Origin: an uncultured delta proteobacterium | GTDB lineage: Bacteria; Desulfobacterota; Binatia; Binatales; Binataceae | Assembly: GCA_963842085.1 (NCBI GenBank) | Contig: CAWJET010000001.1 | Span: 704,001-768,000, forward strand | Reading direction: 5' to 3' | DNA length: 64,000 nt | In this document: positions 1-64,000 of the stretch, in pieces | How the letters are laid out: every line of letters begins with the position of its first letter | Position numbering within the stretch: position 1 is the stretch's first letter | Position numbers and translations under genes: made by a program | Notes under the pieces: model-generated | The model's database searches: none | Seen by the model: the letters and a program-made list of their open reading frames with translations, nothing else | What the model was told of the DNA's origin: nothing

Positions 1-401
1 TGGCCGAGAAAGGCGTTTATGCGGTCGCCAAAACCGAGCGGCCCGAGCTGGGAATAGATGGTCTTCTGAATCTGGCCGACCTGCTTCTCAGTTTGAGCGT
101 TAGTAGTCTGGAAACTAGTCTGCAGAGCGGTCTGGTTTTGCTGGAGATGCTGATTCGACTCCTGGAGTTCCCTGACTGCATCCTCGAGTTTCTCGATATG
201 TTTGCGTTCGGCGTCAATTTCCTCGAGCAGACGCCGGTACTCAGTCGCTTTTTTCGATCTCGCGCTCGGCGGATCATCCGCCGTGCTTGGCTTCGAGATA
301 GACGATTCATCCGCGCGCACGCTTCGTGGCGGCAACAGCATCAGCATCACCGCGATCGAAGCCAGTGTCCCCACGATCACCAGATGACTCACGCGCCTCA
401 T
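1..401 (-). CDS. Secreted protein with N-terminal coiled coil, possibly porin-like; runs off the window edge
   Basis: Hand translation from ATG 401 (GGAGG upstream): MRRVSHLVIVGTLASIAVMLMLLPPRSVRA-DESS...EYRRLLEEIDAERKHIEKLEDAVRELQESNQHLQQ; open to position 1; absent from ORF track. Confidence 0.7.
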   Translation of the reverse strand, partial: MRRVSHLVIVGTLASIAVMLMLLPPRSVRADESSISKPSTADDPPSARSKKATEYRRLLEEIDAERKHIEKLEDAVRELQESNQHLQQNQTALQTSFQTTNAQTEKQVGQIQKTIYSQLGPLGFGDRINAFLG

Positions 402-492
402 ACTCATCCTCCCCAGGCTTGCGCCTGAAAAATATGCCAGCAGCGACGAATCGCGTTACCGCCACCGATCCCCATCGGCAGCAGTCGCGGTC

Positions 493-619
493 CTAGCAGG
501 TTGCGGAAAAACTCAATGAAAGACGATTTCGGCGAAGAGTAAGCATTACTACGATCACGAGAATGCGTCTTGGATCAATGTCATCAGGAGTCAAAAACCC
601 TTTTTCCGCAACCTGCTAG
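493..619. mobile_element. MITE-like element, 127 bp
   Basis: Perfect 19-bp terminal inverted repeat CTAGCAGGTTGCGGAAAAA (493-511) / TTTTTCCGCAACCTGCTAG (601-619); CTAG at both ends; no transposase. Confidence 0.75.
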
Positions 620-623
620 TGCC

Positions 624-1013
624 TCATTGCGCTACATCGATTTCGCCCTTCATTCCTTCCTTCACGTGCGTCGTGCAGAAGTACTTGTAAGTCCCGGGAA
701 CCTTGAACGTGTAGCTGAAGTCTTCGCCCCCGTTCAGGTAACCGGAGTCCCACGTCTCCGCCCCCGCCGGCACCGATGCCCAGCTTGCGTCCGGCGCCTG
801 GGACGGATCGCTGGTCGCGGTGTGGATGGTTTCGCCCTTGTTCACCCACTTTATAGTATCGCCGACTTTGACCTTCACCGGGTCGGGAACGAATTTCGCC
901 GGCGTGTCGAACATCTTTACCTCCACGGTTTCCGCGAATGCCGGCATCGCGAGACCCAGCGACAACACACATGCGACCAGCAATCCCCTGCCAAGTAGCT
1001 GCATCTTTTTCAT
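624..1013 (-). CDS. Cupredoxin (plastocyanin/amicyanin-like blue copper protein)
   Basis: Signal peptide; IHTATSD...YKYFCTTHVKEGM type-1 Cu ligands (H, C-x2-H-x4-M). Confidence 0.9.
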   Translation of the reverse strand: MKKMQLLGRGLLVACVLSLGLAMPAFAETVEVKMFDTPAKFVPDPVKVKVGDTIKWVNKGETIHTATSDPSQAPDASWASVPAGAETWDSGYLNGGEDFSYTFKVPGTYKYFCTTHVKEGMKGEIDVAQ

Positions 1014-1348
1014 ATTTTCCTCCAGCGCATCCAGGTTCCATTTGTGTTACCGCTGTTTGTGACAACTAAAGGCTCACCAGGACTCTCGATCGAGCCCGCT
1101 GTTTCCAAATACAGGCTCGTATCCGTTAGTTCTGATTTCTCGGAATAGGCGTGGAACGCGTATAGCGTTATTGCCCCGATAATTCCCCAAGCGAGGGCTA
1201 TCATGAAAAAAGCGCTCACCAGATAAGCGTGCAGGACGCCCGGTCCCGATGACCCAAAGCATAGCGGGCATGCATAGGCCGCAGGAGTGCAGACGAGCAC
1301 CGCCGAGATCGCAAGGGCGGCTGACTTAACTGAAGTAGACCAGCGCAT
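1010..1348 (-). CDS. Small membrane protein with CxxC motif, oxidase-associated
   Basis: AYACPLCFG followed by one TM helix; overlaps both neighbours; start uncertain. Confidence 0.6.
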   Translation of the reverse strand: MRWSTSVKSAALAISAVLVCTPAAYACPLCFGSSGPGVLHAYLVSAFFMIALAWGIIGAITLYAFHAYSEKSELTDTSLYLETAGSIESPGEPLVVTNSGNTNGTWMRWRKI

Positions 1349-1961
1349 AAATTACAGGCCAGAGAATCACCACGAATGACCAATACACCGAACACGCAAC
1401 CACACCGCGGAAGTCCACGTCGTATCGTCCTCGCCAGACCCGCTTCGCCACGAACGCGAGCACTGCCACCGCCACCACAAGATGTAGCGCGTGGGCGCCA
1501 ACGATCAGATAGAACATTCCGCCGTATACACTCGATGTCATCGTCAGCCCGAACCGAATTAGATGCGCCCATTCGCTGCCCTGAATGGCAAGGAACAGGG
1601 TGCCAAGCGCGAATGTTGCTCCCATCCACCGCATCGCGCCTGCCTTGTTGTGCTGGCGCAGGGCGCGCACCACGTTCCACATCGTCAGCCCGCTCAGGAC
1701 GAGAAGGCTGGTGTTGAATCCGGTCACGGCGAGCGGAAGGCGCGGTTGGTTCGCCGGCGGCCAAAATGGCGCTGACGCGCGCGAGACGAGAAATGCGCTG
1801 ATCAGACCCGCGAAGAGCATTACCTCGGAGCCTACGAATATCAGCACACCGAGCGTCGGATCGACGCCCTTTGGCGACCCCGCAGGACCCGACCTGCCGC
1901 CGCCGAACGCGGTGCCGCGTTTTAGAGTAGAAACCGTTCGAAGCGGAGTTGCCGCAGCCAA
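1326..1961 (-). CDS. ctaE: Heme-copper oxidase subunit III (second copy)
   Basis: GSEVMLFAGL, GAHALH, YWSFV motifs. Confidence 0.9.
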   Translation of the reverse strand: MAAATPLRTVSTLKRGTAFGGGRSGPAGSPKGVDPTLGVLIFVGSEVMLFAGLISAFLVSRASAPFWPPANQPRLPLAVTGFNTSLLVLSGLTMWNVVRALRQHNKAGAMRWMGATFALGTLFLAIQGSEWAHLIRFGLTMTSSVYGGMFYLIVGAHALHLVVAVAVLAFVAKRVWRGRYDVDFRGVVACSVYWSFVVILWPVIYALVYFS

Positions 1962-1977
1962 GCGCTGACTCCTTATC

Positions 1978-2268
1978 CTACGGATGCATCGCGACGTCCG
2001 GAATGAACACCAAGGCCATCACAATCACCAGCGCCACCGGAAGCAGCGCCAGGGTATAAATCAGTACGTCTTCCGAGCGCAGGCGCATATAGTATCGTCC
2101 AATGACGTAGACCTGCGCTGCCGCCGCGGCAAATATGACCCACAGCGCCAGGCTTCGTGGCAGGCCCCGTGCCACGGTCAGGGCGCCCACCAGCAAAAGA
2201 ACAACCAGCAGTATCCAGGTTCTCAAAGAGTCCGAAGCATTGAATTCGGCTTGTTCCATCGGCGACAC
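1978..2268 (-). CDS. Cytochrome c oxidase subunit IV family protein
   Basis: Three TM helices, YYMRLRSE similar to the FMHL motif; operon position. Confidence 0.7.
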   Translation of the reverse strand: MSPMEQAEFNASDSLRTWILLVVLLLVGALTVARGLPRSLALWVIFAAAAAQVYVIGRYYMRLRSEDVLIYTLALLPVALVIVMALVFIPDVAMHP

Positions 2269-2883
2269 CTATCCGGCGGTGGGCGCCAAATACACCAGGG
2301 CAAAAAGCAGCACCCACACCGTCTCGACGAAATACCAATACAGGCACACGTATTTGAGCTTGCGCTCCAACCAACCGGCCGGAGTGCTGGGGCTCACCAT
2401 CAACATCAGTCCGAAGATCACCACGACTCCGGCCAGCAGATGAAGTACATGCAGCCCGGTCATCACATAGTAGAAGCTCCAGAAGAGCGCAGCGAGCGGA
2501 GTAAACCCTTCGCGAAAATCGCCGGCGTATTCGAAGGCCTTGATCACCAGGAAGAGCGTGCCCAGCAGCACAGTGGCGCTCAGGTAACGCTTCACTCGCG
2601 CCGAATCCTGGACGCGCGCGGCGCCTTGCGCGAGCGCGGCGGTCAGGCTGCTCGCAAACAGAACGAAGGTGTTGATCGCCCCCAGCCGCCAGTTGACGTG
2701 CGCGCCGGCGGCTCCCCATCCGCCATGGGAGACCCCCATCAGAATAAAGACACCCATGAGCCCGCCGAAGAGCATTGTTTCGCCGGCGAAGAACACCCAC
2801 ATTCCGAGCTTGCCGATCTCAAAACTGGTCGGTACCTCGTGCGCCGCATGTGCGATCCCGATTTCGGCTGCTGAGTTTGCCAT
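2269..2883 (-). CDS. ctaE: Heme-copper oxidase subunit III
   Basis: KLGMWVFFAGETMLFGG, TGLHVLH, YWYFVETVW. Confidence 0.9.
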   Translation of the reverse strand: MANSAAEIGIAHAAHEVPTSFEIGKLGMWVFFAGETMLFGGLMGVFILMGVSHGGWGAAGAHVNWRLGAINTFVLFASSLTAALAQGAARVQDSARVKRYLSATVLLGTLFLVIKAFEYAGDFREGFTPLAALFWSFYYVMTGLHVLHLLAGVVVIFGLMLMVSPSTPAGWLERKLKYVCLYWYFVETVWVLLFALVYLAPTAG

Positions 2884-2893
2884 AAGTTTGCGC

Positions 2894-4600
2894 TCACCCC
2901 TGCGCGGCGCCTGCCTCCACCGCTGCGGCTTGCGGAACCCAATCCTGTTTCATCCCGGGCACACTGTACTCGTATGGCCCGCACACGACTGTCGGTATGG
3001 TGTGGAAGTTCTCATGCGGCGGCGGCGAATCGGTGGCCCATTCAAGCGTGGTGGCATTCCAAGGATTCGCAGGAGCCTTCGCGCCACGGAACATGCTCAT
3101 GAAAAAGTTCAGCAGGAACGGGACCTGCCCAGCTATTATGATGAGCAGCCCGATCGTTGCGATCACGTGGAGCGGCTGAAGCGGCTTGTAGTAGTGGTAA
3201 ACGGACGACAAATAGATTCGGCGCTGTCCGCCGCCCAACCCGATCAAGAACAGCGGAATAAATACCGTGTTGAAACCGATCCAGGTGAAAGCGAAGTGGA
3301 TCCTTCCCAGGGTCTCATTCATCATCCGGCCGAACATCTTCGGGAACCAGAAGTAGATCCCGCCAAATCCCGCGATAACGGCGGTCGGCACGAGCGTGTT
3401 GTGGAAATGCGCGATTACAAAATAGGTGTCGTGCAGGTAGATATCCGACGCATCCGTCCCCAGCGGAATGCCGGTTACCCCGCCCAGCAGGAAATTAGCC
3501 AGGGCGCCCAGCGCAAACAGCATCGCCGTGGTGTACGTGATCTGGCCGCGCCATAGCGTCGCGATCATCGCAAACAGCATCACCGCGAACGGAATGGAAA
3601 TCGCGATCGTGGTCGCGCTGAAAGGCTCTGCCAGCGTCGGGTTCATCCCGCTCACGAACATGTGGTGAGCCCACACCGTGAAGCTCAGGATTCCGGCTGC
3701 AATCACCGACCACACAATCATGCGATAGCCAAAAATCGGCTTGCGGCTGAATACCGGGAGGATCTCCATCACGATGCCGAGCCCCGGTACCGCCACGACA
3801 TACACCTCGGGATGGCCGAAGAACCAGAACAGGTGCTGCCATAGCAGCGGGTCGGCTCCTTTTTCCGGCAGGAAGAAGCCCGTGCCCACCATCCGATCGA
3901 GCAACAACATCACCACGCCGGCGATGAGCGGGCCCACACTCAGCATGAACATCACGCTCGCTACCAGTTCTGCCCACACCAGCAGCGGCATTCGCCAGAT
4001 CGTCATCCCGGGAGCGCGCATCGCGATCGCGGTGGTGAGGAAGTTGATGCCGCCCATCAGGACCGAAGCGAAATCGATCGCCACGGCGAGCAGCCAAAGG
4101 TTTCCGCCCCAGTAATTTCCGGGCAGGAACTTTGCCCCGTCCGACAGCGGAACGTAGTTCGTCCAGCCCGCGCGCGACGCGCCGCCCGGGACGAAAAACG
4201 AAAGCAGCAAGAGGACCGAAGCGACGAAAATAGTCCAGTACGAGGCCATGTTGAGCCGCGGGAACGCCATGTCGCGCGCCCCGACCATCAGCGGGATCAG
4301 GAAATTGCCGAACGCGCCAAGCAGCACCGGCATCGCCACGAAGAAGACCATTGTGGTTCCGTGCATCGTGACGACTTCGTAATACTGCAGTGCACTTACT
4401 TTTCCCCAGAGCGGAACCGAGGTGCGGGGCCAGGCAAGCTGCCAGCGGAAGACGTACGACAAGAACACGCCCACAAACCCCATGAACAAGCCCAGAAACA
4501 GGTACTGCTTGCCGATCACCTTGTGATCGACAGAAAATACGTACTGCCACCAAAAGCTCATCTTCTCGTGAGCCTCGACGGACTGCGCCATCTCGCTCAT
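2894..4600 (-). CDS. ctaD: Cytochrome c oxidase subunit I (A1-type GHPEVY)
   Basis: TMHG, DMAFPRLN, GHPEVY, WAHH, HDTYFVIAHFH, RR motifs. Confidence 0.97.
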   Translation of the reverse strand: MSEMAQSVEAHEKMSFWWQYVFSVDHKVIGKQYLFLGLFMGFVGVFLSYVFRWQLAWPRTSVPLWGKVSALQYYEVVTMHGTTMVFFVAMPVLLGAFGNFLIPLMVGARDMAFPRLNMASYWTIFVASVLLLLSFFVPGGASRAGWTNYVPLSDGAKFLPGNYWGGNLWLLAVAIDFASVLMGGINFLTTAIAMRAPGMTIWRMPLLVWAELVASVMFMLSVGPLIAGVVMLLLDRMVGTGFFLPEKGADPLLWQHLFWFFGHPEVYVVAVPGLGIVMEILPVFSRKPIFGYRMIVWSVIAAGILSFTVWAHHMFVSGMNPTLAEPFSATTIAISIPFAVMLFAMIATLWRGQITYTTAMLFALGALANFLLGGVTGIPLGTDASDIYLHDTYFVIAHFHNTLVPTAVIAGFGGIYFWFPKMFGRMMNETLGRIHFAFTWIGFNTVFIPLFLIGLGGGQRRIYLSSVYHYYKPLQPLHVIATIGLLIIIAGQVPFLLNFFMSMFRGAKAPANPWNATTLEWATDSPPPHENFHTIPTVVCGPYEYSVPGMKQDWVPQAAAVEAGAAQG

Positions 4601-4603
4601 CGC

Positions 4604-5341
4604 CTATCCCTCCTTCCCGTTTGCCGGCGATCGCGCACCTGATGCGCTCTTGCCCGTGCCGGCGGCGGCGGACTTGGACCAATGCTGGTTAACCCATTGC
4701 TGATAGTCCTCGGGCGTCAGAACTTTCAGGATACCTTTCATCGCGAAGTGCGAGATCCCGCAAAGCTGGGAGCATCCGATTTCATATGTGCCGGGCTGCG
4801 TCGCCTCGAACCATGCGGGAATCTCCCGGCCCGGAAGGACGTCCTGTCTAAGACGCAACTGCGGTACGTAAAAACTGTGGATCACGTCCTTCGACGTCAT
4901 CAGCAAGCGGACCACCTGGCCCGTGGGAACGGTCAAAGTCGTTGTTTGGACCAGGTCGTCGTGCGTGCCGAACTGGCCGTCAGGACCCGGATACGTGAAC
5001 TCCCATCCGAACTGGAACGCATCCAACTTTACCGTCAGCCCCGGAGCCGGACTTTGCTCCTTAACCAGTTCCCAGACCGGCTTTGCCCGAACGTCGATCG
5101 CCACATCAAGGAAGATGACGACAATGACGGGGATCAGCACCCATGCGAGCTGGCGCAGCGAATCGCCACGCACAAAGAATGCGTGCTGGCCCTCGCGGCG
5201 ACGGTAGAAGATGACGAACGCCAAGAGCGTACCCTCGGCCAGGATGAGCGCCGTACCGACTATGGAGATGACGAGCCTGATCACCGAGTCAATGTTTGGC
5301 CCGAACGTCGAAATGTCTTGTGGAAGCCAGCCGAAGATCAT
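4604..5341 (-). CDS. ctaC: Cytochrome c oxidase subunit II (CuA)
   Basis: DVIHSF...CSQLCGISHFAM CuA motif; two TM helices. Confidence 0.95.
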   Translation of the reverse strand: MIFGWLPQDISTFGPNIDSVIRLVISIVGTALILAEGTLLAFVIFYRRREGQHAFFVRGDSLRQLAWVLIPVIVVIFLDVAIDVRAKPVWELVKEQSPAPGLTVKLDAFQFGWEFTYPGPDGQFGTHDDLVQTTTLTVPTGQVVRLLMTSKDVIHSFYVPQLRLRQDVLPGREIPAWFEATQPGTYEIGCSQLCGISHFAMKGILKVLTPEDYQQWVNQHWSKSAAAGTGKSASGARSPANGKEG

Positions 5342-5346
5342 GATGT

Positions 5347-6129
5347 TTACTCAGCCTGCGGCAAGCCTTGTCGTTTCGCAGGGGCGACTCCAAGGCCTGA
5401 GCACTCTCCCAGCTTCTCGCCGCGAACGGTGTTGCTGGAGGGGATTCCGGTGGCCGGCGGATTGTCGTCGTGACAGTCCAGGTTGCCGCCGATGTAATTT
5501 TGCGAGATGAGCCCCGACGCGACGGGATAGCCCGGCACGGTTATCGATCCCGCATTATTGTGGAACTCCAGCTTCCCGCCCATCTGGACTGCCCGGTTGC
5601 AAGCACTTGGATCCCCAATTACCCAAGGTGAATCGGACGAGCTCCCTTGGATTTGAACATCTCCGCCGATCCAGACATAGCAGAGGAAATTCGTCTTAAG
5701 ATCGCCGGTAGGGGGCGAAGTCGGCGGGAAACTCGTGGTATGAGACGCGGTCACGTTCCCGCCAACCGTGCTGTCCCCATACAGCCCGAGATATTTGGCG
5801 TGATCGGCCGTCAGGTTTCCCCGGATGTGCACGGTGCCGGCGATGAGGCCGCCCTCGACGGTGACGTTCCCCGTTACCGTGGTTCCTGCGAGCGTGCAGG
5901 CTGCTCCCGCGGGAACGTCTACGTTGCCATCGACTGTGACCGCACCCATTGTGACCTTACCAAACGAGCCGGTGCATGAGGTCACGGGTGCGGCGTTGGC
6001 GGCCGTAGCCGACAAGCCAACGACCACTGCTAGGCCAACCGTGCTGACCAGGTAACCCATCAGCTTGAGCATCGAGTCGATGCTCGGACCGAGCGTTGAA
6101 ACGTCTTGTGAATGCCTGGCTAGGATCAT
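5347..6129 (-). CDS. Secreted or membrane-anchored Cys/Gly-rich beta-repeat protein with a CoxII-derived N-terminus
   Basis: ATG 6129 with GGAGG RBS; repeated GNVT/GGNV/GGNL units and paired Cys; first ~30 aa homologous to the CoxII N-terminus. Confidence 0.7.
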   Translation of the reverse strand: MILARHSQDVSTLGPSIDSMLKLMGYLVSTVGLAVVVGLSATAANAAPVTSCTGSFGKVTMGAVTVDGNVDVPAGAACTLAGTTVTGNVTVEGGLIAGTVHIRGNLTADHAKYLGLYGDSTVGGNVTASHTTSFPPTSPPTGDLKTNFLCYVWIGGDVQIQGSSSDSPWVIGDPSACNRAVQMGGKLEFHNNAGSITVPGYPVASGLISQNYIGGNLDCHDDNPPATGIPSSNTVRGEKLGECSGLGVAPAKRQGLPQAE

Positions 6130-6335
6130 CGTCCTCCCCCGAACTGGATCCTGTGCGCGATCTGAACCGTGCGCTTTTGCCAAGAAGCAAACGCAGTGAT
6201 TGTTCAGATCGCCGGTGTCGCCTTCGTCGCTGAAGGCGCACCATACTTTTCGTTGCCTGCTCCTCCCCAAACCGAGCCACAAGGCAGACTGTCTACATTC
6301 GTGGCCAGTCTGCCAGGCAGGTCCTCGGTATATTG

Positions 6336-6397
6336 ATCGATACTCGGCCCGCAGGTCGAAACGTCAGGCAACAGCCACCCGACCTTACAGATCCTCC
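6336..6397 (-). pseudogene. Degenerate third copy of the coxII 5' end
   Basis: GGAGG then VGWLLPDVSTCGPSID vs CoxII FGWLPQDISTFGPNID; no start codon at the expected position. Confidence 0.6.
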
Positions 6398-6510
6398 CAT
6401 GCGGTAAATTTTGTTCGAACGGTTCTTTGCGGGACTGACGGGCAACTTCGAACATGCTCAACTCGTTCGCTGGTTTATGCAACTTCGTGTTTACGCATCT
6501 CGATAAAGCG

Positions 6511-6540
6511 CTTATACGCGCTTCCAAATAAAAAAGTCAA
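6511..6540 (-). promoter_or_regulatory. Candidate sigma70 promoter of the oxidase operon
   Basis: TTGACT-18 nt AT-rich spacer-TATAAG on the minus strand. Confidence 0.35.
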
Positions 6541-6832
6541 GCTGGATCAGACTAGAGCCAACACACTTTTTGCAGGCAGCTCCATTTCCCTCGGCATCGA
6601 GGAATCAGCACGGTAGATAAATTCTAGAATCACCCAAGACAAGAATGGCTGCTTGCTCTATCGCTGATGCCGCGAGCCCCGCGCGACAAGCCCGCTTCTC
6701 CAGCCCCCCGACGCCCCAGAAAATCCGCGGCTATGCCGGCTATCTCTAGTTTTGTTCCGCAGAGGCCGCGATAAATGATAAATGGACGACTGTGTGGCAA
6801 GGCTAAGCCGTTCGGCATCTGGCCCGAGACGC

Positions 6833-9265
6833 TCACTGGATGCCCTCCTGGAAGATGGTATCGCCGCTCTCTTCGTCTTTCCCGACCTGTGCGGGCGGCG
6901 GCGTCACCGCGATCGTCACCTTATCGATCATGCCGGTGAATTTGTTGTCGCCTTCTTTGTAGTCCTCGGTCACCGGCGTCGCGAGGTCTTCGCCAACGTC
7001 CTCGGTCTCATCGGCGGAAAAGACGAACGGGACGGTATTCTCGATTCGGCCCTCGGCCACCTTTTCCTCATTCACGTAGAGACGCCCGGTCCCTCCCTTA
7101 CCGACGCCTCCGCCGTCGTAAACGAATTCAAATCGCAGCGTGGCCGTGCCTGCCGGAACACGGTTGGGCGACTCAATCGTGTAGCGCTCCTTATTAAACC
7201 AGTTGTAGCAGTACTTGAGTTTGCCTTCCTTCATGTACAGGCTCCAGCCGGCGAACCTGCCGCCTTGGGCGAGAATCACGCCCTCCGCGCCGTCCTTAGG
7301 TATCTCGACCTGGGCGATGATGGTGTGTGAGCGATTCTTTATGTCGAGTGTCGCGTTTTCCATCATCGCGACCATTCCGGGATACAGTGTCAGCGACGTG
7401 CGGTCGCCCATTAATGATGGCCGGCCCGCCAACGCCGGAACCGCGCGTTCCGCCGCGCGGTCATCCAGCGGCAAGGCGTCGTATTTCTCAGCCTGGGCAA
7501 GGAAGAGTTGCTGAAGCTCCTTCAGCTTACCTGGGTATTTCGCCGCGAGGTCCTGCGACTGGCTGAAGTCGTCGTTGGTATTGTAGAGCTCCCATTTATC
7601 TTCGGTGAATTTCGGCAGCTTGACCATTCCGGTTTCCCACGGCGTCCGATGTTTCGTGACCGCGGTCCAGCCGTTCGAATAGATGCCGCGATTCCCGAAC
7701 ATCTCAAAGTATTGCGTGGTGTGCCGGGTTGGGGCCGCGGCGCTGGCGAAGGTGTAAACCATGCTCACGCCTTCCATCGGCTTCTGCTTGATGCCGTCGA
7801 CCGTTTTCGGCTGCGGGAGCTTCGCCGCCTCGAGGATGGTCGGCGTAATATCGATCACGTGATGCCACTGGGTTCTGATGCCGCCCGCATCCCTGATGCG
7901 CGCCGGCCATGAGATGACCATACCGTTGCGCGTGCCGCCGTAGTGTGAAGCGACCTGCTTGGTCCATTGGAAGGGTGTGTCGCCCGCCAGAGCCCATCCT
8001 ACCGGGATATGTGGAAACGTCATGGGGCCGCCTATCTCGTCGAGTTGCTTGACCACGTTCTCCGTCGTGTCAGAAACCCCATTAAGTGTCGCGATCTCAT
8101 TGAGCGTGCCCGTGAGGCCACCCTCAGCGCTCATCCCGTTGTCCCCGGCGATATAAATCACGATGGTGTTGTCAGATTCTCCGATATCTTTGAGACTGTC
8201 GAGCAGTCTGCCAACTTCGTGGTCAGTGTATTCACCAAATCCGGCATAGTTCTCCATCAGGCGAGCCGCGACGCGCTTCTCGTCGGTGCTGAGCTCATCC
8301 CAGTGCTTGACGCCTGGCGCCCACGGAGCGAGCTGGGTTGTATGGGGCACAACCCCCAACTGCTTCTGTCGCGCGAGTGTCGCCTCCCGGTACTTGTCCC
8401 AGCCCTCATCGAATCTGCCCCGGTACTTGTCGCGCCATTCCTTCGGGGTGTGGTGCGGCGCATGAAGCGCGCCGGGCGCGAAATAGACGAAAAAGGGCTT
8501 ATCGGGCGTCATCGTATGCTGAAAACGCATCCAAGCGATCGCATGGTCGGTCATATCGGTCATGAAGTTGTAGCCAGGCGTGTGTGCCGGCTCAACGACC
8601 GTTGTGCCGTCGTAGATCAATGGCGCCCACTGGTTCGTCTCACCGCCAAGGAATCCGTAGAACTTCTCGAAACCGTCGCCGATCGGCCACTGTGTGAATG
8701 GTCCTGAGACGCTGACCTCCCACGCCGGGGTCTGGTGCATCTTGCCGAAGGCCGCCGTATTGTACCCATTCATTTTAAGAATCTGGGCGATCGTGGCGGC
8801 CTCATTCGGCCTGATCGACGAGTAGCCTGGCGCGCTGGTCGCGAGTTCAGTGATCGCTCCCATGCCCACCGAGTGATGGTTGCGCCCGGTGAGTAGCGCC
8901 TGGCGGGTCGGCGAGCAAAGGGCCGCTGTATGAAACTGCGTGTAGCGCAGCCCGCTTTTCGCGAGTGAATCCAGCGTGGGCATGTTGATGCCGCCGCCGA
9001 AGGTGCTCGGCGCACCGAAGCCAATATCATCGAGCAGAATTACGACTACGTTGGGCGCACCCGCGGGCGGCCGCAGTGGCTCGATCGGCGGAAACTTCGC
9101 GTCGCGCGCATCCAGCGGAATTTTGCCGGGATACTTGTAGTGCATGTCCGGTATCGGCAATTGAGTGCGATCGATTTGTTGAGCGTAGGCGGGAAGCACC
9201 CTCGCTGCGATGCCCAGACACAGACTAACTCCGAGAACCAGAACCAGTTTTTTCATCTTTGCCAT
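6833..9265 (-). CDS. Arylsulfatase (Cys-type, secreted)
   Basis: LLDDIG, LCSPTRQALLTG, GKMH motifs; signal peptide; RBS GAGGAG before ATG 9265. Confidence 0.93.
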   Translation of the reverse strand: MAKMKKLVLVLGVSLCLGIAARVLPAYAQQIDRTQLPIPDMHYKYPGKIPLDARDAKFPPIEPLRPPAGAPNVVVILLDDIGFGAPSTFGGGINMPTLDSLAKSGLRYTQFHTAALCSPTRQALLTGRNHHSVGMGAITELATSAPGYSSIRPNEAATIAQILKMNGYNTAAFGKMHQTPAWEVSVSGPFTQWPIGDGFEKFYGFLGGETNQWAPLIYDGTTVVEPAHTPGYNFMTDMTDHAIAWMRFQHTMTPDKPFFVYFAPGALHAPHHTPKEWRDKYRGRFDEGWDKYREATLARQKQLGVVPHTTQLAPWAPGVKHWDELSTDEKRVAARLMENYAGFGEYTDHEVGRLLDSLKDIGESDNTIVIYIAGDNGMSAEGGLTGTLNEIATLNGVSDTTENVVKQLDEIGGPMTFPHIPVGWALAGDTPFQWTKQVASHYGGTRNGMVISWPARIRDAGGIRTQWHHVIDITPTILEAAKLPQPKTVDGIKQKPMEGVSMVYTFASAAAPTRHTTQYFEMFGNRGIYSNGWTAVTKHRTPWETGMVKLPKFTEDKWELYNTNDDFSQSQDLAAKYPGKLKELQQLFLAQAEKYDALPLDDRAAERAVPALAGRPSLMGDRTSLTLYPGMVAMMENATLDIKNRSHTIIAQVEIPKDGAEGVILAQGGRFAGWSLYMKEGKLKYCYNWFNKERYTIESPNRVPAGTATLRFEFVYDGGGVGKGGTGRLYVNEEKVAEGRIENTVPFVFSADETEDVGEDLATPVTEDYKEGDNKFTGMIDKVTIAVTPPPAQVGKDEESGDTIFQEGIQ

Positions 9266-9329
9266 CCGCTCCTCTAGCAGCAACCCAAACGAGAGACAGG
9301 CTCGTTCGCAGGTGCCGACGGTACACTAC

Positions 9330-9540
9330 TCGTTGCCGAAACCTCGTCATACGCGCTCTACATCCGCGTTCTGCCAGGGTGATCGTGGTGCGGTAACGAG
9401 CTGGGTGATGCCCATCGCTTCGACCCGGGCAGCAGAAGTACGAGCCATACGACGCATCGCGATCGCCGCAGCAGATACCGAGGCGCCGTGTCCCACGGGA
9501 ACGCTTCGGTCACTCGGTGCGTAAGCCAAGTTGAAGTGGG
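9330..9540 (-). mobile_element. Transposase (integrase core) fragment
   Basis: VTEAFPWDTAPRYLL and, after a frameshift, MGITQLVTAPRSPWQNADVERV. Confidence 0.8.
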
Positions 9541-9541
9541 T

Positions 9542-10279
9542 TCAGCGTCCCTTGTACACCGGTTTGCGCTTCTCGCGCGCAGCCCGCATGCCCTCGCCAG
9601 CGTCCTCGCTCTCGCGCACGGCACCGAGATCGCGAGTGGCACGTCCCAACAGCTCCGACGGGCCCTTGGGCAGAATCGATTCGGTGACGAACCGCTTGAT
9701 GGTGCTGAGCACAAGCGGCGCGCTTTCGGCGAGCTCGCGCGCCATCGCTACCGCCTCATCGACCTGCCGCCCGTTGGCGACCACGCGATTTACCAGCCCG
9801 ACCTCGTAGGCGCGCCGCGCGTCGAGCGTCGCGCCGAGCAGCATCACTTCCATCGCAACCTTGTGCGGGATGCGCGCGGCGAGCCCGGCGATCATCCCGC
9901 CGGTGAAGCCGAGGCGAGCCTCGGGATATGAGAACCTGGCGCTCTCGCTTGCGACGCACAGGTCGCACGTCATCACCGCGACCAGCGCGCCGCCGATGCA
10001 CCAGCCGCTCACCGCGGCGATGATCGGTTTGTCGGTGGTGATGCCCACGGTCGGGATGCAGCGCCAGAGCTCGGGCAGGTCGGTGAAATCGGCACCGGCG
10101 GAGAACGCCTCGTCGCCGGCGCCGGTCAGTACCGCGACGCGCTGCCCGGAGGCGTCGAAGGCCGCGAAGGCGGACTGCAAATCTATCGCGACCTGCTTGT
10201 TGATCGCGTTGCGGCGATCGGGGCGGTCGATCGAAATGATCGAAACGGGGCCTTCCTGGCGGACTTCGACGTCGCTCAT
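9542..10279 (-). CDS. Enoyl-CoA hydratase/isomerase
   Basis: DRPDRRNA, AFSAGAD, GWCIGG, YPEARLG. Confidence 0.92.
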   Translation of the reverse strand: MSDVEVRQEGPVSIISIDRPDRRNAINKQVAIDLQSAFAAFDASGQRVAVLTGAGDEAFSAGADFTDLPELWRCIPTVGITTDKPIIAAVSGWCIGGALVAVMTCDLCVASESARFSYPEARLGFTGGMIAGLAARIPHKVAMEVMLLGATLDARRAYEVGLVNRVVANGRQVDEAVAMARELAESAPLVLSTIKRFVTESILPKGPSELLGRATRDLGAVRESEDAGEGMRAAREKRKPVYKGR

Positions 10280-10449
10280 GCAACCGATGTACGAGAATCG
10301 CGGCGCGAGCGCAAACGCGTTTCAGTCCGCCGACATGATCTTTGCGCAGACCGCTTCCGCGATGACCTCGGCTCGCAGACCTCGAATGACTTGACATCGG
10401 CCCCAGAGCGCATTCGAGTGTCGGCTGAATGGCACCCTCATCCTCGCGC

Positions 10450-11361
10450 CTATTGTTCGCGGCCACGAAGAATCGCGGCCATCGTGGTCGCGTTCATAAT
10501 TCCGAAATTCTGGTAGCAGTTGTTGAAGATCACGTACGCACGCTTGACGCCTCGTTCTTCCAGATTTTGCAGACCTTTGGCGAGCGACTGAAGCTCGCGT
10601 TCGGAGTACAGGTATTTGAAGCGCTCGGCGGCCGTGATGTTCCGCTTGAACCAGCTGTCAAGATTCCTCCCGTGAAAGCGCATGTACACCTGGTCGCCGG
10701 TCGCCTCTACAAATGAGGGTACGATCGAATTGTCCGCGGGCGCATCGATCGAGGTGTAGTACAGACCACGCGATCGCAGGAACTTCATCGTCTCGGCACG
10801 CTGCCCTTTGCCGCGAACCCAGCTGGGATGGCGGAACTCGATTGCGATTGACGCCCCGGGCAGCCGTTCCGGAAGGCTCGCGAGGTAATCAAAATTCGAA
10901 GGCTTGGCGATGAAGTACGGCGGAAGCTGGAAAGCGACCATTCCGAGTTTGCCCGCTTCGCGCAGCGGCGCAATCGCACTCCAGAACATCTGGAACGCCA
11001 GATCGACGACCTCGCGGGAAGGCCTCGTCAGCCGGCGTTCCGCGCGTTGCTCAGCCGGCAACATCTCGCGCATCTCCTTGGGAAGCCGAGAGATTTCCGC
11101 CGCATGCTGCGTCATCAGCGCGAACGTCTTGATGTTGAAGAGGAACCCCGCGGGAGTGCGCTCCGACCAGAGCTTCGCATTGCGTTCCGAAGGCAGCGCG
11201 TAATATGTCGAGTCAACCTCGACTGTGTTGAACCGTTCCGCATAGAAGCGCAGACGCTCTTCGGCGGTGCGGACAGAAGGCGGATAAAACAGGTCTGAAT
11301 TGACCAGCGACGCGTCGGTCCAGGATGCCGTACCAATCCGAAATTCAACCGCAGCGCTCAT
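10450..11361 (-). CDS. DUF72 domain protein
   Basis: IGTASW, FNTVEVDSTYY, IEFRHPSW, YMRFHGRN, FNN. Confidence 0.9.
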   Translation of the reverse strand: MSAAVEFRIGTASWTDASLVNSDLFYPPSVRTAEERLRFYAERFNTVEVDSTYYALPSERNAKLWSERTPAGFLFNIKTFALMTQHAAEISRLPKEMREMLPAEQRAERRLTRPSREVVDLAFQMFWSAIAPLREAGKLGMVAFQLPPYFIAKPSNFDYLASLPERLPGASIAIEFRHPSWVRGKGQRAETMKFLRSRGLYYTSIDAPADNSIVPSFVEATGDQVYMRFHGRNLDSWFKRNITAAERFKYLYSERELQSLAKGLQNLEERGVKRAYVIFNNCYQNFGIMNATTMAAILRGREQ

Positions 11362-11581
11362 CCACGATAGTTTAACAGACCATCGGGACTCTGCGGGCGT
11401 TCTGCACACCGATTTGTGCCGATCTAGGTAGAATCGATGGGCCTATGATCTCCTGCGAAATTAGTACGACCGGGATGCCGTGCCGGTCGGCGTTTTCCGA
11501 TCGCTGTCATGCGCGAGCCGCTGGATACCTCGCCCGGCGCAGGTGAGGGCGCCGATACTTTGAGCGCTACGAAGCCGAGAC

Positions 11582-12748
11582 TCAGTATGAGCGCGGAAGT
11601 CCGAGAACGTGCTCGGCAACTGAATTGAGGACCATCTCTTGCGAGACGGGCGCGATTTTAGTCAGCCGACATTCGCGGAAATAGCGCTCAACATCGTAGT
11701 CGCGAATATATCCATAGCCGCCTAGCGTCTGCACTGCCCGATCGCACGCCTCGAAGCCTGCATCGGCGGCGCGCAACTTTGCGATGTTCGCTTCCGCGCC
11801 GCATGGTCTGCCGTGATCGAACAGCCACGCCGCCTTCAGCATCATCAGTTCCGCAACTTCCAGCTTTGAATACGCATCAGCCAGCGGATGCGCGATCGCC
11901 TGGTTCTGCCCGATCGGACGGCTGAACACGACGCGTTCTTTTGCGTACCGGACCGCCTTCGAGAGCGCCACGCGTCCCATACCGATCGCTTCCGCCGCAA
12001 CCAGGATCCGTTCGGGATTCAGCCCATCAAGGAGGCAGTGAAAACCGCGCCCTTCCCTGCCGACCAGGTCGCCGGCTGGAACCTTCAGGTTGTCGACGAA
12101 GAGCATGTTGGTATCCACCGCCGCGCGGCCAAGCTTGTGCAGCTCGCGCACCTCGACCGCGGACGGATCGAGATCCGCAAAAAACAAACTCATTCCGTCG
12201 GTCTTCTTCTCGACTTTCTCGAACGGCGTCGTACGCGTCAGCAGCAGCATCTTGTGCGCCTCGCGCGCCTTGGTCGTGAAAACCTTCCTACCGTTGATTA
12301 GATAACAGTCACCCTCGCGGCGAGCCGAGGTCTTGATGTGGGTGATGTCATTGCCCGCGTCTGGTTCGGTAATCGAAAACGCGACCTGGATCTCACCGCT
12401 CACCACTTTCGGCAAATAGCGGCGCTTCTGTTCGTCGGTTCCGTGAAAGACGAGCGGACTGACACCGAAAATTGAGAGGTGAATCGCGCTAGCACCGGCC
12501 ATCGCGGCACCCGACGCGGCGACTTCGCGCAGAACCAGAGCCGCTTCCGTGATCCCGAGGCCACTACGGCCGTACTCCTCCGGTATTGCGACTCCCAGGT
12601 ATCCTGCCTTCGCGACTGCGGCGAAAAAGTCGTGGGGAAACTCCGCTCGCGCATCGCGCTCGCGCCAATATTCGTCGGGATACTCCGCACAGAGTGCACG
12701 CACCTGCCGGATTATTTCTTCCTGGGCAGGCGTGAGTTCAAAGTCCAA
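11582..12748 (-). CDS. Acyl-CoA dehydrogenase
   Basis: FSITEPDAG, NGRKVF, FSRPIGQNQ, QTLGGYGY. Confidence 0.95.
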   Translation of the reverse strand: MDFELTPAQEEIIRQVRALCAEYPDEYWRERDARAEFPHDFFAAVAKAGYLGVAIPEEYGRSGLGITEAALVLREVAASGAAMAGASAIHLSIFGVSPLVFHGTDEQKRRYLPKVVSGEIQVAFSITEPDAGNDITHIKTSARREGDCYLINGRKVFTTKAREAHKMLLLTRTTPFEKVEKKTDGMSLFFADLDPSAVEVRELHKLGRAAVDTNMLFVDNLKVPAGDLVGREGRGFHCLLDGLNPERILVAAEAIGMGRVALSKAVRYAKERVVFSRPIGQNQAIAHPLADAYSKLEVAELMMLKAAWLFDHGRPCGAEANIAKLRAADAGFEACDRAVQTLGGYGYIRDYDVERYFRECRLTKIAPVSQEMVLNSVAEHVLGLPRSY

Positions 12749-12785
12749 TTCTGTTCTCCGTGGAAGGCATTTGGGATTCGTTGTG

Positions 12786-13655
12786 TCAGAATTTTCGCGC
12801 TTCCACCGACGCGAGGACGCGGCGGGCTTGCTTTAGATGTGGCATGTCGAGCATCTTGCCATCCAGCGCCACCGTACCGACCCCCGCTGAAAACGCCTCG
12901 ACGACCCGGCGTGCATGTGCAATATCTTCGGCGGAGTGGGTGAAGGCGAGGTTGATTGGCTCTACCTGATCGGGATAGATCGCAACCTTACCGGTGAATC
13001 CTGCGCGTCGTGCGGCTTGCGACTCGCGCGACAACCCCTCGGAATCCCTGAAGTTCGTGTACACAGTATCGATCGGTTCAATCCCGGCAGCGACTGCAGC
13101 TAGCAGGCATAGCGATCGCGCCAACTTGTATGTGAACTCGAGCTGCCCGTCCTCGTCACGGTTGGTACTTGCACCAAGCGCCGCCGAAAGATCTTCGGCT
13201 CCCCAAGTCAGGCCCCACAGTCGATCGCTGCATCCGGCAAACCCGCCGAGATTGAACAGCGCTGGCGCGGTTTCGGTCGCAACCGCCATTACCCGAATCG
13301 AATCGGCCACGACGCCCTCGCGCACCTCCAGCGCGGACAAATAGTGATCAAGCAGCACCGCGTCCAACGCCGACGTGGTCTTTGGCAGCAGAATTCCATC
13401 GGGCGCGCCGCCAACGGTTGCCGCGAGGTCAGGGAGCGCCTTCTCGGTCGACAACGGATTGATTCGAACCCACAGCTGAGTACGAGTGCGATCGCGATGG
13501 CTGTCCAGGTATTCGCGCACCATCTTGCGCGCAGCCTCGATACGATCTGCGGAGACCGCGTCCTCCAGATCGAGCACCAGTGCGTCGGCGGCCGAATTTT
13601 CGGCCTTGGCGAGTTTGCGCTCGCTGTCACCGGGCACAAAAAGAAACGAGCGCAT
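12786..13655 (-). CDS. CitE-like CoA ester lyase (citramalyl-/HMG-CoA lyase-like)
   Basis: MRSFLFVPGD, LDLEDAV, WGAEDL, DGKMLDMPH. Confidence 0.9.
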   Translation of the reverse strand: MRSFLFVPGDSERKLAKAENSAADALVLDLEDAVSADRIEAARKMVREYLDSHRDRTRTQLWVRINPLSTEKALPDLAATVGGAPDGILLPKTTSALDAVLLDHYLSALEVREGVVADSIRVMAVATETAPALFNLGGFAGCSDRLWGLTWGAEDLSAALGASTNRDEDGQLEFTYKLARSLCLLAAVAAGIEPIDTVYTNFRDSEGLSRESQAARRAGFTGKVAIYPDQVEPINLAFTHSAEDIAHARRVVEAFSAGVGTVALDGKMLDMPHLKQARRVLASVEARKF

Positions 13656-13657
13656 CG

Positions 13658-14113
13658 TCACTGCCTCTTGTTTTTTCGCATCAATGCCGAGCGTTTGCAG
13701 AATGCCACTTCCTGATCGCGCTGATTGAAGCACCGATGCTCGAACACGATGATGCCCGCATCCGGCCGCGACTTGCTTTCGCGCATCCCCGCAACGCGAG
13801 TCTGCGCCCTGAGGGTGTCGCCGATAAACACCGGGTTCGCGAATCTTACATCGGTCATGCCGAGATTCGCGATCGTCGTGCCGAGCGTCGTGTCGCCCAC
13901 CGACAATCCGATCATCAGACCCAGCGTGAAGATGCTGTTGACGATGCGTTGTCCGAATTCCGTGTTCTTGGTAAATTCCGCGTCAAGATGCAGCGGCTGC
14001 GGATTGTGCGTCAGCGCGGTAAATAGCAGATTGTCAGTCTCGGTCACGGTTCTGGTGATCGGATGTAGAAACACGCGGCCAACTTCGAATTCGTCGTAAA
14101 ATAGCCCGCTCAT
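13658..14113 (-). CDS. MaoC family dehydratase
   Basis: RTVTETDNLLFTALTHNPQPLHLD, PVFIGDTL. Confidence 0.92.
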   Translation of the reverse strand: MSGLFYDEFEVGRVFLHPITRTVTETDNLLFTALTHNPQPLHLDAEFTKNTEFGQRIVNSIFTLGLMIGLSVGDTTLGTTIANLGMTDVRFANPVFIGDTLRAQTRVAGMRESKSRPDAGIIVFEHRCFNQRDQEVAFCKRSALMRKNKRQ

Positions 14114-14220
14114 CGGCTACTCCCGGCATTGCGCGATTCCGGCAGGCTGGTCCGCCGGAAATTTTTCCAGATGCTCGGACACAATTTTGTGCCGCTCGAT
14201 TTGCGGAACGTGACTAATGT

Positions 14221-14685
14221 TCAAGCCCTGCGCAGCCGGACAGCATCTCCGACCTTAATCTTTCCGCCGGCGAGCACGCGGCAACTCACTCCGGCGCGCC
14301 AATCGGGCTCCAGAGCCTTGCGCAGCCCGGCTTGCTGGATATCCATCACACGGCACGGTGGATTCTCGCCCCCTATTTCCAAGAGCACGTCGGCGACTGA
14401 GATCACTGCCCCTTCTGTGTCGCGCAGATCTATCCCGCCCAATACGAGATTAGCTCGTCGTTTGGTCCAGGGGACTTCCATTCCAAGATCTTGGCACGCG
14501 TCGCGCCAGGAATCGGCGCTGATGACGGTCACCTGCCTATCCGGCACGTTTCCGTGACAGTCGCCCTCTACGCCTGCCTCGATCGTGACCAGCACTTCGT
14601 TCACTGTCTCCATTGCTTCGCGCGGCTTTGACCGCCTCGCGATGCCGAGCAGCTCTCCGTTCATCGCGATGGTCGCCCTGTCCAT
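14221..14685 (-). CDS. MOSC domain protein
   Basis: GVEGD, RQVT, RRANL, PPCRVM, GGKIKVGD. Confidence 0.88.
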   Translation of the reverse strand: MDRATIAMNGELLGIARRSKPREAMETVNEVLVTIEAGVEGDCHGNVPDRQVTVISADSWRDACQDLGMEVPWTKRRANLVLGGIDLRDTEGAVISVADVLLEIGGENPPCRVMDIQQAGLRKALEPDWRAGVSCRVLAGGKIKVGDAVRLRRA

Positions 14686-14725
14686 GCGCTACAGTATTCA
14701 GCCACAGTTGGGGTGCGTCAATCCA

Positions 14726-14870
14726 TCAAGGGTTCGATAACGCGATTGGAAGCCTAAAGCTGTCGACCAAGTCTCTCAGCCGCTGCTTTGCATCTCCGAT
14801 CACAGATACCCCGTCGCCGACGAGAATTGTGTCGAAGTCGAGCGCAAGCAATTGCTGAAGGCTGCGCCGC
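14726..14870 (-). pseudogene. C-terminal relic of an MBL-fold hydrolase
   Basis: Hand translation RSLQQLLALDFDTILVGDGVSVIGDAKQRLRDLVDSF...*; no 5' part. Confidence 0.5.
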
Positions 14871-15000
14871 CAATCTTAATCCCGCGCGAGCGTGCGATTC
14901 CAACGCTCGCCCTAGCAGTTGGCAGCGGGCTGACACGCGACTATTGATACAAGACGCCCGCGTCGAGCAGGCGAGCATCAGACCAACGGGGAGAGAAATC

Positions 15001-15861
15001 ATGGGCAAACTCGAAAAGAAGGTTGCAGTCATTACTGGTGCGGCGAGCGGAATCGGCCGCGCCACCGCAATACGGTTCGCAGGCGAGGGCGCTGCAGTCG
15101 TCATCGCTGACCTCAATCGCGAGGGTGGCGAGGCTGCGGTGCGCGACTGCAAGGAGAACGGCGGCAGCGCAGTCTTCCAGCTCACCGACGTCTCTAGTGA
15201 AGAAAATATCAAGAGCGCTGTCGATCGCGCGGTCAAGGAATTTGGACGCCTCGACGTCATCTATAACAATGCCGGTCTGGGCGGCGCGGTCGGGCCGCTC
15301 GAGAAGACCAGTGCGGAAAACTGGGACCGCAGCTTCTCGATCCTGCTGCGCGCAGTATTTCTTGGCATCAAGCACGCAGTGCCTCAGATGCGTAAGACAG
15401 GCGGCGGTTCGATCATCTCAACCGCCTCGATCGCCGGACTGCGCGGTGCTGCCGGGTTACACGCGTACTGTGCCGCCAAGGCTGGAGTGATCAGCCTGAC
15501 CCGCTCGGCTTCGATCGAACTGGCCAAGGACAAGATTCGCGTCAATTGCATCTGCCCCGGACTTATAGCGACACCGCTGACGTACAATCGCATCCCCGGC
15601 GGCGAACAAGCCGCGACACAACTCTTTGCAGCGTTCCAGCCATGGCCGCGTGCGGGACGCCCCGAAGATATCGCGGCGATGGCGTTGTTTCTGGCCAGCG
15701 ACGACTCGGAGTTCGTCAGCGGACAGGCAATGGTGGTCGATGGCGCCGTGACGTCGGGAATGGGCGCGGGCAGCCTGGCGCGAGGCTCTCAAGCGGCGCC
15801 GCCGTCGCTCCTCGACGACGAATGGTCGGGGCCTTCATTCCAGATGAAGCGCCCGTCGTAG
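15001..15861 (+). CDS. SDR family oxidoreductase
   Basis: TGAASGIG, NNAG, YCAAK; RBS before ATG 15001. Confidence 0.95.
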   Translation: MGKLEKKVAVITGAASGIGRATAIRFAGEGAAVVIADLNREGGEAAVRDCKENGGSAVFQLTDVSSEENIKSAVDRAVKEFGRLDVIYNNAGLGGAVGPLEKTSAENWDRSFSILLRAVFLGIKHAVPQMRKTGGGSIISTASIAGLRGAAGLHAYCAAKAGVISLTRSASIELAKDKIRVNCICPGLIATPLTYNRIPGGEQAATQLFAAFQPWPRAGRPEDIAAMALFLASDDSEFVSGQAMVVDGAVTSGMGAGSLARGSQAAPPSLLDDEWSGPSFQMKRPS

Positions 15862-15929
15862 GTGCATCATGACTCTTTTTCCACCGAGGGCATTTGATCA
15901 CCGCGCACGTCTTGGTGCTGAGCCGCAAG

Positions 15930-15985
15930 GCAATCGTGATGATAGAGAATCGTTCCTTCGATCACGCGCTGGGCTATCTCAGTCT
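15930..15985 (+). pseudogene. Phosphoesterase/phospholipase C N-terminal relic
   Basis: IVMIENRSFDHALGYLS, the ENRSFDH signature; the rest of the gene is absent. Confidence 0.65.
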
Positions 15986-16031
15986 TCAAGCTTCCGGATG
16001 TCGGTTTTGGTTGCTTAGCCCGATGGATACT

Positions 16032-17222
16032 TCAGGAACGAAGCATTTTCGGACCGAAGAAGGCCAGCCAAACCGCCGAGCCCACAATCCACACGGCGGC
16101 CGCCCATCCAAGATGAACGTAGTAGGTATTACTGGCGTCGGCTGCCAGCCTCGCGCTCAGAGCAATCAGGAAGGCTGCGCCCAACATAATCACGGCTAGC
16201 GGACGACCGAGGGCGAGTTGCTCCATGTTCAGATGGCTCATCACGACGTGGCTGCCCACTCCAAAGGCCAGCAAGCTGAAGCCGCCAATATAAAGGATGT
16301 GCATGGCTGGCACGCGATAGTCGGGCCAGATTGCCGAGGCAATCAATCCCACTGGCATGAGCCACACCGCCAGCCACACCAGCTTGCGATGCGCGCCCGG
16401 CTTGCCCGGGAGTCGCAGTGCGCCGCCACCGAATCCCAACCCGATCGCTACTACCATCGCGCGCAGCAGAGGGCCGCTTCGTTCAAAGCCATGCTGCTCG
16501 AGCAGCAAGCTCGCGAAGATCGCAATTCCGGCTGCTGCATATGCCAAGGCCTTCCAGGTTTCACGAGGCCCGGAGCCAAGGTCTGGAGGTGGAGGCGCGC
16601 CGCCCATGAGCGGCAGGACGAGACTGCCGATGCCGATCGCGAGGCAGAGAAATACGCCCTGCTCGACCAGCAGCACACCGAGATAGCCAGTGGATGGAAG
16701 CACGGCGTTCGCGTCGGCCGCGGCAATCAGGGCGGCGCCAGCCAGTCCCTGCAAGGCAGCGATCGGCAATAGCACAAAGGCGGCCGGCGGGCGGCGGCCC
16801 GCCTCGCCCGCCCGAAATCGACGCAGCGCAAACTGCATGAGCAGCACGAACAGCGCTGCGTACGCGATTTCGGCTGAAATCCACGAGTCGAGGATCGCGG
16901 CGCCAGTAGTCACCATCAGCGCTATCGCAAACGCTGCCATCTCCATTCGCCCAACTAGGGGTGATTGCGTTCGGCGCGGCAGCGCCGTGAGAAGAAACCC
17001 TATGGCAAACGCCATCATGAATGCCTGCATTTGCACCAGGCCGTGAAAGCGGCACGAGTAGGTCGCCGTGACTCCGGTGGCGTAAAGCAGCCAGTGGCCT
17101 ACACCGATCCATGCAAACAAAACGCCGAGCGGAAAAAACAGCCGGAACGGTTCGCTCCGCCAGCGCGAGATGGCCGCAGCCGGCGCGGGCGAAACACCTT
17201 CGGCATTTTCCAGCAGCGTCAT
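16032..17222 (-). CDS. nnrS: NnrS family protein
   Basis: EPFRLFFPLG, HG...GFLLTALP, MHILYIGG...SH; multi-TM. Confidence 0.85.
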   Translation of the reverse strand: MTLLENAEGVSPAPAAAISRWRSEPFRLFFPLGVLFAWIGVGHWLLYATGVTATYSCRFHGLVQMQAFMMAFAIGFLLTALPRRTQSPLVGRMEMAAFAIALMVTTGAAILDSWISAEIAYAALFVLLMQFALRRFRAGEAGRRPPAAFVLLPIAALQGLAGAALIAAADANAVLPSTGYLGVLLVEQGVFLCLAIGIGSLVLPLMGGAPPPPDLGSGPRETWKALAYAAAGIAIFASLLLEQHGFERSGPLLRAMVVAIGLGFGGGALRLPGKPGAHRKLVWLAVWLMPVGLIASAIWPDYRVPAMHILYIGGFSLLAFGVGSHVVMSHLNMEQLALGRPLAVIMLGAAFLIALSARLAADASNTYYVHLGWAAAVWIVGSAVWLAFFGPKMLRS

Positions 17223-17308
17223 TGAATCTGATTGTCAACGCATTCGATTCAGTTTGCCAGAACGACGAAGTTTGAAGTGGATTCTGTTTCTGACTAGTTT
17301 CTTCTGCA

Positions 17309-17455
17309 TCAGGCTGCCAGACGTTCGTAGCGATGATGCAAGCCACCGACCTGGGGAATGGAGACGACTCTTCCGACCCTTTGTGGCGTGGTCGGGCGCG
17401 GCTGTGGGCAATCCTTCTCGAGCGAAAGATGGGTGCGGGTGCGTTTGTGGTTCCT
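17309..17455 (-). mobile_element. Transposase C-terminal fragment
   Basis: RTHLSLEKDCPQPR...IPQVGGLHHRYERLAA*. Confidence 0.8.
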
Positions 17456-17543
17456 CAAAACCTCATCCGCGCGCAAGGAGACTCGGGAGACTGGCGGGAG
17501 TCTCGCGGAGCTTGAACCTCCCGGGGCCATGATGGAAGGCTGA

Positions 17544-18947
17544 GTGCTTATGGCACCGGAGCCGGAGCGTTACGAACCGACCCTCGATTCAGTCCGGAGC
17601 CATCCTCTGCCCGACTGGTATCAGGACGCGAAGCTCGGGATCTTCGTGCACTGGGGCCTGTACTCCGTACCGGGCTGGGCGGCCTCTCGAAGAGATCCCT
17701 ATAGCATCATTGCCGAGCGCGGCTTCGACGCGTACTTCCGCGAGAACCCTTACGCCGAGTGGTACCTGAACACCTTGAAGTTTGAAGACGGTCCCACTCG
17801 CGCCTACCATAATCGCACCTTCGGCGAGCACTTCTCGTACGAAGACTTCCAGCCCATCTTCGAGAGCGAGGCGCGCAAGTGGGCGCCTGACGACTGGGCG
17901 CAGTTGTTTCACAAGGCGGGTGCAGCCTACGTCGTGCTGACCGCCAAGCACACCGACGGCTGCCTGTTGTGGCCGAGCAAGGTCGGCAATCTGGGCCGCC
18001 CGGGATATCATTCGACGCGCGATCCCGTGGGCGAGTTCGCAGCCGCAATGCGAGCGCGAGGTCTCCGCGCCGGACTCTACTACACCGGGGGCATGGACTG
18101 GCTGCTGAACCCAGATCGCATCGACGCGCCCGAAAAGATCTACTCGACGATCCTCGACGGGCCGCAGTACGTCGAATACGCCAACGCCCACTGGCGCGAG
18201 CTAATCGATCGTTATCATCCGTCGGTGATGTGGGGCGACATCATGTACCCGCCCGGCGCGAACACACTGGAACTGTTTTCCTATTACTACAATCGCGTGC
18301 CGGACGGCGTGATCAACGATCGCTTCGCCACACAGTTCACTCCGCCGCGCCGCCCGAGCCTGCAGCCGCCCGGCGTTCACTACGACTTCGTCACTCCCGA
18401 GTACACTTCCTTCGACGAGATACAGACTGAGAAGTGGGAAACCTGTCGGGGTATCGGCTGCTCCTTCGGTTACAACCGCATCGACGACGAAACCAGCTAC
18501 CTCACCGCCGCCGCGGTTGTCCGCATGCTGATCGACATCGTGAGCAAGAACGGCAACCTCCTGCTCAACGTCGGCCCACGCGCCGATGGCAGCATCCACG
18601 AGCTACAGCGCAAATGCCTGCATGGACTAGGCGCCTGGCTGGACGTCAACGGCGAGGCCATCCGCGCCACCCGTCCATGGAGCCGAGCCGAGTCAACGAC
18701 CTCGGACGGAGTCCAAGTCCGCTTCACCCGCAAGCAAGACGCGCTGTACGCGATACTGCTTGACACCCCGCGCGAAGCTGAGGTGCGCATTCGACACTTG
18801 CACGCGGCTGCCGGCGCCGACGTGCGCTTGCTCGGTATCGACCAGCGCCTGCAGTGGCGCAACAGCGGCGACGATCTGATCGTCCGCCTTCCCCCGCCGC
18901 TTGCCGATAGCCCCGCGCACGCCCTCCGAATGCCGTTGCCTACATGA
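17544..18947 (+). CDS. Alpha-L-fucosidase (GH29)
   Basis: AKLGIFVHWGLYSVP, YAEWY, TAKHTDG, WETCRG, NGNLLLNVGP. Confidence 0.92.
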   Translation: MLMAPEPERYEPTLDSVRSHPLPDWYQDAKLGIFVHWGLYSVPGWAASRRDPYSIIAERGFDAYFRENPYAEWYLNTLKFEDGPTRAYHNRTFGEHFSYEDFQPIFESEARKWAPDDWAQLFHKAGAAYVVLTAKHTDGCLLWPSKVGNLGRPGYHSTRDPVGEFAAAMRARGLRAGLYYTGGMDWLLNPDRIDAPEKIYSTILDGPQYVEYANAHWRELIDRYHPSVMWGDIMYPPGANTLELFSYYYNRVPDGVINDRFATQFTPPRRPSLQPPGVHYDFVTPEYTSFDEIQTEKWETCRGIGCSFGYNRIDDETSYLTAAAVVRMLIDIVSKNGNLLLNVGPRADGSIHELQRKCLHGLGAWLDVNGEAIRATRPWSRAESTTSDGVQVRFTRKQDALYAILLDTPREAEVRIRHLHAAAGADVRLLGIDQRLQWRNSGDDLIVRLPPPLADSPAHALRMPLPT

Positions 18948-18997
18948 CGAGTGTTAGCGCGCGCCGTCGCTGCGCACGTCGTGATCGAGCCACACTC

Positions 18998-19047
18998 GTG
19001 CCTGTTCGAAACCTGAATCCGGACGTATTGATGATGGCGCCCGCCGC
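18998..19047 (-). mobile_element. IS end stub of the same transposase type
   Basis: GGRHHQYVRIQVSNRH resembles the GGLHHxYxR terminus seen at 17309. Confidence 0.5.
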
Positions 19048-19125
19048 TTGTCGAAGATCGTCTGCATTGATTCAAGTCGGCCGAGGGCGCACTGTCTTTT
19101 CGCAAGCCCAAAAGGAGGTCCGTTT

Positions 19126-19680
19126 ATGAGCCGGATTTTCGGAGAAATGCGGCAGATCGCGTTCGTCGTGCGTGATCTCGAAAAAGCGCTCGACTATTGG
19201 ACGCACACGCTCGGCGTCGGTCCCTTCTTCATGATGCGCGATATTGTGCCGGACAACTATCGCTATCGGGGCAGACCTGTGCCGCCACCACGAGTATCTA
19301 TTGCGTTAGGTTTTTCGGGCGAGTTCCAGGTGGAGATCATCCAACAGCACGACGACCAGCCAAGCGCCTATTGCGATTACCTCGCTGCCGGTCACGAAGG
19401 CTTCCAGCACGTCTCCTCATGGGTGACGCGCGCCGAATACGATCGCGCCGTGCCGGAACTCGTCCGCTCCGGCCTATCCGTGGCGCATGAGGGCGCGATC
19501 CCAGGCAGTGGTATCCGGTTCATCTACTTCGCAACTGATTCCATGCCGGGCGGCCCTCTCTACGAGATTTCGGAAGCTAAGGAACCCTCCATTTACCCGA
19601 CAATGATGAAGATTCGCGACCTCGCGCGGGTTTGGGACGGCCACGAACCGATTCGCGATTTCGCAACTCTGATGCGCTGA
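19126..19680 (+). CDS. VOC/glyoxalase family protein
   Basis: RQIAFVVRDLE, GVGPF, QVEIIQQ, GFQH; AGGAGG RBS. Confidence 0.88.
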   Translation: MSRIFGEMRQIAFVVRDLEKALDYWTHTLGVGPFFMMRDIVPDNYRYRGRPVPPPRVSIALGFSGEFQVEIIQQHDDQPSAYCDYLAAGHEGFQHVSSWVTRAEYDRAVPELVRSGLSVAHEGAIPGSGIRFIYFATDSMPGGPLYEISEAKEPSIYPTMMKIRDLARVWDGHEPIRDFATLMR

Positions 19681-19801
19681 AGGATGCAGTCCCGAGAGGG
19701 CGGTGCGATGCGTTGGCTCCGAGTTTACGGTGCAAGTGAGCGGCCGTGTTCGTGTACACGGCAACGATCGGTTGAATCCCAATTTAGCGAGGACAGTAAC
19801 A

Positions 19802-20674
19802 ATGAAGATCGGAGTTTCAGTGCCTCTGACCGCAGTCTCAGGCGATCCAGGCGCGATCGCGCATGAGGCGGAGAACCTCGGCTTCGAATCCATCTGGAGC
19901 GTCGAACATTCCTGCGTGCCTTCGGGCTACACCACTCATTATCCCCGATCGACCGACGGTAAGGTCCCCGCGATGTACGCCCAGCTTTCCGAGACGTGGG
20001 TGGTGCTCGCAATCGCAGCCGCGGCAACGAAGCAAATCAAGCTTGGCACCGGCATCCTGCTACTGGCTCAGCACAACGTGATCGAGACGGCGCGTGCGGC
20101 CGCAACCCTCGATCTCTATTCAGGCGGGCGGCTGATCCTGGGCGTCGGAGCGGGTTGGTTCCGCGAGGAAGCCGAAGTTATGGGCGTACGGTTCGAACAG
20201 CGCTGGAAGCATTTGCGCGAGTCGGTCGAGGCGCTGCGCATCCTCTGGACGCAGGAAGAAGCGAGCTACGCAGGCGAAATAATCAAGTTTCCCGCACTGC
20301 GCGTCGGTCCCAAGCCGGTGCAGAAGCCATGTCCGCCGATCATGCTCGGCGCGCACGATCCGAAGTATGCGCTCAGGCGGGTTGCGCGCTATGCCGACGG
20401 CTGGATGCCGGGCGGACTCTCACCAGACAAAGCAATGGAATTCATTCCGCAGATCAAGCGGATGGCGCGCGAGTACGGTCGCGATCCCGAGCAACTGCAG
20501 TTCTCAGTGGCACTCGCGACGCGCGGGGACGAGCCAACTGCTGACACTCTCAAGCGTTACCAATCGGCTGGGGTGAGCCGCATCATCATAATGGCCACCG
20601 CGGCGGCGGCGGGTGACGGAGTCAAGGCAATCCGTGCCATCGCACCATTGGTCGAGCGCGCAGCGAAGGTTTGA
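19802..20674 (+). CDS. LLM class (probably F420-dependent) oxidoreductase
   Basis: AENLGFESIWSVEH, IKLGTGI, GRLILGVGAGW, RVARYADGW. Confidence 0.9.
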   Translation: MKIGVSVPLTAVSGDPGAIAHEAENLGFESIWSVEHSCVPSGYTTHYPRSTDGKVPAMYAQLSETWVVLAIAAAATKQIKLGTGILLLAQHNVIETARAAATLDLYSGGRLILGVGAGWFREEAEVMGVRFEQRWKHLRESVEALRILWTQEEASYAGEIIKFPALRVGPKPVQKPCPPIMLGAHDPKYALRRVARYADGWMPGGLSPDKAMEFIPQIKRMAREYGRDPEQLQFSVALATRGDEPTADTLKRYQSAGVSRIIIMATAAAAGDGVKAIRAIAPLVERAAKV

Positions 20675-20727
20675 AATTGGCGTACGTCAGGAACCTCGAA
20701 GAGCAAAAGTGAGAGGAGAACTCTACG

Positions 20728-20865
20728 ATGGGCAGACCCGATGGCAACGCAGCGATCACCGGCGCGGCAAGCGGAATCGGCCGCAGCACTGCTTGTCCCA
20801 ATTCTCAACCGTGGTCTCGTCGATCGGCCCGCCCGCGCCGCCAAGGCCGGCGTTGTTATCCATGA
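20728..20865 (+). pseudogene. Collapsed SDR relic
   Basis: GAGGAG RBS, MGRPDGNAAITGAASGIGRSTA, then out-of-frame AAKAGVV about 50 nt later. Confidence 0.65.
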
Positions 20866-20914
20866 TGGGGAAGTCGCGAGCCGATCGCGTATAGACGTCA
20901 GGAGGTGACCGCCG

Positions 20915-21265
20915 ATGGATTTTGGCAAATTTAGTTTTGGCTCAATTGAAATCGACGGCAAAGCATACGAACATGACGTGGTAATCGACCGCGGAAGGAT
21001 TCACAAGCGCAAGAAAAAAGTCTCGCGGAGATTCCGCGAGCAGTTCGGGCATACTCCGCTTTCGCTGGAAGAGGAAATCCCCTGGAAATGTCGGCGACTG
21101 ATAGTCGGTTCCGGAAAGTACGGCGCGCTCCCGGTGATGGACGAAGTGAAACTCGAGGCGCAGCGGCGCGACGTGGATATTGTGATTCTCCCGACGGACG
21201 CGGCGATTAAGGAGCTCGGCAAGAATCCGGCGAAAACGAATGCGATCCTCCAAGTGACGTGCTGA
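20915..21265 (+). CDS. Mth938-like protein
   Basis: FGSIEIDGKAYEHDVVI, LIVGSG, PTDAA, QVTC. Confidence 0.8.
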   Translation: MDFGKFSFGSIEIDGKAYEHDVVIDRGRIHKRKKKVSRRFREQFGHTPLSLEEEIPWKCRRLIVGSGKYGALPVMDEVKLEAQRRDVDIVILPTDAAIKELGKNPAKTNAILQVTC

Positions 21266-21295
21266 ATGGTCCACCCGCGAAAGAGGTTCCCCGCG

Positions 21296-21772
21296 ATGGC
21301 ACTGAAGCTGACTTCTCCCGCCTTCAAGAATCAGGGCGAGATACCTCCCGTCTACACCTGCGACGGAAACGATCTTTCTCCCGCCCTGACCTGGTCGAAC
21401 ATTCCTGAAGGAACGCAAAACCTCGCTTTAATCGCAGACGACCCGGACGCCCCCGATCCGGCTGCGCCAAAAATGACCTGGGTGCATTGGGTACTCTACA
21501 ACCTTCCGCCCGTGCTCGATGGCCTGCCCGAGGCGGCCGGTTCCGCCAAATTGCCAACCGGTACCCTGGCTGGCGTAAATGACTGGAAGCGCACCGGTTA
21601 CGGCGGGCCGTGTCCCCCGATCGGACGTCACCGGTATTTTTTCAAGCTATATGCGTTGGACAGGGTGCTGCCTGACCTCAATCGGCCAACCAAAGCAAAA
21701 CTTGAAGCGGCGATGAAAGGTCATATCCTGGCCCAAGCGACGCTGATCGGAACCTATCAGCGCGAGCGTTGA
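21296..21772 (+). CDS. YbhB/YbcL (PEBP) family protein
   Basis: YTCDG, DDPDAP, WVHWVLYN, YGGPCPP, HRYFF. Confidence 0.95.
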   Translation: MALKLTSPAFKNQGEIPPVYTCDGNDLSPALTWSNIPEGTQNLALIADDPDAPDPAAPKMTWVHWVLYNLPPVLDGLPEAAGSAKLPTGTLAGVNDWKRTGYGGPCPPIGRHRYFFKLYALDRVLPDLNRPTKAKLEAAMKGHILAQATLIGTYQRER

Positions 21773-21831
21773 GGTGTTGTCGGCGGGATTCCCTTTTGCG
21801 CAATCGAACTGCCACGGAAGGAGTGCTGAAG

Positions 21832-23442
21832 ATGCCGGCGGACACAATCTCGCGAACAGGCGTTTACTACGCGCTCAAGCTGGATAAGGACGTGCAAATT
21901 CCGATGCGCGATGGCGCCTACGTCGTGGCCGATGTGTTCCGCCCTGGGAACGACGGCCTGTTTCCCATCATCATGACGATGGGCCCCTACTCCAAAGACA
22001 TCCACTTCCGCGACTGGAACCCGAGCGTGGACTACGAGCATCTGCCCGAGCGCGGTCCTTACATGCACTGGGAGACGGTCAACCCCGACTGGTGGGTGCC
22101 GCAGGGCTACGTCGTGATTCGCGTTGACGGCCGTGGCACCGGCAAGTCGCCCGGGAGCGTGCGCCGGCTCTCGGACGAGGAGGCGCGAGACTTCTACGAC
22201 GCCGTCGAATGGTCGGCGGCTCAGCGGTGGAGCAACGGCAAGGTGGCGGTGATGGGCATCTCGTACTTCGCGATGAATGCGTGGCGCGTAGCCGCTCAGC
22301 AACCGCCGCATCTGGCGGCGATCGTGCCCTGGGAAGGCGCAGTGGACACGTATCGCGACGCGGGCCGTCACGGCGGCATCTACTCCAACGGCTTCAACCA
22401 ACGCTGGGCCCGCCATGTGCGGAGTCACGAGGCAGGCGCGGCGCGACCTCCAGCAGATGCCGTCGAGCGCGCCGTACCTCCGGAACTCTTTACGGAGAGC
22501 GCGTACAACGTTCCCGACCTCAGTCGGATCCGGGTGCCGCTTCTCTCGGCCGGCAATTGGGGCGGCGCCGCCCTGCACTTGCGCGGCAACGTCGAAGGCT
22601 TCCTCGGCGCCGGCTCCGAACACAAGTTCCTGGAGATTCACAGCGGCAATCACATCGTCCCGTTCTATTCGCTGGAGGGCCGTCTGCTCCAGAAGCGGTT
22701 CCTGGATCAGTGGCTGCACGACGTCGACACCGGCATCCTGCGCGAGCCTCGCGTGCGCCTGGCAATCCGCCGCGGCGGCGATCGCTACGTCTGGCGGTAC
22801 GAGAACGAATGGCCGATCGGCCGCACGCAGTGGACGCCGCTCTACCTGGACGCCGCGAAAGGCACAATGAGCCGTGATCGATTGGCAAATGCTGGCGAGA
22901 CGCGCTTCACGGCCGAAGCCGGAAAGCCCCGCGATGAGGCGCACGCTGTATTCGTCGGCCCTACGTTCGAGCAAGAGACCGAGTTCACCGGTCCTGTCAT
23001 GCTGAAGCTGTGGATCTCATCGACCAGTGACGACGCCGACCTGTTCGCCATTGTCCGAAAGATCGGACGCGACGGGCGCGAGGTGATGTTCCCGGGACAG
23101 AACCAGCCTGCTATCCCGACTGCTCTGGGATGGCTGCGCGCCTCGCATCGCAAGCTTGATCCGGCAAGGTCAACACCCTACCGCCCCTACCACTCTCACG
23201 ATGAGATCCAGAAGCTGGAGCCCGGCGCGATCGTGCCGGTTGAGATTGAGATCTGGCCGACGAGCGTCGTCTTCGAACGTGGCGACCGCTTGGTGCTCGA
23301 GGTCGCGTCAGAGGACGATCCGCGTATGGAGCCCTTCCTGCACAACGACCCGATCGATCGCAGGCGGGGCGGCATCACTAAGATTCACGCCGGTGGAGGA
23401 TACGACTCCTATCTGCTCATGCCCCTGATCCCGCCGCGCTGA
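21832..23442 (+). CDS. CocE/NonD family hydrolase
   Basis: IPMRDG, DGRGTGKS, GISY, PepX-like C-terminus. Confidence 0.92.
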   Translation: MPADTISRTGVYYALKLDKDVQIPMRDGAYVVADVFRPGNDGLFPIIMTMGPYSKDIHFRDWNPSVDYEHLPERGPYMHWETVNPDWWVPQGYVVIRVDGRGTGKSPGSVRRLSDEEARDFYDAVEWSAAQRWSNGKVAVMGISYFAMNAWRVAAQQPPHLAAIVPWEGAVDTYRDAGRHGGIYSNGFNQRWARHVRSHEAGAARPPADAVERAVPPELFTESAYNVPDLSRIRVPLLSAGNWGGAALHLRGNVEGFLGAGSEHKFLEIHSGNHIVPFYSLEGRLLQKRFLDQWLHDVDTGILREPRVRLAIRRGGDRYVWRYENEWPIGRTQWTPLYLDAAKGTMSRDRLANAGETRFTAEAGKPRDEAHAVFVGPTFEQETEFTGPVMLKLWISSTSDDADLFAIVRKIGRDGREVMFPGQNQPAIPTALGWLRASHRKLDPARSTPYRPYHSHDEIQKLEPGAIVPVEIEIWPTSVVFERGDRLVLEVASEDDPRMEPFLHNDPIDRRRGGITKIHAGGGYDSYLLMPLIPPR

Positions 23443-23459
23443 GCTGCACCGGCGGTTAG

Positions 23460-25073
23460 TCAAACCGCCCAAGCGGTCAGGCGGTTGCTCTCATCGCCGT
23501 TGCGCAGGCCACGCCTTGTTGCTTCAATTCCTTTGTCTGTTGATAATCGCCACCCACCTAGCGCTTGAACCGTCAGTGCAAAAAATGTCGAGAGATCATG
23601 GTCGGGGCGCATTGCGGCGGCGGCAATGCCACGCAGCATGCCCCCAAAGACCCATTGATGCAGGAGGAAGGACAGATACCAGTAGAGAAGTCCGAACAGC
23701 CCCACGGGGTCAAAAATCGCAGTCTGCCTGATGGTCGCGCCGGTCTTGGTCGACTCAACTTCAAAGTCGAGCCAGGCGCGGCCCGGCACCTTCATCTCTG
23801 CCGCGAGAGTCAGTTTGCGGTCCGGCTCGAAAGCGGAGACGCGCCAAAAATCAACGTGGTCGCCGACCGCTATCGTCGTGTCATTGGAGCGCCCGCGCCG
23901 CATGCCAGGGCCGCCTAGCAGGCGGTCGACAAGCGCGCGCACTTCCCACAGCCGGTGGCCGTAATACCAACCCACGGTGCCGCCAATGCTTTGTATCGGC
24001 GCGAATGCCCGCGCCGGGGGAACGTTCACCTCTACTGCCTGCTAAACGATCAGGCGGTTGCCGATGCGGACGCCGCCCCAAGGGGAGTTGGAGGGCGCCG
24101 CGGACAGCGCGTGGGACCAACGAGTTGCCGAAAATTCGAAGTCCTCGTCGCGTAGCGCATCGGCAACGGCTTTTTGGATTCCGGCAGGCCGTATTGAAAA
24201 CATTCGCAGCGCCAGGTCGTTGGAGACGACCGTCGCGTGCCGCACGCTTTCGACCAGCTCCCGTCCCACGCGCGCCTGCAGAGGGGTTACCAGCTTCAAC
24301 CACCAGCTGGAGAGCCGTGGCGTCAGCACCGGGACCCGGATCATCGCGCGCTTCAATCCGCGCTGTTGGGCGTATTCGCGGATGATGCCCGCATACGACA
24401 CCCGCTCGGCACCGCCGATTTCGAATACGCAACTGGCTGTGGTGCTTAGATCAAGCGCAGCCACGAGATAGCGAATGGCATCGTTGATCGATATCGGCTG
24501 CGCCTGCATAGTCACCCAGCGGGGCATAATCATCAAGAGAAGGCGCTCGGCGAGCGCACGAACCATTTCGAATGAAAGGCTGCCGCCGCCGATAATTGCC
24601 GAAGCGCGGAACTCGATCACCTGCGTACTGGAAGCACGCAACAATTCTCCCACTTCGTGTCGGCTGCGCAGATGCGGCGAGAGCGAACGGCTGGAGCTTC
24701 CCAGGCCACCTAGATAGATAATCCGCCGGACTCCCGCTGCGCGTGCCGCCTCGGCAAAATTACGCGCACCTTCGCGATCCGCGCTTTCAAAAGATCGCTC
24801 CGAGTTCATTGAATGGACGAGATAGTAGGCGGTATCGACGCCGCGCATCGCGGCATCGATGCTCTCGCGATCGAGTACATCGGCGCGCACAACTGTGGTC
24901 TTTTGTGCGCGGCTGGCGATTGCTTCCGGACGGCGGCCCGCACAGCGCACGCGATGCCCCTCCGCCTCGAGCGCTCTCAGCAATCGGCTGCCGACATAGC
25001 CGCTCGCACCGGTCAGAAGAATCAGGCGCTCCGAACCATCCGACGAGGTCTTTGGTCGAATTGACATTTTCAT
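23460..25073 (-). pseudogene. ybjT: YbjT-like NAD(P)-binding/DUF2867 protein interrupted by an in-frame TAG at 24042-24044
   Basis: TGASGYVG Rossmann fold; NRLIV*QAVEVNVPPARAF continues in frame into IGGTVGWY...AEMKVPGRAWL. Confidence 0.8.
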
Positions 25074-25107
25074 TCTCGCGGTGCGAGCGGCTCCAGTCCC
25101 GGGCCCA

Positions 25108-25329
25108 CTATTCGCGGGAGACGACAACGGGCAGCACGACCAACTGGTAAAAACCAGACAGTCCGACCAGCCCGTAGACCAACGAACTGAGCGCCGAGGT
25201 CTGGCCGAAGCTCATGCCGAGCAGTGCGGCCACCAGGTCGAGGTGAGCGAGTGCAACCAGGCCCCAGTTGAGAGCCCCGACAATTACGAGCACCGCCGCG
25301 ATGATTTTAAGCGTTTTCATTTTCTCCAC
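25108..25329 (-). CDS. DUF378 membrane protein
   Basis: LVIVGALNWGLV...DLVA...VYGLVGLS. Confidence 0.9.
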   Translation of the reverse strand: MEKMKTLKIIAAVLVIVGALNWGLVALAHLDLVAALLGMSFGQTSALSSLVYGLVGLSGFYQLVVLPVVVSRE

Positions 25330-25414
25330 GACTCCTTTCCTGTTTTCGCGCTTTAGCCTGCCCTCTTGCTTTAAGGTTCTGCGATCGCGTACTTGTGATG
25401 ATAGAGAAAATATT

Positions 25415-25473
25415 TTTAACTGTGAAGACAGAACAAGCTCTTGGATAAAAGTTATTTAACTGAAGAGACAAAA
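25415..25473. promoter_or_regulatory. Imperfect direct repeat, candidate operator between divergent genes
   Basis: TTTAACTGtgaAGACAgAA (25415) and TTTAACTGaagAGACAaAA (25455), 40-bp spacing. Confidence 0.45.
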
Positions 25474-25489
25474 GAGCGGCCTTCGTTGC

Positions 25490-26098
25490 TTGGGACTCAA
25501 ACGGATTGAAGAGATGCTCTCGGACACGCTGAAAGAAGGGCTCCAGAAATACGCGATCGGCGAGAAGCTCCGGCGGCTTAGGCTCCGGAAGAAGGTGGGG
25601 CTCGTCGAACTCGGCCGCCACACCGGCCTTTCGCCCGCGATGCTTTCAAAGGTGGAGCGTGGCAGGCTATTTCCGACGCTGCCGACTCTGCTCAGGATCG
25701 CGATGGTTTTCAACGTCGAGCTCGAACACTTCTTCACCGATAGCCGGCACGTAGTGGCCGTTGCCCGTAAGAAGGACCGGCTGGCTTTCGATGAAAAGTT
25801 AGGCGGCGATGAGGTCGTCTACCGCTTCGAATGCCTCGACTTCGAGGCCGGGGACCGAAAACTCAACGCTTTCTATGCCGAATTCCCGAAGGCTGCAGCG
25901 GGGCGCCTGCGCACTCACGAGCACGATGGCGTGGAATTCATCTACGTGCTTTCCGGCACTCTCAGCGTGAAGATCGGCGAGGAGGAGAACAAGCTGCGCA
26001 AGGAGGATGCGATCTATTTTGATTCCAGCGTAACTCACAGTTATCGGACGGTCGGGAACGCTCCCTGCTCGGCTGTGGTTGTAACGCTGGCGCCATAA
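25490..26098 (+). CDS. XRE family regulator with cupin domain
   Basis: IGEKLRRLR...LSKVERG; HEHDGVEFIYVLSG. Confidence 0.92.
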   Translation: MGLKRIEEMLSDTLKEGLQKYAIGEKLRRLRLRKKVGLVELGRHTGLSPAMLSKVERGRLFPTLPTLLRIAMVFNVELEHFFTDSRHVVAVARKKDRLAFDEKLGGDEVVYRFECLDFEAGDRKLNAFYAEFPKAAAGRLRTHEHDGVEFIYVLSGTLSVKIGEEENKLRKEDAIYFDSSVTHSYRTVGNAPCSAVVVTLAP

Positions 26099-26147
26099 GC
26101 AGACTATTTCGCTCCGGAATTTGTCTCGCCTGTTTGAAACCGAAAAG

Positions 26148-27533
26148 ATGACTTCACTGGACAAGCTCGCCGACGATCCCCGCATAGGAGTGCGCAATGG
26201 AGGGGGCATCGATCCGCGCGGCAGATGTGTCGTCTGCCGGATGCGGCGATCGCAACGTGCGCTCGACAATCCCGCGCTTGAAACCGCAATCACCGCAGCG
26301 AACGTGCTTGAGCAGCCGGTAGTGGTCTTTTTTGGCCTGCTTGCGCGCCATCCGTTGGCGAATCTCCGCCACTACGCCTTCATGCTGGAGGGCTTGGCGG
26401 AAACGGCCCAGCAGATGGTGAAGAGGAAAATCGGCTTTGTGGCCCGGATCTGCTCCGGCGCAAGCTCGAATCGGGAGTTCGCGCGATTCTGCGCAGAGGT
26501 CCGTCCTTCGCTGGTGATTTGCGATGAAGATCCAGCCCGTCGCCCTCCGAAATGGAAACGGGAGACGTTGCTTTATCCATCCGCGCCGCTGTGGAGTGTC
26601 GATGCGGATGTGGTCGTCCCCTCGAGATTGCTGGAAAAAGAGCAGTTCGCAGCGCGCACAATACGTCCCCGGATCCGCGTGCGGCTCGCGCAGTTCCTCA
26701 AGCCGGTTGGAAATCGTGCGGTGCGCGTGCCCTGGAAGGGCGACCGCGGAATGCGTTCGCTGCCGTTAGCGCCCGAACTCGCCGATCGACTTCATCTCGA
26801 TCGTTTCGTCGGTCCCGCCGGCGGCTTTCATGCCGGCCCCCAGGCTGCGCTGATGGCGCTGCGTCGGTTTACCCGTGATCGTCTGCGGGCCTACGCCACC
26901 AACCGCAACCATCCGGAAATCGACGCAACTAGCCAGCTCTCGCCCTATCTTCATTTTGGTCAGATCGGGCCACATACTGTGGCTCTCGCGGTCCGTGACT
27001 CAGCGGCGCCAGTCCGCGACCGCGAAGCATTTCTGGAAGAGATGATCGTGCGGCGCGAACTGGCGGTTAATTTTGTGCGTTACAATCCGCACTTCAAGAG
27101 CCTCGCGAGCATCGAGCCATGGGCCCAGCGCACCCTCGAGGAACATGCCGGTGATAAACGTGTGTATCTCTATAGCGAAAGGCAACTCGCTAACGCCGAG
27201 ACGCACGACCCGCTGTGGAATGCCGCACAACGACAAATGGTCACTTCCGGGTGGATGCACGGGTACCTGCGCATGTACTGGGCTAAAAAGATTCTGGAGT
27301 GGAGTCCGGCGGCGGACGAGGCATACGACATTTGTGTGAGGCTCAACGATCGCTATGAGCTCGACGGGCGCGATCCTAACGGCTATGCCGGCATTGCATG
27401 GGCGATTGGCGGCAAGCACGACCGCGCCTGGGGTCCCGAACGGCCTGTTTAGGGCAAAATTCGCTACATGTCGTTCGCCAGCACCGCGCGCAAGTTCAGT
27501 AGCCGTGCGTATATCGAGAAGTGGAACGGGTAG
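26148..27533 (+). pseudogene. phrB: Class II CPD photolyase with an in-frame TAG at 27450-27452
   Basis: SQLSPYLHFGQ, MHGYLRMYWAKKILEW, DGRDPNGY, ERPV*GKIRYMS. Confidence 0.85.
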
Positions 27534-28513
27534 CACACAGCAGGGCCCTCTACGCCAGTGAGGAACCGATCAGGATCGGAGTCTCATCGTGCCTGCTCGG
27601 CGCCAAGGTCCGCTTCGACGGCGGCCACAAGCGCAGCGATTTCCTGGTCGATACGCTAGGCAGTTTCGTTGAGTTTGTTCCCGTCTGCCCGGAATTGGAG
27701 ATTGGGCTGGGCGTTCCGCGTGAAACTCTGCGACTCGTCCGCGACGGCACAGCTCAGGCGACAAGACTGGTAGCGAATCAAACCGCCATCGACCATACCA
27801 AGGCGATGAACTCATACGCGGAACGCCGGGTTGTGGCGCTCGGACGGGAGGGACTTTCCGGCTACATCCTGAAGAAGGACTCGCCGAGTTGCGGCATGGA
27901 GCGGGTGCGCGTCTACGGGTCCTCCGGGATGCCCACACGCGACGGATCAGGTTTGTTCGCGGCGGCGTTGATGCGTCGGTACCCCAGTTTGCCGGTGGAG
28001 GAAGAAGGGCGGCTGAACGATCCGTACCTGCGCGAGAACTTCGTCGAGCGGGTGTTCGCCTACCGGCGCCTGCGCTCTTTCTTCGCCTCGCGATGGACGC
28101 TCGGCGGACTGGTTCGGTTCCACACCATGCATAAGCTCAGCTTGATGGCGCACTCGCCCAAGGCTTACGGTGAACTGGGCCGATTCGTCGCCTACGCGAA
28201 ACGAATGGCCAGGGACGACGTACCCGAGCTCTACGAGTCCGCATTCATGGAAGCGCTGAAAAAGCTGGCGACCACGGCGCGTCACCGCAATGTGCTGCAG
28301 CACATGCTCGGCTATCTCCGGCCGCATCTGGATCAGGATTCACGCGACGAGCTCGTCACACTGATTGAAGATTACGGGCGCGGACTGGTGCCGCTGATCG
28401 TGCCAATCGCGCTCTTCCGGCACTACGTGCGAAAGTTTGACGTCGCTTATTTGCGCGGACAGGTTTATCTCGAACCGCATCCGAAAGAGCTGATGCTCCG
28501 CAATCACGTCTGA
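27521..28513 (+). CDS. ybgA: DUF523/DUF1722 (YbgA) protein
   Basis: IGVSSCLLG, VCPE, KDSPSCG, EEEGRL, LMLRNHV. Confidence 0.93.
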   Translation: MERVAHSRALYASEEPIRIGVSSCLLGAKVRFDGGHKRSDFLVDTLGSFVEFVPVCPELEIGLGVPRETLRLVRDGTAQATRLVANQTAIDHTKAMNSYAERRVVALGREGLSGYILKKDSPSCGMERVRVYGSSGMPTRDGSGLFAAALMRRYPSLPVEEEGRLNDPYLRENFVERVFAYRRLRSFFASRWTLGGLVRFHTMHKLSLMAHSPKAYGELGRFVAYAKRMARDDVPELYESAFMEALKKLATTARHRNVLQHMLGYLRPHLDQDSRDELVTLIEDYGRGLVPLIVPIALFRHYVRKFDVAYLRGQVYLEPHPKELMLRNHV

Positions 28514-28743
28514 CGGTGGGCGATTTTTGGTTCGAGCTGACCCCGACGTTAGCAACGACCTCTGCTACACCGTCGGCGAGGTTAGAGACGAGGCACGACT
28601 AAAGCGAATTTATGCTTGCGAAGTTTTATTACTACCTTGTCACGGCTGTGGAAGCTCTATTTTCGACGGATCGGCGGGTTTTTCCGGCTTTTGGACTGAC
28701 CTTCATGATTGGTTTCCCTTCGGATGCGAACCACTCCAATCAG

Positions 28744-31239
28744 CTATGTGAGGGGACAAGGCTCAACGTTCCAGATGTCCCTCGCGTACTCCGCGATGGT
28801 ACGGTCGCTGGAGAACTTACCGGACCCGGCCACGTTCAGGATCGCCTTGCGTGACCATTCTTCTGGATCTGCATACAACTCGACGAGCCTGCGGTCCGCG
28901 TCCAGATACGATCTGAGGTCCGCCAGATGCATGTAGTAATCGCCATGCGTAAGGAGGGTGTCCCGCAACGGCTCGAACACGCCACGCTCATTGGGGCTGA
29001 AGTGATCGGAAAAGATCAGGTCCAACGCGGCACGCGTCTCGGGCTCATTGTCATAGTGCCAATGTGGGTTGTACCGGCTTCGGCTATCGGCCACCTGCTG
29101 GGCTGTGAGGCCAAACAAGAAGAAGTTTTCTTCACCCGCTTGCTGCGCCATTTCGATAGTAGCTCCGTCGCGGGTGCCGATAGTCAGAGCTCCGTTCATC
29201 ATGAACTTCATATTGCTGGTGCCGCTGGCTTCGTAACCTGCGGTTGAAATCTGATTGGAAACGTCGCTGGCGGGAATCAGCCGTTCCGCCAGCGAAACGT
29301 CGTACTCAGGGACAAACACGACTTTGATTTGACCTCGCATCGTGGGGTCGTTGTCGATCTTATCGGCCATATTGTTAATGAACTTTATGATGAGCTTGGC
29401 GAGCTGGTAGCCTGGCGCAGCCTTCCCGGCGAAGAAGAAGGTTCGCGGCTGTATCTGCGCATTGGGGTTTTCCAGCAGTCGGTTGTACAGCACCACTATG
29501 CGGAGGGCGTTCAGTAGCTGTCGCTTGTATTCGTGGATGCGTTTAACCTGGCTATCGAAAATTGAATCTGGATCTACCGTTACCCCGAACTTCGATTTGA
29601 GCCAGTCAACAAACCGGACTTTCGTTTGACGAGTGGCTTGACGGAAGTTGTCGCGAAAGGCTCCGTTCCCGGCAAGCGGTTTTAGTTTGCTCAACTGACT
29701 CAGGTCGGTAATCCAGCCGTCGCCGATTGCATCCGTAATGGTGCGGGCCAGCGCCGGATTTGCCAGCAGCAACCAGCGCCGCGGCGTGACGCCGTTGGTC
29801 TTGTTGTTGAAGCGTTCGGGAAACAACTCGGCCAGATCTTTAACCGTCGTGGTGCGCAGTAATTGAGAGTGAATCTCGGCTACACCGTTGGTGCTGTGCG
29901 ACCCGACGATCGCCAGGTTGGCCATCCGTACGTGCTTGTTCGCGCCTTCCTCGATCAGCCTGATCCTGGCGGCACGGCCGTCGTCATCCGGAAAGCGGCT
30001 ACGAACGTCATCGAGCAACCGCCGATTGATTTCGAATATGATCTCCAGATTGCGCGGTATAAGTATCTGAAACCACTCAACCGGCCATTTTTCGAGAGCT
30101 TCGGGCAGGAGCGTATGGTTGGTGTACGCGAGCGTTCTGCGCGTCAGGTCCCAGGCCTCGTCCCAGCCGAGCTTCGCTTGGTCGAGCAGAATCCGCATCA
30201 ACTCCGGCACCGCCATCGCTGGATGTGTGTCGTTGAGCTGTATCGCTACTTTCTCAGGAAGGGCGCTCCAATCGGGATTGTCGTGCCGGAACCGTCGCAC
30301 AATATCGGCAAGCGCGCAGGCGACCAGAAAGTACTCCTGTACGAAGCGCAGGCCCTGTCCCAAACTGGTAGAGTCGTCTGGATAGAGGACTCGGGTGAGG
30401 GATTCAGCCCCCAACCTCTCTGCGACGGCGGCGACGAAATCGCCGTGGCTGAACTCTTGAAAGTTGAACTCGTCTGGAGCGGCGGCGGCCCACAGTCTTA
30501 GCGTGTTTATGGTCTTGCCGCCGTAGCCAACCACCGGACGATCAAAGGGAATCCCTATCAGCGTCGAAGGCCGATCGCTGACCGGATGTAGCGCTCCCCC
30601 GCGGAGCTCAATGGAGCAGTTGAGCTGCAGTTCGACTCTTTCATGCGGACGAGCCACTTCCCAAGGGTCCGGGCGACGCAGCCAATTGTCCGGGCGTTCC
30701 CACTGCCAGCCATCTCGAATTGATTGCTTGAACATCCCATATTCGTAGCGCAGCCCATAGCCCATGGCTGGCAACTGCATCGTCGCCATCGAATCCAGGA
30801 AGCAGGCCGCAAGACGGCCGAGGCCTCCATTGCCGAGACCGGCGTCCGGCTCCTGGTCCAGCACGCCCATCCAATCAAGATTTTTTTCTTTGATGAGTTG
30901 CTTGGCGATGGGATCGAGCAGCAGATTTTGAACATTGTGGGCGAGCGAGCGACCGAGAAGAAACTCTATCGACAAATAATAGACACGTTTTGGATTCCTG
31001 CCCTCGTAGGTTTGCTCGGTCTGGATCCAACGTTGAGAGAGTACGTCGCGTACGGATCGCGCGATGGCTTCAAACCGATTGCGCGCGTCGGCGACCTTTA
31101 TGTCCGTAACACTGTCGAAAAGAAGATGTCGCTCATAGAGCGCCTCATCCGCTCCGACGAATTTCACCGGACCACATCCATACTGCGCCAGGAGCTTGGC
31201 TATGGTCTCGGGGCTCACCGCTCTCACAATAGTTGCCAC
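28744..31239 (-). CDS. glgP: Glycogen/starch phosphorylase
   Basis: GLGNGGLGRLAACF, QLNDTHP, KRIHEYKRQ, EASGTSNMKF. Confidence 0.97.
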   Translation of the reverse strand: MATIVRAVSPETIAKLLAQYGCGPVKFVGADEALYERHLLFDSVTDIKVADARNRFEAIARSVRDVLSQRWIQTEQTYEGRNPKRVYYLSIEFLLGRSLAHNVQNLLLDPIAKQLIKEKNLDWMGVLDQEPDAGLGNGGLGRLAACFLDSMATMQLPAMGYGLRYEYGMFKQSIRDGWQWERPDNWLRRPDPWEVARPHERVELQLNCSIELRGGALHPVSDRPSTLIGIPFDRPVVGYGGKTINTLRLWAAAAPDEFNFQEFSHGDFVAAVAERLGAESLTRVLYPDDSTSLGQGLRFVQEYFLVACALADIVRRFRHDNPDWSALPEKVAIQLNDTHPAMAVPELMRILLDQAKLGWDEAWDLTRRTLAYTNHTLLPEALEKWPVEWFQILIPRNLEIIFEINRRLLDDVRSRFPDDDGRAARIRLIEEGANKHVRMANLAIVGSHSTNGVAEIHSQLLRTTTVKDLAELFPERFNNKTNGVTPRRWLLLANPALARTITDAIGDGWITDLSQLSKLKPLAGNGAFRDNFRQATRQTKVRFVDWLKSKFGVTVDPDSIFDSQVKRIHEYKRQLLNALRIVVLYNRLLENPNAQIQPRTFFFAGKAAPGYQLAKLIIKFINNMADKIDNDPTMRGQIKVVFVPEYDVSLAERLIPASDVSNQISTAGYEASGTSNMKFMMNGALTIGTRDGATIEMAQQAGEENFFLFGLTAQQVADSRSRYNPHWHYDNEPETRAALDLIFSDHFSPNERGVFEPLRDTLLTHGDYYMHLADLRSYLDADRRLVELYADPEEWSRKAILNVAGSGKFSSDRTIAEYARDIWNVEPCPLT

Positions 31240-31295
31240 TTCTCTTCCCTTGTAATTGATCGTCGCGTTCGTAACGGCAGTTCGGCAGCTCGTTC

Positions 31296-31895
31296 TTAGT
31301 GATCCATGAGATGGTGCAAATCATTCCAAAACTTGATTACCGGCCGCGTCAGATCATTTTCATAGCTAAGCGCGCTCAGGCTCGCAGTGCTCAGTAGAAA
31401 ATGTTCCCCAGCCTGCGGTTCGAAGCCCAGCCAGCGTGCCGCTAGTACGCGGAGAAAGTGCCCACTCGAAAAAATCAGAACGTCCTCCTGGAGCGCCCGC
31501 ACACGGCCAACCACACGATCAGCTCTTGCTCCAACCTCGGCGACCGACTCGCCCCCGGGGCAGCCGTCGCGAAATAGCTTCCATCCAGGGCGCTTGGCAC
31601 GGATCTCCTGAGTGCGAAGTCCCTCGTATTCACCGTAATTCCATTCGACCAAGTCGCGATCGACCTCGGCTTGAGCGCCGAACCCAGCCAGCTCACATGT
31701 GCGGCGCGCTCGTTGTAGTGGACTGGTAAATACCTTGGCGAAGAACCGTCTTTGGAGCTGGTTACCGAGGTGGCGGGCGTTACTTTGTCCGCGCTCGGTC
31801 AGAGGAAGATCAGTAAGCCCCGTATGCTGACCCGAGAGACTCCACGCCGTCTCGCCGTGCCTCGCGATGTAAAGCGTCGGGAGCATTTCATTCAT
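31296..31895 (-). CDS. Histidine phosphatase family protein
   Basis: RHGETAWS, SPLQRARRT, EWNYGEYEG, SGHFLR. Confidence 0.93.
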   Translation of the reverse strand: MNEMLPTLYIARHGETAWSLSGQHTGLTDLPLTERGQSNARHLGNQLQRRFFAKVFTSPLQRARRTCELAGFGAQAEVDRDLVEWNYGEYEGLRTQEIRAKRPGWKLFRDGCPGGESVAEVGARADRVVGRVRALQEDVLIFSSGHFLRVLAARWLGFEPQAGEHFLLSTASLSALSYENDLTRPVIKFWNDLHHLMDH

Positions 31896-31916
31896 CGGTC
31901 GGTTCCTTCGGAAACT

Positions 31917-33080
31917 TCAGAACGGCCACTGCCAGTCCGTGATGTCCATCGGATCGATACCGAACTGGTGCGCGTGGTTTTTGCTTTTTATCTGCTGGTT
32001 GAGCAGAAGCTCCCGAACATCGGCTCCTTTAACCTGGAATCGCGGGATCCGGTCGATCGCATCGATCGCCAGGCTAAAGCGATCGGTCTGGTTTTGGATG
32101 GCCAGCTCCAGAGGCGTGTTGATGTTCCCCTTTTCCTTATAACCGCGGACGTGGATGTTCTGCTGGCCAGGGCGGCGGTAGGTGAGTCGGTGAATGAGCC
32201 AGGGATAGGAATGGAAATTGAAGACCACCGGCTTGTCCGGCGTGAAAAGAGCTTCGAACTCGCGATCGGTCAGTCCATGCGCGTGCTCGGTGCTGGGCAC
32301 GAGCTTGAACAGATCGACCACGTTCACAAACCTGATTTTGATGTCCGGCAAGTGCTGTCGGAGCAGAGCTGTGGCAGCCAACGCCTCCATTGTTGGGACA
32401 TCGCCGCAACTTGCCATTACCACGTCGGGTTCGGCGCCCTGATCGTTGCTGGCCCAGTTCCAGATGCCAACTCCCTTCGTGCAGTGCTCGATTGCCGCCT
32501 CCATGTCCAGGTACTGGAGGTGCACCTGTTTGTCCGCGACGATGACGTTCACGTAGTTGACGCTTCGCAGGCAATGGTCCGCGACTGAGAGCAGGCAGTT
32601 TGCGTCAGGTGGAAGGTAGATGCGGACAACACTTGGGCTCTTGTTGGCGACCACGTCGAGGAAGCCGGGATCCTGGTGGGTAAACCCGTTATGGTCTTGC
32701 CGCCAAACCAGCGCCGTGATCAGCAAATTTAGTGATGACACGTCCGCGCGCCACGCCAGTTCGTTACACTTCTCCAGCCACTTGGCGTGCTGGTTGAACA
32801 TCGAATCGACGACATGGATGAAGGGCTCGTAGCTATTGAGCAAGCCGTGTCGGCCGCTGAGGACATAACCCTCCAGCCATCCTTCGACGGTATGCTCGCT
32901 CAGCATCTCCATCACGCGTCCATTGGGAGCGAGCTCGCCGCCGTCGGCGTCCTCCGGGAAGTACTCTCCCAGCCAAACTTTTTTGCCGACCTCGTAGATT
33001 GCCTCTAGACGGTTGGACTGCGTCTCGTCGGGTCCAAAGACCCGGAAGCGGTCCATATTCAGCCGCATGACTTCGCGGAG
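31917..33080 (-). pseudogene. xfp: Phosphoketolase, C-terminal half only (5' end cut at the IS3)
   Basis: FRVFGPDETQSNRL, LSEH, QDHNGFTHQDPG; frame ends exactly at the IS left end; N-terminal TPP-binding half absent. Confidence 0.9.
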
Positions 33081-33168
33081 TGTTCCCCGTCAGCACAAGT
33101 TGGACAATTCGAGGCGATTGAGGAAGAGAGGGTTTTTGGCTCATCTTTAACCGCGGAAGGAGCGGTAG

Positions 33169-33543
33169 ATGAGATCGAAAATCGATGCGCAGTCGGATGG
33201 GGCGGAAAAGGCGGTACGCGACATAAGGCGGGCGACCCGCCGGCACTTCTCGGCTGAGGACAAGGTCCGGATCGTGATCGCCGGCCTGCGCGGCGAGGAT
33301 AGCGTGGCCGAGTTGTGCCGCAAGGAAGGGATCAACCAGAACCTCTACTATCGCTGGTCCAAGGACTTCCTGGAGGCGGGCAAGAGGCGGCTGGCCGGCG
33401 ATACCGCGCGTGAAGCGACCAGCGATGAAGTCAAGGAGCTGCGGGCGGAGAGCCATCAGCTCAAGGAACTGCTGGCCGAACTGATGATGGAGAACCGCCT
33501 GCTCAAAAAAAGCGTGCTGGCGGATGGGGAGTCCGATATATGA
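33169..33543 (+). CDS. IS3 transposase OrfA
   Basis: FSAEDKVRIV...ELCRKEGI...YYRW HTH and C-terminal zipper. Confidence 0.9.
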   Translation: MRSKIDAQSDGAEKAVRDIRRATRRHFSAEDKVRIVIAGLRGEDSVAELCRKEGINQNLYYRWSKDFLEAGKRRLAGDTAREATSDEVKELRAESHQLKELLAELMMENRLLKKSVLADGESDI

Positions 33544-34553
33544 GGTACGCGGCCGCCGAGAAGCTGGAGATCATCCGGCTGGTCGAGCAGTCGTCGCTGC
33601 CGGTGCGGCGCACCCTGGAGCAGATCGGCATCCCACGGTCCACCTTCTATTGCTGGTACGATCGCTATCGAACTCGCGATGATGAAGGGCTGGAGGATCG
33701 CACGCCGGCGCCGCGGCGGGTGTGGAACAAGCTCCCAGCTGCAGTTACTCAGGCCGTGCTCGAGCTTGCGCTCAAAGAACCGCAGCTATCGCCGCGGGAG
33801 TTGGCGGTCTCGTTCGTCGACCAGCAGCAGTACTTCGTCTCGGAAGCCTCAGTTTATCGGCTGCTGAAGGCGCACGACCTGATCACCAGCCCGGCCTTCA
33901 TCTTGATGAAGGCAGCCGACAGCTTCGCCCATCCAACCACCGCACCCAATCAACTCTGGCAGACCGACTTTACCTACCTGCGGGTGATCGGCTGGGGCTG
34001 GTTCTATCTGTCGACTGTCCTTGATGACTTCTCGCGCTATATCCTGGCCTGGAAGCTGTGTACCACCATGACTGCCACCGATGTCTCCGACACCCTCGCG
34101 ATGGCGCTGCGCAACTCCGGGTTGGAGCGCGTCCGCGTCCGGCACCGGCCGCGCCTGCTGAGCGACAACGGACCGTCGTACGTGTCGGCCCAGCTTGGCT
34201 CCTGGCTCGCGGAGCATGGCATGATGCATACCCGCGGCAAGCCCTATCACCCGATGACCCAGGGTAAGATCGAACGTTACCATCGTTCGATGAAGAACCA
34301 GATCCTGCTCGAGAACTACTACCTGCCCGGTCAGCTCGAAGCGCGCCTGGCCGAGTTCGTCGACTACTACAACTCGCGCCGCTACCACGAAAGTCTCAAC
34401 AACCTGACCCCGGCCGACGTCTACTTCGGCCGAGGTCCCGCGATTCTGTCACGGAGGAAAAATGCCAAACTGAAAACCATCGAAGCCAGACGCCGGCTGC
34501 ATCATTCGTTCGCAGCCAAAGGTTCAACTCAGATGGACCAGATCCTCTCTTAA
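33540..34553 (+). CDS. IS3 transposase OrfB (DDE)
   Basis: WQTDFTY, LDDFSR, SDNG, GKIERYH. Confidence 0.93.
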   Translation: MRYAAAEKLEIIRLVEQSSLPVRRTLEQIGIPRSTFYCWYDRYRTRDDEGLEDRTPAPRRVWNKLPAAVTQAVLELALKEPQLSPRELAVSFVDQQQYFVSEASVYRLLKAHDLITSPAFILMKAADSFAHPTTAPNQLWQTDFTYLRVIGWGWFYLSTVLDDFSRYILAWKLCTTMTATDVSDTLAMALRNSGLERVRVRHRPRLLSDNGPSYVSAQLGSWLAEHGMMHTRGKPYHPMTQGKIERYHRSMKNQILLENYYLPGQLEARLAEFVDYYNSRRYHESLNNLTPADVYFGRGPAILSRRKNAKLKTIEARRRLHHSFAAKGSTQMDQILS

Positions 34554-34593
34554 TTCCTGTGCCAACTTGTCCAATAGGTTCTGACGACGTACA

Positions 34594-34965
34594 GCCGACG
34601 ACAAGATAAAGGCGCTGTTGGGCGACAAGGCTTGGACCGAAATCATTAAGCTCCGTGACGCATACACCAAGAGATACACACGACCCGGATTTGTAGCTAC
34701 GACCGACGTCTTGGATTTCACGTATCTTGGACAACTCGGGCAACTTATCCTGGCCAATGATGCTTGGGATATGTTCAAGCCGCTGTTTGTCGATAAACGC
34801 CAATTGCAAGAGATTCTAAGAGACATTACCCCTGTGCGTAGCGACTCGGCTGCTCATTTCCGCACCGTTCCGGAGCGAGAACTGACTCTCTGTAAGATCA
34901 GATGTTCGGATCTGTGCGGAATTTTAGAAAAGTTGCCTTTGGACCCGGAGGAAGAGCCCTCATAA
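34594..34965 (+). pseudogene. Swt1-like HEPN domain protein, 5'-truncated by the IS3
   Basis: LDFTYLGQLGQLI...W..FKPLF...PVRSDSAAHFR; frame open from the IS end. Confidence 0.55.
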
Positions 34966-35114
34966 AGGAGGACATCGCGGATTCTCGGCAATCGGCGTGC
35001 GTAGCTTTCGAGCAATGCGAAAGCCCGTCATCTCCGCAACATCTCGAGAGAATTTATCAGTCATCTTTTGAGAAGTCTGCTCTACGCCGCGCGACGCCTG
35101 GCTTGAGCCCTCCT

Positions 35115-36116
35115 TCACGTTAGACCGTTTCGACCATCGCGCGGCGCGCGGTGTCCGTTCCCATTGGTTCGGCCGTTGGATTTGTGCCGAGCGTCGTAGC
35201 GCTCGAGCTTCCCGTACAGAGTACGCCGAGGGACTCCCAGCATTTCCGATGCGCGGGCCTTGTTTCCGTTAGCGAATTCGATGGTGCGGCGAATGTATTT
35301 CTGCTCGATCTCGTGGAGTGGCGATCCTAGAGAAACCGTGAAAGAAGTTTCCCGGTTCGTGGAGACTCTGATTTCCTCGGGAAGGTCGTCCACCGAGAGT
35401 CGCATCGAGTGCGCCATCAGCACGGCACTCTCGAATACGTTACGTAACTCGCGAACGTTTCCCGGCCATCGATAGGTTTTGAGGGCGCACAGACATTCTG
35501 GATCGATTCCGTCGACTTGCCTCTTAAAATCGTGGTTCGCTTGCTTGATGAAGTGATCAATGAGCGCAGGCAAATCGTCCAGCCGATCCCGAAGGGGCGG
35601 AAGGTGAATGGTGGTCGCAGATAAGCGATAGTAGAGGTCTTCGCGCAGCCATTCCTCGCCGATCGCCTGTTTCGGCGTCCGATTCGACGCTGCGAGAAAT
35701 CGAACATCAATCGGGATTTCACGCGTTCCGCCTACGGGCAGCACTCTGCGCTCCTCGATGACGCGGAGGAGCTTGGCCTGCGCCTCGCTACGCATCTCGC
35801 TGATTTCATCGAGGAAAAGGGTTCCGCCGTTCGCTCGCTCGACGAGTCCTGGGTGTCGCCGATCGGCTCCGGTGAAAGAGCCCTTCTGATGTCCGAACAG
35901 CTCGCTCTCGATCAGGGTCTCGATGATGGCGGCGCAATTGACAGGCACGAAAGGACCCGTTCGACCGGATCGCTCGTGGATGGCCTTGGCTGCTTCTTCT
36001 TTGCCGGTGCCGGTTTCACCAGTGATGAAAACGGAAACTCTTGCAGGAGCGACGCGCTCGATCGCTTCCATGATTCGGCGCATCGGAACTGACTGGCCAA
36101 TCATGACGAACCCCAA
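35115..36116 (-). CDS. Sigma54-dependent activator (AAA+ and Fis HTH, no sensor domain)
   Basis: GETGTGKE, ESELFGH, GSFTGA, LFLDE, WPGNVREL, GNKARASEMLG. Confidence 0.93.
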   Translation of the reverse strand: MGFVMIGQSVPMRRIMEAIERVAPARVSVFITGETGTGKEEAAKAIHERSGRTGPFVPVNCAAIIETLIESELFGHQKGSFTGADRRHPGLVERANGGTLFLDEISEMRSEAQAKLLRVIEERRVLPVGGTREIPIDVRFLAASNRTPKQAIGEEWLREDLYYRLSATTIHLPPLRDRLDDLPALIDHFIKQANHDFKRQVDGIDPECLCALKTYRWPGNVRELRNVFESAVLMAHSMRLSVDDLPEEIRVSTNRETSFTVSLGSPLHEIEQKYIRRTIEFANGNKARASEMLGVPRRTLYGKLERYDARHKSNGRTNGNGHRAPRDGRNGLT

Positions 36117-36181
36117 CAGACCTGTGGATTCTTGACACCTCCTCCACCCCCGCAGCCGTTGACAAATAATTGATCTGGTCG

Positions 36182-36209
36182 TAATGAGTCAAGAGTTTTT
36201 TGATCATTA
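36182..36209. promoter_or_regulatory. Inverted repeat upstream of the CGNR regulator, candidate operator
   Basis: TAATGAgTCAA-N7-TTGATCATTA, with TTGACA at 36159. Confidence 0.45.
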
Positions 36210-36213
36210 AGAA

Positions 36214-36852
36214 ATGGTTCGCACGATTTTCGCATCAGCCTTTGCGAATCCGAGCAAACCTTTCAGGTTTGTTGGCCGCTATTCCTTTCTCGATTTCATA
36301 AACACCGAAGCCAACGAAACGGGTCGTCGCGTCAATTTGTTGACTGACGATCGGGATGTTGTGAATTGGCTCGCTTTAGCAAAGATGTTCGAGCGCAACA
36401 AACTGAAGTCGGCATTAGAACAATGGCAAGCGAGAAAAACAGGCGTGTGCATCTGGAAGGATGCGCTTGTGCTCCGTACGCTACTGCGTCGAATGGCCGA
36501 GGCGATTGTCGCGGACAAGCCGATTCCACGCGCCAGCATCGATGCGATCAACCTCTTGATCGCCAAGCCTTCGGGCGTCACGAAGGTAGTCAAGACTCCC
36601 TGGAAGTTCGAACGGCGATTCGAATTTGAACTGAATCAACCGAAACAACTTCTTGTGCCGCTCGCCCAGTCCGCCGCTGACTTGCTCTGCCGCGGAGATT
36701 TTTCGCGTCTAAAGCGTTGCGACAATTCGAACTGCGCCGCTTTCTTCTACGACACGAGCAAGAACCGGATGCGGCGATGGTGCAGCGGGGCTGAATGCGG
36801 AAACCGGATGAGGGTTGCGAAATTTTACGCCAGGAGTCGAAGCGACGATTGA
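36214..36852 (+). CDS. ABATE/CGNR zinc-finger protein
   Basis: LDFINT; KRCDNSNC..FYDTSKNRMRRWCSGAECGNR. Confidence 0.93.
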   Translation: MVRTIFASAFANPSKPFRFVGRYSFLDFINTEANETGRRVNLLTDDRDVVNWLALAKMFERNKLKSALEQWQARKTGVCIWKDALVLRTLLRRMAEAIVADKPIPRASIDAINLLIAKPSGVTKVVKTPWKFERRFEFELNQPKQLLVPLAQSAADLLCRGDFSRLKRCDNSNCAAFFYDTSKNRMRRWCSGAECGNRMRVAKFYARSRSDD

Positions 36853-36997
36853 AGGCGGACTACCGCTTCAGGTACGCGTCGCCATCCTGACAGTTTCGGA
36901 TTAAACTAACAGTTCGTCGCTCGCAGGTTGAGGTTCGCATAGCGCGTGCCTCGAGGGGACACGCTGACAGTGCATCGTTGAAGCAGGTAAATTCACC

Positions 36998-37801
36998 GTG
37001 AATGAGGAAAGAAGGATTTTGCGGGCTCAAACCTTCGACGACGTCGCGGATCTTTACGACCGAGCGCGTCGCGGCTATCCCGAGCAGCTCTTCGACGATC
37101 TTTTTGCGCTCGCCGAGATGTCGCCCCACGGGTCGCGAATTTTGGAGATCGGCTGCGGGACCGGTCAGGCGACGCGCCCCTTGGCGCGGCGCGGATGCCG
37201 CGTCATGTGCGTCGAGCCGGGGCCGAATCTCGCCCGAATCGCGCGCCGAAACATGGCGGAGTTTCCGCGCGTCACGGTCATCAACCAGCGCTTCGAGGAT
37301 TTCGATCCGGCCGGCGCGACGTTCGACATGGTCTTCGCCGCGACGGCGTGGCACTGGATCGACCCGCAGGTGCGATATTCAAAGGCGGCGAGCGTGCTGA
37401 AGCCCGGCGGAGTCCTTGCCTTCACGTGGGGTACTCACGCCTTTCCACCCAGCTTCGATCCGTTCTTCACCGAGATCCAGAAAGCTTACGACGCGATCGG
37501 CCAAAGCTGGCAGGGTGCATGGCCACCACCACCGCCTGAGCAGGTCCCGGACTTGAGCGAAGAGATCGAGCGCAGCGGCTACTTCGAAGACGTTCGAGTC
37601 GCACGCCACCTGTGGACCACCGATTTCACTGCCGAGGAGCATGTGGCGCTGATGAGTACCGCCTCCGATCATCGGCTCATGGAGCCGACGAAGCGCGAAT
37701 GGTTGTTCTCGGAGATGCGCCGCTTGCACAACGCCCGTCCTGACGGCATAGTGCGCAAGCACGAGCTGACGATCCTGCACGTCGCCCGCCGAAAGCCCTG
37801 A
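36998..37801 (+). CDS. Class I SAM-dependent methyltransferase
   Basis: YDRARRGYP, LEIGCGTG, ATAWHWID, LKPGG. Confidence 0.92.
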   Translation: MNEERRILRAQTFDDVADLYDRARRGYPEQLFDDLFALAEMSPHGSRILEIGCGTGQATRPLARRGCRVMCVEPGPNLARIARRNMAEFPRVTVINQRFEDFDPAGATFDMVFAATAWHWIDPQVRYSKAASVLKPGGVLAFTWGTHAFPPSFDPFFTEIQKAYDAIGQSWQGAWPPPPPEQVPDLSEEIERSGYFEDVRVARHLWTTDFTAEEHVALMSTASDHRLMEPTKREWLFSEMRRLHNARPDGIVRKHELTILHVARRKP

Positions 37802-37845
37802 TTTGAAAAGATTTGTGGCTCGTCGAACCGGCCGTTACTGAGATG

Positions 37846-37879
37846 TGTGCAAAATCTGCACATGTGCAAAATCTGCACA
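37846..37879. repeat. Tandem 17-bp palindrome x2, candidate bEBP enhancer sites
   Basis: TGTGCAAAATCTGCACA exactly twice (37846-37862, 37863-37879). Confidence 0.8.
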
Positions 37880-37924
37880 TGTACGCCTTCAAAGGGGGCG
37901 GTGAACATCCACCTTCGAGATTCA

Positions 37925-37940
37925 TGGGACACTCCTTGCA
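37925..37940 (+). promoter_or_regulatory. Candidate sigma54 -24/-12 promoter
   Basis: TGGGACACTCCTTGCA (GG-N10-GC), downstream of the palindromes. Confidence 0.55.
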
Positions 37941-37951
37941 GACATTTGAAA

Positions 37952-37990
37952 GGGACTGCCCTGATCGAATCGGCCTATCAAGGCAGTCCC
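37952..37990. terminator. Hairpin: terminator of the VOC gene or 5' stem of a small RNA
   Basis: GGGACTGCC...GGCAGTCCC 9-bp stem with inner TGAT/ATCA pairing; TTTC follows on the minus strand. Confidence 0.5.
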
Positions 37991-37999
37991 GTAGCCTCG

Positions 38000-38362
38000 C
38001 TATTCTTCCTGATGGCAAACGGCTTCTATGTTGTTGCCGTCGGGATCCTTCACGAAGCCGCCGTAGTAGTTGGCGGAATATTGGGGACGGAGACCGGGCT
38101 TGCCGTTGTCCTTGCCGCCGGCGGGCAGAGCGGCATCGTAGAACGCCTTCACGGCAGCGCGGTTCTTGGCCACGAATGCAACATGGACAGGTCCGGTCGG
38201 TTCGCCCTTGGCCAAACACAAGGCGGGCGCGTCCTTGGGGCCAAAGACCACTATTCCGTCCGCGTCGTACTGCACGCTGAAGCCAAGCGGCGCCAGCGCG
38301 GCGCTGTAGAAGCGCTTGCTCGAGTTGAGGTCCTTCACCTTAAGCATGATGTGATCAAACAT
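38000..38362 (-). CDS. VOC family protein
   Basis: MFDHIMLKVKDL..SKRFY, HVAF, PGLRPQY, DPDGNNIEAV. Confidence 0.92.
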   Translation of the reverse strand: MFDHIMLKVKDLNSSKRFYSAALAPLGFSVQYDADGIVVFGPKDAPALCLAKGEPTGPVHVAFVAKNRAAVKAFYDAALPAGGKDNGKPGLRPQYSANYYGGFVKDPDGNNIEAVCHQEE

Positions 38363-38442
38363 GACTCTCTCCTTCTCTGACTTTCGTTTCCCCTGACGGC
38401 CAATCCCGTCGATTCTCGGACTAATAGGCAGCCTGGCGCTCA

Positions 38443-39297
38443 TCAACCTTTTTTCCCAGTCACGATGAACATCACCCATGCAGCGAAGAAGCGACCCGCG
38501 TCGTTTCTTTCCTGAAGTTCAAGGAGCCAGGACCTCTTCTCGTCGGGGCTCACGATGCCTTCGTCTGCCGCATGCCCCGCGCCCAACGTAAGATCGAGCA
38601 GCCTGTCAGCAACTTGAAAGTCCTGCACCGTGATCGGAAGCGCTTCGACACGCACTTCTTGCAGGCCACGCTCCCGAAAAAGTACGGGGACCCGACGGCC
38701 AATCCATCCATTGCGAATTTTCCCGCAGACAAGATCAAGGATCTTGCGCGTAACCGCCTGGTCATTGGACTCGACGGCGACCAACCCCCAATCGCGGTCG
38801 ACAATCTGCACTGTTCCGCCCGGCTTAGTCACACGAACCATTTCCTCAAGTGCCACGCGCGGATCCGCAAGGTGTTGCAGGACTCGATCGGCTCGCGAAG
38901 CATCGAATGTGTCGCTGGAAAAACCAATGTGATGAGCTTCACAAACCACAAACTTCGGAAACGAAGAAACGTCTTTTGCCCGTCGCCGCGCCTCCGCGAT
39001 CATCTCCTCGCTGTAGTCGATACCCACTACTCGACCCCGAACTCCGACCAACCGCTTCAATTCGCATGCGTCCTGGCCAATGCCACAGCCCACTTCTAGA
39101 ACGACTGCTCCACGTTTCAGCCTCAGAGCGCGGTAGGAGCGCGCTTTCACGTCCTGGAAGTGAGCGCTCGCCATCTCCAGATACGATACCGCCGTATCCG
39201 CGTGCTCGCGCATCCAGGTTGCCCAAAAAACATCCGGACAAATTGGTGCCGGTGTGTCAGTTTCCTTTCTTTCCACAAGTCCGCCTGCTGACCCCAT
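38443..39297 (-). CDS. SAM-dependent methyltransferase (UbiE-like)
   Basis: LEVGCGIG, DRVLQHL, RVTKPGG, WIGRR. Confidence 0.88.
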   Translation of the reverse strand: MGSAGGLVERKETDTPAPICPDVFWATWMREHADTAVSYLEMASAHFQDVKARSYRALRLKRGAVVLEVGCGIGQDACELKRLVGVRGRVVGIDYSEEMIAEARRRAKDVSSFPKFVVCEAHHIGFSSDTFDASRADRVLQHLADPRVALEEMVRVTKPGGTVQIVDRDWGLVAVESNDQAVTRKILDLVCGKIRNGWIGRRVPVLFRERGLQEVRVEALPITVQDFQVADRLLDLTLGAGHAADEGIVSPDEKRSWLLELQERNDAGRFFAAWVMFIVTGKKG

Positions 39298-39444
39298 CGA
39301 GTCCTACGAACTTAGTCGGCGAGCGAGCCGTGTAGCCGTTTCGACGACGCGACTGCCCGCACCTGGTCTTATGGGAGTGAGCCAACCCGATTCCCATCCG
39401 TAAATGACCGACGCTGCATTCCTCGTCAATCTGATCGAAGTCAT

Positions 39445-40002
39445 TTACTTCTGCGATGGATTCTCCAATTGCGGCCTGTTCCTCTGAGCCGCCCAGGCCA
39501 ATGCGAACGTTAATGCAAGTTTCGTCGTCCTTGTGAATACATCGACAGCCTCAAGGTAAGCTTCTTCGGGCACAAATTCGTCGGTGTCGCTTATCTTCAT
39601 AAGAATCTCGCGCGTCTCTACATTGGTAAGTGTCAGCGAGTTGAAGATGTGCTTCTCGGAAAGATGGATGAAGCCCGAGGTCTCCTTGTACACGGGATCA
39701 ATCCACGGTTCATGCGCGGAGAGGAGTTGTTTAAGATATGAGTCCGTGAGGCGCTTCCCGGAACGATCTTTCATCTGATCGATTCTCGTACCACCCAACA
39801 CCTGAATGGCGAAATCGTGCGGCTGGTCCACAAGCGTGGAAGCGAAGAAGCGGAGACAGTTGTCGAGTTGAAGCCGCACCAGCGGCGCGGCTGCGATCAG
39901 GTTCTTCTCGCGAACAAGGGTTAAAAACCCGGACGTCAAACGAAGCGACCGATTCAGGACGGCGAAGGCCAGAAAGTCGAGCGGGTAGATGACCTTTTGC
40001 AT
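39445..40002 (-). CDS. Hypothetical helical protein (DUF5677/HEPN-like), possibly frameshifted at the 5' end
   Basis: LVRLQLDN, YKETSGFIH; frame open 25 codons further upstream. Confidence 0.55.
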   Translation of the reverse strand: MQKVIYPLDFLAFAVLNRSLRLTSGFLTLVREKNLIAAAPLVRLQLDNCLRFFASTLVDQPHDFAIQVLGGTRIDQMKDRSGKRLTDSYLKQLLSAHEPWIDPVYKETSGFIHLSEKHIFNSLTLTNVETREILMKISDTDEFVPEEAYLEAVDVFTRTTKLALTFALAWAAQRNRPQLENPSQK

Positions 40003-40104
40003 AATCTCTTTTCCGGTCTGGGCGTGATCGTCTTTGAGAACTTCCAGATTGTGAATGGCCTCAGCGAGTGTATCCTTTTAGCATCCCAGCGTTTCGCGAA
40101 GTCC

Positions 40105-41220
40105 TCAACGGCTTTGTGAGCGACCCCCGAGTCCCTGACCATAGCTCATCAAACTGCGGCCCCGATCCAACTCGGATGTCTGCCAGTTCTCCAAAGAGTC
40201 TGACAGCGTGTGCCTCTCCACAAGTTCTCTACTCAACGCAAAGGCATTCGCGATCCCTTTCGAGGTGCTCGAGGCCGTGTGGGGACGGATGACGAAGGAG
40301 GCATCCCCAGCCAGGATCGTCCGGTCAAACGCCAGCCGTGGACACGCGAGGTCCATAATCGCCTGCACAAAGGGCTCCTTTGTTGCCCTCAGCAGCGCTT
40401 TGAAAGCGGGCGGCAGAACCGATTCTGCGATGCTGCGCTGCTTGTGTTCCTGCTCGGGATGGAGTGCTCCGGGTGGAATGGCGTATGCCCGGCGGATCCC
40501 TTGGGCGTCAGTCAGCAAAGGTACTAACTCTTTTTCCGACGTGTTCCAGTACCAAACCCAATTGAGCCGCCGCCGCCCAGCTTCGGTGTTCCCCGATTCA
40601 CTCGGAATCAGATAGCAGAGGATGTGGCTGTCCGGCATTTGGAAGAATGTGAAATGATTGGCGAACACCTTCAAAATGTCTTCCGGAAGGTCAGCTTCAG
40701 GAACAACTCCGCGCCACGCAACATAGCCGGCATACTTGGGCTGAATCTCCGGCAAGAGTAACGCACGAACACCGGATCTGAAGCCGTCCGCACCAATTAA
40801 GAGATCGGCTGAGTCGTGAGTTCCGCCTTTGAAATACGAGGTGACTGACGATTCACCTTGCTCAAGATTCTGAAACTCATGGCCGAGATGATAGTTCTGC
40901 TCCGGGAAACTCTTCTTAAACCACGAGTAAAGGAGTCCCCAGGAGGTCATGAGTTGAGGCATCCGCTGAGATGAGACCACGGAGCCGTCTGCCGCCAGAT
41001 AGTGTCTGGTCGCCAGTCTGACGCCAACATCGCCGTCAGACTTCGCCCCGCAGAGACCAAGCATTTCAAGGGTCTCCGGTTGCATCACGATACCGGCGCC
41101 GCGATCGGAGAGTGTCTGCGAACTCCGTTCGAAGATGTTCACCTCCCAACCGATTCGACGGAGCAATATCCCTGCAGCCAGACCCGTGAGCGAGCCGCCA
41201 ATGACTGTCGCGCGCTTCAT
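40105..41220 (-). CDS. FAD-dependent monooxygenase (2,6-dihydroxypyridine hydroxylase-like)
   Basis: IGGSLTG, GAGIV, GADG, YAGYVAWRG, NWVWY, GDASFVIRPH. Confidence 0.88.
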   Translation of the reverse strand: MKRATVIGGSLTGLAAGILLRRIGWEVNIFERSSQTLSDRGAGIVMQPETLEMLGLCGAKSDGDVGVRLATRHYLAADGSVVSSQRMPQLMTSWGLLYSWFKKSFPEQNYHLGHEFQNLEQGESSVTSYFKGGTHDSADLLIGADGFRSGVRALLLPEIQPKYAGYVAWRGVVPEADLPEDILKVFANHFTFFQMPDSHILCYLIPSESGNTEAGRRRLNWVWYWNTSEKELVPLLTDAQGIRRAYAIPPGALHPEQEHKQRSIAESVLPPAFKALLRATKEPFVQAIMDLACPRLAFDRTILAGDASFVIRPHTASSTSKGIANAFALSRELVERHTLSDSLENWQTSELDRGRSLMSYGQGLGGRSQSR

Positions 41221-41233
41221 TCAATTCTGTCCG

Positions 41234-41941
41234 TCAAACTGCGCAGACGCCGTTTTCACAGTGACCGGTGGCACCCAGACCCCGCAGTATTGAGTCCGCG
41301 AGCAGCTTTTCTTTCTGAGCACCGTTGGCAACGACTTCCCCTTGAAACGAGATTTGAGGAACCCCCCGAATGCCGGCAGATGCGGCCATACGCTCCCCTG
41401 TTTTCACTTCGCTGACGAGCGCTGGGCTATCCAGATCTTCCACGCGCGAGATCGCAGTGACGCCGAACTCACGGGCTATGCCGAGCAGAGTGGCCGGATC
41501 ACCTACGTCTTCGCCGTTTAGGAAGTAGGCTTGGAAGAGCCGTTCTGCGTCTAGATTTTGTTTATGCACGCCGTCTTTCAAGGCCGCGGCGAGCAACACA
41601 TGCCCCCTGAAGGTGTTCGGTGTACGCTTCATCAGGTCATGGCGAAATCTGATTCCGACCTCCGCTCCCGCGGCGGACACCTGTGCATCGAGGCGTTGCG
41701 ACTGTTCCCAACTCCCGAACTTTGCTGAGCGGTACAATCGCCGGTCGAGGCCCTCGACAGGCATCTCGGGGTTGAGTTGGAACGGATGCCAACGGACCTC
41801 GAGCGTTTTGCCCAAGATAGACGACGCTCTCTCCAGACGACGCTTCGCCACGAAGCACCATGGACAAATCAAATCCGAAGTCACGTCGACGACCAGGCCG
41901 TCCGCGGGCGGCGCAATTCTATCTGTAAGATTCTCAGTCAT
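41234..41941 (-). CDS. DsbA/FrnE family oxidoreductase
   Basis: SDLICPWC, PFQLNP, GVP, C-terminal CENGVC. Confidence 0.9.
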   Translation of the reverse strand: MTENLTDRIAPPADGLVVDVTSDLICPWCFVAKRRLERASSILGKTLEVRWHPFQLNPEMPVEGLDRRLYRSAKFGSWEQSQRLDAQVSAAGAEVGIRFRHDLMKRTPNTFRGHVLLAAALKDGVHKQNLDAERLFQAYFLNGEDVGDPATLLGIAREFGVTAISRVEDLDSPALVSEVKTGERMAASAGIRGVPQISFQGEVVANGAQKEKLLADSILRGLGATGHCENGVCAV

Positions 41942-41980
41942 ATCTGAAGCTCCTACCTTCCCGGGTCAATCTAGCGACTA

Positions 41981-42016
41981 GGTAACCATTTGACTAGTAG
42001 GTACCGTTTGGTTACC
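41981..42016. promoter_or_regulatory. Candidate HxlR-type operator
   Basis: GGTAACCA (41981) ... TGGTTACC (42009) inverted repeat between divergent genes. Confidence 0.5.
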
Positions 42017-42024
42017 ATAGAGCA

Positions 42025-42393
42025 GTGAAAAAGGCGCCCGAATCAATCGATTCCGAACCCCTTTACGACCCGCAGTACCCAGCGCGACAGGTATTACGAG
42101 TCATTGCCGACACCTGGACGCCAATAGTTTTGTTCTGTCTCAAGCGGGGAACCCGACGTTTCAACGAACTCCAACGTTCCATCCCCGACATTTCCAGGAA
42201 GATGCTGACCCAAACCCTGCGAAAACTGGAACGCCGCGGACTTCTTGATCGCCTTGTTCACCCGGTAGTGCCTCCACACGTCGACTACACGCTGACACCA
42301 GTGGGCACGAAGTTCGCGGAGGCCGTAGCACTCATCTGCGAATGGGCGCAGAGAAATAAAGGCATTTTGAAACGAGTTAATTTCAATGATTGA
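42025..42393 (+). CDS. HxlR family regulator
   Basis: RRFNEL, ISRKMLTQTLRKLE, VPPHVDYTLT. Confidence 0.92.
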   Translation: MKKAPESIDSEPLYDPQYPARQVLRVIADTWTPIVLFCLKRGTRRFNELQRSIPDISRKMLTQTLRKLERRGLLDRLVHPVVPPHVDYTLTPVGTKFAEAVALICEWAQRNKGILKRVNFND

Positions 42394-42537
42394 GATAGAG
42401 GTTTAGAAACTTCAATTCGCAGGCTGAGCGCCAGGGCTCAGTGCGGAAACCGTATGAGGGTGGCGGCGTTTTACGCTCGGAGTCGAAGCGATGATTGAAG
42501 ATCGCAGTCCGTTGAAACACTCCGTTCACAAAGTGTG

Positions 42538-42629
42538 TGTGCCAAATCGGCACATAGCACACTTTCGGAAGGCGCAAAGATGACGCGAATCCTACAGTTC
42601 GTCGGATTTTTGTCTGGCATCCAACTTGC
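42538..42629 (+). promoter_or_regulatory. Candidate sigma54 promoter plus enhancer upstream of xis-int
   Basis: TGTGCCAAATCGGCACA (42538-42554) and TGGCATCCAACTTGC (42615-42629, GG-N10-GC). Confidence 0.6.
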
Positions 42630-42700
42630 GGTAGTGTTTTCCGCCAATTTCAGAACCTCTTCGACGGTAAAAACATAACCGAGCAACCCAGCAGGCGATC

Positions 42701-43003
42701 ATGAGCAGGCAAGCAGCAGAAGTTGGACTGCCAGAGAGCGAATATCTGACTGTCCCTGAGATCGCGAAAATTCTTCGACGCAATCGAAAGACCGTGTATG
42801 GCTGGATCGAATCTGGTGGGATTGGGGAAGTGGACGGTCTTTTCGTCGTGCAAGGACGTTACTTGATCCACTGGCCGACATTCCGATCCAGGCAGTTCAA
42901 ACCCCGCGTGAAACTGCGCGGTCAACTGCCGGAATACTCGGAGGAATCGCAAAATGGCATGGCTGGAAACGGACAGACACGGCCGCCTGAGAATCGGCTT
43001 TAA
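42701..43003 (+). CDS. Excisionase-like HTH protein
   Basis: YLTVPEIAKILRRNRKTVYGWIESG; overlaps the integrase start. Confidence 0.8.
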   Translation: MSRQAAEVGLPESEYLTVPEIAKILRRNRKTVYGWIESGGIGEVDGLFVVQGRYLIHWPTFRSRQFKPRVKLRGQLPEYSEESQNGMAGNGQTRPPENRL

Positions 43004-44222
43004 GTATTACGACGGCCTCAAATGTCGCGAGCCGCTCGGGGTGTCGGCAAACAAGCAGACCATCGCCGAGGCCAGGCGGCTTTGCGCGACGATACAGCTT
43101 GAGCTCAAGGCGAGAACTTTCGATTATGCCAAGCGATTTCCGGACAGCGACCGGATAAAGCAGCGCGGGATCGAGACGCCAGAGAAAATCCAACCGATCA
43201 GCGTCACTGAGCTCGCCGACAGTTGGCTGCTCAGCAAGCAAGGCGAGGTGAAGAAATCGACCCACGGCTACTACAAAGAAGTCGCGGGGATCTTCATTCA
43301 GCGCGACGCAATCGGGACGAAAACGGTCTCGGAATTACGTCAGGAAGACATCGATCGCTGGCGCGTACGGGTCGACGAGAAACAAACCAAGGGCAACGAA
43401 CCGCTGAGCACGCGGCGGAAGAACATGGCGTGGGATGTCCTGAATCAAATCCTGGAGTTCGCTCGCGTCCGGAAACTGCTCAACGAAGACCTCCTGCTCG
43501 GGATGAAGCCATTTAAGGATTCCGGCCAAGCAAACGACGACGATTCCGAACTCTCGGACGAGCCGGAAGATGCCGAAGTGATGCCGTATAACGCGGATCA
43601 GATTGAAGCGATCATCGCGGCGGCGGAGGGCTGGGAACGCGCTCTTGTAACGCTCTATTTCTTTACCGGAATCCGACGCGGCGAAGCGCTCGCTCTGACT
43701 TGGGACAGGGTCTACCTCGATCGTGACCGGGCACTGATCAACCGCAGCCTCAGCGTCCGATATGGCATCACGACGCCGAAGACGAAGAGCAGCCGGCGCA
43801 TGATCCAGTACGGTCCAAGGGTTCGCGCAGAGCTGTCGAAGCAAAGGGAAAGAGTCCAGCTACGCAGCAAGTACGTCTTCCCCAATGAGAGCGGCGCTGC
43901 GCCCAATGTACGCTGGGCGACTGACGTGGTCTGGCGCCGAATTCTCACGCGAGCTGAAGTTCCGCACAGACCAATCGGGCAGTGCCGTCACAGCTTCGCG
44001 GTCCTCGCGCTGAAGCAGCACAAACCGCTCAACTGGATTCAACGGCAGATGGGTCACCGCACGCTGCAAATGTTGTTGAAACATTACTGGCGCTGGATAC
44101 CGACCGACGATCTTTCTGCGGAAGAAATGTCTTCGTTGGAGAGCGCAGCGGCGCCGTTGGCCTCAAATCATGCCCACCCTGTGCCCACCCGGCCCGAAAC
44201 CGGGACCGAAGCGGGCTCGTAA
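42954..44222 (+). CDS. int: Tyrosine integrase with Arm DNA-binding domain
   Basis: FDYAKRFP arm domain; TGIRRGE, KT, CRHSFA, MGH, HY catalytic motifs. Confidence 0.93.
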   Translation: MAWLETDRHGRLRIGFKYYDGLKCREPLGVSANKQTIAEARRLCATIQLELKARTFDYAKRFPDSDRIKQRGIETPEKIQPISVTELADSWLLSKQGEVKKSTHGYYKEVAGIFIQRDAIGTKTVSELRQEDIDRWRVRVDEKQTKGNEPLSTRRKNMAWDVLNQILEFARVRKLLNEDLLLGMKPFKDSGQANDDDSELSDEPEDAEVMPYNADQIEAIIAAAEGWERALVTLYFFTGIRRGEALALTWDRVYLDRDRALINRSLSVRYGITTPKTKSSRRMIQYGPRVRAELSKQRERVQLRSKYVFPNESGAAPNVRWATDVVWRRILTRAEVPHRPIGQCRHSFAVLALKQHKPLNWIQRQMGHRTLQMLLKHYWRWIPTDDLSAEEMSSLESAAAPLASNHAHPVPTRPETGTEAGS

Positions 44223-44232
44223 AACAATGATT
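44171..44232. promoter_or_regulatory. Candidate att arm sites plus IHF-like site
   Basis: TGCCCACCC twice (44171, 44182); AATCATTGTTTTA on the minus strand at 44220-44232, close to WATCAANNNNTTR. Confidence 0.45.
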
Positions 44233-44257
44233 CAGATCGGGAAAAACCCAATAAAAC

Positions 44258-44349
<92 letters not shown>

Positions 44350-44657
44350 GCTCAATAAAATCAAGTATCTATGCGGTATTCGCCTTAGGAGCAACCTCCC
44401 AAAGTGTCCCGGATTTTTCGAGCCGGTCGTCAGACTCATCGCCAACCTGTCCACCGAATCAGTCTCCACGTTCTTGAACTGGTACCATCTCGCTGGCCTG
44501 AACTGTTCGACGAATTCGGTTACGCGCTGGGCTAACGGAGTTTCGTCGCGGACCTTGCTTGACGTCGCGAATCGCATGGTGCTTTGCTCCTATCGAGGAA
44601 GAGGAGATCTGCATCGCCGCTCATCTGCAGTAGTCTGCTGAGCGAGAGAAAGGCGTC

Positions 44658-45458
44658 ATGGAACCAATCGCATACGTCGCGCGCCTGAACGAGTTCTATC
44701 GAAGTCAGGGATTTCCTGTGTACCAGTGGACGATCAATGAAAGCGCGCCGCTCACTCCGCTGAAAAAGTCGTTGGCTGGTTGCCGGGTGGCGATGCTCAC
44801 GTCGGGCGGAGTCTCGCGCAAGGATACGCCACCGTTCAATCCCCAGGCGCGCAACGATTTGAGACTCGACGCCGTCGACAAGGAAACCTCGCCCCAGTTC
44901 TTCGCCATCAACGACGACTACTACAATCACCGCGACGCGGACCGGGACATCAACTGCATTTTCCCGATCGAGCGACTCCGCGAGTTGCAATCCGAGGGCT
45001 TGATCGGTGAAGTCGGGCCGCATCATTACAGCGGCTTTATGGGGCGCATCTACACCCGCAGTGCGGTGGTGAACGAGGCCGCGCCGGCGCTGGCGCGGCG
45101 GCTGCGGGATGAGAGAATCGACGCGTTCGTCCTGGTGCCCGCTTGACCGCTCGATCACCAGACCGTTGGTCTGGTAGCGAGGGTGGTAGAGGAAGCAGGC
45201 ATCCCGACCGTTGTAGTCTCGACCGGCCGCGATCTGAGCGCCCAGGTTAGACCGCCGCGCACGGTTTTCGTCAATTTCCCGATGGGAAATCCGTTCGGCA
45301 AACCATTCGATAAAGGTCAGCAGCGCAAGATTCTGCTCGACGCGCTGCACGCACTTGAATCGGTGAAGACCGGCGGCGGAATTATTGATCTCCCATATGA
45401 GTGGGGCAAGGAATTCGCAATGAACCTGGGTTCCGGCTATCGCGCGAAGAGCGCGTAG
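44658..45458 (+). CDS. PrdB/GrdB-family selenoprotein (266 aa; Sec at TGA 45144-45146)
   Basis: VAMLTSGG, DINCIFP, FMG, VLVPA-U-PLDHQTVGLVAR..EEAGIPTV; two track ORFs join in frame; hairpin after the TGA. Confidence 0.88.
45157..45175 (+). promoter_or_regulatory. SECIS-like hairpin
   Basis: ACCAGACC-GTT-GGTCTGGT after a 10-nt spacer from the UGA. Confidence 0.75.
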
Positions 45459-45466
45459 GAGTTTTT

Positions 45467-45871
45467 GTGACGGTGAAGCTCAAGAAGACGCTCAGGCAAA
45501 TGCTGGCGGAAGCAAATGCGGAGATAGAGACGGTTAGTGCCGCGGACGCGATCAAGCTCAAAGGTGATTCGGACCTGGTATTCGTGGACATCCGGGATAT
45601 CCGCGAGCTTGAACGCGACGGCCGGATTCCAGGCGCGTTTCACGCACCGCGCGGGATGCTCGAATTCTGGGTCGATCCCGAGAGTCCGTACCACAAGGAG
45701 ATCTTCGCCTCGGGCAAAAAATTCATCTTCTTCTGAGCGGGCGGAGGCAGATCTGCGCTGGCAGCGCAGACCCTTCAGCGCATGGGACTCGCACCGGTCT
45801 GTCACATGGGCGGCGGCTTTACGGCATGGAAAGCGGCTGGCGGACCGGTGGAGGGTGGAAAAGTCTCGTGA
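45467..45871 (+). CDS. Rhodanese-like selenoprotein (134 aa; Sec at TGA 45734-45736)
   Basis: FVDIRD..E..GRIPGA.HAPRGMLEFWVDP...FIFF-U-AGGGRSALAAQTLQRMG...GGFTAWK; AGGAG RBS and GTG start. Confidence 0.88.
45752..45770 (+). promoter_or_regulatory. SECIS-like hairpin
   Basis: TCTGCGCT-GGC-AGCGCAGA after a 15-nt spacer from the UGA; extendable by GGAGG/CCTTC. Confidence 0.7.
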
Positions 45872-45947
45872 TGGATAAGGGCTTCGCTTACTGTCTCTCG
45901 GGCTCGAATTCGAGAAAATACTGGTAGGTTGATTTGCGCGCCCGCTA

Positions 45948-46592
45948 TCATGCGCGGCGCGCGACGAGCGCGTAATGATATTTGAACAAGCGCTCGCCTT
46001 CGATCCGCAAACCCATACGCTCCATCCGATCACGCGCTTCGGCAGCGGTGTAAACATGATCCCTTGGAGGACCCACCGGCCGTTCGACGCCGGCGTTCCA
46101 GTCAACTACGAGCACGGTTCCGGCCGGCTTGAGCAGGGCAACCATCGCACGCAGCGCGTCATCGCCGAGCTCATGCAGGACGTTGAGCGCGAGCACGCGA
46201 TCGGCCGTTCCATTCAGCTTCTTAATTTCATCGGTATGAAGCGCTTTAAGATTTGAGAGCTTTTGTGCCGCAGGCTTCGCCCGCAACAGCTCGAGCATCT
46301 GCTGCTGTTCGTCGAGTGCAGTCACCTCCAGGTCGGGCCGCGATCGCGCGAGCTCGATCGCGTAGGTTCCGATGCCCGTGCCGAAATCCACGACACGGCT
46401 GCCGGTCGGCGCCGCCAGCATCTCGAAGATCTCATCGGGCGGCAGGTACCCGAAGCGAAATGGGTCGTCGAGCAGCGCCGCCCGGGCCGGGTCGAAGCGC
46501 TCGGGCTGACGGGCGCCATGCCGATCGTCATCGCCATGTGCGCCGTGGCGATGGCTGCCGTGATGGTGCGAGTCGTGCTGATTTTTTTCCAT
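45948..46592 (-). CDS. Class I SAM methyltransferase with His-rich N-terminus
   Basis: VDFGTGIG, NVLHEL, LKPAG, GPP; N-terminus HDSHHHGSHRHGAH. Confidence 0.85.
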   Translation of the reverse strand: MEKNQHDSHHHGSHRHGAHGDDDRHGARQPERFDPARAALLDDPFRFGYLPPDEIFEMLAAPTGSRVVDFGTGIGTYAIELARSRPDLEVTALDEQQQMLELLRAKPAAQKLSNLKALHTDEIKKLNGTADRVLALNVLHELGDDALRAMVALLKPAGTVLVVDWNAGVERPVGPPRDHVYTAAEARDRMERMGLRIEGERLFKYHYALVARRA

Positions 46593-46728
46593 GAGGAATC
46601 CCTCCATGCGGGCTGAGCGCAACTTGACGCGCGGCTTGATTTCATCGCGACTTCTCCCAACATCGGAGGCAGCACGCGTGGATGATGATTGCTGCCATCA
46701 GAATGCACCGATCGCCGCCACGCGTCGA

Positions 46729-47280
46729 TCAGATTGAGCCTCCATCTATTCGCTCAATGCGACCGCGGCGAACATGCCGCACCAGTGGCGGCGACGTTCT
46801 GCCCAGCCGTTGCAAAATTCTTGGCTCGCTAATTTTTTCGGCGCAGAAGCCGCGAACGTATTGAACCAGCGCCACGATCTGGTCGTAGCCCAACGTTCCG
46901 CCAAAGGCCGGCATTCCGGCCGGAAACCCCGCCGCCGCGGCGCCATCCTTGATAACCAGGAATATGGTCGCGTCGGACATCATCGACATCCAGCCACAAT
47001 CCGTAAAACTACGGAGATGAACTTGCAATTGCGGAGCCTCGGGGCCGTCGCCCTGACCCGAACGGCCGTGGCAGTGTGCACATTGGCTCTGGTAGAGGGT
47101 CTGCGCCGTGAGAGGATGCGCCGCATCAGGATTGAGATCGGCGGCTCTGGCGCCGGCGGTTAGGCTCAACAACGGAAGCGCCGCGACCAAGGTGCGGATG
47201 TACCCTGGTCTATGAGCTTTGGGCGGCGCTTTAGCTCGACCTGGTGCGAAGCTCAGTGTATTTGCAGCGTTCTCAGCCAC
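46729..47280 (-). CDS. Monoheme cytochrome c
   Basis: CAHCHG..G.GDGP, GMPAF; start uncertain. Confidence 0.85.
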   Translation of the reverse strand: MAENAANTLSFAPGRAKAPPKAHRPGYIRTLVAALPLLSLTAGARAADLNPDAAHPLTAQTLYQSQCAHCHGRSGQGDGPEAPQLQVHLRSFTDCGWMSMMSDATIFLVIKDGAAAAGFPAGMPAFGGTLGYDQIVALVQYVRGFCAEKISEPRILQRLGRTSPPLVRHVRRGRIERIDGGSI

Positions 47281-47921
47281 GCCACAAGATCTTCGAGTTG
47301 CTTACGATCGAGGACCCCGGAGAACGCAGGCATTGTGCGGCGACCGCGCATCACAATCTCTTGAAAGTCATTGAACCTATAGAGGATCGGCTGCTGAACG
47401 AGGTTCGGTCCTTGTTTACCGCGCGCGTCAGCTCCGTGGCATTCAGCGCAGGCGTTAGTGAAGACGCCCGCGCCGGCGCGTGCGTCTCCATGGAATCTGA
47501 CGGGGTCCGCCAGCGGCTCGACGGAATCCAACAGGGCAACGCTGGGCGATTCAGGCGCAGCCATCGGCACGGCTCCGAGCGGAAACTGGCTGGACAGATA
47601 ATCAGCCAGCGACTTTTCCTGATCGGCAGGGAGCGGTGCTCCCCAGTTCCGCATTTTTTTGACCTCTGCTTGCCACTGCTCGGGTGTCAGTCTCTGCTGG
47701 ATCATCATTCCCCGGTCATGGCAGATCTCGCAGTGATCTCGCATTTCAGCCGCTTCGGCCCGCTGCGCTGCGCTCCCGGCCGTTCCGGCCAGCACACGGG
47801 TCGAGAGCAGAAGCAACGCTGGGACTACGAGCCACATTCGCCGCGGAAGGCTCGCCCACTGGAATGAACGATGGTTCCCAGCTGCACGTTCTCGCATCGC
47901 GATTCGAATGAGCGCTGCCAT
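47253..47921 (-). CDS. Diheme cytochrome c, sulfite oxidase partner
   Basis: CEICH...QQRLT..QW...KM..WGA and CAECH...MPAF; TGATG coupling to the upstream gene. Confidence 0.85.
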   Translation of the reverse strand: MAALIRIAMRERAAGNHRSFQWASLPRRMWLVVPALLLLSTRVLAGTAGSAAQRAEAAEMRDHCEICHDRGMMIQQRLTPEQWQAEVKKMRNWGAPLPADQEKSLADYLSSQFPLGAVPMAAPESPSVALLDSVEPLADPVRFHGDARAGAGVFTNACAECHGADARGKQGPNLVQQPILYRFNDFQEIVMRGRRTMPAFSGVLDRKQLEDLVAWLRTLQIH

Positions 47922-49096
47922 CAGGCGATCCTGCAATGAACTCGATCGATGCCGTTCCACAAATAGCCGCCATGATTCCAAGGCGTCGTTTCCGGCTGCA
48001 CTCTGCCTGAGGAATCGGTGGCGCGCGCGGCGATTGTATACGCTCCTTGCGTCGCCGCTTTCCACCGATAACGCCACAGTTGCCATGCGCCCTCAGATTC
48101 CTTGCCCTCAAGTTCGGCGCGAGCCCACGAGCGGCCGCCATCCAGCGACACTTCGACGTTGACCACGTGTCCCATGCCGGTAAAAGCTACTCCCGAGACC
48201 AGGTTGTCGCCGGGCGGCATGACCGAACCTTCCAACGGCCTTGCAATCAACGATTTGACCGGGTTGATGGCGACCGGAACTTCAGGCGCGGGTGCGATGC
48301 CTTTTTGCGGAACTGGTTGCTGCGGCATCCTGTACGCAGTCTGCATGTAGAAGCCCTCGGCCTCATGCTCCTGAAAGTCGATTCGGCGCAACCATTTGTA
48401 CCAGTGATCGCCGGCCCAGCCCGGTACCACCATGCGGAGCGGGCCACCATGCAACATCGGCAGCGGCTCGCCGTTCATTTCGAAGGCAAGCAGCGTGCCC
48501 GGATCGAGTGCGCGCTCGATGGGAATGCTGCGGGTAAACGAAGGAGTTGTGGGCATGGGAGCGGAGTCATAGCCGCGCATCTGCATGTGACCGGCGCCGG
48601 GTTTGATGCCTATGCTCTTCACTACGTCGCGCAGGCGGACCCCTGTCCACAGAGCGTTGCCAACCGCGCCGCGCTGCCACTGGACGCCCGGCACTGACGG
48701 ATGAAAAAAGGCGCGCCCGTTGCCTGCGCATTGAAGCGTTGCCGGCAAGCGCACGATTTCGAACTTGCGCAGGTCCTCGAGGGTCAGGCTGCGAGAGCTA
48801 TCGACGAGGCCGCCAATCTCGAGTCTCCATTGTTCTTGAATGATAGCGGGTGGGCCAAAATGACTTCGCACGAAAAACACCGCATTGGGAGTAATCGAGG
48901 AAGCCAGATACTCGACCGGCGTCTCCAAGTCCTGCGGCCGGGAAAGCCGAACAATCAGTGAGTCGTGCTCATGCACCATTTCAGCAGCGCGACCGATTGC
49001 CGGCATGCCGCTCACCAACGCCAGAGCACCCACACTCCGCGAAAGATGCCTGAGAAATCGGCGTCGCGACCACAACTCAGTGGATAATCGGCTCAC
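47921..49096 (-). CDS. Sulfite oxidase family molybdoenzyme (Tat-exported)
   Basis: SRRRFLR, FFVRSH, LQCAGNGR, HGGPLR, KWL, dimerisation domain. Confidence 0.93.
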   Translation of the reverse strand: MSRLSTELWSRRRFLRHLSRSVGALALVSGMPAIGRAAEMVHEHDSLIVRLSRPQDLETPVEYLASSITPNAVFFVRSHFGPPAIIQEQWRLEIGGLVDSSRSLTLEDLRKFEIVRLPATLQCAGNGRAFFHPSVPGVQWQRGAVGNALWTGVRLRDVVKSIGIKPGAGHMQMRGYDSAPMPTTPSFTRSIPIERALDPGTLLAFEMNGEPLPMLHGGPLRMVVPGWAGDHWYKWLRRIDFQEHEAEGFYMQTAYRMPQQPVPQKGIAPAPEVPVAINPVKSLIARPLEGSVMPPGDNLVSGVAFTGMGHVVNVEVSLDGGRSWARAELEGKESEGAWQLWRYRWKAATQGAYTIAARATDSSGRVQPETTPWNHGGYLWNGIDRVHCRIA

Positions 49097-49208
49097 TTCA
49101 CACCTCCGCCAATATAAAGGATATGTGGCAGGTTTTCATCGCGAATGATCAGGAGCCATGAGTGCCAATGGTCACAACCAACGACCTCGCGCACTGCTTC
49201 CGCTTCGG

Positions 49209-50255
49209 CTAACCAATCCATCCGAGCAGTATGGCGCCAAGCGTGGCGGTTCCCATCAGCAGCCAAAGAACGAAGCCCTGGATTAGGGGGCGCCGCCCAA
49301 CCATCTGAAGGGCGCTGCGGCTCAGCCCGGAGCCGATCAGAAACAAGGTGACCACCAACGAACGTTGCGCGCCGAGGAATATCGTGTGGCCAGCGGGTTT
49401 CAGCGCAGGTACCCATGTCACCAATGCTGCGGCGGCGATAAATCCCAGGATGAACCACGGCCGCCTGGCCTTGCCCGCAGGCGCGTCTGGGTTTCCGCGG
49501 TTCCAAACCATTCCGACGGCGAGGGTCACGGGCACTATCCAAAGCGCTCGGGTAAGTTTGATGGTGGTAGCGATCTCAAGCGCGCGTGCGCCGTATTGCA
49601 TCGCCGCTCCGACTACTGAGCTCGTATCGTGAATGGCAAGCGCGCTCCACACTCCAAACTGTGCCTGACTCAAACCGAAATAGTGCCCGATCCACGGAAA
49701 GATGAACAAGGCGACCGCGTTGAGGAAGAACACTGTCGCCAGCGCCACGGAAACCTCATGACTTTTGGCTCGGATCGCGGGAGCGACCGCCGCGATGGCG
49801 CTGCCGCCGCATATTGCCGTACCTACGGTTACCAGCAGCGAGGTGTCCCGTTCGGTCCGAATCAATCGGCCCAAAACCAGACCAAGGGTCATCGTGAGTG
49901 TGATGCCGATGACCGTGTAAAAGAAGCCATGGACACCGGCGTGCCCTACTTCAACGAGATTCATGCCGGCCCCCAGACCGATGACCGAGATTTGCAGCAA
50001 GGGAGTGATCAGCCGCGCGGTGGTAAAGGGATAACCATTGCCCAAAGTGAGGGCCACGCAGATGCCCAGCATCAGCGCGATGCCGGGCGAGACGAACGGC
50101 AACAGCGTCGCGCATGCCGCGATTGGAAACGCGATGCGGGCAGCGACCGTCGCGGGATTGGCGCGGCTGAACTCATGGCGCCAGCCAGCCGGCGCCGCTG
50201 GGACGAAATCCTCCTTCGGTTTCGTGGCCTCCGACGTGCGCATCGCGCCGGTCAT
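49209..50255 (-). CDS. yeiH: YeiH-like putative sulfate/sulfite exporter
   Basis: GTAICGGSAIAA, AIHDTSSVVGA, TTIKLTRALW; ATGA coupling to ArsR. Confidence 0.9.
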   Translation of the reverse strand: MTGAMRTSEATKPKEDFVPAAPAGWRHEFSRANPATVAARIAFPIAACATLLPFVSPGIALMLGICVALTLGNGYPFTTARLITPLLQISVIGLGAGMNLVEVGHAGVHGFFYTVIGITLTMTLGLVLGRLIRTERDTSLLVTVGTAICGGSAIAAVAPAIRAKSHEVSVALATVFFLNAVALFIFPWIGHYFGLSQAQFGVWSALAIHDTSSVVGAAMQYGARALEIATTIKLTRALWIVPVTLAVGMVWNRGNPDAPAGKARRPWFILGFIAAAALVTWVPALKPAGHTIFLGAQRSLVVTLFLIGSGLSRSALQMVGRRPLIQGFVLWLLMGTATLGAILLGWIG

Positions 50256-50620
50256 GCTCGCACGCGAGCGGGGAGCGCTCCGACCTGCGCTTCGAGCCGG
50301 TCGCGCAGTCTCGCGCAGACCATTTCGCACAACTCGAAGACCATTTCGTCGGCGATCGAATAGAAGGCGCTGTTGCCTTCGGGTCTTCGTCTCACCAGTC
50401 CGGAATCCTGCAGAATCCGCAGGTGCTTGCTGACGTTGGGCTGCGTCGAGCCGACGCTTTGGGCGAGCGCGGAAACCGAGCGCTCGCCCTGCTCGAGTTC
50501 GTGCAGGATGCGCAGGCGCAGCGGTTCGCCCATCGCCCTGAAGCGTGCTGCCACCATCTCCAGCGCTTGCGGGGTCAAGGCGCGCCGCGACTTTGGCCTG
50601 AAGCCGTTTCTTGCCTTCAT
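50252..50620 (-). CDS. ArsR/SmtB family regulator
   Basis: FRAMGEPLRLRIL, QPNVSKHL, FELCEMVC. Confidence 0.92.
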   Translation of the reverse strand: MKARNGFRPKSRRALTPQALEMVAARFRAMGEPLRLRILHELEQGERSVSALAQSVGSTQPNVSKHLRILQDSGLVRRRPEGNSAFYSIADEMVFELCEMVCARLRDRLEAQVGALPARVRA

Positions 50621-50699
50621 GAGTAAATAGTTATATATCGACCTGGTCTCGAGTCAAACGCGGCGCCGCCGGTTTCATTCCGGCGCAAGGAAAAGCCCC

Positions 50700-51737
50700 A
50701 TGTTCTTTCGAGAATTGAACCGTGGAAAGTGCAAAACCTACATGCTCGGATGCGAGCGCACGCGGCGCGCCGCGGTGGTGGACCCGCTCAAAGAAAACAC
50801 CGCACGCTACATCGCGATCGCCGCGTATCGTGGCTTCCGGCTGGATTATGCGATCGACACGCACACCCACGCCGACCATCGCAGCGGCACCTGGGACCTC
50901 GCCGGATTAACCGACGCGAAGGTCGTAATGGATCGCCACGCCCCCGCGCCTAACGTCGACGTCCACGTTTCAAACAGCGATGTTCTCGAGGTCGGCGACC
51001 TGCGCGTGAAGTTCATGTTCACGCCCGGGCACACGCCCGACGGAATCAGCCTCTACGTCGACGGGCACGTGCTGACCGGCGACACCTTGTTGATTGGCGG
51101 CACCGGGCGAGCGGACTTTCCCGGTGGCGACGCCGGAAAACAATACGACGCGATCACCGGCCTGCTGTTCAAACTGCCGGACGACACGCTCGTGTTTCCC
51201 GCGCACGACTATCGCGGTAATCGGTGCTCGACGATCGGAAAGGAGAAAGCCACTAATCCGCGGGTTGCCGGGCATACACGCGACGAATACATCAGCATCA
51301 TGAATAATCTCGGCCTGCCGCTGCCCGACAAGATTCAGGAGGCACTGCAGGCCAATCAAACCGCGATCGAAGACGACTCCCTCAAATTCCCCGATGTCGC
51401 GCAGCTGAGCAGCGTTCATCAGGCAAGCGTTCCCGAATTGCGGGACCGCCTCGCCGGCGGGAACCCGCCGATCGTGCTCGACGTACGCGAACCAGACGAA
51501 TACCACGATGAACTTGGGCACATTCCGGGCAGTAGATCGATCCCGCTGAGAGCTTTGCCGAGTGAAGCGGGCAAACTCGAGAACCTGAAACACAGCGACA
51601 TCGTAGTCGTGTGCCGCGCCGGCGTACGCAGCAGCACCGCCGCCGCGATCCTCACCGCACTCGGTTTCGAACACGTGACCAACCTCAAGGGCGGGATGCT
51701 CGAATGGAACGAGGCCGGCCTGCCGGTGGAGCGCTAA
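50700..51737 (+). CDS. Persulfide dioxygenase (MBL fold)-rhodanese fusion
   Basis: THTHADH, TPGHT, TGD, GRADF, PAHDY, NPR; C-terminal LDVRE...VCRAGVRS. Confidence 0.9.
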   Translation: MFFRELNRGKCKTYMLGCERTRRAAVVDPLKENTARYIAIAAYRGFRLDYAIDTHTHADHRSGTWDLAGLTDAKVVMDRHAPAPNVDVHVSNSDVLEVGDLRVKFMFTPGHTPDGISLYVDGHVLTGDTLLIGGTGRADFPGGDAGKQYDAITGLLFKLPDDTLVFPAHDYRGNRCSTIGKEKATNPRVAGHTRDEYISIMNNLGLPLPDKIQEALQANQTAIEDDSLKFPDVAQLSSVHQASVPELRDRLAGGNPPIVLDVREPDEYHDELGHIPGSRSIPLRALPSEAGKLENLKHSDIVVVCRAGVRSSTAAAILTALGFEHVTNLKGGMLEWNEAGLPVER

Positions 51738-51744
51738 TCGCGCC

Positions 51745-51843
51745 ATGCACGATTTCACGCCGGTCGCATCGCTCATCGGCGGTATTCTGATCTGCTTAAC
51801 CGGGGGGACGCTGCGGTCCGCGTCGGACGCGCTGGTCACGTGA
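51745..51843 (+). pseudogene. YeeE/YedE relic
   Basis: MHDFTPVASLIGGILI matches typical YeeE/YedE N-termini; stops after 32 aa. Confidence 0.6.
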
Positions 51844-52082
51844 TTAAAGACTGAGAAGCATCGTGGTGGCTGATACTTCGGGTTCGAACCTCGAATGCGC
51901 TTCGTCATTCAGCCGCGAATTCGCGCGTTCGTAACAATCGAATCATCATGTCGTAACCGACGCTGGCTAGTTTTCCGCCGGCATGAAGCCTGTACTGGGC
52001 TTTTGTACGCAGGTCCAGAGCGAACACGGGTTTCGTAAGTGCTCTTGGAGCAGCAGTCGATTCCGGGGAGTACCCAGGGAGG

Positions 52083-53813
52083 GTGATGATGAGACGAACG
52101 ATCGGAATAATTGCGCTGTCGATGCTTGGTGCGGCGTTGATGCTCTGCGCCGTCGCGATCACACCGATGCCGGCGTGGAGCCAGGACGGGCGCGCGCTCA
52201 TGCTGTACACCGATCCCGCCAGCGGCCAGGTGTTCACCAAGCGATGCAAACATTGCGTCAGGCTCGGCGAATACGTCCCTGCCGGATCGACCGAAGAGAT
52301 CGAGCGCAAGGTCGAGGCGAAGACTCAGCAGCAACTCGAGCAGGAACGCGCTGCGATGCAGTCCGACATGGCGCAAAGGGCGGCCCAGCAGCAGCAGTGG
52401 AACGCCGAGATGGCCAAGCAGGTCTCCGAGATCCAGCCGTTCGCACAGGAGTTCGGCGATCGCTGGTACAAGAAGATCTCGCTCGGCACGCTGATCTACG
52501 GCGATTATGGCTACTTCAGCCACACCGGATTCGGCCCGCAGTTCCTGACTCAGCAGAACTGGCCCGGTCCCGGCAACAACAGCTTCAACTCGTTCAATAT
52601 CACGCGCGCATACATTGATTTCAAATTCACGCCTGTGGACGACATCTCAGCACGCGTGACGCCCAACATTTACGCGGCGGTTAACACCGGGACCACCTGC
52701 ACGACGTCCTCGACGTCAACGTCAACCGGCGGAATAAAAACTACTACGAAGACTACATGCACCGCGAGCAGCGGCGACAAGGTCGGTGCCAACAGCGCAT
52801 ACGGCCAGAGCCAGGATCAAGACCTCTCCTACCGCTTGAAGTACGCGTATATCGACTACAATACCTTCTTCAAAAAGGTTTTGAAGTTCGAACCGATGAG
52901 CGACGACAAGTTCACCTTCGGCCAGCAGCAGAATCCGCTGGTGGACTGGGAGGAGAACCTGTGGGGCTTCCGCTACACCGCCTTGACGCCGTGGAACTAT
53001 CTGAGCTTGAGTTCGTCGCAGGTCGGCGTTTCGATGAAGGGGCCGATCAAAGTTAACGAGACGCAGTACGCCGATTACGATTTCGGCGTGTTCGACGATG
53101 CCAGCTTCCACGCTATCGAGCAGAGCGCTTGGAAGCAGGTTATGGGTCGCGTAACGATTAATCCTTTAGGCGCCCACTCACGCTACGATAGCCTTGGTCT
53201 GACCGGCTTCTACGACTACGGCTACTCGAACAAATGCACGCCCGACGTGAGTTCTATTCCAGGAAGCAACACCACATGCGGGCATATGGCGCGCGCATCG
53301 GCGCTCGTGCACTACACCGCCGAGAGCTGGGGCGTTATCGGCGAGTGGGATTACGGCCACAATGCGTTCAGCAGCGGCAACCTCTTTTCGGGCAGCGGGC
53401 CTTCCGACGCGGTCGGTATCACCAGTTCCGGCCCCAGCAGTTTTACGGCCTGGAACAAGATGGTCGGCAATATTCTCAACAACGGTCAGGCGATACAGAT
53501 GGGCGCGGATTTGCTCGGCCACTGGGACATCCCGCACACCCCGTTCACCCTCTTCGGCCTGGTCGAGTGGTTCCAGCCCAACACGCGTATCGATAAAGAC
53601 CCGCTCGACTTCACCCGCTACGATTTGGGAGTGCAGTGGCTGATTAACAAATATTTCCGGGTGGCGTTCGATTCACAGGCCGAGCAGTACTATCACAGTC
53701 AGTTCACGTACCCGGCAACGGCGGTGCCGGGCCAGGCGAAGACGCCCGCGGTGCCGTACGCGGTGCCGCGCGATACGCACGCATTCTTCCTGAACCTGGA
53801 ATTCAGGTACTAG
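52083..53813 (+). CDS. Putative outer-membrane beta-barrel (porin-like) protein
   Basis: Signal peptide, coiled coil, FNITRAY, RLKYAY, C-terminal LNLEFRY. Confidence 0.7.
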   Translation: MMMRRTIGIIALSMLGAALMLCAVAITPMPAWSQDGRALMLYTDPASGQVFTKRCKHCVRLGEYVPAGSTEEIERKVEAKTQQQLEQERAAMQSDMAQRAAQQQQWNAEMAKQVSEIQPFAQEFGDRWYKKISLGTLIYGDYGYFSHTGFGPQFLTQQNWPGPGNNSFNSFNITRAYIDFKFTPVDDISARVTPNIYAAVNTGTTCTTSSTSTSTGGIKTTTKTTCTASSGDKVGANSAYGQSQDQDLSYRLKYAYIDYNTFFKKVLKFEPMSDDKFTFGQQQNPLVDWEENLWGFRYTALTPWNYLSLSSSQVGVSMKGPIKVNETQYADYDFGVFDDASFHAIEQSAWKQVMGRVTINPLGAHSRYDSLGLTGFYDYGYSNKCTPDVSSIPGSNTTCGHMARASALVHYTAESWGVIGEWDYGHNAFSSGNLFSGSGPSDAVGITSSGPSSFTAWNKMVGNILNNGQAIQMGADLLGHWDIPHTPFTLFGLVEWFQPNTRIDKDPLDFTRYDLGVQWLINKYFRVAFDSQAEQYYHSQFTYPATAVPGQAKTPAVPYAVPRDTHAFFLNLEFRY

Positions 53814-53827
53814 TTACGAATCGGGAA

Positions 53828-53870
53828 AGCCGGCGCGAGCAGAGAAAATGCTCGCGCCGGCTCGTGTTTT
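53828..53870 (+). terminator. Intrinsic terminator
   Basis: AGCCGGCGCGAGCA / TGCTCGCGCCGGCT 14-bp stem followed by a T-rich tail. Confidence 0.75.
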
Positions 53871-53930
53871 GGGCCTCGCCTCATACATTCTTGTGACTTA
53901 GAGGACCGGCAGCTATCCTTTACAATCGAA

Positions 53931-54305
53931 GTGCTGGGAAATTTTCTGAAATCCAGTCGGGGCGCGATCGCCGCATCTCTCCGCGTGGCCGCGTGCATCG
54001 TAAGCGTGGCGATGCTGCTTTCGTTTCCGATCACGAGGGCTCATAGCTTTGGCCAGCACTTCGGCACCACCGAGATACGCCACAATATCGTACGCCACAC
54101 CTTCGTCGCCGGGCCCGAGGCCGGAGGCGTGGAGAAGATTGCGCACGTCGATGCGCAGCCTGCGATTCCGGTGCCGTTGACCATCGAGAATGTCGCGAAG
54201 TGCTTGTTCCTCCGGACGATAGTTTCGGACGTTCCTACCTTCCGTATTCTGCAACATCTCAAGCTCGGGCCTTCGCGCTCGGGCGCGTCCGACCCACTGC
54301 TCTAA
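53931..54305 (+). CDS. Hypothetical exported protein upstream of the RND operon
   Basis: Hydrophobic N-terminal segment; co-directional with the pump genes. Confidence 0.5.
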   Translation: MLGNFLKSSRGAIAASLRVAACIVSVAMLLSFPITRAHSFGQHFGTTEIRHNIVRHTFVAGPEAGGVEKIAHVDAQPAIPVPLTIENVAKCLFLRTIVSDVPTFRILQHLKLGPSRSGASDPLL

Positions 54306-54422
54306 GCTCTAGATTCGGCGATCGAGCTCCTGTCGCAGGGTACGTTTGCGTACACGCGGCGGGATAGATCCGGAAACGTTGCTGGAGTTCGCTTCAGCCC
54401 TGGTCGCACGAGGTCAATTACA

Positions 54423-57400
54423 GTGCCTGGTTTCTCATTGCGCAACCCGCATTCCGTAATCGTGGGCGCGCTGCTGACGATCATTCTGGGCGTCGCGGCA
54501 TTTCTGAGCATGCCCGTCGACGTCTTCCCCAAGCTCGACATCCCGGTCGCGGTGGTCGCCACGTTCTATCCGGGGATGCCGCCGCTCGACATCGAGGCGG
54601 ACATCACGACCCGCTTCGAGCGGTTCTTCACGCTCGGCAGCGACATCGAACACATGGAATCGCGCTCACTGCCGGGAGTCAGCATCATCAAGGTCTTCTT
54701 CCAGCCAGGCGTAGATTTGAGCGCCGCGACAGCTTCGCTGGGCAACCTCGCGATGGCCGATTTGCGCCATTTGCCGCCGGGCACGCTGCCGCCGCTCATC
54801 CTGAAATCCGGCGCATCATCGTTGCCCGTCACGCTGGTGACCGTCTCAGGCGCGGGATTCAGCGAGGCGCAACTCCGCGACCAGGCGCAGTACAACATCC
54901 GCAACTGGATTGCGACCGTGCGCGGCACCTCGGTTCCTCCGCCGTTCGGCGGCAAGTACCGGCAGATCATGGCGTACGTCAATCGCGACGCCCTGCAGGC
55001 GCGCGGGCTCACCCTGATGGACGTCGTCCATTCACTAAACGACGCCAACCTCATCATTCCGGCGGGTGACGCGAAGATCGGCTCGACTGACTACTTCGTT
55101 TACAGTAACAGCATGATCGAGAACTCAGCCGACATTAACCAGGTGCCGGTGAAGGTCGGGGCCGGTGAAGCTCCCGTATTCGTGGGCGACGTTGGACACG
55201 CCGAGGACGCGGCACAGATTCAGCAGAACATCGTGCGCATCAACGGACAGCGCTCGGTGTACATCCCGGTCATGAAGCAGGGCCACGCCAACACGATCGC
55301 GGTGGTCGATGGCGTCGACCGGGTGATCACACGAATCGCCGGTCTGCCGGCCGGGATGAAAGTCAAAGCGATCTTCGGGCAGGACGCATACGTGCGCGCG
55401 GCGATCGAGAGCCTCGAGCACGAAGCGGCCTCGGGCGCGGTCCTTGCCTCGCTGATGATCCTGATTTTCCTCGGCAGCTTCCGCTCGACGGTTGCGATTT
55501 TCCTGTCGATCCCGCTTTCGATTCTGGCCGGCGCGTTCGGCCTGCGCATGAGCGGCGCGAGCATCAACGTGATGACGCTGGGCGGCTTCGCGCTCGCAAT
55601 CGGCCGCTTGGTGGACGACTCGACGGTCGTGCTCGAAAACATCAACCGCCATCTGGCCGAGGGCAAGACTCCGGTCGACGCCGCCCGCGACGGCGCCAAC
55701 GAAGTAGCGCTGGCGGTGCTCGCCTCGACGATCACGACCATCATCGTGTTCTCGCCGGTGATGTTTCTGTTCGGCGTAGCCAAGTCGCTGTTCAGCGCGC
55801 TGTCGCTGGCGGTGGTTCTATCGATGCTGGCGTCGTACGTGGTCGCGATGACGGTGATCCCGGTTTATTGCGCGCATTTCCTGACCGCGGAGGCGGGTCG
55901 AGAGGCGGAGGAAGGCGCAGGTCGCGGTTTTATGGCCGCGTTCATCCGCAGTTACGACCGCTTCGCCGAGCGTTACGAGCGCCTGCTCGATCGGGTGCTC
56001 AATCACAAAGGTGCGGTGGTGGGGGCTGCGTCGATTCTGTTCCTCGCGAGCCTCGCCGCGTTTCCTCTGCTCGGGACAGAACTGTTTCCCAGGACCGACG
56101 CCGGCCAATTTGTCATCCAGTTCCGCGCGCCGCTGGGAACGCGGATCGAGCTCACCGAGCAACTGGCCGAACGCCTGGAAAACACGATTCGCGCAGTGAT
56201 ACCGCCGGCTGAACTCTCGACGGTGGTTTCCAATCTCGGATTGGCGACGGGATTTTCGTCGATCTACTCGTCCAACGCGGCGAGCGATTCGGGGTTCGTG
56301 ATGGTGGCGCTCAAGCCCGACCATCGCGTCTCGACCTGGGACTACGTGGCCAGGCTCAAACAGATATTGCCCGCGCGCATCCCGGAAATTCGCACATTCT
56401 TTTCGTCCGGAAGCATCATCGACTCGGTGCTTAATTTCGGGCTCGCGGCGCCGATCGACATACAGGTTAGCGGGCAACACTACGCCCAGCTCTTCGACCT
56501 GTCGCGCAAAGTCGATGCGCGCGTGAAGGGCTTGCCGCAGGTCGCCGGGACATTCATCCCCGAGGAATCCAACTATCCCACCCTCAGGATCAACGTTGAC
56601 CGGGTGAAGGCCGCGCGCCTCGGCCTCAGCCAGCGCGACGTCGTCACCAACGTCATCACCGCGCTCACCTCCAATCAAATGATCGCACCGTCGATCTGGA
56701 TCGATCCGAAGACGGGCAACGACTACTTCCTGACCGCGCAGTACGCCGAAGATAATATCAATTCCATCGACACGCTGCGCGACATCCCGGTGCGAAGCAG
56801 CGACGGCGACCACTCCCGCGCCGACGCGCTGATGCTGCGCAACGTCGCCACCATAACCCGCGAGCGGCATCCCGCCGAAGCGGACCATTACAACATTCAA
56901 CGCGTCGTCGACGTGCTGGTTGCGCCAAGGACCGATGACATGGGTGGCACGCTGACGGCGGTCCAGAGGGCGCTGTCCCATCTCGACCTGCCGCCGGGAA
57001 CCGCCATTGCCTACCGCGGCTCGGTTGAGGCGATGCAGCAATCATTCGCGAGCTTCGGTTACGGACTCGCAATGGCGGTGGTGCTGCTCTACCTCGTGAT
57101 GGTGGCGCAGTTCCGCTCGTTCCTCGACCCGTTCATCATAATGTTCGCCGTTCCGATGGGGCTGATCGGCGTCGTGTGGACGCTTTACCTCACCGGCACG
57201 ACGCTCAACATCGAATCGTTCATGGGGATCATCGCGATGGTTGGGATCGTGGTATCCAACGCGATCCTGCTGGTGGACTTCGCCAACCGGCGCTTCCGCG
57301 GCGGGCAGGAACTGCGCCTGGCAATCGTCGAGTCGGCGAAAATCCGGATGCGCCCGATTCTGATGACGACGCTGGCCACGGTGGTGGGCCTGATGCCGAT

Positions 57401-57551
57401 GGCGCTCAAGCTGGGTGCCGGCTCGGAAGCCTCCGCCCCGCTCGCGCGCGCGGCCGCGGGCGGACTGGCAGTCTCCACGCTGCTGACGCTGTTCCTGGTT
57501 CCCGCGCTCTACGAAATATTCTACGGTCGGCAGCAGCAGGTATCCCGATGA
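54423..57551 (+). CDS. RND efflux permease
   Basis: VDDSTVVLEN, NAILLVDF, RMRPILMT; 1042 aa. Confidence 0.96.
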   Translation: MPGFSLRNPHSVIVGALLTIILGVAAFLSMPVDVFPKLDIPVAVVATFYPGMPPLDIEADITTRFERFFTLGSDIEHMESRSLPGVSIIKVFFQPGVDLSAATASLGNLAMADLRHLPPGTLPPLILKSGASSLPVTLVTVSGAGFSEAQLRDQAQYNIRNWIATVRGTSVPPPFGGKYRQIMAYVNRDALQARGLTLMDVVHSLNDANLIIPAGDAKIGSTDYFVYSNSMIENSADINQVPVKVGAGEAPVFVGDVGHAEDAAQIQQNIVRINGQRSVYIPVMKQGHANTIAVVDGVDRVITRIAGLPAGMKVKAIFGQDAYVRAAIESLEHEAASGAVLASLMILIFLGSFRSTVAIFLSIPLSILAGAFGLRMSGASINVMTLGGFALAIGRLVDDSTVVLENINRHLAEGKTPVDAARDGANEVALAVLASTITTIIVFSPVMFLFGVAKSLFSALSLAVVLSMLASYVVAMTVIPVYCAHFLTAEAGREAEEGAGRGFMAAFIRSYDRFAERYERLLDRVLNHKGAVVGAASILFLASLAAFPLLGTELFPRTDAGQFVIQFRAPLGTRIELTEQLAERLENTIRAVIPPAELSTVVSNLGLATGFSSIYSSNAASDSGFVMVALKPDHRVSTWDYVARLKQILPARIPEIRTFFSSGSIIDSVLNFGLAAPIDIQVSGQHYAQLFDLSRKVDARVKGLPQVAGTFIPEESNYPTLRINVDRVKAARLGLSQRDVVTNVITALTSNQMIAPSIWIDPKTGNDYFLTAQYAEDNINSIDTLRDIPVRSSDGDHSRADALMLRNVATITRERHPAEADHYNIQRVVDVLVAPRTDDMGGTLTAVQRALSHLDLPPGTAIAYRGSVEAMQQSFASFGYGLAMAVVLLYLVMVAQFRSFLDPFIIMFAVPMGLIGVVWTLYLTGTTLNIESFMGIIAMVGIVVSNAILLVDFANRRFRGGQELRLAIVESAKIRMRPILMTTLATVVGLMPMALKLGAGSEASAPLARAAAGGLAVSTLLTLFLVPALYEIFYGRQQQVSR

Positions 57552-58690
57552 AGATGATTCCGGGCCGCATACTGGCGGCGGTTCTGATAGCAGGGGCGGT
57601 AACTGGATGCTCGCGTGCGCATAACGATGCGACGCCCGATTTGCGACGCACGGTAGTAGTAGTTCAGCCGCAGCGCGGCGATATTACCCGCTCGATCACG
57701 TTGCCCGGAGATTTGGTCGGTTTTTATCAATCGACCCTCTACGCAAAGGTCACTGGCTATTTGAAGAGTATCTCGGTCGATAAGGGCGACTGGGTAAAGA
57801 AGGGGCAGGCGCTCGCCCAAATCGAGGTTCCCGAACTCCAGCAGAAACTCGCGCGCGCCAAGGCCGATATGGAAGTCCAGCACCTCACCTATCAGCGGCT
57901 CGCGCAGGTCTGGAAGAGCGATCCGCGGCTGGTCGCGCGCCAGGACGTCGATATTGCGCAGGGCAAGTACCTCGAAGCGAAAGCGGATGTGGACGAGCTC
58001 GAGGCGATGGTCTCGTACACTGAAATCATCGCGCCGTTCGACGGTGTCATCACCGGCCGTTTCGTCGATCCGGGCGCGCTGATCAAGGCCGGCGGAGAGC
58101 AGACCACCTCCACTCCTGAGCAGGGCTCCGCGCATCCCAGCAACGGCTCGTCGCCGGTTGTGAGTCTCGCGCTGATCGACACGATGCGCACCTATGTGTA
58201 CGTGCCGCAGGACGGGGTCGCAGCGATCAGGCGCGGCATGCCCGCCAGGCTGACGCTGCAGGATCTGCCGGGACGCACGTTCGAGGGCACTGTCGCGCGC
58301 TACGCCAACTCGCTCGACCTGGGAACGCGCACCATGCTCACTGAGATCGATCTGAAGAACCCCCGGCATGAGCTCTACCCCGGGATGTACGCGAACGTCA
58401 CGCTCGAACTCGAGCGGCATCGCGACGCGCTCAAGCTGCCCGAGTCGGCCATCGGCGATTCGTCCGACGGAAAATACGTAATGATCGCGCAAGACGGGAA
58501 GCTGCGGAAACAGGACATAACCGTCGGCATCAACACCGGCAAAAAGGTCGAGATAATCAGCGGTCTCAGCGGCGGAGAAGCGGTAGTGGCTACTCTCGAT
58601 CCTTCGATAGTTCCGGACGAAGTAGTCAATGTCGTACAGCAGAAACCCCAGACCGATGAACGATCGAACATCGTTGCAGAAACCCACTGA
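57548..58690 (+). CDS. RND periplasmic adaptor (MFP)
   Basis: Lipobox VTGC, VDKGDWVKKGQ, APFDGVI, YPGMY; ATGA coupling. Confidence 0.93.
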   Translation: MKMIPGRILAAVLIAGAVTGCSRAHNDATPDLRRTVVVVQPQRGDITRSITLPGDLVGFYQSTLYAKVTGYLKSISVDKGDWVKKGQALAQIEVPELQQKLARAKADMEVQHLTYQRLAQVWKSDPRLVARQDVDIAQGKYLEAKADVDELEAMVSYTEIIAPFDGVITGRFVDPGALIKAGGEQTTSTPEQGSAHPSNGSSPVVSLALIDTMRTYVYVPQDGVAAIRRGMPARLTLQDLPGRTFEGTVARYANSLDLGTRTMLTEIDLKNPRHELYPGMYANVTLELERHRDALKLPESAIGDSSDGKYVMIAQDGKLRKQDITVGINTGKKVEIISGLSGGEAVVATLDPSIVPDEVVNVVQQKPQTDERSNIVAETH

Positions 58691-58706
58691 GTATCGGAGC
58701 AATAGT

Positions 58707-60104
58707 ATGTGGAAATCGATTATCCGGTCTGCAGTTGTGTTCGCAGGCTGCCTACTGACTATAGCCACTCCGCGTTTCGCCGAAGCGCTCGAAACCTTGC
58801 AACCCGGCGAGAAACTCACACTCGAGCGCGCAATCGAGCTGACGCTGCACAACCATCCGCGCGGACTCGAGATGAAATCCGAGGCTGCTGCCGCGGGCGA
58901 GCGCGTGGGAGAGGCGCGCGCAGCGCTGCTTCCGCAGCTGTACGGCGGCGCCGAATACCTGCGCTCCACGGACAATCCGATTGGAAACACCACCTATCTC
59001 AATCCGGGGTTCATTCCGCGCATCACCGGCACGCTGCACGGTGCACCGACGAATGCGGCGCAAAGCTTTTCGACCTCGACCACCGACAACTATCTTGGAG
59101 GAGTAGCGGTGCAGCAGTACCTATTCGACTTCGGACGCGTTCGCGGCCGAATCGAGCAGCGCGACGAAGAGGCACACGCGGCCCGGTTTCAGTCGCAGGC
59201 AACGGAAATCGATCTCATATTCGAGGCGGCTCAACGCTACTTCGCGTTGTTGGCGGCCGGGCAAAAGGTAAAGGTCTATCAGAAGGCGATCGAGCAGCGC
59301 TCCGAGCAGCTCCATGCCGCGCAGGTCAAAGCCAGCGCCAACCTCACTCCCCAGATCGATGTACTCACGGCGCAGGCCGCACTGACGCGTGCGCAAACAG
59401 ATCTGCTGGAGGCCTCCGACCAGCAGGACATCGCCAGGGTGGCGCTCAACAACACGATGGCGATAAGCCGCAACGCACCGAACTACGAGCTGGCCGACGT
59501 GCTCACGTACAAGCCGGTTTCAGGAAACCTCGAATCATACTTCACTTCCGCAATCGCTCTGCGTCCGGACCTGCGCGCGCTCGAAGCCGAAGCGCGGGCG
59601 GCTGGTGCGCAAATCGAGCAGGCGCGCAGCGATTACTTTCCCTCGGTCGGAGCAACGGCCGGATACAGCGCGATGGGCACGGGCCTGCCGGCCGCGAATA
59701 ACTTCAACGCGGGAATAGTTGTGATCTGGCCGATCTTCAATGGCTTCGCGACGCAACATCAGGTCGAGGAAGCAAAGGCCACCCAGAACGCCATCCGCTA
59801 CTCGATCGAAGACCTGGAGCTGCGCGTCTGGCTCGACGTAAAGAGCTCGTACCTCGAGCTGCAGACCGCGGTGCAGCGAATCCATCAGGCAGAAGCAACG
59901 CTGGCCGCGTCTTCGGGGCAGCTCGAACTGGCCGACAAGCGCTACAATGCGGGTCTCGGCAATATCATCGAGCTCACCGACGCCGAGCGCTTTTATATCC
60001 AGGACGATGCGGCCTACGTCGACGCGCTGTACGCATACTCGGTGGCAAAAGCGACCCTCGATCGTGTTACCGGCGCGTCGCTCCAGGAGGTTCCCGACAA
60101 ATGA
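58707..60104 (+). CDS. TolC family outer-membrane protein
   Basis: LTLERAI, LFDFG, RPDL, RYNAG. Confidence 0.93.
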   Translation: MWKSIIRSAVVFAGCLLTIATPRFAEALETLQPGEKLTLERAIELTLHNHPRGLEMKSEAAAAGERVGEARAALLPQLYGGAEYLRSTDNPIGNTTYLNPGFIPRITGTLHGAPTNAAQSFSTSTTDNYLGGVAVQQYLFDFGRVRGRIEQRDEEAHAARFQSQATEIDLIFEAAQRYFALLAAGQKVKVYQKAIEQRSEQLHAAQVKASANLTPQIDVLTAQAALTRAQTDLLEASDQQDIARVALNNTMAISRNAPNYELADVLTYKPVSGNLESYFTSAIALRPDLRALEAEARAAGAQIEQARSDYFPSVGATAGYSAMGTGLPAANNFNAGIVVIWPIFNGFATQHQVEEAKATQNAIRYSIEDLELRVWLDVKSSYLELQTAVQRIHQAEATLAASSGQLELADKRYNAGLGNIIELTDAERFYIQDDAAYVDALYAYSVAKATLDRVTGASLQEVPDK

Positions 60105-60310
60105 TTACTGAGCTGATTTTGAGATGACGTTCCGTAGCAAAGAAGATCTATTGCGGCCTTTTATGATCTGGTGTTGCGCGACACTCGGCCACCTTTGCGC
60201 GCGAGTGTGAAAGACGCGGCGGTTCAACATCGATCGCTGGCGTGGAAGTCAATTGAAGAGTTGCACGTGAGCATGGCGCCGAAGTAAAGCAACAGACGGA
60301 GCCGCGCCAG

Positions 60311-61018
60311 ATGACAGAAAATTTCCTGGTCGAGAAGGACGGTCCGATCACGACGATCACCTTCAATCGGCCCGAGCGCCGCAATTGCCTCGACGAAAAC
60401 GTTATCCTTGACTTCGAGCGCCATCTGCATGCCGTCCGCGATGATCGCGAATGCGGCGTGCTCATCGTCACCGGCACAGGCACCGCCTTCTGCGCCGGCG
60501 CGGACAATGCGATGTTCAGGTCTCCGCCCGGCGCCGCCGTCGATCCCGCCGAGCGTCGCCGCCGCATGGGCGAGTTCGGCAAACGATGGCCGCGACTGAT
60601 AGGCCGTGCGTTCGACGTGCTCGCCCATCTCGATCAGATCACGGTTGGCGCAATCAACGGCTACGCGGTCGGCGGCGGATGGTCATTCGCGCTCGCATTT
60701 GATTTTGCGATCGCCGTCGAGGGTGCGGAGTTCTGGGTACCGGAAGTGGATCTCGACGTCCCGTATCGCGGCGCTCCCGCCAGCGTGCTCGCCGCCCGGC
60801 TCGGACCGTGGCGTGCGAAGGAAGCGATCCTGATGTGCCGCCATTACAAGGCCGAGGAATTGCTCGCTATGGGCGCGCTCAACCGCGTCGTCACACGCGA
60901 CGCACTGATGCCGGCCGCGCGGGAGCTCGCGAAAACGATGGCGGCGAAATCGCGCGACGCGCTCGCCGCCTCGAAGCGCGACATCAACGCCGTGTTCTTC
61001 GGCCCGCGCGCGTTCTAG
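60311..61018 (+). CDS. Enoyl-CoA hydratase/isomerase family protein
   Basis: FNRPERRN, FCAGAD, NGYAVGGG, PEV. Confidence 0.88.
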   Translation: MTENFLVEKDGPITTITFNRPERRNCLDENVILDFERHLHAVRDDRECGVLIVTGTGTAFCAGADNAMFRSPPGAAVDPAERRRRMGEFGKRWPRLIGRAFDVLAHLDQITVGAINGYAVGGGWSFALAFDFAIAVEGAEFWVPEVDLDVPYRGAPASVLAARLGPWRAKEAILMCRHYKAEELLAMGALNRVVTRDALMPAARELAKTMAAKSRDALAASKRDINAVFFGPRAF

Positions 61019-61021
61019 AGA

Positions 61022-61666
61022 TCAGTAATCGCGCAGCATCCGCATGAAGCCGGGTGCCTCGAGCGCCGCCTCAAAGTCGCGATAGCGCTTCTCTTCGGTG
61101 ACGCTGAATCCCGCTTTTTCGTACGCGCGTTGCGCCGCGACGTTGCCGATTAGAAGGGTAAGTTGCGCGATGCGATGGCCGCGCGCGCGGCCGATATCCA
61201 GAATCTCGGCCATCAGCGAATCGGCCAAGCCTCGGCGGCGGAACTCAGGCATCGTCGCGACCGACTCGACTACCCATGCGCCCTCGAGCGCGTCGAACGT
61301 GCATTGCCATACCGGAGCGGTTCGTTCGGCCGACGCTTTCTCGTCCGCCCGAGTCCAGCCTTTCTGCCGTTGGACGCTTTTCATCGCCTCCGCCAGCAGT
61401 TGCCATCCACCCGCGCGCGGGTCGAAGCCGCACAGCGCCGCGGCTGGACAGCCATCATGCTCGGCAACGATGAAACTCGAGTAGTGGCATAGCGACACGG
61501 GCTCCGTGAGCGCGAGCCGCCGCAAGTAGTCAAGGCAGTCGTTCTCGGAACCGCCGGCAATCAGGTCCCACACTCCCCGGCGCAGATGTCCCCGCGACGC
61601 GAGCATCATCACTCGCGCGAGGAACTCTGCGTCATCCGCCCTGCCGCGACGAACTTTTGCACTCAT
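61022..61666 (-). CDS. GNAT family acetyltransferase
   Basis: VATMPEFRRRGLA, NVAAQRAYEKAGF. Confidence 0.88.
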   Translation of the reverse strand: MSAKVRRGRADDAEFLARVMMLASRGHLRRGVWDLIAGGSENDCLDYLRRLALTEPVSLCHYSSFIVAEHDGCPAAALCGFDPRAGGWQLLAEAMKSVQRQKGWTRADEKASAERTAPVWQCTFDALEGAWVVESVATMPEFRRRGLADSLMAEILDIGRARGHRIAQLTLLIGNVAAQRAYEKAGFSVTEEKRYRDFEAALEAPGFMRMLRDY

Positions 61667-61826
61667 TGCTCCGATGGCATCGCGCGCCACTCGCGATTCT
61701 AGGATTTCATCCAGTCGCGCGCCAACGTCGCACCCCTGCATACCGTTCCGCGCGTTCCTTGTTTGAGGCACGCTTATCGGCTAAGTCCAAATCACCCAGA
61801 CGTATTCTCGCAGTGAGGAAATTCAG

Positions 61827-62852
61827 ATGGCAGAGTTGAAGAATCGGCAATGGCTGCTGGCGGCGCGTCCGACTGGAATGATCAAGGAGAGTGATTTCCG
61901 ATGGAACGAAACGATCGTCCCCGCGCTGAACGATGGCCAGGTCCTGGTGCGCAACCTCGCCTTCTCATTCGATCCCACGCAGCGCGGCTGGATGTCGAGG
62001 GACACCTACATGCCGGCGATTCCGCTCGGCCAGACGATGAAGGCAGGCACAGTGGGTCAGGTGGTCGATTCCCTGCGTCCCGGATTTGCCAAGGGCGATC
62101 TGGTGCAGGGGCTCTTCGGATGGGAGGACTACACGGTCAACGGCGGCGAGGGCTTGTTGGGACTGCAGAAGCTGCCGCGCGGCACCGACCCTATCCTGGC
62201 GCTGTCGCTGCTCGGAACGACCGGCCTCACGGCCTACTTCGGCACGCTCGCGGTCGGCCAGGCAAAGGCCGGCGACACGTTCGTAGTCTCGGGCGCAGCG
62301 GGCGCAACCGGTTCCGTGTCCGGGATGATAGCCAAGATCAAGGGATGCCGCGTAGTTGGTATCGCCGGAGGACTCCAGAAGTGCGAATGGCTATTGAAAG
62401 AGGCAGGCTTCGACGCCGCGATTGACTATAAGAATGAGAATGTAGGTCAGGCGCTGACTAGGCACTGCCCCAAGGGCATTGACGTGTATTTCGACAACGT
62501 CGGCGGCGAGATCCTCGATCACGCGCTCGCGCGACTGGCCAACGGCGCGCGCGTCGTGCTGTGCGGCGCAATTTCGCAGTACAACGACCTCGGCACGAAA
62601 CTGCCGACCGGCCCGCGCAACTATTTCAACCTGATAATGCGCGGCGCGCGAATGGAAGGCTTCCTGGTGTTCCAATTCGCCAAGCGCTACCCCGAAGCGA
62701 TAGCCGAGATGTCGAAGTGGTACGCGGAAGGCAAGCTCAAGAACCAGGTCGATCTGCAGCACGGACTCGAGAACGCGCCAAAGACGATCATCCGCCTCTT
62801 CACCGGCGCAAACTTCGGCAAGCAGTTGCTGAAGCTTGCCGACCCGCAGTAG
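61827..62852 (+). CDS. NADP-dependent alkenal reductase/MDR oxidoreductase
   Basis: DPTQRGWM, VSGAAGATG, YFDNVGG, CGAISQY, NFGKQL. Confidence 0.93.
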   Translation: MAELKNRQWLLAARPTGMIKESDFRWNETIVPALNDGQVLVRNLAFSFDPTQRGWMSRDTYMPAIPLGQTMKAGTVGQVVDSLRPGFAKGDLVQGLFGWEDYTVNGGEGLLGLQKLPRGTDPILALSLLGTTGLTAYFGTLAVGQAKAGDTFVVSGAAGATGSVSGMIAKIKGCRVVGIAGGLQKCEWLLKEAGFDAAIDYKNENVGQALTRHCPKGIDVYFDNVGGEILDHALARLANGARVVLCGAISQYNDLGTKLPTGPRNYFNLIMRGARMEGFLVFQFAKRYPEAIAEMSKWYAEGKLKNQVDLQHGLENAPKTIIRLFTGANFGKQLLKLADPQ

Positions 62853-62909
62853 TGAGCGAGTGTCGAATGTTGTTCCGGAACGCGCATGCTTCCATAGCCA
62901 CCCTTCGTA

Positions 62910-64000
62910 CTATCTCAGAAACGCGTGGAATTCGTTAGGCACTTTTATTTCCGACGTTTTCCGTCTGCCGTTGACTGCGTTATAGGAAACCAGCCGTTTG
63001 TCTTCGACGAGCAGAATCTCTTGGTCGTTGACCCAGCCCACCAGCCCGGCGTGCGGAATGGTGGCTGTTCGCTTGGGAGAATCGTCCAGTCTTAAGACTT
63101 CGACAGTGGGCAGTTGTGCGAGCGACCGCTTGATTCGAGAAAGCTGCTCGGCGTTGACCTCGCCTGAGTCCGAAAGACGAAGCTCGGCGCCGGGTTCGCT
63201 CGTAGCGGTCACTGTCAAGGCAGCCAGAGTAGAGTCAGGAGACAGTTTGGCATTGGCAGTGAAGAAGCTGACGTCGTAATCGCGATTGTGGTACTGCTGG
63301 AACTCGTCAAACAGGAGCAGCGTCTTCCCGTTCTTCGTCAGCAACGTTTGGTCGTCGCTCTCGTTAACCCAGCCGCAGCAGCCGCTGTCGGGAATAGCCT
63401 CGATCAACGCGATTCCGCGGCCGTCCGATGAGGAATCCAGAACTCGCTGCACTGCGCGAGGAAGTGCGGTTTCGGACCAACCGCCGGCGGAGGTGCGATA
63501 TAGGAAGCTTGCCTGATATCGAGGTTGAATCTGTCCCGGTATCCAGTTGGTGACGATGAAGTGATCGTCGAAACCACTATCTGGAAGCCAGTAGCTGGCT
63601 TCGGGGCAAGTCTCCGAGCAAACGGCGGTTTCGCACTTGCAGGGCGGAAAAGTGTTAGTTGCGATGTCTTCCCTGTGTTGCTCCGACAAGTCTGTTTGCC
63701 ACGCGCGGAAGATTGTCTGGGTCGAGATATCCTGCGCCAGGTCCGGTGTCTGCAAAGTCCTGCGGAGGTTTTCAAACCAGAAAAGATGGGCGCCATCCGC
63801 CGCGAGAAAACATCGGGGTATCGCCGACGAGACGAGCACATTTACTCCGTTCCGGGCATGGCTATTGACAATTGGGCGGTTCAGAAACTTCGCCGATGAC
63901 CCGTCCCAGAACCACACCTTGGGCGCGGACAACTCGTGAACGAAGCCGTCGGGTTCTCGAACAGTGGTCTGCAGAAACAGCATCTGCCCTTTACCGTTTA
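62910..64000 (-). CDS. Hypothetical protein, probably partial at the window edge
   Basis: ORF of more than 357 aa, open to the edge; Cys clusters CKCETAVCSETC and GCCG. Confidence 0.6.
   Translation of the reverse strand, partial: NGKGQMLFLQTTVREPDGFVHELSAPKVWFWDGSSAKFLNRPIVNSHARNGVNVLVSSAIPRCFLAADGAHLFWFENLRRTLQTPDLAQDISTQTIFRAWQTDLSEQHREDIATNTFPPCKCETAVCSETCPEASYWLPDSGFDDHFIVTNWIPGQIQPRYQASFLYRTSAGGWSETALPRAVQRVLDSSSDGRGIALIEAIPDSGCCGWVNESDDQTLLTKNGKTLLLFDEFQQYHNRDYDVSFFTANAKLSPDSTLAALTVTATSEPGAELRLSDSGEVNAEQLSRIKRSLAQLPTVEVLRLDDSPKRTATIPHAGLVGWVNDQEILLVEDKRLVSYNAVNGRRKTSEIKVPNEFHAFLR

Follow-up and report, generated by a model that had tools for sequence, protein, structure and literature searches.

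PrdB and GrdB of amino-acid-fermenting anaerobes are Sec-containing proteins, and for PrdB a UxxC redox motif is listed in PMC13188914. Sequences recorded as 'proline reductase PrdB' are also found in the ocean, where they account for 42 of the 310 in the Sargasso Sea data of 2005 (PMC1088965) and for 235 in GOS in 2008 (PMC2398784); stand-alone homologs of PrdB thereby rank with the most abundant selenoproteins in ocean metagenomes. Rhodanese-related sulfurtransferases with a UxxG motif are a further group of selenoproteins, and grdA-grdB is one of several operons in which two selenoprotein genes lie together (PMC13188914). The PrdB-like and the rhodanese family are both already known as predicted selenoproteins. 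In sulfur oxidation, the ArsR-YeiH-SorAB and PDO-YeeE families take persulfide to sulfite and sulfite to sulfate. The window, by which we mean the whole stretch of 64,000 nucleotides analyzed, contains a PrdB-like and a rhodanese selenoprotein gene in tandem, with a sulfur-oxidation locus of this latter kind beside them.

The first gene of the pair (44658..45458, plus strand) has an in-frame TGA at 45144-45146 that, read as Sec, yields one protein of 266 aa with Sec163 in the motif PA-U-PLDHQT. It is homologous to PrdB and GrdB over nearly its whole length: the Pfam family GRDB (PF07355) is matched with 34.5 bits, above the cut-off of 22, and the PrdB model TIGR04483 aligns with residues 29-250 of 266, albeit at 148 bits and thus below its cut-off of 300. 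The motif is nevertheless U-P-L-D and not UxxC, both in this protein and at all 80 related loci, so that the Cys in position +3 has become an Asp in all 81 sequences. To judge from sequence, the protein belongs to a stand-alone, distinct subfamily with Asp where canonical PrdB and GrdB carry the resolving Cys of UxxC, and it further differs from these in its aerobic-type soil lineage and in having a rhodanese and methyltransferases as neighbors. The identity of a true D-proline reductase was rejected because of the UPLD motif, the TIGR04483 score and the lack of a match for the partner gene. The 100%-complete genome gave no match to PF09338 (PrdA/GrdE-type proprotein), and no such partner gene is present among the window neighbors; note that this family was also silent in all 14 control genomes. 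The same holds for PF04723 (GrdA), with no match in the genome and none in the controls. The window protein and the ocean PrdB of PMC1088965 and PMC2398784 probably fall into the same broad group of stand-alone, mostly Sec-containing proteins of aerobic bacteria, and the loci collected here include MAGs of marine Gamma- and Alphaproteobacteria, although UxxC is the motif given in both papers where the present subfamily has UPLD.

An AlphaFold model of the PrdB-like protein was confident (pLDDT 93.7), but a Foldseek search with it found no PDB match at an E value of 0.001 or better, and VIA-align returned generic Rossmann-like alpha/beta matches only (best Z 8.5, rmsd 3.5, 135 aligned), so that the structure provided no functional lead. 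The sequence search against the PDB also returned nothing, with a best E value of 0.56.

The second gene (45467..45871, plus strand) starts with GTG and encodes a single-domain rhodanese of 134 aa, with Sec90 in FF-U-AGGGRS; the Sec codon is the TGA at 45734-45736 and the true stop the TGA at 45869-45871. PF00581 is matched with 66.2 bits against a cut-off of 22.2. In rhodaneses that act as sulfurtransferases the catalytic loop has six residues, C/U-x-x-G-x-R, and the loop found here, U-A-G-G-G-R, is of this six-residue form. A clear ortholog (E 1e-49 over 125 residues) is RPA3614 of Rhodopseudomonas palustris, which is in the PDB as a 'hypothetical protein' (2HHG) and differs in having Cys in the active site. 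We therefore describe the protein as a predicted sulfur-transferring rhodanese of the RPA3614 type with Sec in the catalytic loop. By motif it resembles the UxxG selenoproteins of PMC13188914, likewise single-domain proteins in which the catalytic Sec is followed by xxG. The model rhodanese_LYCAU (NF041203) reached only 35.4 of the 115 bits required, and none of the NCBIfam selenoprotein models fits.

In-frame TGA codons raise the question whether the genes are simply broken by nonsense mutations or assembly errors. Apart from the stops themselves nothing speaks for this, and the comparative data already contradict it. Across the 80 loci related to the PrdB-like gene the Sec codon is TGA in 69 and TGC or TGT in 11, followed by PLDHQT in every case, and 27 of 28 Binataceae genomes have the gene with one TGA. 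For the rhodanese, the codon is TGA at nine of the ten loci where the gene follows a PrdB-like gene and TGT at the tenth, while orthologs in the family as a whole show TGA in 21 of 69 genomes and Cys in the remainder. Each TGA precedes a SECIS-like hairpin on the plus strand. The first (45147..45187) has an apical helix of 8 bp, 45157-45164 with 45168-45175, closed by a GUU loop. In 68 distinct Sec sequences 98.7% of the cells of this helix are paired, with one compensatory pair, G-C to A-U, in six sequences; G22-U23 of the loop is invariant (70/70), and the mean energy is -20.6 kcal/mol for 70 TGA forms, as compared to -17.4 for nine TGC and -16.4 for two TGT forms. The second hairpin (45752..45770; 7-bp helix, loop UGGCA) is fully paired in 15 of 15 TGA entries from 13 distinct loci, but in only one of 75 Cys entries. 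At both genes the hairpins are retained in Sec forms and degraded in Cys forms. The same genome holds the Sec machinery, selA, selB, tRNA-Sec and a selD with a TGA of its own, and contigs from three runs of a second soil-metagenome study cover 44796-45755 with zero differences, leaving both TGAs unchanged. With all this against them, broken genes are practically untenable as an explanation, and the preliminary description, which had claimed two real Sec genes and considered chance nonsense mutation unlikely, stands on both points. We predict from these data two genuine selenoprotein genes with cytoplasmic products.

A spacer of 8 nt separates the two genes, with AGGAG as ribosome-binding site over the stop codon of the first, and in ten of ten other paired loci the rhodanese likewise lies downstream on the same strand, with a spacer of 11 to 136 nt. 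The stretch 44658-45871 is thus best described as a predicted two-gene operon. Translated similarity to L003, a locus from the same genus, is confined to 44635-45916, synteny with the nearest relative spans just the two genes, and the flanks differ in every genome compared. The two genes form a self-contained cassette, found in differing genomic contexts among Binataceae. In a co-occurrence survey of 121 Binataceae genomes, the PrdB-like type was present in 28, of which 26 also have the rhodanese ortholog, as opposed to 43 of the 93 others. The two genes are adjacent in 12 of the 28, and in the other 16 the PrdB-like gene does not adjoin the rhodanese; the earlier claim of a coupled tandem pair is borne out in the 12. 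The adjacent pairs are Sec/Sec in ten cases, Cys/Cys in one (G099, where the genes are kept together as well) and Sec/Cys in one. Note that the co-occurrence figures are overstated, because related genomes are not independent. As in grdA-grdB and the other two-selenoprotein operons, a large B-type protein is combined with a small second selenoprotein; here, however, the small partner is a rhodanese in place of GrdA, a combination absent from the operons listed in PMC13188914. For the pairing and the methyltransferase link described below, no published description was found. A scan for promoters and terminators over 44200-46800 gave counts not above those of shuffled sequences. Inspection by eye showed no operator common to the ArsR-PDO spacer and the DNA in front of 44658, and the latter has no conserved counterpart even in L003. 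Among 14 runs listed for this genome, none is of RNA.

The sulfur-oxidation locus beside the pair is itself of an ordinary, known kind. On the minus strand lie a monoheme cytochrome c with one CxxCH (46729..47280), a diheme cytochrome c with a SorB-like first part (47253..48086), a SorA-like molybdopterin sulfite dehydrogenase with a twin-arginine leader (47921..49096), a YeiH-family membrane protein (49209..50330, PF03601) and an ArsR/SmtB-family regulator (50252..50620). The true start of the diheme cytochrome is probably further in, as its listed reading frame shares 166 nt with the upstream gene, and the same is probably true of YeiH, the start of which overlaps the ArsR gene. Divergent from the regulator, on the plus strand, lies a persulfide dioxygenase-type metallo-beta-lactamase fused to a Cys rhodanese domain (50700..51737), followed by a YeeE/YedE-like remnant of 32 codons (51745..51843). 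In L005, L091, L171 and L172 an intact gene, in two half-genes, occupies this place, and the first 19 residues of the remnant match the beginning of the intact L005 gene with 74% identity. Pfam and NCBIfam confirmed the neighbor list of the preliminary description, from the methyltransferase and the two cytochromes c through to the PDO-rhodanese, and the comparison with L005 confirmed the YeeE remnant. The locus shares ArsR, PDO-rhodanese, YeiH, Mo enzyme and c-type cytochromes with ArsR/BigR-controlled PDO loci and SorAB, and relatives supply the YeeE halves, but all equivalog models were missed and YeeE is reduced to a remnant in the window. The regulator satisfies the general ArsR/SmtB model (88 vs 55 bits) and not BigR NF040642 (47 vs 155); the Mo enzyme scores 305 of 600 bits with SorA NF052245, while its Mo-binding and dimerisation Pfam domains reach 194 and 55 bits; the PDO-rhodanese scores 101 of 625 bits with Blh NF040641, over residues 87-220 only, and has the Lactamase_B and Rhodanese Pfam domains. 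With scores below the curated cut-offs, the BigR and SorA equivalog labels were rejected. Rfam identified a tRNA alone in 44000-52200, and the end of the tRNA-Ser does not recur in the window over 13 nt or more, as it would at an island border.

A functional link of the selenoprotein pair to this locus, as proposed earlier, is supported only in part. The rhodanese recurs by PDO, within 10 kb in 4 of 69 genomes (G000, G048=L005, G078=L091 and G061) and in at least three arrangements, with a Cys rhodanese directly upstream of PDO in G061, and this recurrence exceeds the expectation for a random gene pair. Of the 12 genomes with the adjacent pair, just two have PDO at a distance of 10 kb or less, and in eight it is on a different contig. 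In the remaining two, with both on one contig, the distance is 1.69 Mb (G107, same genus, 90% identical pair) and 1.66 Mb (G069). PDO, SO or YeiH lie within 8 kb of the PrdB-like gene at only one of 80 loci from many phyla; in the survey proposed in the preliminary description, the pair proved conserved, and a sulfur neighborhood found no support as a general rule. The tie of the cassette to the PDO locus would be facultative and not obligatory; in this genome the two happen to lie side by side. It would be a further step to assume that the genes are cotranscribed without serving a common pathway, and that rearrangement next to a hotspot of tRNA and integrase brought them beside the sulfur locus by chance. 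An integrase and a tRNA-Ser are indeed found just upstream of the pair, whose flanks vary from genome to genome; the rhodanese family is widespread without a PrdB-like gene (at least 533 relatives), and 70 of 80 PrdB-like loci are without this rhodanese. On the other hand, the surroundings change across the 12 genomes, with 70-90% protein identity, but order, strand and the short spacer stay constant; co-occurrence is high and the Cys/Cys pair of G099 stays together, and we regard separate pathways as quite improbable.

Downstream of the pair and convergent on the rhodanese gene lies a class I SAM methyltransferase with a His-rich N-terminus (45948..46622, minus strand; Pfam, NCBIfam). Orthologs lie beside the pair, or beside the Sec-rhodanese gene, in G000, G044 and G068, and in G000, G110 and G118 they are in or near the PDO locus; in its position the methyltransferase gene in this way bridges cassette and PDO locus, a connection that the preliminary description left out of account. 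SAM methyltransferases are the commonest neighbors of PrdB-like genes, at 24 of 81 loci in several phyla and at least six arrangements, and occupy 21 of 157 positions adjoining the gene, as compared to 4 of 366 at a distance of 3 to 6 positions. Note that these neighbor maps rest on ad hoc gene calling with a codon-position GC filter, by which genes may be missed or split. Outside Binataceae the neighbors include methyltransferases, F420/LLM oxidoreductases, acyl-CoA enzymes and amidohydrolases, with no plain sulfur signature. The frequent methyltransferase, these catabolic surroundings, the similarity to PrdB over nearly the full length and the ubiquitous Asp in place of the +3 Cys would also fit a Grd/Prd-type reductive cleavage of a C-heteroatom bond, the substrate being a small organic compound, possibly methylated and of the onium type, that is unrelated to sulfur oxidation and made or consumed by the methyltransferase; the rhodanese of Binataceae would then only be the external selenol or thiol that resolves the Sec adduct, replacing the lost Cys of UxxC. 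The Asp is, however, found family-wide, including loci with no rhodanese nearby, which excludes a general role of the rhodanese as resolving partner. The methyltransferases moreover belong to several unrelated subtypes, and PrdA/GrdE- and GrdA-type genes were not found in the genome, though this result comes without a positive control. We consider reductive cleavage rather unlikely on balance.

As the best reading we tentatively propose, at somewhat less than an even chance, a selenol relay for sulfur or selenium that is loosely networked with persulfide oxidation. The two proteins would cooperate in passing on a chalcogen, most likely sulfane sulfur and possibly selenium: the rhodanese would hold it as a Se-S(e) adduct that the PrdB-like enzyme either produces or reductively resolves, and the cassette would be part of a loose network with the SAM methyltransferase and the ArsR-YeiH-SorAB / PDO-YeeE locus. 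Rhodaneses can carry selenium, and with Sec in both proteins and a Sec state of the rhodanese that tracks the PrdB-like gene (16 of 26 genomes with it, 5 of 43 without), handling of selenium itself has to be weighed. The rhodanese would then carry Se(0) as perselenide, the PrdB-like enzyme reduce Se-S bonds and the methyltransferase volatilise or detoxify selenide. Four of five class I methyltransferases tested from PrdB-like loci did match arsenite-methyltransferase-type domains best in NCBIfam, but with 40-78 bits against cut-offs of 263-575 these scores reflect the shared SAM fold only. Cys/Cys and Sec/Cys pairs exist, 11 of 80 PrdB-like genes have Cys, and the locus shows no linkage to selenium uptake or selD, all of which makes a dedicated selenium pathway improbable.

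A further reading would have the UPLD PrdB-like protein, the rhodanese and the SAM methyltransferase form a Sec-dependent pathway in which sulfane sulfur or selenium is passed among a carrier, a reductase and a methyl acceptor; such a route could, for example, lead from persulfide to volatiles of the methanethiol type and so bypass PDO. We regard this reading as unlikely. If true, it would explain what the stand-alone 'PrdB' does, a protein counted since 2005 among the most abundant selenoproteins in aerobic bacteria of ocean and soil. The locus in any case supplies the stand-alone PrdB with a putative dedicated partner, the Sec rhodanese, and with a link to SAM methyltransferases across phyla, and the natural Cys/Cys versions of the pair can be expressed without Sec machinery. 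In other lineages (L032, L035, L040, L042) a different, Cys-type rhodanese is found directly upstream of the PrdB-like gene, and Cys orthologs of the present rhodanese mostly lie in acyl-CoA gene clusters, adjoining a DsbA-like gene at 12 of 80 loci. The genome studied here also contains a second PrdB paralog with a UPVC motif. At least one Sec-type PrdB paralog is present in 100 of the 121 genomes sampled from the Binataceae, an uncultured soil family.

Both in-frame TGAs of the pair are selenocysteine codons. The first gene (44658-45458, plus strand) encodes a PrdB-like protein of 266 residues with Sec163 in VPA-U-PLDHQT, its TGA being read as Sec, and the second (45467-45871, plus strand) a rhodanese of 134 residues with Sec90 in FF-U-AGGGRS, whose second TGA (45869-45871) is a true stop. 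The preliminary description had argued that two cases of a TGA with a hairpin make chance nonsense mutation unlikely, and this is borne out by codon conservation, the hairpins, the Sec machinery and metagenome contigs. Among the best 80 of 136 confirmed relatives of the PrdB-like gene the codon is TGA in 69 and TGC or TGT in 11, and PLDHQT follows in all 80. An 8-bp helix 3' of the TGA, CACCAGACC-GUN-GGUCUGGU, has 98.7% of cells paired across 68 distinct Sec sequences; its covariation is modest, with four of eight pairs lacking any variation and a single G-C pair replaced by A-U in six of these sequences. In the loop, the part that the E. coli fdhF rule concerns, G22 and U23 do not vary (70/70). 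The mean hairpin energy is -20.6 kcal/mol for 70 TGA entries, -17.4 for nine with TGC and -16.4 for two with TGT, the Cys forms having an altered loop and a weaker fold. In the rhodanese gene a 7-bp helix is complete in all 15 TGA entries, drawn from 13 distinct loci (two genomes were sampled twice), versus one of 75 Cys entries, L027, which retains the Sec-type sequence around its TGT.

The genome of the window encodes selA, selB, a Sec-containing selD and tRNA-Sec. The selD gene (C1:2099530-2100754; loci L002 and L083) also contains an in-frame TGA and is the immediate neighbour of selB, with tRNA-Sec (C1:2126874-2126969) some 26 kb from selD. The pair's stretch was also found in seven soil-metagenome runs from two studies, and positions 44796-45755, including both TGAs, show zero differences in contigs from three runs of the study other than the likely source. 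A low-depth contig (run X5, record 17) matches 45653-45744 and beyond 45744 diverges to a Cys-type GGMRS rhodanese loop, which implies that a related strain or species with a Cys rhodanese lives in the same soils.

Both families have long been known as predicted selenoproteins (PMC1088965, PMC2398784, PMC9312934, PMC13188914). The operon section of a 2026 review gives grdA-grdB, prdB-prdC, frhA-frhD-hdrA, Prx/SelW-like, Prx-like/AhpD-like, SAO and Tso, and the PrdB-like/rhodanese pair is absent from those given there (PMC13188914). Full-text literature searches returned, by their titles, Synergistota only for PrdB-like and GrdB-like terms and nothing for Binatia with selenocysteine; for the pair or its methyltransferase neighbourhood no title among the matches listed was on the pair, and supplements may hold context tables. 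The pairing itself was not found in the literature searched.

Conservation of the pair as a unit, for which a genome survey had been proposed, proved partial. Among 121 Binataceae genomes, the window's own included, the window's PrdB-like type (defined at ≥70% identity) occurs in 28, of which 27 have a single TGA and G099 has Cys, and the rhodanese ortholog in 69, in Sec form in 21. Twelve of the 28 have the two genes adjacent and co-strand, the PrdB-like gene first (ten are Sec/Sec, G099 is Cys/Cys and G097 Sec/Cys); such adjacency is not seen in the other 16. As kin genomes are not independent, these and the following figures are descriptions and not tests: a rhodanese is present anywhere in 26/28 genomes with the PrdB-like type versus 43/93 others, and in Sec form in 16/26 versus 5/43. 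Two unpublished genomes enter these counts: G049, which has an adjacent Sec/Sec pair, and G064, one of the two that lack a rhodanese. When both are left out, the pair is adjacent in 11/26 and a rhodanese present in 25/26. The pair is cassette-like: comparison of the window with L003, a locus of the same genus whose proteins are 90% identical, shows translated similarity in 44635-45916 alone. A spacer of 8 nt separates the two genes, and AGGAG overlies the stop codon of the first; the two Sec proteins are inherited together and by all appearance co-transcribed. Outside Binataceae, a rhodanese of the window's type was found beside a PrdB-like gene in neither set of 80 loci; at L032, L035, L040 and L042 a different, Cys-type rhodanese lies just upstream of the PrdB-like gene.

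The neighbours named in the preliminary description are all present. Convergent on the pair from its 3' side are genes for a methyltransferase of class I, two cytochromes c (one monoheme, one diheme), a SorA-like molybdoenzyme that carries a twin-arginine leader, a membrane protein of the YeiH family and ArsR; divergent from ArsR is the persulfide dioxygenase (PDO)-rhodanese fusion (50700-51737), followed by a 32-codon YeeE-like stub. The link to these sulfur genes, drawn from proximity, holds sometimes. PDO orthologs occur in 96/121 genomes and lie within 10 kb of the rhodanese in 4/69 rhodanese genomes (the window's own, G048, G078 and G061), that is in 3/21 Sec-rhodanese genomes and with only 2/12 adjacent pairs. 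In G078 (L091) the PDO is near the rhodanese but without an adjacent PrdB-like gene, and in G061 a Cys rhodanese lies 79 nt upstream of the PDO on the same strand. Where pair and PDO share a contig they are otherwise 1.69 Mb (G107) or 1.66 Mb (G069) apart, and in the remaining eight pair genomes the contigs differ; among pair loci with full 8-kb flanks the PDO is absent in all but L005, the locus of G048. The four rhodanese-PDO cases, which show at least three arrangements, exceed what a random pair of genes would be expected to give, yet they are a minority. Identity of the window PDO to the enzymes from several other genera (e.g. G052, G116, G032) is 77-79%, but just 62-63% within its own genus (G107, G092, G100, G112), and G110 carries both types; this pattern suggests two PDO lineages or a transfer of the sulfur locus.

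A His-rich methyltransferase, present in 39/121 genomes, is a bridge between pair and PDO locus. An ortholog of 80% identity follows the pair in G044 (L028), orthologs belong to or adjoin the PDO locus in G000 (the window's genome), G110 and G118, and in G000 and G068 the ortholog is convergent on the Sec rhodanese. In G068 (L170, C6:324000-340000, at about 8090-9399) it is the last gene of a minus-strand operon, after ArsR and a small rhodanese-domain gene, and no PrdB-like gene lies near the Sec rhodanese. For the PrdB-like family at large we clustered the neighbours of 81 loci, using custom and rough gene calling. SAM methyltransferases are the commonest, within 5 kb in 31/81 loci (class I in 19, O-methyltransferases in 12) and directly adjacent to the PrdB-like gene or just behind the rhodanese in 24/81; their share falls from 21/157 at the adjacent position to 7/145 at the second and 4/366 at positions three to six, the internal background. 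At least six arrangements occur: upstream and co-directional (Binataceae), following the rhodanese, divergent with an 8-nt gap (Acidimicrobiia), convergent winged-helix fusions (Gammaproteobacteria), downstream (delta-type MAGs), and an O-methyltransferase with an SDR (marine Gammaproteobacteria). None of these methyltransferases scored at cut-off against NCBIfam; for four of five class I enzymes tested the best partial matches were arsenite-methyltransferase-type domains (49-78 bits, cut-offs 263-510), which we read as reflecting the shared fold only. In Alpha- and Betaproteobacteria, Cys rhodanese orthologs stand directly behind a DsbA-like gene (PF01323) in thiolase-SDR-enoyl-CoA hydratase clusters (L119, L134, L137, L142, L144, L145, L151, L157, L159, L161 and L165 among them), the DsbA-like cluster being present in 12/80 loci; a DsbA-like gene also lies at 41234-41941 of the window.

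The PrdB-like protein matches Pfam GRDB above threshold and TIGR04483 (PrdB) over nearly its whole length. We reject it as a D-proline or glycine reductase, because its 148 bits fall below the TIGR04483 cut-off of 300, it has UPLD in place of the UxxC motif of these enzymes, and no PrdA/GrdE or GrdA genes were found in the complete genome, in searches run without a positive control. A second PrdB paralog there (C1:1776204-1776929; L168:6205-6930), 43-44% identical and likewise a selenoprotein gene, has a canonical-looking U-P-V-C motif and adjoins MAPEG, redoxin and nitroreductase genes. Further paralogs (38-47% identity, one TGA each) are frequent in the family, and 100/121 genomes have one or more PrdB-like matches. 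On L036, a MAG contig labelled Hydrogenedentota, some 1.2 kb separates two PrdB-like Sec genes (754-801 and 1953-2000), one with UPVC and the other with UPLD.

In PrdB/GrdB-type proteins Sec acts as nucleophile and the adduct is then reductively resolved (PMC13188914). Cys100 (invariant) and Cys42 (nearly invariant) of the PrdB-like protein are candidate internal resolving thiols. Betaine reductase follows a direct-displacement logic. In the main rival reading, which we regard as rather unlikely, the PrdB-like protein would reduce a methylated organic substrate and the rhodanese would play an accessory part. The rhodanese is a plain rhodanese domain in Pfam and is clearly orthologous to RPA3614, a structural-genomics protein (PDB 2HHG; E 1e-49). 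In rhodaneses with such a loop the catalytic residue is the carrier of persulfide sulfur (or selenium), and rhodaneses bind selenium. Our preferred, tentative reading is that rhodanese and PrdB-like protein form a selenol relay passing sulfane sulfur or selenium, with loose ties to a SAM methyltransferase and to persulfide oxidation. In this relay's network PDO would oxidize persulfide to sulfite, which would be exported by YeiH and then oxidized in the periplasm by the SorA-like enzyme with the cytochromes c.

Immediately 5' of the pair lie tRNA-Ser(GCU) (44258-44349, minus strand), a tyrosine integrase (42954-44222) that has an Arm DNA-binding domain, and an Xis-like ORF (42701-43003). This cluster (42701-44349) looks like an integration hotspot; no repeat of the tRNA-Ser end of ≥13 nt, sought as an island border, was found anywhere in the window. 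After the YeeE remnant, where relatives hold intact YeeE halves, comes an ORF of 576 residues (52083-53813), whose start resembles a signal peptide and which has a Thr/Ser-rich stretch and an aromatic C-terminal residue; it had no match in Pfam or NCBIfam and is possibly an outer-membrane protein. A large gene for an AcrB-type RND efflux pump (54423-57551) lies downstream of the sulfur genes, and at L007 a similar pump follows pair, methyltransferase and amidohydrolase.
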